Shown in pieces: positions 1-64,000 of a DNA stretch of 64,000 nt. Source of the DNA: a virus; IMG/VR virus record IMGVR_UViG_3300048672_000475, positions 1 to 64,000 of that record. The stretch is one strand, 5' to 3'. Under the pieces are notes generated by a model. That model saw nothing but the letters and a program-made list of their open reading frames with translations. It was not told the origin of the DNA and did not search any database. The translations under genes and the position numbers were made by a program. Numbering within the stretch: the first letter of the stretch is position 1; the number at the start of each line of letters is the position of its first letter.

Positions 1-1
1 G

Positions 2-3000
2 AAATTTCCTTTAAAGGCGGTAGCTGCCCTATCTCGGCAGGAAGTAGCGGAAGAAAAATCCAGCCTCGATACCTTTCAAAACCAAGCGGAAGCCGAAAAT
101 CATTTAACCCAAGAGTTCGGCCCCGGCATCAAGAACCTAGTAGGCAAAAAAGTACTTAGGTTCACGCTAGGCTTTGGAAGCTGGCCAGAAGAGGTTAAGC
201 AGCAGTTACGAGGCGACGAAGAAGCGGTTTACTATAAAGGGGTAATCTACGTAAACCTACTGACAACTTCTAAAGCGCGATTAGTTCCGGTGCTGATACA
301 CGAATTGGGCGAACACTTTAATCTTGAAGTGATGCTCGGGGCTAAGGAATACGCAGCCCTACAAAATCAAATTACTAACCGAGCTAAAATTAAAGGTTCT
401 GAAGCCGAAAGAGTCTGGAACGAAGTAAAACGGCTATATGCTAAGCCAGAAAACGAGGCTGAAGTTATTCCCGGCGCGCAGTATCTTGAAGTCGGTAGCC
501 GGCAGTTCATTTCTGAAGTCATCGCCAAGCTGGGCGAAATCAATCCTAGAGCACCATGGTATCGCCGTATTCTGGCCAAGATCAAAGCGTTCTTGGTAGA
601 GCGTGGCTTAGGTCGCGGCTTTATCACTGGCACGTTTACCGAAAACGATATGCACGAATTGCTATTGGCAAGCTTGCGAAGCGCGTCAGGCAGATTTGCG
701 GCTAACGAACCACGATTGTACGGCGGCGAAGTGATGGCAAGTGTGCGAGACGCGGGTATCGGCAAAACTATCAATGTTGATGGGGTAGAACGACCCACTA
801 CGAACAGCGACGGACAACTCATTCATCAGACCGAAGACGGTATCCGGAATTTCTGGAAATGGTTTGGTGATTCTAAAGTCGTTGACGAGCAGGGTAGGCC
901 GAAGGTGGTTTATCACGGTACGGATGCTAGCTTCAATATTTTTGATCCAGACGCAGTTAGAGCCGAAGGTAGGCGAACCTCTCTTGATTCCGGAATATCT
1001 TTATCCTTCGACAAAGACTTCGCCAGCAAATACGCGTCACGCGGCGATAGCGGCAATGTTATGCCCGTATATGTGAACGCGGATTACGTCTGGGTTAATG
1101 ACGAAAAGGGTATAGAAGACGCCGAGATAGCGTTCGAGGACCGATATAAAAAACCTATGCCCCGCGAATGGAAAGCCGAGATGGAAAAAGGTGGGTGGTT
1201 CGCCCTTGAAGGTATCCTTAAGGAGCTTAGGGATTACGGCGGATATACAGGAGTGCAAGTATATGAGCGAGGCATAAAAAATCTTATCGTATTTGAGCCG
1301 GAACAAATCAAATCCGCTATCGGCAATACTGGTGCGTTTTCTCCAGAGAACGCGGACATCAGATTTTCCCGTGCCCCTGAAGCGCGATCCATGATGTGGA
1401 ATCGCTGGTTTGGCAAGAGCAAAATGGTACGCAACGGCGAACCAATAAAGTTTTATCACGGGTCGCAAAATGAGTTTACGGTATTCGACCGAAACCGGTT
1501 AGCTACGGGCACTGTGCATCCTACAGCGGGATTAGGCCATTTCTTTACCGAAGATAAAGGGGAAGCCCTGAGCTACGGCGGTAACGTAAAAGAAGTCTTT
1601 CTTTCCGTACAGAAACCATATATTACGAATTCATGGCAGCTTGACGATACGTTTAAAGACGCAGCCGGCGCGGCTAAGTTCAGCGAAAAGCTACGCGCAC
1701 AAGGCTACGACGGTATTTACATAAAAGACGCAAAATACGCTGTTATCTTCGACTCGAATCAGGCCAAATTGACGGACAACCAATCGCCTAGTTTTGGGGA
1801 AGACGTTAGATTTTCTAGGCCCGTGGAGGCATCGGATAGTGATCAGGGGGCAGAAGCCTTTGAGAAAGCTCGGTACTCGGAAGAGCGGGCATGGGCCGAG
1901 CAGGTTCACCAAAAATTACTGAAGGCTAAGGATACGGTACAGAAAACGGCGTTAGCTTTCTTGGGGTCTGATCATCTTATCGAGATAACGGCGCAGTCTA
2001 TCCCAGGCATAAAAGCTTTCGGCACCTTGACGCGTGATAGGGAAGCTAAAATATCAGATTACCGTCGTGAAGCCGACCGCCTAATCGCTATCGCGGATAA
2101 ATTTAAGCGCCCCGTTTTGCAGAAGTTCAACCGCATGGTAAATGATTCTACGGATTCCGATGTGAATATCGCTAAGGCGTGGAGCGGGATAGAGGCGGTT
2201 GCTGGTAGCGTAAAAGGGCTGTTTCATGTCTACACGCAAGACAAGCTATCACAAACTTCCAGAAAGGCGCTCAACGAGTATCTGAAGTCCAGAAATCTAC
2301 CCGAGATGGACCGTACGAAGGCCCTAATAAAAGGCGGCGAAGCGGAGGCGCAAGCATTCTACCAAAAACTCATGGAGGTGGTAGATAGGCAAAATGCCAA
2401 CGCGTCGAATTCAAAACTAACCGCAGAGAATAAGGCCCGAAAAGAGTTTCATGCGGCGCAGCGCCCCGATATGCTAGCCATGCCTAAAGAAGCCCAGCAA
2501 CTCTATCAAAAGATGCACGACTTGTTCGAGAAGGTTTCGAGAGAAAAATTGGACGAAATTATTCGCCGAATTGACGATGGCATCAAGAACCGTAAGATCC
2601 GTCAGCAGATGGTCAACCATATGCGGGAGACCTACGAAAATAATTCGCTAGCGTGGTACTACGCCCCGCTTACCCGTTTTGGGCAGTTCTGGTATTACGG
2701 CACGATTAAAGATTTGGCTACCGGCAAATTGGTGGAGTACCGGGAACATTTTGAAACGGAGAAAGCCCGTGATAAACGTACAGCCATGTTGGAGGCAAAA
2801 GGCGGTACCGTACTAGCCAAAGGTAGGATGCTGGAAAATTTGCGCGCGCTAACGACGATAGGTGCCGCCGACTCATACACCGCCAGCATCCAGGAGATTA
2901 TCGCGAACCAGATGGCCGATACTCCGGAAAGAACAGCATTGATGGACGCGGTATACCAGTTTCATTTAAGCATGCTTCCCGACGTGTCTATGCGCCATGC

Positions 3001-5275
3001 GCAGCAGCATCGTACGGGTACGAAAGGCGCAGAAACCGATGTGATGCGCTCTTTCGCTAGCCGTATGCACCACTCGGCTTCGCAGATCGCTAATATGATC
3101 TATGGAGAACAGCTAAACACTGTTCTTGAAGACCATAAAGAAATGAAGCACCTTTGGGAAAACCCTGCTTACCTAGCTGCGGAAGAAGACAAACTTAGGG
3201 CTATCGAGTTCCTAAAATCGGATTGGTCTACGTTAGCTGCGCCAGGAAAAATAAAAGAACTGCTAAAGGAAAAAGACGCTGACAAGGCGATGCTTACCCA
3301 AGCGGCTAAAGTAATTGACCTAATAGGTGGTGCCGAACACGAAGCCTTCGATACCGCCGGCAAATCAAAAGGCATGGTCGGCCTCGACAGTTCGGCGGCA
3401 GACGAAGAATTAGACGCGCTAACTGAAAAGATAAAATACATTGTCGAAGGGGCAAAACGTGTTCGGGAAGAAGACAAGAATCTTGCGGGTAACGTCATTG
3501 ACGAATTGACGTTGACTTTTGACGCAATGATGAACACCGCGTCTTCTCCGTTAGACCAACTGGCGATGCAAATTTCCAACCTAAACTTTTTTGGTATGCT
3601 TGGCTTCGGCGTGTCGTCCACCGTGATGAACGCTATCCAGGTACCGAACGTGGTCGCCCCAATGTTATACGGCAAGTTCGGAGCTACGAAAACCATATCG
3701 GCCCTTTCTACCGCGTATAAGGACTTCATGGCGGCTAGCGTTGGCGGCATGACTGATGAAGACGGCAACTATTCTATTACCGAACTCCTAGATAGTAAGC
3801 TAGCTAAAATACGTGACGAGCAGGGCATTCCCGGTATGCGGACCCCCGAGTATATCGCGCTGAATAAGCGTAAAGAAGCATTGGAGCGTCGTAAGCAGGA
3901 CGGTACGATTTCCAGAACTCAGCAATTTGACCTTATAGGTGTTGCTGAAGGCGGCATGGAAAAAGCAGGCGCGCTGCACAAACTCGCCAAACAGGGTGGG
4001 TGGATGTTTCACCACATGGAACGCCTGAATCGGGAAGTCACATTGGACGCGGCTTTTTCTCTCCGCTACGAGCAGATTTTGAAGAATGAAAAGCAATATC
4101 ATTACGACGAGGCAGGCAGAGCTACGAGGCCTTTTTCAGAAGCGGAAATGGAAAATTACGCTTTCGAGGAAGCCATATCCTACGCCGAATGGGTCAATAA
4201 TCGCGGGAACATGAACTACTCTGCCGATGTTGCGGCTCGTATTTTTAGGGGCCCTATAGCGCGTATCACTTTGCAGTTTAAAAAGTACATGCAAGGCATG
4301 CTCTACAACTACATTAAGACGTTCATGGATGCCAAACGTAGTATTACGCGGGATTTGTTCCCTGAGGGTGAGAAGGGCGATGCTGAATTTGCGAAAGCCG
4401 AGCAGCTTAAAAAAGAAGCTTTACGGTCCTTCCTGGCGCTAACGTTTATCCAAACCTCCATGGCAGGAGCCTTGAGTTTGCCGTTCATGGGTACGTTGAT
4501 GGCTGTCTATGGTATGACAGGTGATGATGATGAGAAAAAAGACTTACGGGAAGACCTGCTGAAAGGTTTAACGCCAATTGTCGGTGCTAAGCAAGCCCTA
4601 GCGTTGACGAATGGATTCTTCGATGCGTACTCTCCGATTCCGCTTAGTGGGCGGTTAGACTTATCTAACATACTGGTCAGAAGCCCTATGATCGATTCGG
4701 ACTCGATGAATCCTAGCTTGGATTATTTGGTTCAAATATTAGGCCCGACGGGTGGCAGCATCAGCAATGTAGCTACCGCTGGAAAATTGATCCTAGACGG
4801 CGAGATAGAGCGAGGTTTCGAGAAGCTGATGCCAAAAGCGCTAGGTGATGTATTTAAAGGTGGTAGGTATTTCGCGGAAGGCGCTACTAACTTAAAAGGA
4901 TACCAGCAAAAAGAGATGTCGGCTTTTGAGGCAGCTATCGCGGCCATCGGTTTCGGCAATTCCGAATTGAATAAGCAGCGTATCGAAACTCAAATGGCAA
5001 AGGGTGCCGAGCAGGCCATATCCTCTACCAGACGAAGCATCACGTTCGACCTAGGATGGCAGTTAGCGCATGGGGTAGATTTAGATGCTGACCGTATAGA
5101 TGAGTGGAACGAGAAACATCCTGAGTGGCCTATTACGATGGAAAATATTATCCGATCTAGTAAAGGAATCCTTGGTACCGAGAAAAAACGGGATACGTAT
5201 GGGTACACGATAAACCGCAAGTTGGAGTACTTGGCCGAGGAAGCCAACATATTCGAGGATGTCGACGACGATTAG
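2..5275 (+). CDS. Giant polyvalent protein, 5'-truncated: zincin-like peptidase, two ART-PolyVal-like domains, PLxRFG/helical C-terminal region
   Basis: Frame is open from base 2, so the 290 start is internal. HELGEH (HExxH); two YHG[TS]..F..FD...GY[DT]G domains each ending D[IV]RFSR; YAPLTRFG motif. Confidence 0.8.
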   Translation, partial: KFPLKAVAALSRQEVAEEKSSLDTFQNQAEAENHLTQEFGPGIKNLVGKKVLRFTLGFGSWPEEVKQQLRGDEEAVYYKGVIYVNLLTTSKARLVPVLIHELGEHFNLEVMLGAKEYAALQNQITNRAKIKGSEAERVWNEVKRLYAKPENEAEVIPGAQYLEVGSRQFISEVIAKLGEINPRAPWYRRILAKIKAFLVERGLGRGFITGTFTENDMHELLLASLRSASGRFAANEPRLYGGEVMASVRDAGIGKTINVDGVERPTTNSDGQLIHQTEDGIRNFWKWFGDSKVVDEQGRPKVVYHGTDASFNIFDPDAVRAEGRRTSLDSGISLSFDKDFASKYASRGDSGNVMPVYVNADYVWVNDEKGIEDAEIAFEDRYKKPMPREWKAEMEKGGWFALEGILKELRDYGGYTGVQVYERGIKNLIVFEPEQIKSAIGNTGAFSPENADIRFSRAPEARSMMWNRWFGKSKMVRNGEPIKFYHGSQNEFTVFDRNRLATGTVHPTAGLGHFFTEDKGEALSYGGNVKEVFLSVQKPYITNSWQLDDTFKDAAGAAKFSEKLRAQGYDGIYIKDAKYAVIFDSNQAKLTDNQSPSFGEDVRFSRPVEASDSDQGAEAFEKARYSEERAWAEQVHQKLLKAKDTVQKTALAFLGSDHLIEITAQSIPGIKAFGTLTRDREAKISDYRREADRLIAIADKFKRPVLQKFNRMVNDSTDSDVNIAKAWSGIEAVAGSVKGLFHVYTQDKLSQTSRKALNEYLKSRNLPEMDRTKALIKGGEAEAQAFYQKLMEVVDRQNANASNSKLTAENKARKEFHAAQRPDMLAMPKEAQQLYQKMHDLFEKVSREKLDEIIRRIDDGIKNRKIRQQMVNHMRETYENNSLAWYYAPLTRFGQFWYYGTIKDLATGKLVEYREHFETEKARDKRTAMLEAKGGTVLAKGRMLENLRALTTIGAADSYTASIQEIIANQMADTPERTALMDAVYQFHLSMLPDVSMRHAQQHRTGTKGAETDVMRSFASRMHHSASQIANMIYGEQLNTVLEDHKEMKHLWENPAYLAAEEDKLRAIEFLKSDWSTLAAPGKIKELLKEKDADKAMLTQAAKVIDLIGGAEHEAFDTAGKSKGMVGLDSSAADEELDALTEKIKYIVEGAKRVREEDKNLAGNVIDELTLTFDAMMNTASSPLDQLAMQISNLNFFGMLGFGVSSTVMNAIQVPNVVAPMLYGKFGATKTISALSTAYKDFMAASVGGMTDEDGNYSITELLDSKLAKIRDEQGIPGMRTPEYIALNKRKEALERRKQDGTISRTQQFDLIGVAEGGMEKAGALHKLAKQGGWMFHHMERLNREVTLDAAFSLRYEQILKNEKQYHYDEAGRATRPFSEAEMENYAFEEAISYAEWVNNRGNMNYSADVAARIFRGPIARITLQFKKYMQGMLYNYIKTFMDAKRSITRDLFPEGEKGDAEFAKAEQLKKEALRSFLALTFIQTSMAGALSLPFMGTLMAVYGMTGDDDEKKDLREDLLKGLTPIVGAKQALALTNGFFDAYSPIPLSGRLDLSNILVRSPMIDSDSMNPSLDYLVQILGPTGGSISNVATAGKLILDGEIERGFEKLMPKALGDVFKGGRYFAEGATNLKGYQQKEMSAFEAAIAAIGFGNSELNKQRIETQMAKGAEQAISSTRRSITFDLGWQLAHGVDLDADRIDEWNEKHPEWPITMENIIRSSKGILGTEKKRDTYGYTINRKLEYLAEEANIFEDVDDD

Positions 5276-5286
5276 AAACTCCGGAA

Positions 5287-5315
5287 CAAAAAGAAGCCGC
5301 TCGAAAGCGGCTTTA
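5287..5315. terminator. Intrinsic terminator between convergent genes
   Basis: AAAAAGAAGCCGC-TCGAAA-GCGGCTTT hairpin; near-identical to the one at 33076-33107. Confidence 0.75.
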
Positions 5316-5544
5316 GAGGTAACTTACCGGAGCGCATTGGGTAAGTTAGGAGAAAACTTTTACATCTTTTTAGCCAATACCGCTACCCAGCGTTCTGGAA
5401 GCGGCAAGAGCATAATAACATTACTTTTCCAGTAGGCTTTATGTGCGCCATTAAAAGCCAAAACCGAGCAAATATCGTCGCACGAATAGGCTATAATACC
5501 AAGTTTTCTTGCTGACTTTATATAACAAAGGCCGAGATTACGTT

Positions 5545-5850
5545 TCATGGATATTCTGAGTCTTTGCTGTCTAGGTGCTCGTCTAACTCTTGCGCAAGCT
5601 CCGCTAACTCTATCTTAGCATCATCGAGGATTTCTTGGCGCCTAGCTGCTTCGGCTTCACAACTTGCTAATTCGTTTTCAGCCTCGGCTAGCTCATCTTC
5701 CGCCTCGACTAGCTCATCTTCCGCAATGTCCACTCTCCGCTCGGCAGCGCTAATGGCGCTTAGCAACCGCTGATGCGCCATCTCCCACTCCGTATCTGCG
5801 TCAAAAGCGTCATCTAGTTCATCTTGCGATTCAAATTCTTCGATACTCAT
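5545..5850 (-). CDS. Very acidic coiled-coil protein
   Basis: 101 aa, D/E-rich heptads, GGAG RBS. Confidence 0.7.
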   Translation of the reverse strand: MSIEEFESQDELDDAFDADTEWEMAHQRLLSAISAAERRVDIAEDELVEAEDELAEAENELASCEAEAARRQEILDDAKIELAELAQELDEHLDSKDSEYP

Positions 5851-5862
5851 TTCTTTTTCTCC

Positions 5863-6072
5863 TTATCTGTTCTGTCTTAGATCAGCGAGTTTGCGCGTCA
5901 AGTCCATGCTCGATCTTCGCAAAGCGCCCGAAGTTTTTCCAGACACGAACAGGTAATCCATGTCTAGTCCAGAATTAGCGAGCATGGCTGCGTGGGCCGC
6001 TCTAGTAGATTCTACTATTTTAAGGAATTTTTTAGCTTCCTGCTCAACATCTAGTAAAGTTTGGTACATCAT
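5863..6072 (-). CDS. Hypothetical phage protein
   Basis: AACTGGAG RBS at 6081-6088 favours ATG at 6072. Confidence 0.65.
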   Translation of the reverse strand: MMYQTLLDVEQEAKKFLKIVESTRAAHAAMLANSGLDMDYLFVSGKTSGALRRSSMDLTRKLADLRQNR

Positions 6073-6168
6073 TTTCGATTCTCCAGTTAGTAAGTCCGCC
6101 AATAGTTATTTGCTTCCTCTGCGGAAAGCGTTCCGCTTCGTTCTGCGAGTCTATCAGGGTTTGGTAAT

Positions 6169-7204
6169 TCATTTCGACCACCACATTGAGGTTACGGCCC
6201 GTACGCCACTTTGGATGATAGCCCTACACCAGAAGTCCGGATAGTCCCCGCCAAAAGCCGCTTTTACCGAATTTGCTTTATCGTTCCAGTCGCTCTCATA
6301 TCGGGAGGAACTCATCAATTTTACTACTTCATCTTCGGTCATTTCTTTTTTGCCTACCTGTGCGAGTAAATCGCGTATCACGTTTTCTAACTCAGCAATT
6401 TTATCCGGATAATAGCCTTGAAGATCATGCAGATCAACCCTACAAGCGTCGAACTGACTTTTTACGTACTTCAATTCGCCCTCTAGTGACGCTACCTGCC
6501 TCCTGAGCCGCCTTACTGTTTTTGGTCTAGCCATTTATTTTTCTCCAGTTTGGGTTTTACTGCCATACGGGTTCGCCACAGAGAGTTCAAGGTTTTCGCA
6601 GCGGACCCATCCACACTCTATGTCTTCGTGCGCTTGGGCAAGCAAACACCGTATCGCGTTTTCTAACTCCGCAATTTTATCTGGGTAGTATTCTTTTAGT
6701 TCGTGTAGTTCGGCTCTACAAGAGTTGAACTGTATTTTTACATACTCCAATTCGCTCTCTAGGAATGCCTCCCTATCCCTGAGCCGCCTTACTGTATTTG
6801 AACGAGCCATTCTGCTATAGCCGGTCAACCAGTCTTTCAATAAATGACCGCTGGCTGTGTTTAAACGCCCGCTTCTCTGCGGCGTCCCAATAGTCTGGCA
6901 GGACCCCTCCAAAAGCGGATTTTACTTTCTCCACTACTTGCTGCCACTCGGCCTCAGTTTTAGCGAGCTGTAGCATCCCCACTACTTCGCTTTCGGATAG
7001 GTTTATCGGCTGCAGCGGGCCTGATTTTTCTGCTAGCTTAGCACTGAGTTCTCGTACTACCGCCTCTAACTCTACAATCCTATCGGACAACAAGGTGACT
7101 TCTTCATATTTATGTCCTAGCCTACTGCGACAGTCTTTAAGCGCCGCCCGAATGTATTCTCGATCTGCTAGCCACTCACGGTCTTCATCTGATAGTTCTA
7201 TCAT
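6169..7204 (-). CDS. Three tandem paralogous hypothetical genes (6169-6534, 6535-6810, 6815-7204)
   Basis: Shared MAR..TVRRLR...YYPDKIAELEN block and shared VK.AFGG..PD.W block. Confidence 0.7.
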
Positions 7205-7542
7205 CTATTTGTCTCCAATTTGGGTTTTACTACTTTCAAAAGTTCCAACTTACCGACCCCTGTAAGCCCTAGCCGCCTAGCCGCACCTCGGGCTAGGTCT
7301 AGCTCCCGCTTTCCTATGAACGGGCCTCTGTCGTTAACCCTGACCGTTATTTTACGGCCCTTATATTTCAGCCACAACTTCGTGCCAAAGGGCAGCGTTT
7401 TATGCGCGGCGGTTAAGCCATCAGGGTTAAACTTCTCCCCGTTGGCGGTTACTTTGCCGTGATCGTACCACGACGCTAATATTGATCGCGCTTCCGCGAT
7501 TTCTGAAATCGCAAGGAGCGACAATAATGTTAGTATTTTCAC
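7201..7542 (-). CDS. rlpA: RlpA-like (DPBB) lytic transglycosylase with signal peptide
   Basis: ASWY, TANGE.F, TAAHKTLPFGT, VRVNDRGPF, LDL. Confidence 0.9.
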   Translation of the reverse strand: MKILTLLSLLAISEIAEARSILASWYDHGKVTANGEKFNPDGLTAAHKTLPFGTKLWLKYKGRKITVRVNDRGPFIGKRELDLARGAARRLGLTGVGKLELLKVVKPKLETNR

Positions 7543-7653
7543 TGGTTAACCTACAGTTGAGGCCGCGTCATTGCTTGGAACGCGAACATTGAAAACAAAT
7601 GCGCCTATGAAGCCGGCGCAAAGCCGGTAGCTACTATACCACCTATTATCAGG

Positions 7654-8562
7654 TCATCCTACTGTTTGGCCCTCGTCTTCGGGCGATTTGTACTCAAACA
7701 AGTCCATCAGTTTTAAAATCGAATCGGACATCATAATCGTCTGCAAAGACGCATGGTGCTTGAACGCATCTACTTCGTCGTCAAACTCATCGGGCTCGTC
7801 TTCGCCGAAGAACGATACTCCACGAATTACAAAATCGTGCGATAGGCGGAAGAACATCGTACTGGTCGACAGCCCCAATTCAGCAACAGAAGAGCCTTGC
7901 GCTATCGCCTCCAGAATGCCCTCTTTTGCTTCGGCTAAATCTACACCTTTAATTGTAGTTACCCGGCCTTCTTCGGCTTTCAGCTTAACCGTGCTATCGA
8001 AATCGAACTGCATGATGCCGACCTCGGTTTCCAGGAACGTTTTCAATTTTGAAGTCAGACTTTGCTTGATCCCGTCTACGTGGATCGTATGGGTTTTGAT
8101 GCTGCCTACCGCGCGAATCAAAGCGCTAATAGTAATATCCGCCAACTTAGCGCTGGCTGTCGGCACGATCAGCAGGTTATCTTTTTTCCAGTAGAAACAA
8201 GTAACGGTATTCTCTTTAGCGAATGCCTTGGGTAGCAGGGTGAAGATAACGTCATTTTTGACCGCCTGACGTTCTTTTGCCGGCACCTTACGGTCTTCGG
8301 TGGCTTCAATTTCAGCTACGCGCTTATCGGTTTGGGATTTGATAACGGAAGTCGGCAGTATCTTCTGATCGTAGCGTAATTTGAAGGCAAATCCGCAACC
8401 AAAATCCAGAACATATCTATCGTTAAGAAGAGGTACAAAACCGTAATCATCACCTTGCAGCTCGGTAAGTTCGGTGAACTTGCTAGCCCCCAGGATGGGT
8501 TCCAGTTCGTTAACCGGTGGTAATTCAGCCGCATAGACGCGGCAGGCTTTAATCAACTTCAT
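7654..8562 (-). CDS. rdgC: Recombination-associated protein RdgC
   Basis: YGFVP, KILPTSVI, LLPKAF pattern, 302 aa. Confidence 0.85.
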   Translation of the reverse strand: MKLIKACRVYAAELPPVNELEPILGASKFTELTELQGDDYGFVPLLNDRYVLDFGCGFAFKLRYDQKILPTSVIKSQTDKRVAEIEATEDRKVPAKERQAVKNDVIFTLLPKAFAKENTVTCFYWKKDNLLIVPTASAKLADITISALIRAVGSIKTHTIHVDGIKQSLTSKLKTFLETEVGIMQFDFDSTVKLKAEEGRVTTIKGVDLAEAKEGILEAIAQGSSVAELGLSTSTMFFRLSHDFVIRGVSFFGEDEPDEFDDEVDAFKHHASLQTIMMSDSILKLMDLFEYKSPEDEGQTVG

Positions 8563-8916
8563 TTTGGTTCTCCAGTTTTTGTTAGGTTGATGGTCGCTGC
8601 GATGTTGCTACATCGTCTAGCGCCGTGCGCTATTTCGGCCATCAAGAAAGCCCTAATCAGCGTAGTGGGCTTTTGTCTCGATCTTTGGAGAGGGTTGCGA
8701 CCCTACTCCCCGCAGTCGTCATTAGGGCTTTCTTGATGGTTGCCGCATTTACTTTGAAACGCGGCCAAAGTCATTTTTTTAAATTTCCGACCTTGCTATT
8801 CTCGGTTAAAAGAAATAGTAGGTTTGTACCAAAGAGCTTACAGACCCGCCACCTGGGGCAGCGGGAACGCCGGATTGAACTGCATAAAGAACCCCATAGC
8901 CGGTAGAGCCGTGTTT

Positions 8917-9186
8917 TTACTTGTGTTTCGTTGGTTTGAAGTGTAGCGACGTCGATTCAGCAATCGCGATGGCTTCGCCGGTAGCCGGGTTACGGCCCGT
9001 ACGAGCGGCGCGGGTTTTGTTTACAAAAGTACCGAAGTTGTGGATGCGAACAGTTTCACCAGCATCCGCTTCGGCCTGGATTGAGGCAAAGGCGGATTGC
9101 AAAATAGCTTTCGCGGCTGTTTTTGTGAGGGTCACGTTGTTCGCCACAATGGCGTTTACCAAGTCGTCTAAAGTTTTGATTGCCAT
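8917..9186 (-). CDS. HU-family DNA-binding protein
   Basis: FGTF...RAARTGRNPATGEAI.I. Confidence 0.95.
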   Translation of the reverse strand: MAIKTLDDLVNAIVANNVTLTKTAAKAILQSAFASIQAEADAGETVRIHNFGTFVNKTRAARTGRNPATGEAIAIAESTSLHFKPTKHK

Positions 9187-9189
9187 TAG

Positions 9190-9655
9190 GCTCTCCAGTT
9201 AAGTTATAGAAATATAGGTAATCACTTACCTATAAGAGTTAAGCCGGTACCCTACACTTTCGGCAGAAAACGTAGTTAAATTCAATTCGGGTACTGGCCT
9301 AACTCTTATAGGCGCCGGTTACTGATCCGGCAGCACAATCGTTGCAAGAGAGTGCAGGTTATGCGCCTTCCGTCACCGTTCCACCGGCTTCAAGGCTGCG
9401 GGATTATCATTTACCCTACCGTCTGATAAAAGTAAGTCCGGATCAGGTCTTAGCTATACCTTAGCTCGGCTAGTTTTAACCTAACTAGCAAAAATCGCCT
9501 CGAATGCCTGTCGAGTACATGAGTCTCTTTATTTGGTTGACTACACCCATTTCCTGATGACCACTCAGGCTGGGCCAGCACTTTACGCATCTGGCGGCGG
9601 GATTCTGGTAGGCCGAGTCGCTTTTACATATTAAGCTATTGGCCTAACTTGAGAT
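9190..9655 (-). ncRNA. Candidate structured RNA or long leader upstream of HU
   Basis: ORF-free, directly downstream of a TTGACA-17-TAATAT promoter, many hairpins. Confidence 0.5.
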
Positions 9656-9658
9656 CAG

Positions 9659-9687
9659 ATATTAGTGGCATGTTTCTGTTGTGTCAA
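9659..9687 (-). promoter_or_regulatory. sigma70-type promoter
   Basis: GCAC-TTGACA-17 nt-TAATAT. Confidence 0.7.
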
Positions 9688-10120
9688 GTGCTTTTATGTG
9701 TTTTTCTAAAATATTTCCGATATCGGCGATCAAAGAGGGTACATGGCCTTCTCCTTTCTTCCAATAGCCGCCAGTATCGGGGTCGATAATGGCTTTCATT
9801 TCATCAATCATAAACTCATATTGACCCCCCTTTCGCAGTATCGCGGAGACTAGCCGGCTGAAGATCATCACCCACATAAAATGCCGCACGTCCTTTGTGT
9901 TGACGAATAGTTCAATCGGGCGCCATGCACCGTCAATCTCGGCGTCGTTTATCGTTATGTAAAACGCATGATCTCCCGGCTTTATTTTGTAGGTCTTCCC
10001 GCGCACGATTTCAGGCCGCTCATGGGACTCATGGTAGCTGGGAATCGCCGGTTCCGGGGCGATAACCTCTTCGGTTTTCACCTTGTAACCCGTTATTTTC
10101 TGCTCAATTTTAGCTGTCAT
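9662..10120 (-). CDS. TSCPD/NrdJb-like protein (class II RNR C-terminal part)
   Basis: RPE...GKTYKIK, FYITIND, RPIELFVN, RLVSAILRKGG, PSLIADIG. Confidence 0.75.
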   Translation of the reverse strand: MTAKIEQKITGYKVKTEEVIAPEPAIPSYHESHERPEIVRGKTYKIKPGDHAFYITINDAEIDGAWRPIELFVNTKDVRHFMWVMIFSRLVSAILRKGGQYEFMIDEMKAIIDPDTGGYWKKGEGHVPSLIADIGNILEKHIKALDTTETCH

Positions 10121-10831
10121 CGCGTGTACCTGTTACGGTGGTGTAGTCGGTGTACTTTCGCTCGTACGACATAACAGCTACCGCAAAATGGTAGTAGCCG
10201 TCTAGCTTAAACGACCTCAAAATTATACCGAGCAGAACGTGAATGAATACGTCCGCTACCCTAAGAGCGGCTAGGAATACGCAACCGTAGCCGATGTACT
10301 GAAAAGCTAACTCGCTCATTTCTCCCCCTTTTTAAATCCGTGTTGCTTTACGTGCAGATACGCCGCGCCGCCGTACACTAATGCGCCCAGCAACTCGCGT
10401 TCAAAAGCTTCCTGGTCGTCTTTGCCGCAGGCTTCTTGGGCTTTCTTAACCATCTGGAATATCAGCCCACCTACACCGGTATGCTTCGATATTTGAAATA
10501 TAGGCTGCTCTAAGAAAGGAACTACCGACCCGCCATGCCGCATACCTTTACCTTCTGTTTGCTGCTTTACAGCATCGCCAAAAGCTTCGTACAGCGGGTG
10601 GCTGTAGTCCATGATCTTAGCTACTACATCGGTAGCGGATTCGACTTTTTCTCGCTTAAACGCGTGTTGTCTTTCTAGCCAATAATCTGATTTCATTTTT
10701 TCTCCTGGTATTTTAGGTGCGAAGTGTGGACGACCACCCTGAGCTATGCAATCGAGGCATGGAGGGTTAGTACCCACCGCATCGTTATGCCGGCACAGCG
10801 CGCACGCTCTTTCGCTACTCATAGGTACCAA
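10110..10831 (-). CDS. Two hypothetical genes (10110-10319 membrane protein; 10316-10831 helical protein with N-terminal CxxC pairs)
   Basis: Coupled ORFs in the operon. Confidence 0.6.
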
Positions 10832-11655
10832 ACCCTAAAATCAAATAGTTTCTCTGTAGCACAGCCAGCCGCATTTCTATGACCGCCTCCGCCGTAACGT
10901 TTAGCAACAACCGAAACATCTATACCAGAATCGATTGACCGGAAAGAATATTGCCATTCGTTGCGCGACCCGTCAAATGAGTACACCAATCCGCATACGC
11001 CTGATTTTTCAGCTAACTTGTTCCCGAGTTCAGAGGCGTATTTCGAGGGCGCGTTGACGGCCAGCCCAATTTTAGGCGACTCGATGGTGCTTGCGATATT
11101 TATGGGGTGCGCTTTCTTCATAAGGTCTTCTACTTCAGTATCAAATTGCTGGTTGAGCACTCGGCCTATGTGGATTAAGTCCGAGTACCCAAGGTTCATG
11201 CCCTCCTGCCAGTCTTTAAAAGTCATGGGTACTGTTCGTAAGCCAGCGCAAAAGTCTTTTGTTTCCGGAAGTTTAAACAGCCATAAATCCCTATCCTGAA
11301 CAGCCGATACGAAATATGGCGTTCGTTCGCCTGGGTAGAAATAATCAAAAGTCAATCCACAGCCCGATTTCTCCATATCAAAGATAGCGAAAGGCAAACC
11401 ACTTAAATCAGCTTGCGCAGTCTTATGGTGATCTAGCACCAGTAAGCTGTTCGCTTTTTCTGACATACGGATGAGCGTTTCTCTCGGATATGAAAAATCC
11501 AGAACGTAAGCCTCTTTCCCGGTTACGTCAGGCGGCTCGTTTCCATAATGCGCTGGAATGTATTCAGCCTCGTCGCCGAATTTCATCCATGCTACGTAGG
11601 CCGATGCAAAACCGTCCAAGCAATTAGCGTGGTATATAACCATTTTATCTTTCAT
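10819..11655 (-). CDS. DHH/DHHA1 phosphoesterase
   Basis: YHANCLDG, LDFS, LDHHKT, DRDLW, GGGGHRNAAG. Confidence 0.9.
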   Translation of the reverse strand: MKDKMVIYHANCLDGFASAYVAWMKFGDEAEYIPAHYGNEPPDVTGKEAYVLDFSYPRETLIRMSEKANSLLVLDHHKTAQADLSGLPFAIFDMEKSGCGLTFDYFYPGERTPYFVSAVQDRDLWLFKLPETKDFCAGLRTVPMTFKDWQEGMNLGYSDLIHIGRVLNQQFDTEVEDLMKKAHPINIASTIESPKIGLAVNAPSKYASELGNKLAEKSGVCGLVYSFDGSRNEWQYSFRSIDSGIDVSVVAKRYGGGGHRNAAGCATEKLFDFRVWYL

Positions 11656-11670
11656 CTTTTTCTCCAGTTG

Positions 11671-12021
11671 TTAATGTTTTATTTTTGGCGCAAGTAGCAA
11701 TTCCATATGCCCTGCTAGTGTGGCGAGGATATCCGCTATCATGCCTATCGCTTCTTTCGCGTCGTCCGCTAAAACTAAGTCATGTTCTTTTAGCGTAGTC
11801 AGTAGTACGCCGAATTGCAGGATGCTGTACTCGGACATTATCACCATCTGACGAAGCTGGCCATCGCCACCCATAAGGGTATTAAGCTGTCTCAGTTCGG
11901 ATAGCCCGCACTGCTGAACATATTCTGCCAATTCCTCCGATAGCTCTTCCGGCAGGTTTTTGGAGATCTCGGCTATCGAGTACTCCTGGCTATCCTCGTA
12001 TTCGTAATAATCTTCTTCCAC
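11671..12021 (-). CDS. Acidic hypothetical protein
   Basis: 116 aa ORF in operon orientation. Confidence 0.55.
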   Translation of the reverse strand: MEEDYYEYEDSQEYSIAEISKNLPEELSEELAEYVQQCGLSELRQLNTLMGGDGQLRQMVIMSEYSILQFGVLLTTLKEHDLVLADDAKEAIGMIADILATLAGHMELLLAPKIKH

Positions 12022-12100
12022 TATTTTAGCCTACTCTGACCATTTCAAATTCCTCCAGTACGGTCCCCGCTAAGCCTTTACCTAGCGGGGCGCATAGTTA

Positions 12101-12733
12101 CTAGCGGTCCCGGTTGCGATGCTTCCGAGGTGTAGGTACGGGCGACGGAGTAGCTGTCGGAACCGGAGTTGGCACTACAATAGGCGTTGCGGTAACGTCA
12201 AGGTTATATAGGTCAAACGCACCTCGAAACGAGTATACATGCAGATAAACAACGTCTTGCATATCCACAAAGGTAAACGAAGTCGTGGCACCTGGAAACT
12301 GATAGGTTAGCGATGATCCATCGGACTTAACGGCGTCCACTACCCACTGATTTATCTTCTGATCTGCTGGGGTAGCGTAGGATTTAACGGATAGGCTATT
12401 TAGGGTAAAGGGCGCAGCATCTTTCTGCATAACGTACGCATGCGCTTGGCTTGACGTACTAGCCGCGATATTACCGACCCGAACCGCATTGGCGGCAATC
12501 GTAGCGGCGGATGCGGTAAAAATACCCGCATCGCAGAACGAGGTGCTGATGATAGAGGTGTCGATGACGAAATCCGCATTCAGCACTTCACAGGTTGAGG
12601 GTATAAAATCCAGTACATTAGCAGGTGGCTGTGGCGTAGCGGATACCGGCAGCGTAGCGTCAAAGGGGATTACGGTGGCTTGCGACAATAATGGCGCAGC
12701 GAGTAGTACAAGGGTTAACATCAGCTTTTTCAT
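12101..12733 (-). CDS. Exported protein with Pro/Thr-rich tail and basic C-terminus
   Basis: Signal peptide MKKLMLTLVLLAAPLLSQA; ends VPTPVPTATPSPVPTPRKHRNRDR; GGAGG RBS. Confidence 0.75.
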   Translation of the reverse strand: MKKLMLTLVLLAAPLLSQATVIPFDATLPVSATPQPPANVLDFIPSTCEVLNADFVIDTSIISTSFCDAGIFTASAATIAANAVRVGNIAASTSSQAHAYVMQKDAAPFTLNSLSVKSYATPADQKINQWVVDAVKSDGSSLTYQFPGATTSFTFVDMQDVVYLHVYSFRGAFDLYNLDVTATPIVVPTPVPTATPSPVPTPRKHRNRDR

Positions 12734-12861
12734 TTAGCCTCCTGGCTAGGTTATGGGTAAATCAATTATTGGCTATAGGATTACAGCCATTCTTCAAAAA
12801 TATGGTCTACGGCAGCATCCACTTTGCGGCAAGCGCGGGTTACTTTTTGCGTTATAAGGCT

Positions 12862-13677
12862 TTACGTATTCTTGTCGGCGCAATCATCGTGGTGTATTTC
12901 TTTGATTACAAAAATTTCACCAGTTTCCGTGTCCTTAGCACAAATAAGTTCGGTACTGCCGTCTTTGAATGACCTAATGTCCAGTTTTCTACCAACTAAG
13001 TCATCGAGTTTGAGTGTTTTAATATCTATATTTTTAAACATAATTTCCTCTTTCAAATCAATAGCTTCTAACGCTATATCCGCCATTGCAATACGAATTG
13101 ATTACCTATTATATTCCTCCAATTAACCCGGCGTCGGCTGCGCACTCAAAACCTTCCGCATCTTCTTCGGGCCGGTTAAAAAATTCTGCGAATTTAGCTA
13201 CATTTGCGTCAACCAACTCTTGTTCTTCTGTGGTCAACGGGATTGTTTCAGGCGGAGTAGCTCGCCAAGTTAGCCAGTTGCCAAAATGGTTGTCTCGGCA
13301 CCAGTCCTCCGCCGACTCGTCAAAGTTAGCAAACCACGCGACTATCTCGCCATTTACTAATACCGCTGTACCATTGCTCATTTCAATCGTCTCCGTTTTA
13401 TTACTCGCTGCTTAAGGTAGCGCAGCTTAACATCCCATTCTCCCCAGTAATCTACGCGATGTTCTATAACGTATACGACACTGACCCATATCTTTTCCCC
13501 AACTTTTAACTTATAGGCTGCATCTGGGCAGGGTAGCGAATCAGTGGATAAACAGCTCCAAGTTTCTTCCTCGTAATACCCGTCCCGCCCTCCGGACTGG
13601 ACATGAACGGATACGTCAAACGGCACCCACTTAGAATCGAGCTTCTCAATTATGATTAGAGCTTTTCCTTTAATCAC
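12862..13677 (-). CDS. Three small hypothetical genes (12862-13086, 13109-13381, 13378-13677)
   Basis: Closely packed or coupled ORFs. Confidence 0.6.
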
Positions 13678-15092
13678 TTCAAATTCCTCCGCGCTAGTCC
13701 GGCTTTCAAAGCGTCCTCGATGGACAGTTTTTCGTCAATTCGCCGTAAGATGTCTTCGTCTACCGTATTGCGGCAGATGATTTGGTGGATAAAAACAGGC
13801 CGATCTAATCCGGCCTGGAATTGGCGCACCTTACCTATACGCGCGATCACTTGTGACCGGGTTTCTCCGTTCCAATCCACACTGAAAAAACACAGGATGT
13901 TGGTAACGTTTTGGAATCCGTCAATACCATGCCCCGCACTATCGGGGTGTAAAAACAAGATTGGAACTAACCCGGCACGGAAATCATCCTCCGTTTTCTT
14001 CTTCGTGTCAAGTGCTTTTCCACTCGGAAACGCCTTTTTTAGCCTCGCTAGGTCCGATTTGAACTTGTACACCACGATGACCGGCATCCCGGCGGCTTCT
14101 TCGATAATGGATTGCAGGGCTTCAATCTTTGCATCGTGGATTTCTTCATAACTACCTTTGTCGTCCCAATAGATTGCACCGTTGGCAATTTGATGGCACT
14201 TCTGGCTTTTGGCAGCGGCAGTATAAGCCTCCACCTCGCCAGCTTCTATAATGGTGTAAAGTTTTTTCTCCATTTCCCTGTAATGCTTCTGTCCTTTCTC
14301 GGGCATATCGACGAATACGGTATTGACTATTTCTTCGCCTAAATCGAGGTAGTCTTCCGCGCGTAGCGTAAAGGTAGTAGGGGCTATCGCTTTACGGATT
14401 TCGACCTCCGCATAGGGTAGCAACTCTTTATCGTAGCCGTTGTAACCAATCTTATACCAACGGTCCTCGAACGCTGAGAATGACGAACCTAAAGCTTCAC
14501 CTTTGTCTACAAAGAAATGCTGAGGCCATAAATCCTTTAGGCCATTTGGCGCTGGCGTACCCGTTAGCAGAATTACTCTTCTAGTCTTAGTGAAAAGTTG
14601 TTTGGCTATAGCCGCTATCCTCGTCCCTCCCGTACAGACTAGGTACTTCGTGCCATCACTTTTTGCGCGGAAATGGCTACGATGCGATTTGAGCTTGGTA
14701 CTTTCATCAAATACTACTGTTCGGAACGGCCATCCGGTGCCTAGTTCTTCGGCCAGCCATTTTAAATTCTCGTAATTGATCGTATAAAAATCGGCGTGCG
14801 TTCGTAACGCTATCTCGCGCTGTTTCCTATCACCTACGATAGCTGATATCGTATAATGCTGAAGGTGACTCCACTTCAGCAGTTCATTGCGCCACGTATC
14901 TCTGGCTACCCTCAGCGGCGCAACGATAAGCACTTTGCTATCGTCACCCAACAATTTGAGGGTATCTAAGGCATTTAGTGTCGATACGCTTTTACCAAGA
15001 CCCATATCCACATGACACGCTACCCTTTGATTTTGGATGATGAAATCCGTAAGCGCGTTCTGGTAGGCGCGGGGCGTAAATTCCCTACTCAC
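13674..15092 (-). CDS. SNF2-like SF2 helicase
   Basis: DMGLGKS, VVFDEST, LLTGTPAPN, SAGHGID, QVIARI; probable GTG start at 15092. Confidence 0.92.
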   Translation of the reverse strand: MSREFTPRAYQNALTDFIIQNQRVACHVDMGLGKSVSTLNALDTLKLLGDDSKVLIVAPLRVARDTWRNELLKWSHLQHYTISAIVGDRKQREIALRTHADFYTINYENLKWLAEELGTGWPFRTVVFDESTKLKSHRSHFRAKSDGTKYLVCTGGTRIAAIAKQLFTKTRRVILLTGTPAPNGLKDLWPQHFFVDKGEALGSSFSAFEDRWYKIGYNGYDKELLPYAEVEIRKAIAPTTFTLRAEDYLDLGEEIVNTVFVDMPEKGQKHYREMEKKLYTIIEAGEVEAYTAAAKSQKCHQIANGAIYWDDKGSYEEIHDAKIEALQSIIEEAAGMPVIVVYKFKSDLARLKKAFPSGKALDTKKKTEDDFRAGLVPILFLHPDSAGHGIDGFQNVTNILCFFSVDWNGETRSQVIARIGKVRQFQAGLDRPVFIHQIICRNTVDEDILRRIDEKLSIEDALKAGLARRNLK

Positions 15093-15645
15093 CTCTTTTA
15101 TACCCTGAAAACTCCCCATATACCAGGTAGTTCAACTCTTTAGCTATCTCTATGGCTCGTTCTAGCGTAACACATCTGCGATATATGATTTTCTTACGGT
15201 TCTTATCGTAAACCCTAATCCTGTACGTCCCTCTGTCATTATCCAGATGCACGTTTCTGAAGCCCGTCCCGTTAGACCTTCTAGCCGCCGTATTCCCCAT
15301 ATTTTGTGATTGGGTGGCCATCCTTAAGTTATCAGGTTTATTGTTTAGCGGGTTGCCGTCTTTATGGTCTATGCCACCCTCCGGGTCCAGCCCATGAAGT
15401 ATTTTCCATATCACGCGATGGGCTAAGTAATTCTTCCCGGCCATAACCACGCAATAGTACCCTTTATTGTTCGTATGCGTTACCTGCCTTCCTGCGAATT
15501 GTTTGAACGATAAATAGGTGTTTGAATTAGGAAAATGGTGCCTAGGTCTATATTTCCAAGTTAGCATTCCCGTATCGGTGTCGTAGTCAAAACACTCGTT
15601 TAGGTATTCAACATCCGGTAATTTTTTTATTTCACCTTTCGCCAC
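15085..15645 (-). CDS. HNH homing endonuclease
   Basis: AHRVIW...IDHKDGNPLNNKPDNLR; GGAG RBS favours GTG at 15645. Confidence 0.88.
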   Translation of the reverse strand: MAKGEIKKLPDVEYLNECFDYDTDTGMLTWKYRPRHHFPNSNTYLSFKQFAGRQVTHTNNKGYYCVVMAGKNYLAHRVIWKILHGLDPEGGIDHKDGNPLNNKPDNLRMATQSQNMGNTAARRSNGTGFRNVHLDNDRGTYRIRVYDKNRKKIIYRRCVTLERAIEIAKELNYLVYGEFSGYKRGE

Positions 15646-15969
15646 AATCTCAGTCTCCAAATAAAAAAGCCCGCCATCGGGTAGCACAGGACGCAAATAG
15701 TCCAACCAATGACGGGCCTTCTTAAAAATTAGTTATTTGCTTTAGGGTGCTACGCCTTGCGAAGAAGTATATCAGAAATAGGCTTTAGCTTTGAAACAGT
15801 AATACCACAGGCCACAAAATAGCGACCATAATTATCGCGCCTACCTTAGATTTGCGCTCCTGCCGTTCCAGGTCAGGAAATAGCGCCTTGAAGCGCTCCC
15901 AAAAGAATACGCCGATAGCGATGCCGGTGAGCCCATAGAAAGCCCAAAATAGGGTTAGCGACATGCCCA

Positions 15970-17007
15970 CTACTCGCCAAAAAACATCGTGCTGCTGATC
16001 ATATACTCGATCCAAACTCTAGCGGATGCTAGGTTAGCTTTCTGCAGGCTAAGCCAGTTTACATGCGTTATATGCTTGCGGTTACCCGTCCAGATATCCA
16101 GCAGCCTATCGGAAATGTTTTTTCCGTCTGTAGGGAAAGCGTAGCAGTTAGGTAATATAAACCCTATGCTATCCGATACGATTACCGGTACGAACTCGTT
16201 GACGGAATCAGCAGCCACGATATTAAATGTTTCGGTGAACGATACCTGCATGTTGATATCCATACTTCCGATAACGGCCAAAAACTCGCTCCGTGGTAGC
16301 CATTTGTGCTCTACTAATACCCTGTCTGGGGTGTCGCTAAATAGCGCCCGTAGATTTTTTAGCACGTTGCAGCCTTTCTGCTCGACCCTGGAACTGTTGA
16401 TGTGAAACTCCAGTTTCTTTCCGATGGTAGCTGCAAAACGGATAGCCGCAATAGCCTGGATCAATTGGTTCTTCAACGGGCGTATGGCACCGAAACAACC
16501 TATCCTTACCGTAGTGTCGTCCGTAGTGCCTATGTGCGCCGTAGGCGGCTCGAATTGGTAGTAGTTGGGCAGGTACACCAGTTTATGCTCTGGTATTACG
16601 GCGCGTAGATCGTCCATGCAAAGCCTTGAATTAGGTGCTACCCGGACATTACCAAATTTAGCGTAACCTTTAATCCAATCTATAGCGATGCCCTCGTTAG
16701 CTAAAAAAGGTACGTTACTGTGAATGCGTACGACCCATTTAACCATTGGGTGCAGCTTTTGTAATACCTCGAATTTAGACGGTACTACCCACAGGGCTTC
16801 GATAAATACATGAGTTGGCTTATAGCTCGCAACTTCACCATCGATGCTGTTATTGTCCACAACCTCTACTACTTTTGACTCGATGCCCATGTGTTCGAGC
16901 ATATCGGAGACAAACTTGGCCGAATTGTAAAGACCCGAGGTAAACCCTATTGGGTAAGAAGGCTCGCCGTAATTACATCTTCGTTTAAGGATAAAAAGTG
17001 TTTTCAT
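15970..17007 (-). CDS. GT-B fold (family 4-like) glycosyltransferase
   Basis: FGAIRPLKN, VSFTETFNIVAAD, PVIVS; ATGA-coupled start at 17007. Confidence 0.75.
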   Translation of the reverse strand: MKTLFILKRRCNYGEPSYPIGFTSGLYNSAKFVSDMLEHMGIESKVVEVVDNNSIDGEVASYKPTHVFIEALWVVPSKFEVLQKLHPMVKWVVRIHSNVPFLANEGIAIDWIKGYAKFGNVRVAPNSRLCMDDLRAVIPEHKLVYLPNYYQFEPPTAHIGTTDDTTVRIGCFGAIRPLKNQLIQAIAAIRFAATIGKKLEFHINSSRVEQKGCNVLKNLRALFSDTPDRVLVEHKWLPRSEFLAVIGSMDINMQVSFTETFNIVAADSVNEFVPVIVSDSIGFILPNCYAFPTDGKNISDRLLDIWTGNRKHITHVNWLSLQKANLASARVWIEYMISSTMFFGE

Positions 17008-17760
17008 CGTGTAGCCTTTATAAGTGGGGGTTGGCCTTCTTTCAAATTCCAATCGTACTGCTTGCCGCAGTCCGGACAGACTTTCTTGTTGAACGACCGG
17101 TAGTGGATGATGGGCGCTTTGCAGCACGGTGTTACTGATGCTAGTTCTTCTAGCTGCGCCGCGCGAGCTTTAGCTTTTATTTCATCGGCATCGGGCCGGC
17201 CTAAATCTTCCCAAACATTTCCGCTACTGGCGTACACGGGTATTTCCTCGGTCATCTCCATCCTCGGGCCTCTCTTCTGAGTTTCTTACATTTGCCGGTG
17301 TAGGGGGTATCGAATACCGGCTTACAAGGTTCTAGTTCTGGCACCGGCACCGGTTCGATAACAAAGGTCGAACTCTCTTCCCAGTATACGAGTTCGCCTT
17401 CGCGTAACCCCACACCCTCGTAGTCAGAATCCTTGCCGCCGTACTCTAGTTCTAAAGCTTGCGACGCCTCAAGTAATTCAAAGAATCTATTACTCCCCAT
17501 AGGGGCCGCTATTAACGTAACTTTTGTAGTCATTTGTCATCCAGCTATACGGCCTTGATAGGCACCGATACTTTTATACCGGTTATAACAATGGCTCGCC
17601 CTAGTCCTACTGGAGCCCCAAAGCTTTGGCTAAGCATAAATTCCCCGTCTCTATAGAGGGAAAAGGTAAACCCATCTCCCACTTGGTTAGGTGCGATCCT
17701 TATCTCATCACCCTCTGCCACAACAGCGGGCATATTTGCGGTATTAAATCTTATGGGCAT
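17004..17760 (-). CDS. Three small hypothetical genes (17004-17261 Zn-ribbon, 17252-17533, 17545-17760)
   Basis: Coupled ORFs; PCC...CPDC in the first. Confidence 0.6.
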
Positions 17761-18068
17761 TATCGTTCTCCAGTTTTCAATAATTTAACTATCGCATCCA
17801 CGTCAGCTTTGGTATTGGCGACGTAGCACTCGAAGCCTAATTCCAGCAACCGCCTCGCTGCGCGTTCTTGTTCTTCCCGCAAAGCTTTGCCGGGACGTTT
17901 CAACTCCACGAATACGCATCGACCACGGGGGAGTAGGCATATTCTATCGGGTTCCGAGCGGCGTATTTCGTATTTGTGAATCTGCGCTCCGGGGAACGCA
18001 GCTTCCATTTCTTTGACGAAATACTCTTCAATTTTGATTTCTTTTGGCGATCTACTCATGCCTATCAC
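17760..18068 (-). CDS. VRR-NUC domain nuclease
   Basis: E..IE, PDRI, FVELKRPG, EQ. Confidence 0.88.
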   Translation of the reverse strand: MIGMSRSPKEIKIEEYFVKEMEAAFPGAQIHKYEIRRSEPDRICLLPRGRCVFVELKRPGKALREEQERAARRLLELGFECYVANTKADVDAIVKLLKTGER

Positions 18069-18275
18069 AACGCGGTTTTGTTAATTCTACAGTACCGTCG
18101 TAATATTCGACGATTTTTCCAGTAAGTAGCAGGTAGTTAATCCCGCTATTGGCAATCGTGCCGCTGTATGGGCGTAAGCGGGTGCGGATTTCGTGCTTGT
18201 GCAGCGGGCCTGATTCAGCCAGCATGCGTGTAACGAGCAGCATTACACGGCTTGAGTCCCTATGTTTGCTGCCAG

Positions 18276-19025
18276 TCATACCAAATCCCCCATCGCCGCG
18301 ACAGCAATTCGCTGTTCTGCTATTTTGAAATAGGTTTCATCTTTCTCAATGCCTATGAATTTCCGATTTGTATTAACGCAGGCTACTCCCGTAGTTCCGC
18401 TACCCATACAGTTATCCAGAACGACCTCACCTTCATTGGTGTAAGTACGAATCAGGTATTCGCATAATGTCACTGGCTTTTGTGTTGGGTGCAGCCCAAC
18501 TTCTGTGTTGAATTTTTGTACGCTCCTGGGCGCACGTAAGTTGGGGTCGATAAAGCCTGTGTCGGTTCCTACTAACCCGTTCATGACCTCTCTTTTTCCA
18601 GTGTTCGAAGCGTTTATTTTGTACCCCGCTCTCGACTTGCCGCCTTCAGCACGCTCCTGCTTTATTGGATTGTATTGCGTGCGCCCCTCACAGAAAACAA
18701 GCACGTTCTCATGCTCTTTCATGGGCATGTATTTCGTTGTTGCGAAATTACTGCCGCGATTCTTCTCCCATATCCATTCGTACTTGAACCACCTTGGGTT
18801 ACTTAACACCAGTGCAGAGGTGAACGGCTGAGAACCAAACAACACAACAGCGCCATTTCGATTAAGGACCCGCTTATACTGCACCCACAACGACTCGAAC
18901 GGTATTAAGGTATCCCATTTGCAGGCTGTAGTACCATAGGGCAAATCGCACAAAATCATATCTACCGAACCATCTGGTATGGATTTCATTGCTTCTAGGC
19001 AGTCGCCATGCTGTAAATCAATCAT
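18276..19025 (-). CDS. N4/N6 DNA methyltransferase, beta class
   Basis: DLPY, HPTQKP, VLDNCMGSGTT, GIE. Confidence 0.92.
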   Translation of the reverse strand: MIDLQHGDCLEAMKSIPDGSVDMILCDLPYGTTACKWDTLIPFESLWVQYKRVLNRNGAVVLFGSQPFTSALVLSNPRWFKYEWIWEKNRGSNFATTKYMPMKEHENVLVFCEGRTQYNPIKQERAEGGKSRAGYKINASNTGKREVMNGLVGTDTGFIDPNLRAPRSVQKFNTEVGLHPTQKPVTLCEYLIRTYTNEGEVVLDNCMGSGTTGVACVNTNRKFIGIEKDETYFKIAEQRIAVAAMGDLV

Positions 19026-19424
19026 ACCTGGCCCTCAATCAAATGGTCGGCCATGCTACTAATTTGCCTCGGCGTCGCTTTCTCCATGCGCTCGTACATC
19101 TTCCGCATGCTGCCGACTTTACGGTGCTTAGCGCGGCGAAAAACTTCTTTGTAACTGCCGCCCAACTCCATCGCGACGCAAGCTTCGTACATGGTGTCGG
19201 CTAGCTCTTTGACTTGATCAGGCTTCAGCCTGAACACAGCGGCTTGTAAACTCATTCTTTATCCTCCAAAAATCCTAAGCAGGTTTCGGCTTCGGGTAGC
19301 TTTAGCGACGACGTGTAGCTTCTTAAAGCGTAATCGTGCTCGTTATCTACGGCCATCGTCAGATACCGCTGGCATTTATACTTGTCGCTACACTTCCAGC
19401 CCAAGCAGCGAGCTACGTCTAACG

Positions 19425-19958
19425 TTAAAGGTCGTTGCATACCCTACTCCAAATTTCGGCTCTGTGGCCTCCGGCCAGATAATCTATCCGCTCTAAATCC
19501 CATTGATTCAATCGCATCGCGTCGCGTGGGAAATAAGCCACCTCGTCTGAATCGCTGATGCTCAAAGGCGGGTCTTGCAAAACCACGGTACGGTAGATGG
19601 TATCCGCCAGGGGGATAGCTTCTCGATACAGCCGTTCCCCGCCGATAACAAAGACTTCCTCGTATCGGCCTACTAACTGTAGCCAGCGTAAGGCAGTTGG
19701 CAATGAATCAGTCCACAATACACCTAGCTCCAGTTCGTACGCGTAGTTCTCCACCCTAGACGGGCTAATCACGACGTTCAATCGCCCTGGAAGCGGTTTG
19801 CTACCAAACGATTCAAAAGTTTTTCGGCCCATGATGATCGGTTTGCCCATCGTAAGCTGCTTAAAGCGTTTTAGGTCTTCGGGTATATCCCAAGGAATCT
19901 TGCCGTTGATGCCGATGATCCCTTGCAGGCTGTGCGCAACGATAATTGAGATTTTCAT
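19425..19958 (-). CDS. folA: Dihydrofolate reductase
   Basis: IGINGKIPW, EDLKRFK, IMGRKTFES, PLPGRLN, IGG. Confidence 0.95.
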   Translation of the reverse strand: MKISIIVAHSLQGIIGINGKIPWDIPEDLKRFKQLTMGKPIIMGRKTFESFGSKPLPGRLNVVISPSRVENYAYELELGVLWTDSLPTALRWLQLVGRYEEVFVIGGERLYREAIPLADTIYRTVVLQDPPLSISDSDEVAYFPRDAMRLNQWDLERIDYLAGGHRAEIWSRVCNDL

Positions 19959-20376
19959 TTAATCGCCTCGATATCAAAAGATTTCCAGAAATTAACGAGG
20001 TCCGGGTGTTCATCCTGCCACGGGGCCTTTAGCGCGTATACAATTCGCGTTAGGTCATCAATTACCATATCCCGATGCGCTAGTTCGGCAGCGATATCCG
20101 ACTTACTGTGCAGCTTTTCGGCGGTCATGGCCATTAAGTGCCGCATGTAATAATTTCCTTGGGCTATGATATCGCGTTCGGCGTAATGTTTTCTATTCAT
20201 CCCGACCTCCTAAAAACGCCAGAGCCATCCCGATTCCTAAAAATGCAGCTATGACTATCGGCGTGGTATTCGGAAAAGGCTCACAACTTGGGGTTGCCCC
20301 TACCTGAGCTATACTTATGACTACCCAAAACGTGTAGTAGCACGCGGCTAAAATTTTACTCATGGTGTTCTCCAGT

Positions 20377-21186
20377 TTATACCGCAACCGGCGCTTTGAT
20401 AGCCGCATGGTGGTGGTAGTTGATAAGTTCGAAATCTTCGACTCGGTAATCGAAAATAGAATCCGGCTTACGTTTAATCCGCAACTGCGGTAGCGGGTAC
20501 GGGGTTCTAGTAAGCTGCAATTCAGCTTGTTCTAGGTGGTTTAGATAAAGATGTACATCAACGCCGGAGTAAACCAACTCGCCTACGCCAAGATCGCATT
20601 GCTGAGCAACCATGTGCGTCAACAACGCATAACCCGCCACATTAAAAGGATTGCCTAAAAACACATCATTCGAGCGCATCGTGAAATGGCAATTCAGTTT
20701 GCCGTTGGTTACGGTAAACTGAAACATTACGTGGCACGGCGGTAATGCGGCATCGTAGATGTCCATCGGGTTCCACGCTGATACCACTAACCGTCTTGAA
20801 TCCGGGTTTTCTTTTATCTGCGCTATAACATCGGTTATCTGGTCTACCCCATCCGAATACGCGCCGAAGGGTTCTCCGCCAAAATTGCGCCACTGATAGC
20901 CGTAGATCGGACCTAACTCTCCGTCTTCAGGGTCGGCCCACTCGTTCCAGATAGTCACGCCGTTATCGGTAAGATATTTTACGTTCGTCTCTCCGGACAA
21001 CATCCAGAGCAATTCGTGAACAACGGACTTAAAGTGTATTTTCTTCGTCGTTACCAGCGGAAAGCCTTTTGCTAAATCGAACCGCATTTGCCGGCCAAAT
21101 ACGCTGAGCGTACCCGTACCGGTGCGGTCGCCTTTCTGAACACCGTTCTGCATAACGTCTTCGAGCAAATTGAGGTACTGTTTCAT
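20377..21186 (-). CDS. thyA: Thymidylate synthase
   Basis: [28 protein letters not shown]-terminal AV. Confidence 0.97.
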
Positions 21187-22393
21187 TTTTCCTCCTCCAG
21201 TAGATGTCCAAAATTGTCGCGTAGCTCTTTAATATAAGCGTCTGGCAATTCATTTTTGCGTATTCTGGTCCCTAGGCGATTTATAATTTCTACGGCCTCC
21301 TGGTGCCATTTACAAGCAAGTACTTCCGCCTCATGTTGCTCAAGTATTTCCGGTGTGGCTAATATGGCAATCGGGCGAATGCCGAAAGCAATGTCCCCTA
21401 CCTGCAGTCCTGTATCTTTTCTGAACCTCTTAGTTTTTGTAACTACTTGGGTGCGCGTTACTTTAGTCACTATATGCAGCTCATAAGTAGGTCTTAGCCC
21501 TGTCCAATAGGTCCCCACCACCGGCGTTGCTATTTTGTCGCCCTCTTTTACGTCCGCTAGCCCCACCATTAGAGTTTCACCTCAAAATATTCGGCACTTC
21601 CGACGTCTCGGTGCGTGGTAATCAGGTCATCGATAAGCGCGTCCCAGTAGATATTCGGCGCCTGTATCAGTAACATCGCATCCGCTTCATCCACAACTAC
21701 TCGGCATAAATGCCCGTCTCTGACTTGGGATACCAGATAGCGTGAACCTTTGTGGTACACGCGGCTTTTGTCTGTTCTGGCTAATATTTCGGGCATTACA
21801 CACCTCCCAAACGGCTGTATACCTGCACCCACAACATCGCGATTATGCTTAAGATGGCTACTATCCGCCATGCGTTCAGCTTTTTGGGGAGGTCGGTATT
21901 CGTATCGTATTCGGCAAAATACTTATCCTTCCAGCTTTCGGCTTCTGCGTACGCCCGGTCGCGGCTTCGCGCCGCTTTATTTTCCATTTCGATTGCCGTT
22001 TCTACCCGCAGCTCTGCGGCTTCCAAGAACGGTTCTACGTCATCCCACCGAACCCACTCCCCGGAGTCGCATTGTTCCATGGGCCCGAATTTTAAGAAGC
22101 CCTGGTTGTACAGCTTTACGCCGTATTCTTTCGCATATGTAGTTTTCATTTTAGTACTCGTCCAATTCTTCCAGTTTTTGATCGTACCCGGCTACCACGT
22201 CGCTAAGTTGGTCTAGCGGTAGGGAGAGGTGATTTAGCAAGCGGCCTATGATTTCCTCTAGCGCTTCGACTTTATATCGTAGGGTTTCTAAGCTACCCTC
22301 ACCGTAAATCCGGTCCATATGATACGAGAAATACTGCTCTGGACTTTCAAAGGCGGGGCGACTTAAATACATTTCGCAAGACGTGAATTTCAT
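21183..22393 (-). CDS. Four small hypothetical genes (21183-21569, 21569-21796, 21796-22149, 22151-22393)
   Basis: Coupled ORFs behind their own promoter. Confidence 0.6.
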
Positions 22394-22432
22394 TTTGTTT
22401 CCTCTTCGGTGATTGTTGATAGTTCGGAGCTG

Positions 22433-22461
22433 ATACTACAGCCCCGAAGACTATGTGTCAA
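22433..22461 (-). promoter_or_regulatory. sigma70-type promoter
   Basis: GCAC-TTGACA-17-TAGTAT. Confidence 0.75.
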
Positions 22462-22464
22462 GTG

Positions 22465-23820
22465 CTATTTATGGTATCTGTAAGATTCTTTTCCTTCCGC
22501 TGCGAGGGGCAGACCTTCCGCCCAATCCGGCACTACGGACATCAATTCGCAAAGCCTTTTTACTGAATAAGTGGGGGCGTCTGGAACTTCTGTTACCAGC
22601 TCATCGTGTACCTTCAAAACGATGTCGTAGTTCTCTTTCGAGGCCAGTACTTCACCGTGCTTGAATACATCCCTAGCGCCCGCCTGGGTGCAATTTTCAG
22701 CGATTTTTCCAGCCCCTGTCATAATATCGCCCCATTGTTTACTGAACTGGTTTATGCCTCTGAACACCAGTTTTCCTGACTGCGTGCTGTCGTCTTCTTC
22801 AACGATATCGCCGTTTTCGTCGAAATCACCTTTCTTTTTGGTTTTTCCTATTCGCATGCCAGGGTATGGGATTACTCTCCCGCTTGGTAAAACAATTAGA
22901 ACCCATTTCCCCTTGCGGACCGCTTTGCATTTTCCAAACGGGAACGGCACGTTAGGCACCTCCACCGCGTATCTCATCGCTTGTTCAGCGTCTTTCCAAA
23001 ACTTACAGATCGCTGGGTGCTCTTTACGCCATTGTCGTTTCAAGCAGTCTATCGCTACGAAAACGTCTTTCGACATCCCAAAAGTTTTCTTTGGCTCGTA
23101 GAAATCTTCCCAAGAGCAAAATGAGTCGTCACTTTTTTCTGCTTTGTTTTCCGCCTCTTTGCGATCCATTCCGTCTAACCACTCGTAAAACTTCTCGGCT
23201 TCGCTTATAATCTCTGGATTGGCGTACGGAAGAACCGTATCCGGAAGCGTATTCAGGTCTATCTTATTTGCGAAAGCAAGAAACGCGCCAACTCCACCTT
23301 GGAACCCGAAAGCCAATTCCATCACCTTGCCTATGGACCTCTCCTTATCCCCTATAGCGTCAATGGACATACGGAAAGCCTTTGCGAAAGCTGCGACGTA
23401 TAAATCCGGCCCCTCACGTTTCGGTTTCCCTTTACTATCAAATACCCGATTTCCGTTTTCATCCAGAATGAAAGTGTCGTATTTCTTAAAGGCTTCTAAC
23501 TTCCATTTTTCGCCGGCCAACCAAGCTAAAAAACGGCCTTCGATGTTGGCTAAATCAGCCACAACCAATTTCTTCCCCTCTGGTGCGCAGATAGCGTATC
23601 GCAGGGCGCTGCTGCACAATTCCATCGTGTCGTACCCCAATAAATCTTGTACGCCATTCTTTACAGCGTCAATTCCGGGTATAATGTCGGCTTCTTCAAG
23701 GGTTGGTCTTGGAAAATTCTGTGGCTGTACGATTCGCCCACAATTAGATACCACGACCCCATTGGCAGTGAATCGGTGCCTAGGCCCCGCGTTTATAATG
23801 TCATAGACCTTGGCCCTCAT
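22465..23820 (-). CDS. polA: Family A DNA polymerase C-terminal part, preceded by 26-aa IntC
   Basis: MRAKVYDI..AGPRHRFTANGVVVSN|C, then motif A VVADLANIEGR, motif B RSIGKVMELAFGF, motif C VHDE. Confidence 0.93.
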   Translation of the reverse strand: MRAKVYDIINAGPRHRFTANGVVVSNCGRIVQPQNFPRPTLEEADIIPGIDAVKNGVQDLLGYDTMELCSSALRYAICAPEGKKLVVADLANIEGRFLAWLAGEKWKLEAFKKYDTFILDENGNRVFDSKGKPKREGPDLYVAAFAKAFRMSIDAIGDKERSIGKVMELAFGFQGGVGAFLAFANKIDLNTLPDTVLPYANPEIISEAEKFYEWLDGMDRKEAENKAEKSDDSFCSWEDFYEPKKTFGMSKDVFVAIDCLKRQWRKEHPAICKFWKDAEQAMRYAVEVPNVPFPFGKCKAVRKGKWVLIVLPSGRVIPYPGMRIGKTKKKGDFDENGDIVEEDDSTQSGKLVFRGINQFSKQWGDIMTGAGKIAENCTQAGARDVFKHGEVLASKENYDIVLKVHDELVTEVPDAPTYSVKRLCELMSVVPDWAEGLPLAAEGKESYRYHK

Positions 23821-24755
23821 TTCTCTCTCCGCTTCATGCCTTTAGCGTCTATCGTCTTCATAAGAGATTCCTTTCTAGCGTCTATGTGGGCCCGATACCG
23901 AATAGGGTCTTTTCTAAGTTCTTCCCAAAACTTTTTCACACCCTTGCTGGCCGCAGCTTTTTGAACCTCTCTATCTATTTTTTTCCTAGCGTTCGCGATA
24001 AGTTCCGCGTTTTTAGCTTTTAGCTCTGGGTCGTTCGCCAACGTATTCTTTAGGGACTCGCCTATCTTCTTGCCTATTTCTTTTATTTCCTCTTCGGATC
24101 TACCCGCCCAGATTTTAGTAGTGGCTCTAGCATGGGATAAGTGTATGCCTTTGTGCTTGGCTAGTAATCTTTCCTTCAGAGGTCTAGCTGCCAATTCATC
24201 TCGTTTAGCCTGCTTCGCCCCCGTTGTTGTGTTTACCTTCATAGCGCAGCGCAAAGCACGCATCGCTATTTTGTACGCTTCTCTGGGGTTTTCTTTTTGC
24301 CATTTCTGTCCTCTTTTTGGCAAATGGGCATGTGCCTCTGGGCCTCTAGCTTGTTGAGCATCGCAAAGTCTTTGAATGTACGCAGCTCTAGCTTCAGGGT
24401 CTTCATCTAAACTACTCCAAAACAACCTAGCGGCTTCACTTTGAGCTATTTTTCCTAAACCACCGGATACCACGTTATACAAGTTATCTAGTCCGTGTTG
24501 TGCGATATGCTTTCTTTCCGCCTCACTAGCAATGCCCCTATCCGGGCACTCTTCTAAGATTTCTACTGTGAAAGCGTCTGGGCCAAAATGCAGTATAGCC
24601 TTATAAAAAGGCTTATCCGCGTATTTAGGAATTAGCGCCCTTCTCTTGTGATACCCCCACCTTTCAGCTATCGGCATAGATGTAACGCCTATATACGCGA
24701 TGTTATCGGGCGCCGTTATTTTATAAATTAAGTGTTTTTTGGTGTAGATTCCCAT
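23817..24755 (-). CDS. Free-standing GIY-YIG homing endonuclease
   Basis: LIY-x10-YIG with conserved R, E and LYN; separate frame between the pol halves. Confidence 0.85.
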   Translation of the reverse strand: MGIYTKKHLIYKITAPDNIAYIGVTSMPIAERWGYHKRRALIPKYADKPFYKAILHFGPDAFTVEILEECPDRGIASEAERKHIAQHGLDNLYNVVSGGLGKIAQSEAARLFWSSLDEDPEARAAYIQRLCDAQQARGPEAHAHLPKRGQKWQKENPREAYKIAMRALRCAMKVNTTTGAKQAKRDELAARPLKERLLAKHKGIHLSHARATTKIWAGRSEEEIKEIGKKIGESLKNTLANDPELKAKNAELIANARKKIDREVQKAAASKGVKKFWEELRKDPIRYRAHIDARKESLMKTIDAKGMKRREK

Positions 24756-25999
24756 AACTTTAAACTCCCCAGTTTAGCTTCAAATAGATGGCAAGATTTT
24801 CCACCTTCTAAATATACCACATGATCTGGGGTGGCGCAAATCCCGCCGTACTCAACGACATCTTGTTCGCCTTTACATACTACGCCTTCGTGCGGCACCC
24901 ATTCGATGCCGTCCCATACGCTATCCGAGATAAGCACGCTCTCTATCGGCTTCTCGATGACCTCCCCCGCTGCCGTTTTTACAGCAATCAATGTTCCTTC
25001 TGCGAGGCAGTCCCTAGAGGTTCTGGACGCGCCGGCGTATTGGATAGTCCCCTTTACGCGGTCTCCAGCGCAGATCGCTTTTTGAAATCGCTTGTATTTG
25101 GCGGTAGATGAAGTGCAAGTGGATAGCCTGACCTCCAGTAGTTCTCTAAGATTCTCTGGGAGTTCGTCGTCTTTAATCAGCTTTTCTAACGTAGCTTTTT
25201 GTAGGTTTGGAAGTTCTATTCCAAAAGCCGAAAACACGTACTTGAGAACGGCATCGCGCTGGGACGCGGCTTTAACCTCGTTTTCCGTTATTTCCTGGGT
25301 ACGCGCCGCCAGATGCTTTTTCTCGATTTCTATTTCCCGAACGGAGGCATCAACAAACTCCATGTCGACATACAGGCCTCGGTCGTTAATCTCCTGATCC
25401 AGAAACCACAACTCCAGCTCGTTCTCGCGCGGGTAGTTCCACTTTGGCAGCTTCTTGGTAATCTCGCGCATGGCTGCGGTATCGGTAATGGCGTACTCTT
25501 TATACCGCTCCCACTCTTCGGGGTGTGTAAAAGGGGTTTTCCATTCGATAGAACCGTCTTTTTTCTTTTGCGGCTTGCAGAACAGCATCATTAGCCGCTT
25601 GCCGTCTTTGATCTTCCGCGCATCTTCACGGATGTTCAAAACTTCGCCACACTTTTCTAGGCTTCCTGGCAAGGCATGCGAGAGTGCTTGTGCCATCGAG
25701 CAGCGAAAACGCCGAATAGGCATATCCAGCTTGAGGCAATGGCGTAGGATTAGCCGGTCGAACTGAGCATTATGGAACGTCCAAATATACGAAGGGTTGT
25801 GAAGGTATTCATGTAAATCCTCCGGCATCGGTTCACCAGAATGCTTATCCCAAAGCTTCACTTCACCGTCGCCAAGTGCGTAGCTGAACAATTGCAGGTG
25901 GGTACTGGGATCTTCTGCGTACCTGTAGCCGCCACACGTTTTGAGGTCAATGAGTGAGCCGGTTTCGGTATCACCCCAGCACATAGGAAAATCGGTCAT
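24728..25999 (-). CDS. polA: Family A DNA polymerase N-terminal part (3'-5' exonuclease), followed by 93-aa IntN
   Basis: DTET, HNAQFDR, YAITD exonuclease motifs; RTSRD|CLAEGT...TPDH intein blocks A and B (25009-24731). Confidence 0.93.
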   Translation of the reverse strand: MTDFPMCWGDTETGSLIDLKTCGGYRYAEDPSTHLQLFSYALGDGEVKLWDKHSGEPMPEDLHEYLHNPSYIWTFHNAQFDRLILRHCLKLDMPIRRFRCSMAQALSHALPGSLEKCGEVLNIREDARKIKDGKRLMMLFCKPQKKKDGSIEWKTPFTHPEEWERYKEYAITDTAAMREITKKLPKWNYPRENELELWFLDQEINDRGLYVDMEFVDASVREIEIEKKHLAARTQEITENEVKAASQRDAVLKYVFSAFGIELPNLQKATLEKLIKDDELPENLRELLEVRLSTCTSSTAKYKRFQKAICAGDRVKGTIQYAGASRTSRDCLAEGTLIAVKTAAGEVIEKPIESVLISDSVWDGIEWVPHEGVVCKGEQDVVEYGGICATPDHVVYLEGGKSCHLFEAKLGSLKLWESTPKNT

Positions 26000-26259
26000 A
26001 ATTCGCCGTTCTCCAGTACGCGTACCGAAATTGTTTTTTCGATATCAATCGGCCTAAGGTTTAGCGTCGAGAAATATTCCGGGAGGACCATTCGGGTCGT
26101 AGCCTCTTCTAAATTGGCTACAAAATTGATGTACGCGGGACGGTCCAGCTCATCTACCCGGTACTGCAGGTACCGTCCTGTTAGGCTATCTTGCCATACC
26201 CGGCTGCGGTATTGGTACGTGCGCATTTTAGTTCTCTAGTTCAAAATTAAAAGGCGCGG

Positions 26260-26460
26260 TTACTCGTCACCGGACTGTAAGAACCACCGTGTGCCCGTTC
26301 CGCCGCATAGCGAACACGTTTGCTTTGTTCTATTGCGGCACAGATCGCCGAAACCTAACTCCGACCAACGCCATCCTCTGCCGGAGCAGGTCTTACATAG
26401 CTGCGGCACTCGTGCCGCTTCACCCGGCTCAATTATTTCTTCTACGTTATCTACTCGCAT
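26260..26460 (-). CDS. Small DnaJ-type Zn-finger protein
   Basis: Two CxxCxGxG motifs; AACTGGAG RBS. Confidence 0.7.
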   Translation of the reverse strand: MRVDNVEEIIEPGEAARVPQLCKTCSGRGWRWSELGFGDLCRNRTKQTCSLCGGTGTRWFLQSGDE

Positions 26461-26480
26461 TTCATTTCTCCAGTTAGTAT

Positions 26481-26600
26481 TGGTGCGCCTGCTGGGAATC
26501 GAACCCAGGTACTCGCCTGAAATAAGGAACCTATCCGCAATTTGCGGCTCCGAGTAGTTCTCTACTCACGTTTCGCGCTCTACCGTTGAGCTACAGGCGC
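26481..26600 (-). ncRNA. tRNA-like RNA with expanded, non-canonical anticodon domain
   Basis: GCGCCTG/CAGGCGC-A-CCA acceptor, GCTC-AACGGTA-GAGC D arm, CTGGG-TTCGATT-CCCAG T arm; 68 nt between D and T arms. Confidence 0.8.
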
Positions 26601-26601
26601 T

Positions 26602-26633
26602 ATAAAATACTCCCGACCCTAAAGCCGGGAGTA
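26602..26633 (-). terminator. Terminator-like hairpin after SSB gene
   Basis: TACTCCCGGC..GTCGGGAGTA-TTTTAT. Confidence 0.55.
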
Positions 26634-26642
26634 GCGTACCTA

Positions 26643-27203
26643 TTACAACAAATCGTCGTCGTCGAAATCCGATCCAAGATCGTCCAAGCCATCCGCAGTG
26701 GCTGGCGCCGCACCGCCGAAAGATTCTCCGTCTTTGACGAACTGGACGGTAACCAGTGTTGCTCGGATAGCGTTACCGTAGCTATTTGATTGCGCCCAGA
26801 TTTCAACAATACCGTTAACCCAAGCCCCGGAATAGATTTTTCCATCTTTAGCCGATAATGGGTTTCTGTTTCTGTCCACTACCATTGGTCGACCATCATC
26901 CTGATTACGTGTAGCCGTCAGCGCCCAATTACCGGCATAGCCGTTGTATGTACGGCGGTTACCGTCAATGAAGCAGCAGGCTTTTTTGTCGATGAGGATC
27001 TCAGGCAGCAATACGTCTGCCTTAGCGCCCCATTTAGCTTTCGCCACCTCTTTAATCGCGGCATCGATTTCCGCTTTGCAAGGGTTGTCTGGCGCGATCA
27101 GAAACGTTGATCTGTACTGGAACGGGCCTTGGTTTTTGTACTGGGTAGCTTCAAATACGTCTGGAAATGCCAAACGCGCATTTTTGATAATGATTCTTGC
27201 CAT
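26643..27203 (-). CDS. DUF2815-type ssDNA-binding protein
   Basis: RLAFPDVF, IYSGAWVN, VQFVKDGESFGG, acidic tail. Confidence 0.88.
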   Translation of the reverse strand: MARIIIKNARLAFPDVFEATQYKNQGPFQYRSTFLIAPDNPCKAEIDAAIKEVAKAKWGAKADVLLPEILIDKKACCFIDGNRRTYNGYAGNWALTATRNQDDGRPMVVDRNRNPLSAKDGKIYSGAWVNGIVEIWAQSNSYGNAIRATLVTVQFVKDGESFGGAAPATADGLDDLGSDFDDDDLL

Positions 27204-27215
27204 TTTATTTCTCCG

Positions 27216-28595
27216 TTAAATTAAGTCGTCCAACGTGACGTTGGAATAATCAGGTAGTTTTGCGATTTGCTCCCCATAGGGATCAAAACTCTCTCGTTTG
27301 TCGCCCATCGGAGCGACGACCAGCTTGCCTTCTGGCCGCGTAATCAGTTCTTCTAACTGCCTCCACTTCTTAGGACTTTGCGCCCTAATCAGCTTCTCGG
27401 CTGTAGGAACCGATATAACGGATTTGTCGTACATCTCATCGACTTTAAACTTCATCCGTTTTAAAGCGGCCTCAGCGTCTTGCTCGGACGTCCACTTCCG
27501 GTTTCCTTGCCGACCGCGCACGATTTTGTAATGCGGCGTTTTGTGCCCATTCAACATATCGTGCATCATGCGGTCTTCGATACCTTCCGCCCACATCTTG
27601 ATCTTCTTCGTTACGCCGTACAGCTTAACCAGCGTTTCAAAGTCCACCTCGGTAATGCGTAGCAGCGCGGCATCCATTTCAGCATCCAGATTGGTCAACC
27701 CGTCCGCTGTTGCTGGCGCAATCTGCATGTCGGATAAACACTCATTTTGCAACGCGGGGCAGGCCGCCTTCGCCTTGCACCACGTACAGCCTTTTTCCGA
27801 TGGTCTTAAATACATACCCGCCCATTCGTCAAAAGTGCCTGGATTATCTGACATCCAGTCGTGGTCGTTTAGCTTCGCTATCGCTTCCTCGGCCTTGGCG
27901 ACCGCCGCCTTAGCTTCCTCCGCAAACTCAAACAATCTAGCCGGTGTGGTAATCCACGGCGGGTCTTGTGTTGAAGTTCGCGGCTGGAGGATCTGCAAAT
28001 CAATGTTTTCGAGTTCGCCCAGGTCTATCAGGTAGTCGAACTCGAACAGCGCGCCTAAGGCGTACAGCATCATTTGCATGTTTTCGACCGGGGATACCGG
28101 CTTGAATCCATACTTCAAATCCCGTACTTTGAGCGTTTTACCGTCATTGCTGACGATAATCGCGTCGCCTGTACCGAACGCACCGGGGTCGCCGATATAG
28201 TCCCCGAAGCGCACCCGCTGTTCAACGAGCAGGGTGCCATCTTTAGCCGCTTCGCTAACCTGATCGATGTAGGTCTGTACGTAGCGCGCCATATCGCGAG
28301 TGACTTCCCACTCGCTCGATAGAACGCTATTTTCAGGTATCGGCGTAAACGAGAATGCTTGATACGCTCGGCCTTCATAGGTATAGCAGACGATGGTTTT
28401 ACCGATATGCTCATCGGCGTCTACTAGGCCAATTAAACACTCCGCCGCTAAAAAATGTGCGGCGGAACCCTCGTCAGCATAAGGAGAATACTTTTCCTCC
28501 TTACCCTGTTCCATTGCTATTTTGCCGGGGCAGTTAAACCAGCCCTCCGCCCCGGAAGCCGAATAGCGATGATGCTGTTCGACTAGCTCGCTCAT
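27216..28595 (-). CDS. DUF2800 PD-(D/E)xK (Cas4-like) exonuclease
   Basis: SASG...CPG, EGSAAH, VEQRV, FGTGD, DLKYG, QMMLYALG, CTWCKAKAACP. Confidence 0.88.
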   Translation of the reverse strand: MSELVEQHHRYSASGAEGWFNCPGKIAMEQGKEEKYSPYADEGSAAHFLAAECLIGLVDADEHIGKTIVCYTYEGRAYQAFSFTPIPENSVLSSEWEVTRDMARYVQTYIDQVSEAAKDGTLLVEQRVRFGDYIGDPGAFGTGDAIIVSNDGKTLKVRDLKYGFKPVSPVENMQMMLYALGALFEFDYLIDLGELENIDLQILQPRTSTQDPPWITTPARLFEFAEEAKAAVAKAEEAIAKLNDHDWMSDNPGTFDEWAGMYLRPSEKGCTWCKAKAACPALQNECLSDMQIAPATADGLTNLDAEMDAALLRITEVDFETLVKLYGVTKKIKMWAEGIEDRMMHDMLNGHKTPHYKIVRGRQGNRKWTSEQDAEAALKRMKFKVDEMYDKSVISVPTAEKLIRAQSPKKWRQLEELITRPEGKLVVAPMGDKRESFDPYGEQIAKLPDYSNVTLDDLI

Positions 28596-29119
28596 AACTT
28601 GCCAGCCGCTTTCAGCAGTTTGCAGCCTTTTTCAAACAGTTCGTCCCATTGATCAGTCGGGATATCTGAGATTTTGTTACCCGCGCCCAATAACTCGACC
28701 ACTTGTTCGCGGCCCAGTTTAGACAGCACGGGCAGCAAATTGGCTTTTGCATACGCCGTATCGCGGGTACCGGCGGGCAACTTAGGCAAATCGTCTGCAG
28801 GTTCATCTTCGCCGCCCAGCAAATCATCATCGTCTTCGTCGACAGTCGAAGCCGCATCTTCGGCCAGAACTTCGGCCATAAGCTCCTTGTCGGTTTTTTC
28901 GGCTACCGGTTTTTCGGCTTTCGGTTCTGGCTTGGTTCGGACTTCCGTTTTCGCCTTGGCTTCTGGCTTAACTTCGGCTTTTGTTTCAGCTACTGCAGGG
29001 ACGGCTACCCCAGTAACGGCGGCAGCGGGATTCATCCCTCTTGCTACCAAAACGGCCAGCGAAGTGGCGATTGTTTGAAGGGCTTTGGTTTGGTCTTGTA
29101 TCGCTTGTTCTAAAGACAT
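28592..29119 (-). CDS. Hypothetical replication-module protein with low-complexity linker
   Basis: First gene of the leftward replication operon; AACTGGAG RBS. Confidence 0.7.
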   Translation of the reverse strand: MSLEQAIQDQTKALQTIATSLAVLVARGMNPAAAVTGVAVPAVAETKAEVKPEAKAKTEVRTKPEPKAEKPVAEKTDKELMAEVLAEDAASTVDEDDDDLLGGEDEPADDLPKLPAGTRDTAYAKANLLPVLSKLGREQVVELLGAGNKISDIPTDQWDELFEKGCKLLKAAGKL

Positions 29120-29181
29120 TTCTGTTCTCCAGTTGGTTGGTGTAAAAATAAAAAAGTGGGTATTCCCACTCGGCGTGAAGA

Positions 29182-29253
29182 TTTATACACGCTAAAAATC
29201 GGTGTGTCAAGTGATAATTTGTATTTGACTAGAGCGCAATATAGTGATAGCTT
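29182..29253. promoter_or_regulatory. Divergent sigma70 promoter pair
   Basis: Minus: TTGACA-17-TATAAA; plus: TTGACT-17-TAGCTT. Confidence 0.65.
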
Positions 29254-29286
29254 CTGCTCCATAATTCCATTCCTGAGGACACGACC

Positions 29287-29580
29287 TTGACAACTAAATA
29301 CGCGCCTATTACCGCTTTATCCAACTGGCTTGCCGTTGCTACCCCGCAAATGAAACAGAAACTAGCCACGCTTGCCGAATCCTCTGAGTGCATGTTTCGC
29401 CAATGGGTAGCGGGCCGAAGAGGCATGTCAGCCGAAAAAGCGGGGCTGGTCGCTGCCGCCACCAATGTTATAGAGGCCGAGTTTGATGCCGCACCTAAAG
29501 CCCTGAAGCGCGGCGAGCTGTGTGACGCATGCCGGAGCTGTGATTACTACAACCAGATTGAGAATTCCGACTTGCTGTAA
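29287..29580 (+). CDS. Cro-like HTH regulator with C-terminal Cys cluster
   Basis: KLATLAESSECMFRQWVAGRR helix-turn-helix; CDACRSC. Confidence 0.65.
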   Translation: MTTKYAPITALSNWLAVATPQMKQKLATLAESSECMFRQWVAGRRGMSAEKAGLVAAATNVIEAEFDAAPKALKRGELCDACRSCDYYNQIENSDLL

Positions 29581-29602
29581 CCGTTAGCTATTGTTGTATG
29601 GC

Positions 29603-29626
29603 TCCCGCGCATCGCGGGATTTTTTG
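29603..29626 (+). terminator. Terminator between HTH and primase genes
   Basis: TCCCGCG-CAT-CGCGGGA-TTTTTT. Confidence 0.65.
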
Positions 29627-29650
29627 TCGGCTCAATAATAAAGACATCAC

Positions 29651-32272
29651 ATGGCAGACTTAATACCTGATTTGGAGCAAGCAAGGCGCTTCCTCGAAAT
29701 CCTCGACCCCGGCGCAAATACGCGGTCATTACTGGAGGATAGGCCCGATGGCTTTACGTTCCAGACATTCGATGACTCCAAGGATCGCAAGGACCGTACT
29801 TTAGCGCGAATTCTTACCGGTACGCTGGATGCGCTATCCGATACGCTGGTTCAGTTTAACGACCGAGGGGCCGGCATCTTCGTTACCGTTAACGAAACCG
29901 ACGGGCGAGGTCGTAAATTGGCTAACCTGGAGCGCATACGTTGCTGTTGGGTCGAAGACGACGAGGGGCTGGGCATCGCTACGCCGGTCGAGCCTCATCT
30001 GGTTACCGAAACTAGCCCTGGAAAATACCATAAACTGTTTTTAGTTGATGGGCTGACCATAGAGCAGCACGCGCAAATTCAGGATGTTCTGGTAGCCGAG
30101 TACGGTAGTGACCCCAATGCTAAGGACGCGGTGCGCGTACTACGACCCGCAGGATTCTACCACCGAAAAGGCGAGCCTTTTATGGTGCGGATTATCCATG
30201 AGTCCGGTAAACCACCGTATACGGCGGATGACTTGCTGGAGGCGTTTAAGCCCAATCCCAACGCACCTCAGCGGGTATCGCCGGCCAAAAAGAAACGGGA
30301 TTCTTCCGCTATTACCCGCACTCAACCTTCCGATGATGGGTATATCCCGCTATCGGAAGCGGACGGCGCGCTGCCTCTACCCGATATTAACGAGGATAAC
30401 GCAGCCAAATACCTGCCTAAAGCGGGCGAGCAGTCATATTCCCAATGGCGGGATGTGGGCATGGCGCTGCACCACCAATTTGACGGATCTCTTGACGGGT
30501 TGCTGATATTTGACGAATGGTCGCAGAATGTTCGCAGTTACAAAGGGTTTGAGGACGTATCGAACGCATGGGATAATTTTGGCAAACGCACCGATGGCCC
30601 GCTGGTTACGTTTCGCTCTTTAGTCAAAGAGTACAACATCCGGAACCAAAAAGACCGATCCGCGCAGGCAAACGCCAACGTAACTAAGGCTGAAAAGCTA
30701 CTGAATAGCTGCACCGATTACAACATCCTGGTTACCGATATAGCCGCCAAACTGTGGCAGTTATCCCACGGCAACGTGTCGCTGGAAAAAGATTTTAAGG
30801 CTGCTTTGATCACAAAGTACGCAGAATTGCGTCCTGGGCACACGCTGACAGGCGCGGAGGCTTTGCGCGCTATGAAGTCCCGCAGGGCGGTCGCCGCAGC
30901 GCGTAGCGTAGACGAAATCGACGTTAATTATGCGGATGCACCAGAATGGTCAAAAAACTGGGTCTGGATTTCGGAAGAAGAGATATTTTTCAACGTAGAT
31001 ACACGGGGCAAGCTGACAAACTCCGGTTTCCGAGCGATGTTTGATTGCCGGCTTCCTGTTGGTGAGGGCATGCCCACCGATGCTGCGAGGTACGTGCGCA
31101 ACAACAACTATATCCCGAAAGTCATGCGCTCGATGTACGCGCCGAATTTGAATTCGCTGTTCGATTACCAAGGCGTATCCCACGTCAACACATACAGCCC
31201 CATAGGCCGAGCGGTAATACCCGAGGTCATCCAGCGACCGGATGCAGTAGCAACCTTCAAAAAGCATATCGAGCTGATATGCGGGGGTTGGAATCGGGAA
31301 GCCCAATTACTGTGCAATTACCTGACCGCCGTAACCGCCGAACGACCGTTGAAGGTACGGTGGGCGCCCTTGATTATCGGTGAATACGGCGACGGTAAAA
31401 GCTTACTTTCGACATTCATCAAAGCGGCGGTCGGCGCGGCGAACGCTAGGACCATCCATGGGCAGTCCATCATGGCTAGTTCGGCCTCCGGGCAAACAGG
31501 CTGGGCCGAGGGTACTGTATTCTGCACCATCGAAGAAGTTAAATTCCATGGGCATAACCGGCACGACGCGCTGAATCTTCTGAAGACCTACATCACAAAT
31601 GACGATGTGGGCGTTAAAAAGATGTACCAGGAGATTCAGTCCATACCGAACACGCAGAACTATATGCTGTATTCTAACTACAAGGACGCAGCCCCAATCG
31701 ATAAGGGCGACCGTCGGTATTACATTTTGTTTTCCAAGCTCGACCTGGACAAAATGAAAGAGGATAAAACCGACAATTCCTATTTCGACCGTTTAACGGA
31801 TGCCGCTAAAAACGACGCCGGCGACATTATGCTTTGGTTGCGTACAGTACCGGTGCATCCGGATTTCCATCCTAACGGCCACGCACCGATGACCGATGAT
31901 AAACAAACCGTTTTGCGGATCGTAAAAGACGACATGATCGAAGAGGTCCATGAGATGCTGGAGGATAGCAAAGAGCCGCTATATGGTTCTCAGGTTGTGT
32001 CCTTCACGCCGCTATTTAACGCCCTCATGGTGCGGTCAAATGGCGCGTTGAAACCAAACGAGAAGCATAAATTAACTCGGGCGCTACTGGAACTTGGGTT
32101 TACAAAACTTGACCGTTGCCGGTTGCCCATCAACTACGATGGTGATAACCGGCATGCCTTATGGGCAAAGGTCAAAGAGGTAGGCGAAAGCCTGGAAAAA
32201 GCTCGGGCTATTGTGATCGAGCGGCATAAACGAATCGAACATACCGGGTTAGGTATGGAAGATTTACTATAA
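29651..32272 (+). CDS. Primase-helicase (RepB-type primase, PriCT-2, SF3/DUF5906-like NTPase)
   Basis: FTFQTFDD, ETSPGKYH, RVLRPAGF; W..VGMALH..FDEWS; GEYGDGKS, IEE, DRRY. Confidence 0.88.
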   Translation: MADLIPDLEQARRFLEILDPGANTRSLLEDRPDGFTFQTFDDSKDRKDRTLARILTGTLDALSDTLVQFNDRGAGIFVTVNETDGRGRKLANLERIRCCWVEDDEGLGIATPVEPHLVTETSPGKYHKLFLVDGLTIEQHAQIQDVLVAEYGSDPNAKDAVRVLRPAGFYHRKGEPFMVRIIHESGKPPYTADDLLEAFKPNPNAPQRVSPAKKKRDSSAITRTQPSDDGYIPLSEADGALPLPDINEDNAAKYLPKAGEQSYSQWRDVGMALHHQFDGSLDGLLIFDEWSQNVRSYKGFEDVSNAWDNFGKRTDGPLVTFRSLVKEYNIRNQKDRSAQANANVTKAEKLLNSCTDYNILVTDIAAKLWQLSHGNVSLEKDFKAALITKYAELRPGHTLTGAEALRAMKSRRAVAAARSVDEIDVNYADAPEWSKNWVWISEEEIFFNVDTRGKLTNSGFRAMFDCRLPVGEGMPTDAARYVRNNNYIPKVMRSMYAPNLNSLFDYQGVSHVNTYSPIGRAVIPEVIQRPDAVATFKKHIELICGGWNREAQLLCNYLTAVTAERPLKVRWAPLIIGEYGDGKSLLSTFIKAAVGAANARTIHGQSIMASSASGQTGWAEGTVFCTIEEVKFHGHNRHDALNLLKTYITNDDVGVKKMYQEIQSIPNTQNYMLYSNYKDAAPIDKGDRRYYILFSKLDLDKMKEDKTDNSYFDRLTDAAKNDAGDIMLWLRTVPVHPDFHPNGHAPMTDDKQTVLRIVKDDMIEEVHEMLEDSKEPLYGSQVVSFTPLFNALMVRSNGALKPNEKHKLTRALLELGFTKLDRCRLPINYDGDNRHALWAKVKEVGESLEKARAIVIERHKRIEHTGLGMEDLL

Positions 32273-32295
32273 TTTTTAAACTGGAGATTTCCAAT

Positions 32296-32691
32296 ATGAG
32301 TATTTTTAAAGACCAAGCTGATTTTATGACCCTGGCCAACCAATCATTAGGTGTTGGTCGTACTAATCAAGCGGATATGTATGCCACGCTGATTGGCGAA
32401 GAAAGCCTGGAATTCGCTGAAACACAGTACCACGATTACGTAGGCCATCTTACGGATGATGTGAAAGAAGCCCTGGATAACATAGTCGTCGCTGCGGGTT
32501 TCTTGAACACCGTGCTCGGGCCTGATAAAGCGCAAATGGCTTGGAATCTGGTCCACGAAACCAATCTGGCAAAGCTGAAGGGTAGCGTCGAAAAACGCGA
32601 TGACGGCAAGGTGGTGGTGTCTAGGGAATGGAAAGAGGCGATGAAGAAAAAGCTGAAAGAAGATTTGCTGGCGCTGGAGAATGCCCCATGA
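32296..32691 (+). CDS. MazG/PRA-PH-like NTP pyrophosphohydrolase
   Basis: LIGEESLEF, EALD, VHETNLAK, RDDGKV. Confidence 0.75.
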   Translation: MSIFKDQADFMTLANQSLGVGRTNQADMYATLIGEESLEFAETQYHDYVGHLTDDVKEALDNIVVAAGFLNTVLGPDKAQMAWNLVHETNLAKLKGSVEKRDDGKVVVSREWKEAMKKKLKEDLLALENAP

Positions 32692-33074
32692 TCGTCGTCA
32701 CCGACATTCAATATTATGAAGTGATGGGTGACGAACACGCGATATATCGGGCTCCGGGTGGCCGCCCTTGCAGAACAAGAACCCCCGAGGGGTATTCTTG
32801 GAAACTACCTGAAGTAATCCGGGAGGATATTAAAGGGCGCCGCTTTATACGAGGGGATAAAGAGATAATCGTAGGCCTATCAGACGAAGTAGCTGATGTG
32901 TTCCATATGCAAAAAGCTGCATGGGATTATATGGAGTCAACCATAACTGGCCTTTCGCAATTGCAGGCTGGTACCGCGCATCGGTTATCCCTGGCAACGG
33001 ATAAGTTGGAGTCGCTCGGCTCCGCTTCCTGGCGACAGCGGTTAAAGTGGTTGTTTACAGGTATTCCTACCTAA
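32688..33074 (+). CDS. Hypothetical protein
   Basis: ATGA-coupled to the upstream gene. Confidence 0.6.
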   Translation: MIVVTDIQYYEVMGDEHAIYRAPGGRPCRTRTPEGYSWKLPEVIREDIKGRRFIRGDKEIIVGLSDEVADVFHMQKAAWDYMESTITGLSQLQAGTAHRLSLATDKLESLGSASWRQRLKWLFTGIPT

Positions 33075-33075
33075 C

Positions 33076-33107
33076 AAAAAAGAAGCCCTCGAAAGAGGGC
33101 TTTTTAT
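33076..33107. terminator. Bidirectional intrinsic terminator
   Basis: AAAAAAGAAGCCCTC-GAAA-GAGGGCTTTTTATT between convergent genes. Confidence 0.85.
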
Positions 33108-33319
33108 TACGCGTCTGAAAGGACAATATCAATTAGGAGGTCCAGGTACTTGATCTTTTCCTCCAGGAAATGTACTTCGGCTACATGTCGTTGGTAACTT
33201 GGACTCTCCTGGCAATGCTCGCACATCGAAAAAACGTCATGACTCATAAGTTCCGATAACTTTATCTCCGCTCTGAACTTGTGACTATACATTTCGGCTA
33301 TCAATCTTTTATTTACCAT

Positions 33320-34250
33320 CTAAAAATCCTCCTCTGTTAACACGTAGGGCTTGGTATCAATCACCTGATAAAAATCTATTTTAAGATACTTAGCGATCCA
33401 CGCTTCTAGCATGTCTTCGAGTTCTTTTTCGGCGGCAGCGTCGACATTATCCAACACAGACTCCGCATACTCACCGCCTAAATCCCAAGCCGCATTTTCA
33501 AATTGTTCTATTACCCATTCTACGTTAAACAAGTCCGAGGGTTTGTACTTACGATACCTCCCGACGTAAACCGTATCCCCCGCCGACAAATAATCGTTGT
33601 TGTTTAGGAGGTCGCTCAATTCAATGCAGTTGTAGTCATCATCGTTAGCAGACCAAGCCTCCAAAATTTCCGGTTCTTTTTTCCCGAAAATCCGGTCCCA
33701 GTTTTCCCTAAACTTCTGCCTGTCTGTAATCGGCCTAGGGTACGACCCCTTACCGCCTTGCCATTTACCGCTCATTTTGCGCCTCCAATTTCGCTAAAAG
33801 TATAATTTTCGTTTCGTGATACTCGCCGGAGTACAGGGGATATAGTTTGATGACTTCTATCTCATCAGGGCGTACCTCACCTCTTCTAGTCGCTAAAAAC
33901 TCTTCCTCAGTTAAAACGTAATCCAAATACTTCAGTTCGTACAGCTTCCTTAGCTGCCTAGCCGATATGTAGTGCGTCTGACCATCGTTTTTAGAGCGCA
34001 CGTAACCGGGGCATAAAACCCACAATAAGATCTTTTTCTTTTCGGGTCTGAAAGAGTTTTTAACAACTACGTTATGGAACGGCGTATCCTCGCCTTCTTG
34101 GACGTGGTTTACTTCTACACTTAGTATGCTATCCAGTATTTTAGGCCCCGGCTTCTTGCCGAAAATCCGGTCCCAGTTTTCCCCGAACTTCTGCCTGTCT
34201 GTAATCGGCCTAGGGTCCGATCCCTTACCGCCTTGCCATTTACCGCTCAT
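33320..34250 (-). CDS. Two genes (33320-33775, 33765-34250) sharing a 33-aa N-terminus
   Basis: MSGKWQGGKGS.PRPITDRQKF.ENWDRIFGKK in both. Confidence 0.75.
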
Positions 34251-34263
34251 TTTGTGCCTCCAG
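33684..34263. repeat. About 105-bp imperfect direct repeat (33684-33788, 34159-34263)
   Basis: Direct comparison of the two copies. Confidence 0.9.
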
Positions 34264-34419
34264 TTTTCGTTTTCTCGTTTGTTCGGCCTTGCGTTTTCTC
34301 GCGCAGCTATTGTGGTATTCTTTGTTCGGTACGGTAGTATACAGAGGTCGGCCACAGTACCTGCAAGGGTCTGCGCGGCGCCATGGCCGTAGCGTTAATA
34401 TGGCCTCCTGCGGTATCAC
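34240..34419 (-). CDS. 59-aa Zn-finger-like ORF missing from the ORF track
   Basis: GTG-coupled start; CRYC...HNSC; ends KLEAQNER. Confidence 0.55.
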   Translation of the reverse strand: MIPQEAILTLRPWRRADPCRYCGRPLYTTVPNKEYHNSCARKRKAEQTRKRKLEAQNER

Positions 34420-34789
34420 TGCCTAGCTCTCAAAAGAGTTATTACGGCGGCTAGCGCTTCTGCGTAGCCATGCTTGTATCCCTCGTCATACTGCGCAGTG
34501 TTTTTGCTAATCGCGGTATCGACGCCCCGTATCCGGTAGTCAAATGCCGGGTTCCACGATGGCGTCCCCGCTACCTCCAGCCACGGGTCATCGCCGTATT
34601 TAAACTCTAACGGAGGGCGACCACTGCGCTCCCAGTATAACTTCAGGGTGTCATGCTTGCTTTGCGTTGTGCGACTCATGTAGTACCTCTTATCAAATGC
34701 GTGCTGCCATGGTTTACTGTTTAAGTTGATTGGCGGGCAATAAATTTTGATTTGAACCTCCCCATGCCTGAAGGCAGGGGGATTCCTGA

Positions 34790-35842
34790 CTACGCCAGAC
34801 ATTGGCGTACCTCGTGGGCCGTTCCAGCCCCGGAAATTAGAGTGTTGATCGCTGCATTTACGTCGCGATCATGATGCGTTCCACACGCCGAACACTCCCA
34901 ATCCCTCACCGACAGTCCTGCTAATCCTGTAGGGCCTGTTAGGCTCCCGCAAGTTGAGCAAATCCTGGTGGAATTTTTGGAAGCAACCTCGACATATTGA
35001 GTACCGCCTGCACGGCTCTTGTACTCAAGCATTGACCGAAGTTGTGCGTGACCGCTTGAGGCCACGCTCTTCCCGAATTTCTTGGCAATCCCTTTGATAT
35101 TATCTTTGGAAAAATAGATAACGGTATTTTCCTGTACCAAACGTAATGACAACTTATGATTTCTGTCCTTGCGTTGGTTCCGAATGCGCTCATGCTGCCT
35201 TGCTACTAATTTCCTGTTAATGCCACGTTGCGCCTGAGCCAAGCGTTTTGCGGATTGATGCAATTCTTTTGGATGGTCAATCTTTTCGCCGTTTGAAGTC
35301 GTTAGCAAATCCTTGAAACCGGGATCAATGCCGATAACGCCCTCTGCCTTGCGCGCTATCGTCTTGCGCTCGGAATCAATAAACAGACACAAATACCAGC
35401 CGGATGCGCGCTTAACGATACGACCACATTTGATTTTGCCCACTGGAATATCTTGCTTATGGAACCGGACAGTTCCTATTCCAGGCAATTTGACATGATT
35501 GTTTTCCGGCGTACGGATAGGATCGGGAAACGGGATGCTGTTTAATTTGTTACGCATTCCTTTTAACTTAGGTTTGCCGCCAATCTTTTTAAAACAACGC
35601 TTCCACGCTATATAGGCAGTTGCCAACATGCCTTGTACGGTATGGCTTGGAATACCGATTTTCTTGCCATGATCCGCCAACAGGTTTTGAAAACCATTCG
35701 GTGTGTAATAGATACCACCTTTTGAGTCATTCTCTATTTTACGGATAGCCCAATTCCAGACGCCCGTAAGCATAAATAACCATACGTCCAACAATGAAGA
35801 CTGAACAACGTTGAGCCTAAGTTTTAATTGAGTCTGGATCAT
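34790..35842 (-). CDS. tnpB: TnpB RNA-guided nuclease homologue (catalytic Glu apparently absent)
   Basis: GIDPG, CSTCG/CSACG Zn finger, HDRDVNAAIN. Confidence 0.92.
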   Translation of the reverse strand: MIQTQLKLRLNVVQSSLLDVWLFMLTGVWNWAIRKIENDSKGGIYYTPNGFQNLLADHGKKIGIPSHTVQGMLATAYIAWKRCFKKIGGKPKLKGMRNKLNSIPFPDPIRTPENNHVKLPGIGTVRFHKQDIPVGKIKCGRIVKRASGWYLCLFIDSERKTIARKAEGVIGIDPGFKDLLTTSNGEKIDHPKELHQSAKRLAQAQRGINRKLVARQHERIRNQRKDRNHKLSLRLVQENTVIYFSKDNIKGIAKKFGKSVASSGHAQLRSMLEYKSRAGGTQYVEVASKNSTRICSTCGSLTGPTGLAGLSVRDWECSACGTHHDRDVNAAINTLISGAGTAHEVRQCLA

Positions 35843-35845
35843 CGG

Positions 35846-36253
35846 TTAAACCTGCTTTTGGTTCTCAATATACTGTTTAATTATTTCCAACGGCGCACCG
35901 CCCACGGTGGAAACAAAATAAGAATTAGTCCAAAGCGTCGGCAGCCTGGATTTAAGCTGTTTAAACTCAAGCCGTAAAACGCGCGATGTCCTACCCTTAA
36001 TGGTTTTAACCAGGCGATGAATGCCAAACTGTGGATCGACCTCAACCAACAAATGTACGTGATCCGGCATAACCTCTAACTCAATCATCTCTGATTTAAA
36101 CTCGATACATACGTCTTGTATAATTTCTTTAAGTCTGGTTTCTATAGTACCAATTAAAACTTTTCGTCGGTACTTGGGGCACCATACGACGTGGTACTTA
36201 CACGAATAAACCACATTGCTGTTTGACTTATATTTTATGCTAAAATTGCTCAT
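35846..36253 (-). CDS. tnpA: Y1 HUH transposase
   Basis: YHVVWCPKYRR, DHVHLL, LWTNSYF, YIENQ. Confidence 0.96.
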   Translation of the reverse strand: MSNFSIKYKSNSNVVYSCKYHVVWCPKYRRKVLIGTIETRLKEIIQDVCIEFKSEMIELEVMPDHVHLLVEVDPQFGIHRLVKTIKGRTSRVLRLEFKQLKSRLPTLWTNSYFVSTVGGAPLEIIKQYIENQKQV

Positions 36254-36857
36254 GTAATCAGTATACAGGTATTAGCTATATAGTCAATCAAAGATCAAAA
36301 TCGCGCGACTTGACCCCATATCTATAAGTTAGGGGGTTGCGCCGCGCTCTTGTTCAATATTCTTTCTAGTAGTTGTCGGCTCATCCTAGTTCTCCCGCTT
36401 TGCTTCACTATCCAACCCTAAAGCCCGTAGGTAACGTGAATACGCATCGAGCTTTGCCCTACATAACTGCATTTTCAGTTCTTCTACAATAAGCTGGCTC
36501 CTAGCGAGATCCGCGTAGGCGGCTAGCACTTCCGCGTTTATTTTTGCCTGGGCGGTCATTTGTTTTCTCCAGTTTTTCGTCAAAATACGGGCGCTCACGC
36601 TCCGTCGTTATCCTCGCCCTCATAGACGGCTTGGTACGCGGCTATAAATGGCGCCAGCGTCATTTTTGGTTGGTATTTGGTAGCCGGTGGCAACTTGGCT
36701 GCTGCCGGTGAAATCATATCCGCGAACCGTTTTAAGATTTCCCGATATTTTTCTATTTCATTCGCCATTGTCATCATCACCCCTACGACAAGCGTATAAA
36801 AAAGCGACTAACAGTAAGCCGCCCACTATTTGTAATGTGATAAACATATCCAGCCAT

Positions 36858-37088
36858 TCAGTTTCTACTAACATTGTATCGCTCCTCGATCACTTGGCAG
36901 TCTATACAGCGTACTACGCCGGTTATAGCCGCCCGCTTGTGGGGTATGTCGACACCGCAATCGATGCAGACTTTTTCGCCCTTATCGTTATACTCAGGGG
37001 CATGCTGCTCCCGGTGTACATGCTTGAGAATTGCGCGCGCTATGCTAGCAATCTCTAGGTCGGAGCTAAAATCTGCGTCGTCGGGCAT
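36858..37088 (-). CDS. TraR/DksA C4 zinc-finger protein
   Basis: N-terminal MPDDAD; CIDCG.DIP..R......RCIDCQ. Confidence 0.85.
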   Translation of the reverse strand: MPDDADFSSDLEIASIARAILKHVHREQHAPEYNDKGEKVCIDCGVDIPHKRAAITGVVRCIDCQVIEERYNVSRN

Positions 37089-37123
37089 CGGAGGTTTCCT
37101 CGGTATAAAAAGTTAAGTATCTA

Positions 37124-37489
37124 ATCGGCATTTTAGGGATTAGTCAAGTAATTACCACGGCCTGTTAGCTACAAATACGCGGTATTGCCCAGCGCACCCA
37201 TTTTGCGAAATTTCTCGTAGCTCACCCAGTTCCACCAGCCTATCTATACACGCTAGCATGTGCCAGCTATCGCCGGCTACGCCTCTTATAATCTCTTGCG
37301 CTCGCGCAGCCCCCGCTTCTGCTATTAAGGTTTTAGCCCTATCCCTAATAGCAAGAAACATTACTTGGCCCTGCTCGGTAAATACGATTTCTCTTTCGGT
37401 TTGGTAATCATACATAGCAATTCTCCACTATCAATTAGCCAAGTTGGCTGCCAAAATAATCCTGCATCGGCATTTTAGGGATTAGTCAA
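37124..37489. repeat. 24-bp perfect direct repeat flanking one gene
   Basis: ATCGGCATTTTAGGGATTAGTCAA at 37124 and 37466. Confidence 0.9.
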
Positions 37490-39052
37490 CAATATCTTGC
37501 GGTGCTTGTACAACGCAATTTTCCAGTCTGCGTTCGGCAGCGAACGTGAAATATTCTCTGTCCTCCCGTCTTCCGAATCTTCTCTCCAGGCTGCTCTGCC
37601 GCATGTCGGCTTCTTCTCGTAGGCATACCACATACCATCCTCATCCTGCGCCACCCAGTTGGTCCACTCAGGTAAATCGGATGGGTCGAAAGGCGCTGTG
37701 TGCGGGAAATACCGGGGGAACCGAGGGCCGTTAGAAGACTCGGTAACGTCCGATAGCGCTTGCGGGGTGCTCACCTCGTTTAGCCCTTGTAGCAAGAGAG
37801 TTATTTCGCCCTGCATGCCTTCTACGATGTCGCGAAGGCCTTGGTTCTCGGCCTGTATGCGCTCCAGCTTTTTGGCTTTATATTGGAGATCCGCAATCGC
37901 TGTTGTTGCATCCGCCATCCCCCTATCGAATCGCGAACCGTCGAACATAGGGTCCAGGTCGTCCATATCGTACCCATACTTGAGTATTTGCGTTGCCGCG
38001 TAGCCATAGCCGTTGTCGTATTCTTCTTTCGCGGCCTCATCCGCTTTGCTTTCCAGCCATTTTTCGATTCGTTTAAACATGTTCTATTCTCCAGTTTTAG
38101 GTATCGGCTCTTGACAGACAGGGCAATCGATAAACGCTACCCAGTCATCACCGTACAGCATAGCTTTCGTTTCATCTATGGAAGCTCCATCATCGACCCA
38201 GATATTTTTGGGGAAAATAAGCTTATCCTTATTAAGTACCGTTCCGCAGTTATCACAGCTAATTAAATTCATGTCGTTCTCCAGTTTGTTCTTGTCTACC
38301 CGCCTATATGAGTCGTGGGTTCACCGTTCGGATTTCTCGGCACGCTTCCAACCCACTCCGCACCGTCGTAGCAAACCGGAAAATACACGTAGTTTCGGGT
38401 CCACGCGGTAAACGGCCTACCTTCTTCGCTCCCATACCCACAATTAAATTCTTCTTCCAATTCATCCGCGTTAAGGGTTATGGATTCTACGTCCCCAAAA
38501 GTTTCGCCTCGTTCATCCAGTGCTTTGGTAATCGCTTTTGTCCAGTTAGTCATCATGATCTATTCTCCAGTTTGTTCTTGGTTATGGGTTACGGCGCGGT
38601 GAAACTTAGAACCGCCCGCCTGTGTAGAAGTGCGTCTTCCTTAGTGAGATGGATAAAGCCCATCGAGAGATATTTGTTGATGTGGTACCCTGGGTCCCAC
38701 CCCGTACGGGCGAAGAAGCTTATTACGTCCGACTCATTAGGCCCGTTAAAATTGGGAGCCCAATAGCATTCGCAGCGCGTAGGGTCTACTTGTCGAACCG
38801 GTTCAGGCACCTCAAAGTCGTTTATCAGAATTGTTTTTGGCTTTACCTGCAACGCATCAAAGGCTGGGACGCCGTTAGATTCAGTCCAGATAGACCCTTC
38901 ATAGTTACTGTTTCTATATTCAATTCTACCGTCTTTTAGCCTATATTCGTTCATGCTTCCGTTAGTGGTTGTTAGCGTTTCTCCAGCTAACAAGGCCTCA
39001 AACATTTCGGTATAGTCTCTCATTTCTATTCTCCAGTTTGTATTCAGTAGGC

Positions 39053-39082
39053 ACTATATCGTGTCATATGCTGTAGTGTCAA
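39053..39082 (-). promoter_or_regulatory. sigma70-type promoter
   Basis: TTGACA-18-TATAGT. Confidence 0.65.
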
Positions 39083-40626
39083 CCTAAAATAAGCCCGACC
39101 TCACAATGGCTTCTATCTGATCTAGCTGTAACGTCGGCATCACCAATCTTCGGCTGGGCCGACGCCAAAAATATTTGAGTTCCAGGGATCGTAAATCGCT
39201 ACCGGACATCTTAATAGCGTAATCTTTTACGCCTCTAACGCGAATTACATTTCCGCTTTTCATGTATATTTCCAGTTTCATAGTCCTACCTATACGTGTT
39301 GGCCAGCCATTCTATATTGGCAGGCTTTAATTTTTTGGGTGCCTTATGCGCCAAAGTTCCTTTCTGCCTCCTACAATCGCACGCTACGCAGCAGGGTTTA
39401 CCAGAAGGTGGCGTGTTCGGGCTTAGCAATTCGCCGCGCTTGTGCTGATTGCAATAGTAGCAATAGAAGTAGTGGTCGCTCATAGCGGCAACGACATTAG
39501 ACTTGCCACGATAATGATGGCCCATACCTGCCAAGTGTCGGGGCCGAACCCCATCTGCGCCAAGATAGCTCCGATGACTGCAGATGATAAAATGTTGAGC
39601 ATTAGCTTAAGCCTTTTCATTTTCAATTCTCCAGTTAATGGTTCCGGCTATCCGGACCTCGGCGAATAAATCCGAGGGCGTCTATTTGATCTTGGTCTTC
39701 GCCGGTACAAAATTCTTCGTACTGATCGCCGAACCAATACCAATACCAACGGCTTAAACGCTCTTTCAACCGCTTAATCATTTTCAATTCTCCAGTTATA
39801 TGTTCGCCAGATGGTCGGGTTACTCAGGTTTGAACCGCGCGTTGTAAACGCGGGTTGCGTTCTCGTATTCCGCGTCAAACTCGCTCTGCGCTTGCTTGGT
39901 AACGATATAGTTCTGCAACTGTGCCTCTGTCATGCGCTTGAACTGGTTGGTTTCAAAGATGTAATCCTCGTATCCGTCCCGGTACTGCGCGGCGAACTCT
40001 GGGGGAGATGGCGGGTTATACCGGGCGCCGGCTTTAGAGTCGGAATACCCATCATAGTAAAAACTGTTTTGTTGGTCCTGGTTCATCATTGTAGTACCTC
40101 GGTTGTAGGGTGGTGTGGGGTAGTAGGATGCGGCATATGAAATGCTATGACATCCATAATGTCTACCACTATATTTTTTACGACTATCGGATCTAAGTCC
40201 AGTGTCTCCAGTACTTTCTCGATGTCGTTTCTTAACTTTACGTTTACGGGCATTTTCTCTTCTCCAGTTTTAAATTAGCAGTCGCAATCCATGGTCGGGT
40301 TAGCCTAGTCCTTCCAGTGGGTCTAGCAAGGCGGATTGAATTTTCAAGGTTTACCCCCGTATGCCGCATCCACCGCTTGCATTAGCATAGCGACAAACTC
40401 ATCCACTTCTAATTTGAAATTATTAATTTCTATCACGTACGGCGGCAGATTTTCTTGCGGGATGCCTCGATACCGCTCTATATACCCTTTGGTAACCGAG
40501 TTCGGCGGAGTTATACCCTTATTCATCTGGTCTATAGTATGTAATCGCATTGCCACGATGCGTGTAAACTTCTCTGCTAATAGTCTTCTTGGTGACATGA
40601 TTTACTCCCCTGTTTCGAGGGTCGGG

Positions 40627-41463
40627 TTAGTCTAGCCCTTCCAGTGGGTCGGCGGTTTCTTTTTTACCAAACGCCATGGTCGTTTGGAACGTCGACTGCT
40701 TGGCCTCTTCCTGGGTCAACTCGCCCTCGTTAATGAAGTACGAGTGGACCAAATTGGAAATGATCCGGGCGCCGATGGTATTGTTTTCGTAGTTTTCGAC
40801 GATGTACTTGCCGATTACCGTGGTGCAGTCCTTCTTTTTGACCGCAGGAAATAACTTCAAGTAGTCATGCAACAGCGCGCTATCGTTCAGGATTTTAAGC
40901 AGTTCGTCAATGGTCAGCTTGCGCAAATTGAACACTAACCCTACTCGGCCCAAGAATTCCGTCTTAACACCGAAGTCGCGTAACCGGTCCAGGGTGATCG
41001 ACTGTTCACCGTTGAATGCGCCGGCAAATACGAACAATACATTGTCGACCGAGGCGTTAACATATTTGCCATAGTCGCCATACACCGAGGCTATGTTCGA
41101 CTCTAACACTTTCAGAAATTCGTTCTGCACACCGTTGGTTGTTTCATGGGCTAATTGGCTATTGCTGTTGCCTGATATAAAGAGCTTGTCAAACTCGTCG
41201 ACAAAGCATACGGTCATCCGGTTACCGCAAGTGATGAGTGGCGTTAACGCTTTGCTCAAGCTGTTGCCGCTGGTCCCTTCTTTGGTCAACTGCGCGGCGT
41301 TAACTTCCAGGTAGTTCAGATTCGCTTGGGCTGTGAGCTGCTGGATAGTGTAGCTCTTGCCCGCACCGCTGGCGCCAACGACGATAAAATGGGGTCGTAT
41401 TTTGGCCTTGCTCGTTTTGAAAATGTTGATAACTCGTTGGATCTTTTCGATTTCGGTTTGCAT
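40627..41463 (-). CDS. ClpX/HslU-like AAA+ ATPase
   Basis: GASGAGKS, FVDEFDKL, GVQNEFLKVLE, LFVFAGAF, EFLGR. Confidence 0.85.
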   Translation of the reverse strand: MQTEIEKIQRVINIFKTSKAKIRPHFIVVGASGAGKSYTIQQLTAQANLNYLEVNAAQLTKEGTSGNSLSKALTPLITCGNRMTVCFVDEFDKLFISGNSNSQLAHETTNGVQNEFLKVLESNIASVYGDYGKYVNASVDNVLFVFAGAFNGEQSITLDRLRDFGVKTEFLGRVGLVFNLRKLTIDELLKILNDSALLHDYLKLFPAVKKKDCTTVIGKYIVENYENNTIGARIISNLVHSYFINEGELTQEEAKQSTFQTTMAFGKKETADPLEGLD

Positions 41464-42191
41464 GTTTTGTTCTCCAGTTTTAAAGGTTCGCCCAGGTGGT
41501 CGGGTTAAGCTATCCGCTCAATGCGCAATAGCAATTGCGTTTTGTTAGCCGTTTCTACGGCCAGCACTATCCGGCAACTAAACTGCATGCCGGCCATTTT
41601 CTTGCCATACCGACAGTGGCAGGTTACGCGGCTGGCGCATCGCTTGGCAACGGATTCGTTAATCACTTCTTTGTATACCGCCTCGCCGGGTTGTAAGGCC
41701 GCTGCGAGGGTTAGAATGTTTTTGGTGTCGGTAATCATGGCTACTGTTCCCTGAATGTCATCGGAAATACTACAATGCTGCCTTTCTTTACGGCTTGCAT
41801 TGCAATACGGCCTTCCTGGTTGCGCCACATCGTTTCGCCTTTGTGGGTCAGTTTGACGTACAGCCATTGTCCGCCACAGTCTTTTTGTAATTGTTTGATT
41901 ACGCTCATTTCGGTTTGCATGTTTTGTTCTCCAGTTTTGAGCCTTTTAAAGCATCTCTGTTTCAATTTCTGTGTACATTTTTGATATTTCCACTTTTATG
42001 ACGCGGAAGCCTGTAAAACTTCGCCATTCTTCGGCTTCTTTTTTAGCGTATTTAATGTCTATATAGGGATTACCGTATCTTACGGAGCCGTCCAGTCCTA
42101 TAACATCTACTCTGTACAGAGTAGTTTCGTCGACCGCAAAAACACCGGCTTTTACCTTGTACTTAATGAGTTTGATTACACCGCTCATGAT

Positions 42192-42705
42192 CTATTCTCC
42201 AGTTTTGTTTATTGTTTCGGTGGTCGGGTTAGGTGGTAGCGGTATCCAGCCTTTTATGCTGTCGGTTACGGTCCAGTTTTCTGCGCAGTCTGTGTGCCAA
42301 GCCATTTTGCCCGTCTCGATATCTTTTGTCGCATACGCCACAAACCATTGGTCGTCATCCCACGCTAGTACGGGGGTGGAAGCCTCAGCGTCTAAATAAT
42401 AGTCCTGGTCTTCACTGAGCGGCGGCATTACGTCGGGTTTATTTAGGGTAGTCATATCGTGCCTCAATGGCTGGGTTAGGTGGTAGCGGTATCCAGCCTT
42501 TTATGCTGTCGGTTACTATCCACTTCTCCGAGCAGTTGGTATACCAATTCATTTTGACGGTTCCACAATCCCGCATGCAAAAAGCGACGTACCATTCCCC
42601 TCCCCAGGCTAATACCGGTACTGAGACTTCAGTACCAAACGCGTCTTGGTATTCGATAGGCGGCATTACATCGGGTTTATTTAGGGTAGTCATAGGGTGC
42701 TCCAA
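42192..42705 (-). CDS. Tandem paralogue pair (DUF551-like)
   Basis: Both MTTLNKPDVMPP...PVLAW...WxVTDSIKGWIPLPPNP. Confidence 0.7.
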
Positions 42706-43348
42706 TGGTCGGGTTGATAGCTTGGTACAAGGTCGAAAAATTATTCTTTTTTACTTCCGATACCACCGAGGATATCCGTTCTTCGGATATCCCTTTATCC
42801 CGGAGCAAAATAAAGATCGCGTGTTCTAGCCTCGCGCGGTCGTTTATAAATCTTTGAGCGTCCTTTATGCTCTTCTGATACATCCCTTCGTTGTTGTGGT
42901 ATCCCATTAGTTAAAAGCCTTGTACCTACGCCACTCGGACCAAAATTGCTTTCCGGTTAATGGCTTTTCTATGTCGTGGTCTTTCCAACCCTGGCCGGAT
43001 TTACCGTTGTAAAAGTAAAGAAAATAGGTTCCTCCAATTAAGTCGTTTACCTTGGCTGCGCCTACGCCTTTTACATAAACGCAGTCGCCTATTTTGTATC
43101 TCAATTTGCTGGGCATGGTCTGCTCCTGTGGTCGGGTTAGCAAATTTGGTCAACATGACCAGTCCGGCGCATAGCAAAGCAAATACAGTCCCATATCTGC
43201 TCGAACGGTACGCTGATCGCGCTATAGCCATGGCTGTTGTATTGTTCGAGCCGATAGCCCGTGCCTTGCCAGTCGGACCCATAAAATATTCTGTTTTTGA
43301 GCGGTGGCATTTTGATTACCTCTTCGGTTTTGTTTGAAAGTTTCGGTC

Positions 43349-43378
43349 AGTCTATCTTGATTTTCGGCTATGTGTCAA
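43349..43378 (-). promoter_or_regulatory. sigma70-type promoter
   Basis: GCAC-TTGACA-18-TAGACT-GACCGAAA. Confidence 0.7.
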
Positions 43379-45348
43379 GTGCTAAATGGTCGGGTTAGGT
43401 GTTCCCGTTAATGCTGTACCGGGATCTCAAAATTTTAATCGCCTGGGCGTCTTGCGCGGGCGTCAGGTATAAGTGGTCGTATTCCACCTCTCGCCACGCA
43501 ATTTCTGTTTTAGCCGATACCAGGAACCAATCTTTTGTCCTGCGTTCCAGCTTTACACGGGTTACTATCCGGCTGTTTCTGTACCTGTTGGGTAGCTTGG
43601 CCCCTGATCGGCTATCCAGGGTCGCACCGGACTTGTACTTATCGTATGCCAGCAAAGTGGTTAGCTCTTTCTCGGCTCTGTGGGCAAGCCCTCGCATTTC
43701 GCTATACCTTATGTACGTGTGGGCCTCGGCAGACCCGTTAGCGGCCCTTAAAGCCGCTTCGATTCCACTGGCGTTGTTGTCTGTAATTTTAATCGGTTTC
43801 ATGGTCTAATCCTCTTCGGTTTGGGTGATCGGCTTTTAAGATTTCTATCTGCCCGTATGAAAATTCTACTTCCACTTCATACACCGCGAAAAACTCCGCG
43901 AGTATTGGATCGCTTTGCCGGTCGGCTTCCGCGTCTTCACGCGTAAAGTACAATTTTTCGGTTGATTTCTCCAACTCGACAAAAAGTCGGGCGTGTTTTG
44001 GCTTACGCTGGATGATATAAGCTACATAAGACATGCGGCATGCTCCTCTGCTTGCCTCGGTGTGTAGAGTAAGCCCCATGCCGCGCCCGGACTTTTGCGC
44101 GCCATCACTGAGCCGTCAGCTTTGAATTTCAGGGTATAGGGCGCCCAGTGTAAGCGGATTGCTTGTTTTTGTTTTGCGGTTAGTGGTTTCACGGTCTGAT
44201 CCTCTTCGGTTTTGATGGTCGGCTTTCCCGGTCGGGTTAGTCAAGTATCATGGTATCTTCAAAAGGTAATTCTTGCCCTTTCCAGCTAACAAGCCACTCC
44301 CGTTTTCGGGCATAGACTTGGAATCCAAGATTGTCCTGGCTGCTGGCTTGGTTCATTGCTAGTTTGGTCGTGTTGGTACGATAGCCGGCGCTATTCAACA
44401 TGATTTTACCGTCCTGGAACACGCCGACAACGGGCGTTGAGTGGTAAAAATAGTTACGGGTGCCGGTGTGTGGGTTGGTTTCGATTCTGCGGGCGGTGCC
44501 ACGGAATATTTGAGATTGTGCCATGTTCTGGCCCTCTTCGGTTTGATGGTCGGTGTCTGGGTTATAGGCTGTTATAGCGTTTCATGCTGTCTTGGTACCG
44601 CTTTCCAGGGCACAGGGCTCGAAATAAGTTGTATTGCGCCGCAAATAGCATGTCCATACCGCAGCCCGATATCCGACGGTTTTTATCGCACCCTGCCAGC
44701 TTATAGATAAAGCCGGGGGCGCCGTGTAGTTCGTTGTTTTTGATGATTGCAATGGCAATCGTGCGGCTCATACCGGACCGGCTAACGCTTTCGACGGCTG
44801 TATAATATCGGCCTTTTACCAGGGCTTCGGCAAAATTGGTCAGGTGTTTGATGGTCCAGTTTAGGTCCGCGTAGGGGTCGGCTTTGCAGATTTCAGCGGC
44901 TAATTTTTCGATGTGTTTGGTCGGTTTCATGGTCGGGCCTCTTCGGTTTTGGTGGTCGGTGTCTGGGTTTTGCCATCCCTGGCTTGGGTAATCGGGTTAG
45001 CTAATATATTGGCCTACAACAACGGATTCGCCTGTGTCGTCTAGGCGGATCAATAACCCGCTAAAAAACGAGTCGCCTTTATACCCGTGCCAATCACCGG
45101 GAAATGGGCTATTTTTATCCAGCCGCATAAAATCGCCTAATGTGTACACGTTGCCCTTGTACCGGAAAAACTCAATAGGGGCTGAGGTTTCCGTAAAATC
45201 CGAGTACCAATCGAATTCGGCTTTTTCTTTCTCGGTCAAATCGAACCATGAAAGCAATTCGCGGGGTTGGTTGTTGGTGCGGATTTCTGGGGCGTTTTCG
45301 GTTGTCATGGTCGGGCCTCTTCGGTCTGTTGTTACTAAATTTTCGGTC

Positions 45349-45377
45349 AGCTTATCGCGGTTTTCTTACTGTGTCAA
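45349..45377 (-). promoter_or_regulatory. sigma70-type promoter
   Basis: GCAC-TTGACA-17-TAAGCT-GACCGAAA. Confidence 0.7.
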
Positions 45378-48300
45378 GTGCTTTTGGCCTTTATTTATCG
45401 GCTTCGGTTGTCGGGTTAGTTCGCCCAGGGAAGGGCTAAACAGAGGATATGACCGCGCGTAAGTAGTCTACGTTTGCTTTGTTGGTGTAGCAAATATTCG
45501 GTTAGCTTGTCGCGGTCTGCTGTAAAGGAAATCTGGTTGACTTCGCGTAATAGCTCTTCGAAGTTTATGATTAATCCGCTACTCGCGGCGGCATAGGTGG
45601 CGGACCTTTGGCCACCGTGCCAGTCGTATAACATCGCTCTTGCTGTTTTTTGCTTAATCATGGCTCGTTCCTCTTCGGTGGTTAGTTAATAATTTTTGCG
45701 CGTTCGGTCGTTGTTAGCGCGGGTAAAATTTCCGTTATGGCCTGTACTTTGTCGGGTTCTATTCTCCAATGTTCGGCGGGTTCTAGCACTACTAAGCGGC
45801 GATTTAGGGTTTTTATTATGTAAAACAATCCCGGCGGTTCGTTTTCCTCGGGGAGATAAACTTTATCTCCTGGTTCGTATCGAATTCGCATTTTGTGTGG
45901 CTCCGGTGGCTGGGTTATAAAATGATTTTTAATACTATCTGTTCGGCTTTGGCTGCGGTTCTCAGCTCCGGCAAGGTGAACATATATAGATTTTCGTCTC
46001 CGTCGATGCCATACGCGGCGCCGATGTCGGGATTGTGGCCTAGATAGTGCGCGGTAACTTTTCTATTTTGTTGCGCGGCTCTTAACGTTTCGCGGGCTAT
46101 GCGGGCCATCATTTCTGCGTGTTCGCGCAGTTCTTCGGGTGTGTAGTCGTCCATATGCTTCCTCTTCGGTTTTGGTTAGGTGTTTTTCATAGGCTCCCTG
46201 CTTGCGCTGGAAGCCTAAAAAATAGCCTAAATCGGACCGAGTATTTTAGCCACGGCGTACCAGCCGGCGGCAAGCGTTATCAGTACCGCCACGGCGGCGG
46301 AAAGCCGCAGGTCGAATTTTAAGCGGTTTATCGTTTCGCCTTGCTGTTCCTGCGTCATCATGTAGCGGTTTATCGCCTCGGATCGTGTCGCGGCTTCCTG
46401 GGCGCGGATAGCTTGCCGTGCGTTTTCGATTTGTTGCTGTGTTTTGGTTTTCATTGTTTCGACTCCTGGTTAGGTAACATTACCTCGTAAAATTCAAACC
46501 CTCGCCAGCCGCCAGCTACGCGGGCTTCCTGTCTTTGTTCGTCTATCTTTTCAACTCTGCCAATCCACAGGGCTTGTGTGGTGGGGTTTTTCAAAAATTT
46601 ATTCTCTACGAGTTGTGAGGGGGCGTATACGCACTCTCTTTTATAGTTGCGGCGTAGGTCGCCACGTATCGCCACTAAATCACCTATTTTTAACTTAGCC
46701 ATTGTTCTGTGTCCTGTTTGGTTACTTTTGCGCATTTTGACAATATTTTTATTTTGCCCTTTTCGCGTTCTGCTATGCCGGCGGCGTTGTATGTTTGTCG
46801 CTTCGCGCCGGTGCGTGACGTATAGCCGTCGGGTGATTCGCCGTCTATCGCTACGACTTCGACAACCTGGGCGCGCTTTACGCTTATCTGCTCGGCTTGT
46901 GCGGTTATCATGACGGACCGCCAGCCAGCCGGCACCATCACCGCCGTTTTGTATTTTATTTGCACGTTCATTGTTTGGGTCCTGGTTAGTCGTTTAGGTA
47001 TTCCAGATAATCGCAATAGCTCCGGGCTACTTCCTCGCCCGCGTACCATGCAAGCGCGTTGTGTATCTGGGTATAGTCTGCGCTTCCGTCGTCGTCTTTG
47101 GGTTCTCGGCCTAGTGCTAGGGTAGCGATTCTGCCGGGGCTGAGGTCCAAACCTTTTAGACAATTAAAACCGGCGATCATTGCAAAAGCGTCCGCTTCGC
47201 CATAGTCGCGGGCCTGTTGTTCGGCAAGTTCTAAAATGTGTTTTTTGTGCTTTTTGGAAAAAGGCACTGTATCAGGATAATAATAGATAAATCCGCCTAT
47301 TCCGCCAGCCATGCCATAACTGGTTATGTCGGGCGCTTTCTCTTGGAAGCTTTCCCAACCGCCAAGCTGCTTGATTACCGCGCGGATTAGCGGCGCGGGG
47401 ATTGACGATTGTTTAATAAAATCGGTTTGTGTTGGTGTTTTTGCGGTCATGGTGTCGCCTCTTCGGTTTGTGTTTGTGTTTGGGTTTTATTGGGTTTGGC
47501 TTTGGGTGTTTAAAAGTTAGCGTAAACCATTCCGCTCGATGTATGGCCGATAATGGCTGTTCTGTCTTCCATGTACTCAATAACGGCTCGCTCCTTTTCG
47601 TCGTCGTCTTCGCAATCGCTCAAGTCGATGCTGTAATCACTGGCTATTGTTTCGGCGTCGCTCTCTGTGTACTCACAGCAAATGGCGATTACATCCAGCT
47701 CTATTTCTTCGCCTGTGTCCTCTTCCAACTCTTCAAAGTAGTTGAATAACAAGCTTAATGCCTCGTAACTGAATTGTTCGCCGCGTCCGCATCGGTGGAA
47801 AGCTGCGGTAAATTCTGAATGATTGATTGTTTGTTTCATGGTTCTATGCTCCAGTTTTTATAGTTTGCAGTAGTTCGGCGCGGTCCGCCAAGTATGCGCG
47901 GATTGTCTGCCGCACGGCGGCGCAAATTGCGGGGCTGAGCGGTTGCGCGGCTTTTGTTTCGCGGATTAGCTCCAGCGTGGTTTTGTTGGTGCGGTGTAGC
48001 TCTTCGCGGGCTTCGATGATGCGTTGCTCTTGCTGATATATCGCGTCGGCTTCGCGTTGCTCTTCCGCGTCGATCCTGGCGCACTCGTCCGCGTATCGCG
48101 CGGCGTCTTCTGCGGTGTCGTGTACGCTATCTGTGTATACGGTTACACCATCCCAATCGCTGTGCCGCGTTGCTGCGAGATAAAACAGGTGCGCGCCGGC
48201 GTCGTTTAGCTTGTGCGGGTTTCTGAAGGCTAAAACAAAGCCATGCAGGGTTTCGCCGGTCCAACCGTCGTCGGATGTATACCAGCCCTGCGGCAAGTGT

Positions 48301-49273
48301 CGGCAAATGTCGTGTGCCTCGCCGACTTGGATCAACGGCAAGTCGTTGAAACAATCCGCGTAAATCGTGCTTTCGTCAACTTTGCTGCGCGTATGCTGAC
48401 CACGTTTTAAAATCGCGGGTTTTGGGTAGCGGTTGTTGCGCCAGTTTGAATAATGCGCTGATTCTGGGTAGCGTTCGGCCATTTTCGCGGTGTTTGCTTT
48501 ATACGCGGCTAGGCGTCTTTGTAATGCGCTCATGGCTTAGGCTCCTTTTATTGCTTGGTAGATTGCTTCGGCTTGCGTCCAGTCGAGCGCCAGCATGGCG
48601 GCAAGCTGCATAATTGCGGCAACTGCGGCAAGGTGTGGCCAATCGCGTAAAAATGCGCGGGCTTGGTTTATGGTTTGCGTGTTTGGTGCTTTCATGGCTG
48701 CGGCTCCTCTTCGGTTAGCGGGTTTGTTTGCCGTCCGTGGCTTTGTGGGTTTAGTTTACGATTTCGCCGTGCCTATCCTGGCTGTACTCTTCAGGATCAA
48801 GCCAGTAGATAAAGGCGCAAACGTTCTCATCTTTAATATCGATGCGTGCCATGTCGCCGTAATCGCTTAGGGTGTGGCGGGGGATTGGGGCCCAGTAGCG
48901 GTGTTTTTTGGCCGCCGTGATGGCTTTTTTGGTATCGGCCGCGCGGACTGTAAGGCGCTCGATCCAGCAATAATTTGCCTCTCCGCCAAAGGTATCTGTA
49001 AATTCTACGGCGTAAAGGTTCGGGGTTTGGTCGTTTTTGGCGGTCATGGCTGCGGCTCCTCTTCGGTTACTTCGGCAGGCGTGCTTTGGATGGTAGCACG
49101 CGAAAAAATCCGTTAAATTTAGCGGGTGACGCTTTCCAGCGCCGGCCAGCTACAAAAATTGAAGATATTCCGTTTCTCCAAATGTGGTTTTCAAGTTTCA
49201 TGGCTGCGGCTCCTCTTCAGATTGTCGCGGGTCCGGTGCGGGATTGCGCCGGCGTTTCCTTCAAGTTCGGTTC

Positions 49274-49303
49274 ATTGTATCGTGGTTTTTTGTTGTGGGT
49301 CAA
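49274..49303 (-). promoter_or_regulatory. First promoter of the leftward array
   Basis: GCAC-TTGACC-18-TACAAT. Confidence 0.65.
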
Positions 49304-49369
49304 GTGCTTTCGTATCATCTGACGCGGTAATCCTCTAATAATGTGATGCTCATCACGTTTTTATGGCTG

Positions 49370-49800
49370 CTGTCCGGGTGTAAGGTCGCGCGTCCGGTGT
49401 CCCGTCCGGCCGTGGACGTGTCCGGGACACAGGCAAGCTATTGATTTCTAACGGTTTTATTTTTTCTGGCCGGTTTGTCCGGTATGGCCGCCCGACCTGG
49501 GCAAAATCCCCTCAAAATTTCGTGGTGTCGTCCGGTGGCCGCGTGTCCGTGTCGCGTGGTAAATCCTAGCGTTCCTATTCTTCTCTTCTTCTTCTTCTTC
49601 TTCTTCTTCTATAAAGGGTATAGGACAGCAGGACAGACAGAGTAAAACGCCCGATATTGCTGGGTTGGCGGGTGTCCAGCTAGCAGGTGCTGCTCCCTGG
49701 TCATCTGGGACAGCAGACCGGACAGCAGAGGGACAGCGGGTTTATGGCTGCGGTTGACGGGGTGCGGATTTTTCCCGGTATCGGCAGGACAGCGGACAAT
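49370..49800. repeat. TGTCC/GGACA iteron-like cluster around a (CTT)n tract; candidate origin
   Basis: More than 12 GTCC/GGAC copies; CTT run at 49580-49610. Confidence 0.55.
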
Positions 49801-49900
49801 TAAACAGTGTTAGGATAAAAACAAAATAGTTTGCTGCTTGTAGCTATATTGCAAACTTTGGGTTTATAGTAGGGCGGACTATAAACTTTAGGTTTACGAT

Positions 49901-50359
49901 ATGCGAGTGATTTCGACCGGGGACGCAAGGAAAGTGGCGCTAATAGCGGCCACTATTGACGAGCTGCGTAAGCTCAAATGGTTAGAACTGACTAAAGATT
50001 TTAACGATTCGATAAGTACAGAACCGCAAAAAAGCGATAAGTTTCAATGCTTTATGATGGTTTATACTTTCGAGACGACAGCACGCGCGAAAGTCTTCCG
50101 GCTCGCGTATGCCATGGCCCGGAAAAACGGCAAGTTGAAGGCTGTTTGGAGGGTCAAATCACGCCCGCCGAGTTACTATAAGCGATTGAAAAATCGATAT
50201 AAAGAGACCATAAAACGACGTACAAAACGAAAAGCCTGCAAACGGGAGCGCAAGCGGTACTATAAACTCGTTCCGCTGGTTCGAGCCGGGAATATAGCTA
50301 CACTGGAAGCAAAAGCGCGGGCAATTGCACGCGAGGCACTAATCGCTGATCTTCTTTAG
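49901..50359 (+). CDS. Basic (K/R-rich) hypothetical protein
   Basis: 152 aa isolated ORF ending ADLL. Confidence 0.55.
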   Translation: MRVISTGDARKVALIAATIDELRKLKWLELTKDFNDSISTEPQKSDKFQCFMMVYTFETTARAKVFRLAYAMARKNGKLKAVWRVKSRPPSYYKRLKNRYKETIKRRTKRKACKRERKRYYKLVPLVRAGNIATLEAKARAIAREALIADLL

Positions 50360-50751
50360 AATCAAGCGGTTATCTGGGCAGGTAGCGGCTAGCAAACCGG
50401 ATTTCGGGACCTGAAAAGCGGTTAATTAAACGCTGTTAGATAGCCGCGATCCGCGAATCGCTCACCTTCCGGTTCGCTCCTGTAAGGTAGTTATTAGATA
50501 TTGATTCGCGAGCTCATCGGAAAGGCAGAAAATGAGCAATTCGCCGCCCGGCAAATTGCAACTAACTGATTTTATTCGCTATTCGCTCATACGAAAAAGG
50601 AGTGCTAAAGCACGACCGATTAGATATGAGGGTATCGGGAGTCCCTACCTACACCCCTCTTTCACCCGGTGTCGAGCAGCTTCATACCCCACGCAATCCG
50701 CAGAAATATTTTAGAAACTTTTTCCCAGAAAGTAGCAATTGACACACCACC

Positions 50752-50862
50752 AGCCCCGATTAGCTCCCAATAACGCCCGATAACGCCCGATTAGCGCCCG
50801 ATAACCCCCGATTAGCACCCAATAGCCCCCGATTAGCCCCCGATTAGCTCCCAATTAGCACC
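50752..50862. repeat. Tandem 10-11 bp repeat, about 10 copies
   Basis: Consensus CCC(G/A)AT(T)A(G/A)C. Confidence 0.85.
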
Positions 50863-51266
50863 TCCAGGCCAGTAAATCCGCCAAAAACACCCAAATCCGC
50901 GCCGACCAGCACCGTTGAAGGAGCATTTGGTACAAAAATTATAGAATAAAAAGTAGCATGTGGTAATTTCAGCCAGAAAGTCACGATCACGCTTTTGTAG
51001 CAGATGGTAAACCCCAAAAAATTTTGAAAAATTTTCCAGAAAAAGGTGTGTCATATGGTAAAAACAGAAATCAATCGGCGCATCCTTGCGCCGATTGGCA
51101 GAAATGTAGCAGATGCTTTCGCTCAGCTTTTGAGCGAAACTAATATTCTAATATACTAATATTACCAGTTGACACGCATAAATATCCCGTGTCATGTGGT
51201 AAAAGTGGATTCTCTCGCGCTCAACTTTTGAGCACGAGAGCGTATGCTACAAATTAACTTTATCAG

Positions 51267-51347
51267 TTGACACGAGGAAAACCCTTCCGTATAATCATCG
51301 TGTCTGTTGAAGATTTCACTTGACGCGCGATACCGCAGGCGTATAAT
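51267..51347 (+). promoter_or_regulatory. Tandem sigma70 promoters
   Basis: TTGACA-17-TATAAT and TTGACG-16-TATAAT. Confidence 0.8.
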
Positions 51348-51481
51348 TCACTCATCGGTCTGAAGCCGTCTAAGTAAACAGAAATTTTTATTTAAAAAAG
51401 GTCGATCTGACCGCGTTGGGCCTGTTTACGCCCTCTTCAGAACGCGTGTCACCTCGGCCTTTTTTAATTGGAGAAATCCTC

Positions 51482-52078
51482 ATGCACCATCTAACTGTAC
51501 CCGCACAATTCAAAGACCTGATCTTCGTATCTGGAGAACAGGCGCAAACCACTTCCCTTCTAGTCGCCGAAAGATTTGGCAAGAACCACAAAGATGTTCT
51601 ACGAGCGATAGCTAATCTGGAATGCTCAGCAAAATTTAGGGCCTCTAATATTGAAGAGTCTTCGTACATCGACGATAAAGGTCGTGAGCAGAAAATGTAC
51701 GTTCTTAACAAGGACGGGTTCTACAAGCTGGCAATGGGTTTTACCGGCGAAGCAGCGACGGCATGGCAGGAACTGTTCCTTGACGCGTTCAACTGGATGC
51801 AGGACGAACTCAAACGCTTACTCACGGAAGAGGCGAACCGTAAGTACAACCTTGGTTTGGTGGAAGGCGCGAGTAGAGGGATAACGGATACGCGAAGGGA
51901 AGCTGCGCTGATAGTAGAAGCCGGCGCGCAGGAAGCGAGTCGTGTTGAAGCTAAGAGTTACCACCGATGGGAACAGGAACGTGGCCGTAAAGAAGCTGCG
52001 CAAGCCGAGAATAGGGAACTCCGGAAAGAGAATCAAAGATTGCAAAAGGCGATTGATAAGTTGAAGCAGCGGAAGTAG
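51482..52078 (+). CDS. Rha-family phage regulatory protein
   Basis: TTSLLVAERFGKNHKDVLRAI, LAMGFTG; GGAG RBS favours ATG at 51482. Confidence 0.9.
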   Translation: MHHLTVPAQFKDLIFVSGEQAQTTSLLVAERFGKNHKDVLRAIANLECSAKFRASNIEESSYIDDKGREQKMYVLNKDGFYKLAMGFTGEAATAWQELFLDAFNWMQDELKRLLTEEANRKYNLGLVEGASRGITDTRREAALIVEAGAQEASRVEAKSYHRWEQERGRKEAAQAENRELRKENQRLQKAIDKLKQRK

Positions 52079-52095
52079 AAACCCTCATATAGCAG

Positions 52096-52124
52096 TTGAC
52101 ACACAACCCGCAAGACGCTATACT
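52096..52124 (+). promoter_or_regulatory. sigma70-type promoter
   Basis: TTGACA-17-TATACT. Confidence 0.75.
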
Positions 52125-52155
52125 TTACCCCGCAACACAAAACTGGAGAACACTT

Positions 52156-53640
52156 ATGACCCACCCATACACCGACCAAACGCCCGATCAAGTTCCTTTT
52201 TCAAAGGTAGCCGATACGATTATTGAAGAGATAGCCAGCGACAATCCGAATGGTACCGTGCTGCGTGTGTACGCGAGACAGTACTCAGATATGCGTTACG
52301 GGTGCGTGATAGGGCAAGAAGGTTTGCCGGCCAACGCGACTTTGATTTTCGACACAGTAGGGGATTAGGGATGAGCACATCACATTTTGAAGAGATGCTG
52401 GAAATACGTGATACAGGGGAGCGTCGCTCTGTCCGGGTCAAGTCCAGTTTAATAAGGGGAGAACCTGCGGATCATATTGAGGCACCCTCTTTTGACGTAT
52501 CGCGCTTGTATAGACACGGTATTACGCTTACGAATAACTTTTCCGCGAAAGACGCGGAACTGCCTCAGGCTATGGCGATTTCTAAGCGAGTGCTGGCCAA
52601 CTACCTATACAGTGATGTTATTAGGGAGTTGGATATTATCCTGCAAGCCGCATACGGGGATGATTTTCAAGGGGTAGTGGAAACTGCGGCAAAACTTCGC
52701 TCCAGTCTTATTAAGTCGTTTGATGAGGCATAGCAGTGACGCATTACGTCATTGGGGTGCATCACGAACCTACGGACCAACGATACGTTAAGTTAAAACT
52801 AGCTACGGATCGTGTAGTCTGTGATACCGTCGAGTTACTAAAATATTGTGGGTACTGGAAAATGGGACTTGCTTGGAGATACGTTACCGAAGCCGAACTT
52901 GAACCGTTGAAGGCAGGCAAAAAGATTCCGGCGTGGCAACCATGAGAGCTAAAGACGGGACACCCATGATGTCCGTATGGCAGTATCTGCATTACAACGG
53001 GGTGTTCGTAGTCGCCTATACGAGGGTCGAAGCAGCCAAATTATTGGCCTGTGATCCGGAAGATATATCGCGGGTTAAGGGTGTGTACGCAACCGGAGTT
53101 CCGAGGGAGCTAAAGTAATGGCTAAATGCGATTTGTGTGGTGCGCACTGTACGCCCCTGGACATGAGACAATTGCTCCGGTCGTACCAGATACCCGGCGT
53201 TGTAGATTTGTGCCCAAGCTGCGCTAATTGGGTCGATAAAACCAAACTGGAACTGATGAGTAAAGTTGCCGATGGTTTGAAGACCGCAATTATTAAAAAG
53301 AAAGCCTTACCGCCAAAAAGAACGATCCTTCAGAGGATGTTTAAACGCGACAAAACCAGGAGAGTAGAACATGTTAGCTAGATTCGGATATGTCAAGAAG
53401 CGAGATATGGACGCCGCGATACGAAGAGTGACCCAGGATAAGGAGGTGCAGATTGAGGAACTTAAAACCCAGTTGACCACTTCGTACCGGAATGCGGCCT
53501 ATCTGGACAAGCGGGTGCAGTCTTTGGTATGCGCAGTGGACGTACTGACCTCGAAAGTGATGGCGCTAAAAATGCTTTGCTGGGTGTCGGTTCCGCTATC
53601 GGTAGCGGCGATTGCGCAACTTGTTTGGCGTTTTTTGTAA
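52156..53640 (+). other. Operon of six small hypothetical genes
   Basis: 52156-52368, 52371-52733, 52736-52945, 52942-53118, 53118-53381, 53371-53640. Confidence 0.65.
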
Positions 53641-53646
53641 TTACAG

Positions 53647-53676
53647 TTGACACACCCAACAACATCAAACTACACT
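53647..53676 (+). promoter_or_regulatory. sigma70-type promoter
   Basis: TTGACA-18-TACACT. Confidence 0.7.
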
Positions 53677-53682
53677 ATAGAT

Positions 53683-53765
53683 ACCCGCTAGCGTCTGGTC
53701 ATGGACATAGTGGATAGCTCCGGCTAGGTTTCCTCCAGTTACCTACGCCGTGAGCGCCTTTATTA
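53683..53765 (+). ncRNA. Candidate sRNA with anti-Shine-Dalgarno loop
   Basis: Hairpin 53717-53755 with loop TTCCTCCAGTT, just downstream of the promoter. Confidence 0.55.
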
Positions 53766-54248
53766 CCCTCCGTAAGTCCCCAAGTCCACTCATCCGCACC
53801 TCCACCACCCAAGTCCACTCATTCCAGCCGCATACTATTATAGGGGCGCCGATTTGCGCGCCTGATTATTATCACGCTTCCCATCCAAAATCTTTTGTGG
53901 TATACAGGACGCATATACCAAGTAGGTTACTCGTATATCAATTTTTGGCATCAAGACGCGCCCGCTTGTGGAGTTAAATCAATTTAGGAGCAGGTATGGA
54001 GCGTATTGACATTAGGGCACCGGATGACTATATGGAGTTCGGTCGGGAAACCAGCGAGAGCACGAAAATGATCAACCGATTGGTGCTTGAGAAAGACCGC
54101 CTGATCCTGGAGATCCGTGTTGCGGGCATATTGAACCGCAGATTGCGGGACAAGATGGCCTTGTACCGGTCGTATAGCATGATAAGTTCTACGCTGTTGT
54201 TCTGTATGGCAGCGTTATTTTGGCTGCAGTACACGCATAGGTGATGAT

Positions 54249-54410
54249 ATGAAGATCAACTGGCAGGAAGAAAGCACAAAACGTGGGGCAGTTATCCTGC
54301 TCTTAGTGATACCCGGCCTGATCGGGTGGTTCATGGGTAAGGACGTGACCGGTTTGATCACGCTAGCGATGGCGATATCCGGGTACATGAAGTTGACGAG
54401 GCCCGACTAA
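54249..54410 (+). CDS. Putative holin (53 aa, missing from the ORF track)
   Basis: MKINWQEESTKRG plus two hydrophobic segments, next to spanins. Confidence 0.65.
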   Translation: MKINWQEESTKRGAVILLLVIPGLIGWFMGKDVTGLITLAMAISGYMKLTRPD

Positions 54411-54480
54411 TGGAGTTTGCCTGGGGTGAGTTTATCGTCGGTATCAGCGTCGGCATCCTGGGGATGTCCCTGGTCGGCGC

Positions 54481-54969
54481 ATGGCTGTTGTTCCCGTGAT
54501 TTACGCCTTCATTGCCGCGTTCGTACTGGGCCTTGGCGTAGGTGCCGGCGGCATGCGCCACTGGGATAGCGTAGAGATACGCGATCTGGAGGCTGCGCTT
54601 ACGGCAGTTAACGTCACGAGTGCGGCCACCCTGGCCAGCAAAACAGCAGAGGTAGCGCGAGCTACGGAAAAGGCCAAGCAGGCCAATGATCAGTTGGAGC
54701 AGAGTTATGACCAGAGTATTGCTACTGTCAACGCTTATTTTGACAGGGTGCGGGCCAGTGGTAAAACCCGTAGTCCTAACCCCGTGCCAAGCTGTGCAGG
54801 TGCCACAACATCTGAAGCAGCGACCGCCGAAACTTCCCCCGCTACCGACGATGCCTTTACCCCCCACACCCCAGACTTCGAGCGCAAAGCCTACGTCATA
54901 GACGAGTGGGCCAGTTCGTGCTGGAAATTTGTAAACGATAACTGCAGGATGCCACAGGATGGTCGTTGA
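54481..54969 (+). CDS. i-spanin (Rz-like)
   Basis: N-terminal TM segment, coiled coil, embedded lipoprotein gene. Confidence 0.75.
   Translation: MAVVPVIYAFIAAFVLGLGVGAGGMRHWDSVEIRDLEAALTAVNVTSAATLASKTAEVARATEKAKQANDQLEQSYDQSIATVNAYFDRVRASGKTRSPNPVPSCAGATTSEAATAETSPATDDAFTPHTPDFERKAYVIDEWASSCWKFVNDNCRMPQDGR
54707..54901 (+). CDS. o-spanin (Rz1-like lipoprotein) embedded in the +1 frame
   Basis: GGAG RBS, MTRVLLLSTLILTG|C lipobox, Pro-rich mature part. Confidence 0.78.
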   Translation: MTRVLLLSTLILTGCGPVVKPVVLTPCQAVQVPQHLKQRPPKLPPLPTMPLPPTPQTSSAKPTS

Positions 54970-55363
54970 TGTTGATATTAACTTACTCGGAACAGCGACT
55001 ATCGCGCTTATTGGCTGTGTCGCAACATTGTATACCAAAGCAATTAAGGCTGAGAACAACCAGTTGAAGGAAACGCTTATGCAAAAAAGTGAATCCCATG
55101 ACGCGACGATTGAGCGGATAGAAAGTAACCAGCACGATATCTGGGCAGAGATACGGCTGCAGCGCGACGCGCTACAGGTTGCCAGAGAAGCTTCCATCCA
55201 GCTCTCGGCGAACATATCCCGGTTGAATGAACTGCTCCCGCGCCTGGAGGTAGGTATGGACGCGAGAGTTACACACGAACAATGTAGTTTTCGCAGACGG
55301 TCGACGGACACCTGCGTAGTGGATTTAAGGAAGAGCCGAAATGACGATCCGGGTGACGCTTGA
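54959..55363 (+). CDS. Single-TM coiled-coil protein (holin/antiholin-like)
   Basis: N-terminal TM segment, inside the lysis cassette. Confidence 0.55.
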   Translation: MVVDVDINLLGTATIALIGCVATLYTKAIKAENNQLKETLMQKSESHDATIERIESNQHDIWAEIRLQRDALQVAREASIQLSANISRLNELLPRLEVGMDARVTHEQCSFRRRSTDTCVVDLRKSRNDDPGDA

Positions 55364-55634
55364 GAATTTAACACCGTGGGTGCCGGCATGGCTCCCGCTG
55401 CCGAAAACAGTGTTGGTCAGGATGTACTCCTGCGAGACTGAGCCGGTTGAACCACACCAATATAAGTTTGCCGTAGTCGCGCTGATCTGGTGCGGCGTAG
55501 CGGAGATAAAGGGACTCTGTAAAGACGTAGACCTGAAGCATATGAAAGCCGGGTCCGCAGCACTGGGTGAACTCGGCGCACGTAAACTGGTGTGGACTCA
55601 TAAAGGCCATTCCCGGTCATTAACAATAAGGTAG
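55341..55634 (+). CDS. Hypothetical protein
   Basis: Overlapping ORF in the lysis cassette. Confidence 0.55.
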   Translation: MTIRVTLENLTPWVPAWLPLPKTVLVRMYSCETEPVEPHQYKFAVVALIWCGVAEIKGLCKDVDLKHMKAGSAALGELGARKLVWTHKGHSRSLTIR

Positions 55635-55641
55635 GTACTAG

Positions 55642-56079
55642 ATGGTCGCCATTGATATTATGATTGACCTGATAAAACGCTTCGAGGGCTGCAGGCTTGA
55701 GGCCTACAAGTGCCCCGCTGGCGTATGGACGATAGGGTACGGCTACACCCATGGGGTGAAAGAAGGGGACAAATGGACCCAGCAGCAGGCTGAATCGATG
55801 CTGTGGAAAGAAGCCGTCACCGTTATGGACCAGACGCTACAGACTAGCCCGAAACTGCGCAGCGCTACCCAAGGGCAGCAGGCTGCTATCGCGGATTTCG
55901 TCTACAACTGCGGGCTGGGGAACTACAAGACCTCGACCTTGCGACGTAACGTGGATGCCGGCGACTTTAATGAGGCTAGATATAGCATCATGATGTGGGT
56001 GAAAGCGACGGTGGACGGAAAGAGGGTAAAACTGCCAGGGTTGGTGAAACGCAGGCAGGCTGAAGCCGATCTATTGTAA
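55642..56079 (+). CDS. Endolysin, GH24 lysozyme
   Basis: FEGCRLEAYKCPAGVWTIGYG, FVYNCG, LPGLVKRR.AE. Confidence 0.93.
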   Translation: MVAIDIMIDLIKRFEGCRLEAYKCPAGVWTIGYGYTHGVKEGDKWTQQQAESMLWKEAVTVMDQTLQTSPKLRSATQGQQAAIADFVYNCGLGNYKTSTLRRNVDAGDFNEARYSIMMWVKATVDGKRVKLPGLVKRRQAEADLL

Positions 56080-56102
56080 TTAACTAATTTAAAGGTAATA
56101 CC

Positions 56103-57970
56103 ATGGCAACATATCAAAAGTTTGAACTCGGAATCGAGAAAATGATGGAGGCGGGCAACGCGCAGACCGACACTTGGGCAGTGATCCTGTCTAACACCGC
56201 GCCCAACTTGGCCACCGCGACTGATGCGACATCCGTTACTGAGTTGTCAACGGGCGGCGGGTATACCGCAGGCGGAAACGCTTGTTCGGTAACATCAGCA
56301 GCGGCTACCGGTGGAACTTATAAGCTTGTTCTAGGAAGCCCAGCTACCTGGACTGCATCAGGTGCAGGCTTTACGTTCCGGTACGCTATTCTGTACAACG
56401 CGACACTGACGCAGTGTATCGGCATGTGGGACTACGGCTCGTCCGTCGTGATGAACGGCACGAACGGTGATACGTTCACAGCTACCCTCGACGGCACAAA
56501 CGGCGTATTCACTGTAGCGTAATCGATATCGTTGGAGGGATTATGTCCTTGATTGAAGAGATAACCGCTGGCCCCTTGGCTGCTGAGATAACGCCGTATA
56601 TTGCTAGTGGTGACGACGCAGCTATCGCGGATACCCTGAACCGCAGGGATATACCGGCGAAGAAGTCCGTGTCAGCGCACGACATACGCAAGTATATGAT
56701 GCTGAATGACCTGCTACTACAGATCGAGCTGTCTACCGAGTTCCCGTGCATCGCTACCAAGCGGGCACTGGAGGTATTCGAGACGTTCGACCTGTCGGAC
56801 GCCTTGGTGCTGAGCAAGTTCACAGGCATGCTGGACGCCCTCATGACCACAAGTACCGGGTTCGCTACTACGCACAAGGCTGCGCTGCTTGAACTGGGGG
56901 ATACCCTAGTCAGTAGGGCTGACCTGCTGGGGTTGACTGTAACCCCTACCGACGTAGCCCAAGCCCTTAGACCCTAGGAGATAGTGATATGAAAAAGTTG
57001 TTATTGATATTGGCGTTATTACCCTCAGCGGCGTATGCGCAACTCGACCAGACACAGATTTCAGCGCTGCATACCGCAGCACTGGCCGATCCTACTGCCG
57101 TTGCGTGCATGAACGTAGGCGACGACGGGTGCCTGAATAACTACCTGAACAGCCCGACGACTTTCGTAGTGTGGAGAACTTCGGTGCCGCAAGAGGAAAT
57201 TACAGGCGTTGCGAGTTTTGACTGGACGCGGGTTGATAACCTGTCGGTCGGCAAGGCCCGTATTTGGGACTGGATGTTTAGAAACGGCCCGATTAACGCG
57301 GCTAATTCAAATGTTCGTGCGGGTATTGACGCTACCTGGACAGGCACTGCGGCTGATCTGGCTGTTCGAGCGAGCGTGTATACTAAATGCAAACGGTTTG
57401 CGACGGTAGCCGAGAAGGTATTGGCGACGGGCACTGGCACGGATGCGGTTCCAGGCGTCACTACATTCGATGGGTCTGTACCGTTTCAAGATACAGTTAA
57501 GATCAGGTTGGGCCAATAACATGGCTACGATCACTCAGGTACAAGCAACGAAAGCCTCGTTGACTGTTACGGGGTTAAGCACATTAGCCAACGCCACGTA
57601 CGTAGCATCCTCTGCTTATGACGCCACCACCAACAAGCCGATGGACGTGGTGGTGGAGGTAGAGGTTGCTACGACGAATACGCCTTCGGGTAACAAGCAG
57701 GTTGTTGTGTTTGCGCAGGCGTCTTTGGACGGTACGAACTACCAGTCCGGTCCGACGTCTGGCACCACGACCACCGACGAGCCAGACCTGACGTTATTGG
57801 GGACTGTGCCGGTAAACACGTCTACAACGACACATCGCAAAGCGTTCAGTCTGGCCGCTGCTTACGGGTTTCGCCCGCAGAAGTTTCAGATCGTACTTAA
57901 GAACGACCTCGGTGTAGCGTTGACATCCGGGGCTGTGTACACAGCAGAAATTAGTTATGTGAGTGCGTAA
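56103..57970 (+). CDS. Four probable virion-associated genes (56103-56522, 56543-56977, 56989-57519, 57521-57970)
   Basis: T/A/G/S-rich composition; ELSTGGGYTAGG; position before the fibre gene. Confidence 0.6.
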
Positions 57971-57972
57971 GC

Positions 57973-59676
57973 ATGCCCGTACTGCTCAGGCCTAGCCTAC
58001 TTACCAGCCAGCCGCAAGGTACGGTTGCGCTAAACCGGGCTAACCCGCTGACGGTTGGCCTTGGTAATTTGTGGGTTGCTACGTCTTTAGCGGACGTAGC
58101 GACGGGTCTTCTACCGCTCTCAATAGGAAGCAGCACTACTTTTGATATACGCGGCGACAAGACCGGCGGGGCCATGCGCGCCTTGGTATCTACCGCTTCC
58201 ACATCATCGACTTTCGGGCTACAGTATCCGCTAGGGATACCGCTGACGGGCAACTTTACGCTATTTGCGTACTCGAAGCTAGACTTCAATACCTTTTTAA
58301 CATCATGCGCTATAGCTAACGACTACACGGGATCGGTAGGCACTACGGCGATTATTAAGAGCAGTGGCACCTATCATCCGAGGGGCTACGTAACTAACAG
58401 TGCCGGTACGGTAGTTCAGGCAAACTCGGCTACTACATTACCTACCGCGTTAATACTACAGACTCTGGTGTATAACGGGTCGAACATCCTTTTCTATGAG
58501 AACGGGGTACAAGTAGCTAGCGCGTCAGTTACGTCAATCAAGCAGTATGCCAGCCAGAAATTTTTAGTGGGTCATGGCGCCTCCGCGACTATCGCGGGCT
58601 ATATGGGTATGTGCGGCGCGTTCTCCCGTGCGCTGGCTCCCGCAGAGATTGCATCACTGGCAGCTAACCCATGGCAGCTTCTCAAGTCAACAAACCCGGT
58701 TATATCGGCCCTCACCACTGCGGCGGGTGCTACAAACTACAGCCTTACCTGCTCAGCAGGTGCGTACGCCTACACCGGCGTAGCTGCTGGGCTGAAAGTA
58801 GCGCATACGCTAACCTGCTCAGCGGGTGCGTACGCCTACATCGGCGTAGCCGCTGGGCTGAAAGTAGCGCATATGCTAACCTGTTCAGCGGGTGCGTACG
58901 CCTACACCGGCGTAGCTGCTGGGCTGAAAGTAGCGCATGTGCTAACCTGTTCAGCGGGCTCGTACGCCTATACTGGAGTGGCGGCTACTCTAAATTACGG
59001 GGCCGGCTCGGTTAGCTACAGCCTGACCTGCTCGGCGGGCGCGTACTCCCTTACTGGCGTAGCCTCAACGCTACACCGCGCGGTGATGCTCCCAGCAAGT
59101 GCGGGTAGCTACGTGGTTACCGGCGTAAGCGGTGGCCTACAAGTATCTCGGTCGATGCCGTGCGCCTCCGGCGCGTACACACTTACTGGAACTGCTGGCG
59201 CCCTAGGGGTCTCGCACACGCTTACATGTGCTACGGGTACGTATACGCATACCGGTGTTGCAGCGACGTTGATCTACTCCGGAGGCGCGGCGAGCTACGC
59301 GCTTACCTGCAGCCCTGGTAGTTACACGTACTCTGGTATAGCGTCTCTGCAACCGATAACCCGTGTAATGCCATGCAGTGCCGGCGGATATACGGTTACC
59401 GGCGGGACGGTTAGCTTTATCCGTGGGATCAACCTGTTGTGCGAAGCCGGCGCGTACTCACTTACCGGCGGTGCGGCGACACTTACGGCCTTCCAAGGCG
59501 CGGCTGTGTACGCATTGACCTGTAGTCCTGGCAGCTACGTGCTAACGGGCGGGGCCGGTATTCTGCAGTACCTAGCATCCGGAAAGATCATCGCTGACCA
59601 ACTCCATTGCGTGAAGCGGCTAGATACCGACGTGATGATTAGAACGGCGAGGCACTACCAGTTAATCCAGAGCTAG
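57973..59676 (+). CDS. Fibre-like protein: LamG/ConA-like domain plus about 13 repeats of 23-28 aa
   Basis: LVYNGSNILFYENG..RALAPAEI; LTCSAGAYAYTGVAAGLKVAH repeats. Confidence 0.75.
   Translation: MPVLLRPSLLTSQPQGTVALNRANPLTVGLGNLWVATSLADVATGLLPLSIGSSTTFDIRGDKTGGAMRALVSTASTSSTFGLQYPLGIPLTGNFTLFAYSKLDFNTFLTSCAIANDYTGSVGTTAIIKSSGTYHPRGYVTNSAGTVVQANSATTLPTALILQTLVYNGSNILFYENGVQVASASVTSIKQYASQKFLVGHGASATIAGYMGMCGAFSRALAPAEIASLAANPWQLLKSTNPVISALTTAAGATNYSLTCSAGAYAYTGVAAGLKVAHTLTCSAGAYAYIGVAAGLKVAHMLTCSAGAYAYTGVAAGLKVAHVLTCSAGSYAYTGVAATLNYGAGSVSYSLTCSAGAYSLTGVASTLHRAVMLPASAGSYVVTGVSGGLQVSRSMPCASGAYTLTGTAGALGVSHTLTCATGTYTHTGVAATLIYSGGAASYALTCSPGSYTYSGIASLQPITRVMPCSAGGYTVTGGTVSFIRGINLLCEAGAYSLTGGAATLTAFQGAAVYALTCSPGSYVLTGGAGILQYLASGKIIADQLHCVKRLDTDVMIRTARHYQLIQS
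58744..58985 (+). repeat. 69-bp tandem coding repeat, about 3.5 near-identical copies
   Basis: CTAACCTG(C/T)TCAGCGGGTGCGTACGCCTACA.CGGCGTAGC.GCTGGGCTGAAAGTAGCGCAT. Confidence 0.9.
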
Positions 59677-59920
59677 CCACACTCCATACTGATAAATTGA
59701 AGGCGACCACATGAAAGGTATCCACTTACTCCTGAATAACGGGGGAACTCCGCTAGCCATGGCCGGGGATACGGGTATTTTGTACCGCTATCAGGTTAAA
59801 AACAAAACTTGGTATCGGGTGCAATAATGGCGATTACTCGCGCGTCGAGACGTTTTAGTATAATGGTAAAAGCAGCCGTAATACCCAACAACCCTATACC
59901 AACCATCAGTGGTTTCACCA

Positions 59921-60408
59921 TGAATACATACTCCGCAACACAGAAGGGCCCATTGAAAATACCAGGGTATATCGACAAAGATGAGGTTACCATCATCAAC
60001 GTGTACTGGGGCGCTCCGCCGTTCACCGCCAATGCAGTCTACCGCGAGGGTGACATCTGCACCCCCTCCGTGGATAACGGCTATTACTATCAGTGCACTA
60101 CCAACGGTGTGGCCGCTGCAACTGAGCCGACTGCATGGGGGCAAGTAACGCAGACCAGCGGTACGGCTAAATTCACTGCGATACCGTATGACTTGTTCGT
60201 GCTCCCCAGCGAGACTATCAGTACGTCTACCTGGGCGGCAACGACCGGGGTGACGCTTACAGGTTCCGCGCATACCGGTTTCGTAACGTCGGTCGAGGTT
60301 TCGATTACAGACGCTACGCTCACGACTTTCGAGCTTACCAATTCGATAACGAAGAGCAACGGCGAGAAGCGCGACCGGACGTTCATGTACAAGATAAATA
60401 CGCAGTAG
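59921..60408 (+). CDS. Probable virion (fibre adaptor-like) protein
   Basis: DKDE...W, ETISTSTW, ITKSNGEKRDRT, with an inserted YYYQCTTNG module. Confidence 0.55.
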
Positions 60409-60432
60409 CGCGGCGAGAAATACCGAATACCG

Positions 60433-60460
60433 AATGCCGGAAACATATCCGGCATTTTTG
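60433..60460 (+). terminator. Intrinsic terminator
   Basis: ATGCCGGA-AACATA-TCCGGCAT-TTTTG. Confidence 0.7.
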
Positions 60461-60796
60461 TGTTGTATCGTTTGACACTCCGTAGTAAACTTTAGGCATG
60501 TAATTTAAGGAGGGGAAATGGACGCTACTGAAGCGAAAAGAGGCGATTTTAAATGCCGAAAAACGGCGGATGTATCGGGGTATCTTATTTTTATAACCAC
60601 TGTTGCGGTACTTATGGCATGCCTTCACTTTATATTTTGCTGATAGCGATGAGCATACTCGCCGCTGTAGTGGTATACACCCTATTGGCGGTATCGGAAG
60701 TTAGATACCGAGCGTCGCAAGATAGGGCATATGTTGACGGGGAGCTACGGAGGCTTAGGGCTAACCTAAACCACCATATAACGGCTGAAATAGACG

Positions 60797-61513
60797 ATGG
60801 AAAGTAACATACCCGAGCAACTAAAACGGTACAAAAAAGACCCTCTCGATATCCTGGATGGGCGCGTATTGCCGCCCGCATACCCTAGAGACGTGAAGCT
60901 GAAAAAACTATCCCATATCGCAGGTACTATCAATAAAGGTCGACCGGCTAAGTATCCGTGCGCGGAGGCGCTTCAGTATGCGGTCGAGCTGTACATGGAG
61001 CGGTTCGATCAGACCATACCGAGGGACGAGGAGTGGCGTAAGCGGTATCCATCAATCTACCCCACTATACCGGGGTTGGTGTACGCATTAGGCTTTGCGA
61101 GCAAAGACGAATTTAAGCGGCAAGCGCAACGTGACGAGGGGTTCAAATTCGTCGTCGAACAAGCGTTTACTCGTATCGAAGAATTCAAAAATGATTTGCT
61201 ACTAAAAGGCGGTAACTCAACTACTGGCGCTATGCACGATCTTGTCAACCACCATGGGTGGACGACTAAAGTGGAGCAGAATACCACGCTAAACGCCGGC
61301 AGCGATTTAGCAGCCCTCGTCCAAGCATTACAGGGTAAAGTACTGCGCCCCGTACTACCTATACAAGACAATGAAGAAATTGAAGACGCGGAATACGCGG
61401 AAACCGAGGCCAACGCTGAAGAGGTGGATGAGGTCTCTACTCAGGCTTTTCCGAATTCGGAAGAGTATGCCGAAGACGGCGAAATAGAAGATAGTATGGA
61501 GGATTTATTATGA
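60797..61513 (+). CDS. Terminase small subunit-like protein
   Basis: GRPAKY...LQYAVELY, PTIPGLVYALGF, LVNHHGW, acidic tail. Confidence 0.72.
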   Translation: MESNIPEQLKRYKKDPLDILDGRVLPPAYPRDVKLKKLSHIAGTINKGRPAKYPCAEALQYAVELYMERFDQTIPRDEEWRKRYPSIYPTIPGLVYALGFASKDEFKRQAQRDEGFKFVVEQAFTRIEEFKNDLLLKGGNSTTGAMHDLVNHHGWTTKVEQNTTLNAGSDLAALVQALQGKVLRPVLPIQDNEEIEDAEYAETEANAEEVDEVSTQAFPNSEEYAEDGEIEDSMEDLL

Positions 61514-61755
61514 CCGAACTGCATGACTTTGGGTGGGCTGTAGCACAATTAAAAGTAGGGCATAAGGTATGCCGAGCAGGGTGGAATGGTAAGGGTATGT
61601 GGCTTGAACTTATCAGCGCAGGGGACTACGAGGTAACCGCTATGGGGTTTAGTCTTCTTCCGTGGATTGGTATGAAAACAGCGGATGATAAATTTGTACC
61701 CTGGCTCGCGTCTCATACGGATGTACTAACCGAAGATTGGGCGTATAAGGCGTGA
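61510..61755 (+). CDS. DUF2829 / Tad2-like anti-defence sponge protein
   Basis: FGWA...LK.G.KV.RAGWNGKGMWL...PWLASHTDVLTEDW. Confidence 0.85.
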   Translation: MTELHDFGWAVAQLKVGHKVCRAGWNGKGMWLELISAGDYEVTAMGFSLLPWIGMKTADDKFVPWLASHTDVLTEDWAYKA

Positions 61756-61847
61756 ATAAATCCGGAGGACGCGCGACAAGGGCTTAGTACGGATGCGGGA
61801 CCGAACTTCCCGAAAGCTAAAAACGAAACACAAAACTGGAGAACAAA

Positions 61848-63689
61848 ATGATAAACGTAAAAGAGTACAGTACTCCGGTACTGATAACGACCCTTCGCGC
61901 CTATAACGAGGCATACCGTAGCGGGACGCCTTTGGTACCCGATCACGCCTACGATGCCTTGGTGGAAGAACTTCGATTCCGCATGCCGAGTCACCCATTC
62001 CTGCAAGAACCCGAGCCCGAACCGGAAAACGTATTCGGCAAGACGGCACCCCTCCCAGAGCGTATGCTATCCACCCAAAAAGCGTATACAACCGAAGAGG
62101 TGCAAAAATGGTGTGCGGAAGTAGACCGCGTTTCTAAAATGATAGGCGTAGCGCCGCTCGTCAAAGTGATGCCTAAGTTAGATGGGTATGCAGCGTACTA
62201 CGACGGCGAAAAGATGTATACGCGGGGCGACGGGCGGAACGGTACTGACATATCGCACGTATTAGAGTGCATGACCTTTGATATGACCGTCAAAGGTAAA
62301 GGCGAAATCGTCGTAGATTCAGATTTCTTTAAAGAGTACCTAGCAGACGAATTTGAGAATACACGCAATGTTATCGCGGCGGCGTTGAAAGAAGGCGAAA
62401 AATCCGACGCTGTATTGGCGGGGCTACAATCAGGCCATATTCGATTTGAAGCGTTCAGCAATTTGAGTGTTTCGCCTACTATTAAAGCAACGGACGCGCC
62501 GGCTATAATCGACACGCTGTGGACAGACATAATTACTAACTGCCCGTACGACACGGACGGCCTAGTATTTGAGGCGCTGGATGATGCTGTCAAAGACGAG
62601 ATGGGCGCTACCAATCATCATCACCGTTGGCAGATGGCGTACAAACGCAATACCGAGTTCTATGATGTTCGGGTAACGGGATTAACATGGCAAACAGCCA
62701 AGTCGGGCCGTATTACGCCAGTTGTCGAGCTGGAACCTACGCGCATCTCCGGCGTAACGGTGAGTCGCGCTACGGGACACCATGCGGGTAATGTGATTAA
62801 CCAAGGTATCGACGACGGTGCTATCGTCCGGGTATGCCGAAGCGGTCAGGTTATCCCCTATATCTCAGAAGTGGTAGCCGAGGCACCTTTCGGATTGGTA
62901 GCGCACCCCGGAGAATGCCCATCGTGCGGAGCCCCAACGCATTTGGACGGCGATAACTTGATGTGTACCAACGTCGCGGATTGCCCCGCACAGGTAGCGG
63001 GTAAAATTGAGCATTTTTTCAAAACGATTGGTAATTGTGACGGCTTCGGACCGGTTGTGTGTGAACAACTGGTTAAGTACGGAATAACTAGGGTATCTGA
63101 AGTGTACGGAATGTCTTCTCGGGAGTTTGGTACCGCCGGGTTCGGAGAGAAAACAGCGTTTAATTTATACAATGAGCTGCTTAATAGCACGCAACGGGAG
63201 ATAGAGGACTGGCGATTCTTAGCCGCATTCGGGATTCCTAACTTTGGGCCCGCGAGTTGTGAAAAATTACTTCAAAAATACCCGATAGCTCTGCTGGATG
63301 AGCTGGAGCCAGACGACTTAACTACCGTAGAAGGCATAGGGGAGCTAACGGCTAATTCTTTTTACCAGCAGTTCCAGAATTTAGATTATGACGGCGAATT
63401 TTGGGAGTTGCTAGATATGTTTAGGCTAAAACATACGCCAGTTTGCGGCCACAGGACAGGAAGCCTAGCTGGAAAAACGATTTGCTTTACCGGCACGATG
63501 ACTCAAGGTAGCCGCAAGGATATGGAAGCGTCGGCAAAAGCAAACGGCGCGACGGTGACTTCTAGCGTGAGTAGCAAGACGGATTATCTAGTCTGCGGCG
63601 AAAATGTAGGTGCGAACAAAACGGCTGCGGCGGCTAAGAATGGCGTTACGGTGTTGACGGAGGACGAGTATTTGGGGATGATCGGGTAA
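61848..63689 (+). CDS. ligA: NAD-dependent DNA ligase
   Basis: YNEAY..G.P.VPD..YD, PKLDG, TRGDG, DGLV, C4 Zn finger, HhH, BRCT. Confidence 0.95.
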   Translation: MINVKEYSTPVLITTLRAYNEAYRSGTPLVPDHAYDALVEELRFRMPSHPFLQEPEPEPENVFGKTAPLPERMLSTQKAYTTEEVQKWCAEVDRVSKMIGVAPLVKVMPKLDGYAAYYDGEKMYTRGDGRNGTDISHVLECMTFDMTVKGKGEIVVDSDFFKEYLADEFENTRNVIAAALKEGEKSDAVLAGLQSGHIRFEAFSNLSVSPTIKATDAPAIIDTLWTDIITNCPYDTDGLVFEALDDAVKDEMGATNHHHRWQMAYKRNTEFYDVRVTGLTWQTAKSGRITPVVELEPTRISGVTVSRATGHHAGNVINQGIDDGAIVRVCRSGQVIPYISEVVAEAPFGLVAHPGECPSCGAPTHLDGDNLMCTNVADCPAQVAGKIEHFFKTIGNCDGFGPVVCEQLVKYGITRVSEVYGMSSREFGTAGFGEKTAFNLYNELLNSTQREIEDWRFLAAFGIPNFGPASCEKLLQKYPIALLDELEPDDLTTVEGIGELTANSFYQQFQNLDYDGEFWELLDMFRLKHTPVCGHRTGSLAGKTICFTGTMTQGSRKDMEASAKANGATVTSSVSSKTDYLVCGENVGANKTAAAAKNGVTVLTEDEYLGMIG

Positions 63690-63690
63690 C

Positions 63691-63747
63691 TTGACAACAG
63701 ATCTGCCTCCAATTATCATATATCGGAAATCTGATAACTGGAGGCAG
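63691..63747 (+). promoter_or_regulatory. Promoter overlapping an RBS-sequestering hairpin
   Basis: TTGACA-17-TATCAT; arms 63703-63718 and 63732-63747. Confidence 0.7.
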
Positions 63748-63748
63748 T

Positions 63749-64000
63749 ATGAAAAGAGCGGTAACCGAAAAAACGGAGGCCCTTAAAGAAAAGTTACGTG
63801 GCGAGGGGAGAGTGATTTTCCTTAACCGAATGCAAGAGATGTACGGCGACAAGCTAGATCTTAGCTTGGTTCAATACGTGAATTCGCAGACCAAAGTAAA
63901 GGTACGATGTGTAGAGCACGACCATGTTTTTGAGGGTAAACCAAACAATTTAGGCATGGGTAAGACAGGATGCCCTACTTGCACCACGGCTAAAAAGAAA
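63749..64000 (+). CDS. 3'-truncated DUF723-like Zn-ribbon protein, probable homing endonuclease
   Basis: YGDKLDLS.VQYVNSQTKVKVRCVEH.HVF...P......GCPTC. Confidence 0.7.
   Translation, partial: MKRAVTEKTEALKEKLRGEGRVIFLNRMQEMYGDKLDLSLVQYVNSQTKVKVRCVEHDHVFEGKPNNLGMGKTGCPTCTTAKKK

What the first reader, a model, noticed from the sequence alone, without database searches (positions are those of the whole stretch)
53647..53830. Candidate sRNA whose loop is antisense to the phage's dominant extended RBS
Seen: a TTGACA-18-TACACT promoter reads into a gap with no convincing gene, containing hairpin GCTCCGGCTAGGT-[TTCCTCCAGTT]-ACCTACGCCGTGAGC (13 bp, two single-base bulges). The loop's CTCCAGTT is the exact complement of AACTGGAG, which I count just upstream of about 26 start codons (minus: 6081, 6543, 8570, 9193, 11662, 17768, 20370, 26468, 29127, 34258, 36567, 38089, 38279, 38565, 39031, 39629, 39790, 40262, 41472, 41929, 42197, 47849; plus: 32279, 52141, 61834, 63736). 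I did not see it before the lysis or virion genes just downstream. Two more CCTCC motifs and a 15-bp repeat (53779, 53808) follow. Known: anti-SD loop sRNAs repress translation in trans. Inference: one RNA may silence a whole class of phage genes via a shared RBS barcode at the switch to late expression.
Basis: partly seen in the sequence, partly recalled or inferred. Interest (0 to 1): 0.85.

Follow-up and report, generated by a model that had tools for sequence, protein, structure and literature searches.

The report
Conserved phage RNA mirroring shared RBS
An uncultured freshwater phage and at least three relatives carry a small two-hairpin RNA gene whose unchanging loop is the exact complement of a private ribosome-binding tag placed before about 30 of the phage's own genes, so one RNA probably throttles their translation, although no transcript or repression has been observed.

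Summary
AACTGGAG occurs 33 times in the 80.9-kb genome. Twenty-seven copies lie 5-9 nt before an ATG. The only sense-strand copy of its complement is the 11-nt loop at 53730-53740.

In this genome alone that match is within chance. Relatives change the picture. Two IMG/VR phages (G001, G002) and two metagenome fragments (L027, L028) carry the same element:
- a TTGACA-18-TACACT/TAAAAT promoter where the 5' side is present;
- a first hairpin;
- a second hairpin whose inner stem differs through compensatory changes, while CUCCAGUU in the loop is identical in all five.

G001 and G002 also use the ACTGGAG box. The element is single-copy. It is an island of DNA conservation between unalignable flanks. 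In G002 a canonical terminator follows it directly. No Rfam family matches.

My best reading (about 0.5) is a discrete trans-acting RNA of about 80-190 nt that pairs with boxed ribosome sites and represses translation.

The "early-to-late switch" part is only partly supported. The box also precedes ligase, an HNH-like gene and small genes in the late region, and the o-spanin in relatives. Timing is unknown.

This scan's earlier AI notes describe similar anti-RBS hairpins in other phages. I did not check those notes.

The parts
53647..53676 (+). Sigma-70-type promoter of the RNA gene: TTGACA, 18 nt, TACACT. The predicted start is A53683.
   Evidence: The same TTGACA-18-TACACT sits at the same distance from the conserved ACCCGC 5' end in G001 and L028. 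G002 has TTGACA-18-TAAAAT.
53683..53768 (+). Conserved RNA core: 5' ACCCGC, stem-loop 1, GGAUAG linker, stem-loop 2 and a U-rich or C-rich tail.
   Evidence: The stretch folds at -32.1 kcal/mol, z = -2.9. Covariance model R1 scores it at 92 bits and finds one copy per genome. The consensus has 19 pairs, 6 with compensatory changes, 96.6% of cells paired, and 0 of 500 shuffles reach the observed values. blastn shows an island of conservation here: 53666-53762 against G001 and 53712-53764 against G002.
53685..53713 (+). Stem-loop 1: CCGCUA (53685-53690) pairs with UAGUGG (53708-53713).
   Evidence: Relatives read CCGCAG(A)...(U)CUGCGG. Pairs 7-27 and 8-26 are changed on both sides, and a G.U pair in G000 fixes the strand.
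53717..53755 (+). Stem-loop 2: an invariant outer stem GCUCCGGC/GCCGUGAGC with a bulged U, and a variable inner stem (UAGGU/ACCUA here).
   Evidence: The inner stem reads GCAG/UUGC in G001, AAUAAU/GUUAUU in L028, ACGG/CCGU in L027 and GCGGC/CCCUC in G002. Four pairs are changed on both sides. The invariance of the outer stem was partly imposed by my search pattern.
53730..53740 (+). Apical loop UUCCUCCAGUU. Positions 53733-53740 (CUCCAGUU) are the complement of the AACUGGAG box.
   Evidence: The loop is unpaired in the ensemble. CTCCAGTT is identical in 5 of 5 instances, although the collection scans did not constrain the loop. L027 reads UUACUCCAGUU, so CCUCC is not invariant but CUCCAGUU is. 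The duplex with the box consensus is -12.3 kcal/mol.
53757..53836 (+). C-rich, G-poor, largely unpaired tail (37 C, 7 G). It holds two CCUCC motifs and the 15-bp repeat at 53779 and 53808. It is a candidate Rho-loading (rut-like) region or an extra anti-SD stretch.
   Evidence: This is the most extreme C>G 80-nt window on either strand of the genome. It is mostly unpaired in the fold. The sequence is not conserved, but C-rich, G-poor tails follow SL2 in G001, L027 and L028. G002 has an intrinsic terminator at that place instead.
53843..53872 (+). GC-rich hairpin GGGGCGCC..GCGCGCC followed by UGAUUAUUAU. It is a weak terminator-like site and a possible 3' end of a longer form of about 190 nt.
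   Evidence: It is not conserved in the relatives.
53896..53908 (+). Single-copy conserved motif TGTGGTATACAGG (family consensus TGTGnTATAyAGG). It is a candidate late promoter with an extended -10-like shape and no -35. It is separate from the RNA gene.
   Evidence: There is one sense-strand copy each in G000, G001, G002 and L027. It lies downstream of the RNA gene and upstream of late genes. The promoter function is inferred.
5863..42204 (-). Leftward gene block holding 20 of the 26 exact AACTGGAG-before-ATG sites in the window. These are the presumed targets. My rough gene call counts 22 of 77 TIRs in 5.3-43.1 kb that carry ACTGGAG. Consensus aAACTGGAGAA, then 5-9 nt, then ATG.
   Evidence: The block includes exonuclease, polymerase and helicase genes.
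61834..61841 (+). Example of a boxed RBS inside the late region, before the NAD-dependent ligase. The box at 63736 precedes the HNH-like gene.
   Evidence: The orthologous ligase and HNH-like genes keep the box in G001 and G002.

Best explanation
Positions 53647 to about 53768 (possibly to about 53872) are the gene of a small non-coding RNA.

Anatomy. The host sigma-70 RNA polymerase would start at about A53683. The RNA forms two hairpins. The second hairpin presents an unpaired 11-nt loop, UUCCUCCAGUU. The RNA would end either at SL2 with its U-rich tail, by Rho on the C-rich tail, or at the weak hairpin at 53843-53872. In relative G002 it ends at a canonical terminator.

Proposed mechanism. 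The loop base-pairs in trans with the box AACUGGAG(A/G)A. This box overlaps the Shine-Dalgarno GGAG of about 30 phage genes. Most are replication and accessory genes of the leftward arm, and a few lie inside the late region. Pairing would occlude 30S binding and so lower their translation. Loss of translation in polycistronic messages could add Rho polarity and mRNA decay.

Shown:
- the sequence facts;
- the conserved promoter, structure and loop;
- co-occurrence with the box in relatives;
- that the element is single-copy;
- that pairing with boxed sites is thermodynamically selective.

Inferred:
- that the RNA is made;
- that pairing occurs;
- that the effect is repression;
- any timing.
For: (1) Box. 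There are 33 copies, 27 of them 5-9 nt before an ATG, against about 2.5 expected. The AACU part cannot pair with the CCUCC core of 16S rRNA, so something else selects for it (inference).

(2) Five instances share the element:
- the promoter and the ACCCGC 5' end are conserved where the 5' side is present;
- all five fold the same way, with z from -2.8 to -5.75;
- 6 of 19 pairs have compensatory changes, 96.6% of cells are paired, 0 of 500 shuffles reach the observed values, and the slid controls are far lower;
- G.U pairs place the structure on the sense strand.

(3) Loop. CUCCAGUU is invariant in 5 of 5 instances. The scans of IMG/VR, JGI metagenomes and GTDB genomes left the loop free.

(4) The RNA gene is a DNA-conservation island. 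The flanking genes are singletons among 5.8 billion proteins.

(5) G001 and G002 use the same box: 8 and 9 copies on the gene strand, none in the controls. Orthologous genes keep it.

(6) G002 has a canonical terminator immediately after SL2, as expected for a discrete RNA.

(7) There is one copy per genome.

(8) The loop-box duplex is -12.3 to -14.5 kcal/mol, against about -5 to -8 for other RBS classes. Boxed TIRs average -12.5, others -7.0.

(9) A random 11-nt loop contains a given 8-mer with probability about 6e-5. Even granting CUCC as a generic anti-SD core, the adjacent AGUU has probability about 4e-3 (own arithmetic).
Against: - No RNA data of any kind exist, and the host is unknown.
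- Loop and box are both invariant, so there is co-conservation but no co-variation.
- G001 and G002 first caught my eye through their CTGGAG copies, which is an ascertainment bias. It is mitigated by the loop-free scans.
- The outer-stem invariance was imposed by the search pattern.
- There are only five sequences.
- In G001 and L028 no terminator separates the RNA from a conserved small ORF about 55 nt downstream. There the RNA may be a 5' UTR.
- The 3' end in this genome is ill defined, with only weak terminators.
- A constitutive-looking promoter does not by itself give a late switch.
- The box also precedes late-region genes, including the o-spanin in relatives.
- One promoter would have to titrate about 30 messages.
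- About a dozen unboxed TIRs with GGAGGA reach similar duplex energies.
Confidence: 0.5

Rival explanations
1. The loop and the box do pair, but the result is not simple repression of an early class. Possible outcomes:
- protection or processing of boxed messages;
- a buffer that caps the translation of accessory genes throughout infection;
- the reverse logic, in which abundant boxed mRNAs bind the nascent RNA and change what happens downstream, such as termination before the late promoter or late genes.
For: The same conservation and complementarity evidence applies. The box is not restricted to early genes. The RNA gene always sits at the boundary before the late genes and the TGTGnTATAyAGG motif. 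In G001 and L028 the RNA is continuous with a downstream ORF.
Against: Pairing that covers the Shine-Dalgarno sequence normally blocks initiation (established knowledge of sRNA action, for example as summarised in PMC4615179). G002 insulates the RNA from downstream DNA with a strong terminator. No feature here points specifically to activation or processing.
Confidence: 0.17
2. The element is a cis-acting leader RNA of the late or lysis transcription unit. It would be an attenuator or antitermination site of the lambda nut/boxB, HK022 put or lambda PR'-6S-tR' kind. A protein or RNA polymerase would recognise the loop. Its match to the box would be coincidence, helped by the loop being a generic anti-SD-like sequence.
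For: - The order is promoter, two hairpins, terminator or C-rich rut-like tail, then lysis and late genes. The lysis and late genes are spanins, lysozyme, tail fibre-like proteins and terminase.
- The C>G window at 53757-53836 is the most extreme in the genome.
- A small basic zinc-ribbon protein family is encoded just upstream in G000. It also lies upstream of the RNA gene in G001 and G002, at 1.2 kb and 3.8 kb.
Against: - There is a single copy per genome, unlike nutL/nutR or putL/putR.
- No Q-family protein was found.
- A separate conserved promoter-like motif lies between the element and the late genes.
- In G001 that motif is 2.7 kb downstream, with genes in between.
- Chance complementarity of a conserved loop to the dominant 8-mer has probability about 6e-5 to 4e-3.
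- L027 keeps CUCCAGUU but not CCUCC, so the conserved part is the box complement rather than the generic anti-SD.
Confidence: 0.2
3. The element is not an RNA regulator. It would be a DNA or single-stranded-DNA structure, such as a replication or recombination signal. Alternatively it would be a plain terminator of the upstream operon, and its match to the box would mean nothing.
For: SL2 is followed by a U-rich stretch in G000 and L027. Within G000 alone the anti-box is at chance level.
Against: - A conserved promoter sits directly upstream of the hairpins rather than downstream of them.
- The 11-nt loop is invariant and two bulges are kept, which is not expected of a plain terminator.
- G002 has its own canonical terminator after SL2.
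- The DNA conservation here exceeds that of the neighbouring genes.
Confidence: 0.06

Closest known systems
Cuckoo RNAs (CcsR1-4, RSs0680, alpha-r14) of Alphaproteobacteria
   Same: Both are hairpin modules with a conserved C-rich, anti-SD-like loop and stems that vary through compensatory mutations. Both are proposed to repress by occluding ribosome binding sites (PMC4615179).
   Different: - Cuckoo loops read CCUCCUCCC and recur on 2-4 hairpins of a bacterial sRNA. Here a single hairpin carries UUCCUCCAGUU.
- The conserved part here is CUCCAGUU, which extends 4 nt beyond the generic anti-SD into a phage-private tag.
- The gene here is phage-borne.
- No Rfam model matched.
c4 antisense RNA of phages P1 and P7 (Rfam C4, RF01695), and by my own recall the CI RNA of P4
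   Same: Both are phage-encoded small structured RNAs whose loops pair with complementary sites around a ribosome binding site and block translation (PMC12197685).
   Different: - c4 acts on one operon (ant), on sites in its own transcript, as an immunity factor. The present RNA would act on about 30 dispersed sites that share a tag.
- There is no sequence or structure match to RF01695.
- No sign of lysogeny was found. Integrase PF00589 is absent.
C-rich-loop sRNAs of Firmicutes, such as S. aureus RNAIII hairpins and RsaE
   Same: Unpaired C-rich loops pair with the SD regions of several mRNAs. RNAIII is mentioned in PMC4615179. The rest is from my own knowledge.
   Different: - Those are host-encoded and target generic G-rich SD sequences.
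- Here the specificity comes from AGUU pairing with AACU upstream of the SD, a tag confined to this phage group.
T4 RegB endoribonuclease, which acts on GGAG in early-gene Shine-Dalgarno sequences (my own knowledge)
   Same: A phage marks many early or middle genes with a shared RBS sequence, so that one factor can inactivate them together.
   Different: RegB is a protein nuclease. No RegB homologue is present here (PF10715). The candidate factor here is an RNA.
Lambda PR'-6S RNA-tR' late leader, and HK022 put RNAs (my own knowledge)
   Same: A constitutive-looking promoter, a short structured RNA and a terminator lie directly upstream of the lysis and late genes. put RNAs also form two hairpins.
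   Different: - No Q family was found.
- There is one copy only.
- A separate conserved promoter-like motif lies downstream.
- The sequence-invariant loop matching the RBS box has no counterpart in those systems.

Membership tests
Trans-acting base-pairing sRNA with an anti-SD-type loop (generic kind) | Own promoter and a defined 5' end | tested here: met
   TTGACA-18-TACACT/TAAAAT lies at a fixed distance from the conserved ACCCGC in G000, G001, G002 and L028. This is in silico only.
Trans-acting base-pairing sRNA with an anti-SD-type loop (generic kind) | Own terminator giving a discrete short RNA | tested here: inconclusive
   There is a canonical terminator in G002. G000 and L027 have only a weak U-rich tail after SL2. 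G001 and L028 have no terminator before a small ORF.
Trans-acting base-pairing sRNA with an anti-SD-type loop (generic kind) | Conserved unpaired seed presented by a structure that is kept through covariation | tested here: met
Trans-acting base-pairing sRNA with an anti-SD-type loop (generic kind) | Complementarity to the translation initiation regions of several targets | tested here: met
   There is an exact 8-nt complement to 27 sites lying 5-9 nt before an ATG.
Trans-acting base-pairing sRNA with an anti-SD-type loop (generic kind) | The transcript exists and represses its targets | not testable with these tools
   No RNA run holds the stretch. The host is unknown.
Rfam C4 antisense RNA (RF01695) | Match to the family covariance model | tested here: not met
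   cmscan at E up to 10 on 52500-55000 and at E up to 1 on L023, L027 and L028 gave no C4 match.
Cuckoo, CcsR, alpha-r14 RNAs | Two to four adjacent hairpins, each with the loop motif CCUCCUCCC | tested here: not met
   Only SL2 carries an anti-SD-like loop, and it reads UUCCUCCAGUU. No Rfam match was found. The family definition is from PMC4615179.
Lambda-type Q antitermination leader (PR'-qut-6S-tR') | A Q antiterminator gene directly upstream | tested here: not met
   PF06530 and PF03589 are absent from the genome. The upstream proteins have no family above the cut-off. Q families outside these two models were not tested.
Lambda-type Q antitermination leader (PR'-qut-6S-tR') | A promoter, a short RNA and a terminator immediately upstream of the lysis and late genes | tested here: met
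   The gene order is shown.
HK022 put or lambda nut type cis-acting sites | Paired sites, one behind each early promoter (L and R) | tested here: not met
   Covariance model R1 finds exactly one copy in each of G000, G001 and G002.
Rho-dependent terminator (rut site) | An unstructured stretch of about 80 nt that is C-rich and G-poor, on an untranslated RNA | tested here: met
   53757-53836 has 37 C and 7 G, the most extreme window in the genome, and is mostly unpaired. This rests on composition only. Rho action was not tested.

The most novel reading that the evidence does not exclude
This is one member of an undescribed class of phage regulators. In this class a phage tags a subset of its own ribosome-binding sites with a private extension of the Shine-Dalgarno sequence, and encodes one small RNA whose loop reads that tag. 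A single RNA of about 80 nt would then control the translation of about 30 dispersed genes as a regulon. It might also use Rho polarity, and its position directly before the late promoter might help time the programme.
Probability: 0.45. Interest if true: 0.85.

Novelty: new variant of a known kind. Interest (0 to 1): 0.75.

Why it matters
Temporal control in tailed phages is usually explained by promoters, sigma factors, antiterminators and a few protein factors such as RegA and RegB.

A phage RNA that recognises a private tag in the ribosome-binding sites of many of its own genes would add a post-transcriptional layer of global control. It would also explain why the AACU next to GGAG is kept in dozens of genes across diverged genomes.

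The system would be simple and portable, with an 8-nt tag and a one-hairpin reader. It can be tested directly with reporters and compensatory mutations.

Earlier AI notes from this scan describe analogous loop-and-tag pairs in other uncultured phages. I did not check them. If they hold up, the principle may be widespread.

Tried and rejected
Searches for relatives that found nothing:
- blastn of 53300-54300 and of the RNA alone against 50,697 phage records gave no match.
- The G001 RNA gave a 25-nt match (E 0.7) upstream of a retron-type reverse transcriptase in Shewanella phage vB_Sb_QDWS. It lacks the loop and does not fit model R1, so I treat it as chance.
- The flanking proteins 53371-53640 and 53996-54244 are singletons among 5.8 billion proteins.
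- IMG/VR scans with the 89-aa and 567-aa proteins found nothing.
- TerL relatives at 34-41% identity do not use the box.
- A 17-mer loop pattern gave only chance hits.
- Of the 15 hits to the loop-free pattern in metagenomes and GTDB genomes, 12 are GC-rich chance matches and one duplicates G002.
- An SL1-based pattern added only a chance hit. A loop-based pattern added nothing new.

Family and motif checks:
- Rfam gave only sub-threshold hits: H19_3, mir-2068 and anti-hemB at 20 bits against a cut-off of 49.5.
- No tRNA or tmRNA was found.
- CACTATAG after the -10 resembles single-subunit RNA polymerase promoters, but it occurs once in the genome, so I rejected that idea.
- The hairpin, the 15-bp repeat and the promoter have no second copy in the genome.
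- No convincing minus-strand ORF follows the AACTGGAGG on the opposite strand, in G000 or in relatives.
- Integrase, two Q families and RegB are absent.
- The zinc-ribbon protein 53118-53381 has about 100 homologue clusters but no known function.

Tools and data not available:
Contexts came from the search for related loci instead.
- No RNA holder was listed among public runs. The one DNA run is the probable source sample.
- Full-text searches for the 8-mer and for anti-SD phage sRNAs found no description of this element.

Full report
**What the window is.** The window is the first 64 kb of an 80,856-bp IMG/VR virus record, classed as linear and 88% complete. Only one public run holds the stretch, a freshwater metagenome DNA run that is probably the source sample.

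Genes from about 5.3 to 49.2 kb run leftward. They include helicase, split DNA polymerase, exonuclease and primase genes. From about 49.9 kb genes run rightward, in this order:
- small regulators, including a Rha-like protein;
- the 355-nt gap at 53641-53995;
- small membrane proteins;
- an i-spanin with an embedded lipoprotein o-spanin (54481-54969 and 54686-54901);
- a lysozyme (PF00959);
- tail-fibre-like proteins, the small terminase, NAD ligase, an HNH-like protein, the large terminase and the major head protein.

The gap therefore lies at the boundary between the rightward early genes and the lysis and late genes.

**Checking the observation.** The promoter, hairpin, loop, CCTCC motifs and 15-bp repeat are all as described.
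- AACTGGAG occurs 29 times in the window and 33 times in the genome.
- Twenty-seven copies lie 5-9 nt before an ATG, with consensus aAACTGGAGAA. About 2.5 copies are expected by chance.
- The AACU part cannot be explained by pairing with the CCUCC core of 16S rRNA.
- The box is also used before the ligase, the HNH-like gene and three small genes in the late region.
- In a rough gene call, boxed sites are 22 of 77 in the distal leftward block and 1 of 19 in the promoter-proximal block, which uses ACCGAAGAGG instead. They are 5 of 47 downstream of the gap.

**Is the anti-box more than chance?** In this genome alone it is not.
- The sense strand holds one CTCCAGTT against about 1.2 expected.
- Markov resampling gives about 0.009 for a copy in this gap, and a few per cent for a copy in any intergenic stretch.
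- On this basis I began with a cis-leader reading.

**Relatives.** The direct routes failed. DNA searches found nothing. The flanking proteins are singletons. IMG/VR scans with nearby proteins found nothing.

The zinc-ribbon protein at 53118-53381 does have about 100 homologue clusters. An alignment of them (A1) retrieved six IMG/VR loci.

Two of the records behind those loci are G001 (30 kb) and G002 (50 kb).
- They share 65-78% DNA identity with this phage across the structural genes.
- They use the same ACTGGAGA box, with 8 and 9 copies on the gene strand and none in the controls.
- Orthologous ligase and HNH-like genes keep the box, and in both records the o-spanin is boxed.

Listing their CTGGAG copies showed one antisense copy in each record, with the same flanks as ours.

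Reading those places showed the whole element conserved:
- TTGACA-18-TACACT (TAAAAT in G002);
- ACCCGC at the predicted 5' end;
- a first hairpin;
- the GGAUAG linker;
- GCUCCGGC, five variable bases, UUCCUCCAGUU, five to six variable bases, then GCCGUGAGCG.

A pattern that fixes only the outer stem and leaves the loop free was run over three collections.
- IMG/VR returned the same two records.
- JGI metagenomes added two further fragments, L027 and L028.
- GTDB genomes returned only chance hits.
- All other hits are GC-rich coding sequence without the loop.

**Structure and selection.**
- All five sequences fold into the same two hairpins, with z-scores from -2.8 to -5.75.
- The inner stem of SL2 reads UAGGU/ACCUA, GCAG/UUGC, GCGGC/CCCUC, ACGG/CCGU and AAUAAU/GUUAUU. 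SL1 changes UA to AG with the matching change on the other side.
- Six of 19 pairs carry compensatory changes and 96.6% of cells pair. No shuffle of 500 reaches the observed values, and the slid controls collapse.
- G.U pairs place the structure on the sense strand.
- The loop 8-mer CUCCAGUU is identical in all five. L027 reads UUACUCCAGUU, so the generic anti-SD CCUCC is not what is conserved. The complement of the box is.
- Model R1 finds one copy per genome.
- The RNA gene is an island of DNA conservation between unalignable flanks. It is 73-85% identical between G000 and the relatives, and 91% identical between G001 and G002.
- No Rfam family matches.

**What follows the RNA.**
- In G002 a canonical terminator follows SL2 after 13 nt: a GCCCUCU stem, a UAUUC loop, AGAGGGC and a U-run.
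- In G000, G001, L027 and L028 the tail is C-rich and G-poor.
- In G000 that tail is the most extreme C>G window of the whole genome. It is followed by a weak hairpin with a U-rich stretch.
- In G001 and L028 a conserved small ORF starts about 55 nt after SL2.
- Further downstream a single-copy motif, TGTGnTATAyAGG, is conserved in G000 (53896), G002 and L027. In G001 it lies 2.7 kb further on. I take it to be a candidate late promoter, which would make the RNA gene a separate unit. That is inference.

**Weighing the readings.** Conservation shows that the hairpin and its loop are functional. A functional 11-nt loop would contain the dominant 8-nt RBS tag by chance with probability of order 1e-4. 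Even allowing a generic anti-SD core, the figure is about 4e-3.

The loop-box duplex is -12.3 to -14.5 kcal/mol, against about -5 to -8 for the other RBS classes. Some GGAGGA sites score similarly to boxed sites.

I therefore put about two thirds on real loop-box pairing. I put about 0.5 on the specific reading that a trans-acting RNA represses boxed genes.

The cis-leader rival keeps about 0.2.
- For it: the layout resembles lambda PR'-6S-tR', and the tail looks like a rut site.
- Against it: there is a single copy, no Q family was found, there is a separate downstream promoter-like motif, and it would need the complementarity to be a coincidence.

The promoter looks constitutive, and the box is not confined to early genes.

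**Comparison with known systems.** The element works like the anti-SD-loop sRNAs. These include the cuckoo/CcsR family, which has conserved loops and stems that co-vary (PMC4615179), and staphylococcal RNAIII and RsaE. It also works like the P1/P7 c4 RNA, whose loops pair around a ribosome site (PMC12197685). It is not a member of any of them by sequence or model.

A 2025 review of phage sRNAs lists no RNA aimed at a tag shared by many phage genes. Full-text searches found no description of this element.

Earlier AI notes of this scan report similar loop-and-tag pairs in other uncultured phages, some with co-variation. I did not test them and do not count them as evidence.

**Limits.**
- There are only five sequences, all from metagenomes.
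- There is no expression data and the host is unknown.
- The outer stem was fixed by the search pattern.
- G001 and G002 were first noticed through their CTGGAG copies.

Noticed in passing
window 50754-50859: An array of about ten tandem 11-bp units (consensus CCCCGATTAGC) that looks like iterons. A TTGACACACC promoter-like start at 50741 lies just before it. It may be a replication origin or a regulator-binding array.
   Followed up: partly
window 50637-50746 (also G001 about 28467-28627 and G002 about 49067-49176): A second non-coding island, conserved at 82-90% identity in G001 and G002. It contains GGTGTCGAGCAGCTTCATACCCCACGC and an A/T-rich stretch ending in AGTAGCAATTGACAC. That A/T-rich stretch is triplicated in G001. 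It is probably a promoter or regulatory region.
   Followed up: partly
window 53896-53908: TGTGGTATACAGG is a single-copy motif (TGTGnTATAyAGG) conserved in G001, G002 and L027, upstream of late genes. It is a candidate late promoter without a -35 element.
   Followed up: partly
window 53118-53381: An 87-aa Cys4 zinc-ribbon protein (MAKCDLCG...CPxC..WANKTK) with a basic tail. It belongs to a family of about 100 clusters of roughly 80-aa proteins of unknown function, found in diverse phage contigs.
   Followed up: partly
window 43137-49066, minus strand: A second stereotyped RBS class, ACCGAAGAGG 6-10 nt before the start codon, is used by 11 promoter-proximal leftward genes. No complement to it was found on a sense strand.
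   Followed up: partly
window 41450-41479 and 41907-41936, minus strand: Two genes share an identical 31-nt stretch covering the box, the spacer and the first codons (AAACTGGAGAACAAAACATGCAAACCGAAAT). This suggests duplication or cassette recombination at boxed junctions.
   Followed up: no
window 54481-54969 and 54686-54901: An i-spanin-like gene with an embedded lipoprotein (lipobox LILTGC) in another frame, arranged like Rz and Rz1. The likely o-spanin start has a GTTGGAG variant of the box. In G001 and G002 the box is exact.
   Followed up: partly
window 51267-51295, 51320-51347, 52096-52124, 63691-63719, and 49303-49274 (minus strand): Strong sigma-70-type promoters (10-12 of 12 matches) lie in intergenic positions. 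One is directly before the boxed HNH-like gene inside the late region. The phage appears to rely on the host polymerase for many units.
   Followed up: partly
G002 record about 43400-43500, upstream of its RNA promoter: Three copies of an inverted repeat of the form GGCA(C/G)ATTTGCC, flanked by TGATAAC and GATATTA. They may be operators or small hairpins.
   Followed up: no
window 60432-60457: A canonical intrinsic terminator (GAATGCCGGAAACATATCCGGCATTT followed by a T-run) after the tail-fibre-like genes. It probably ends the lysis and tail-fibre transcription unit.
   Followed up: no
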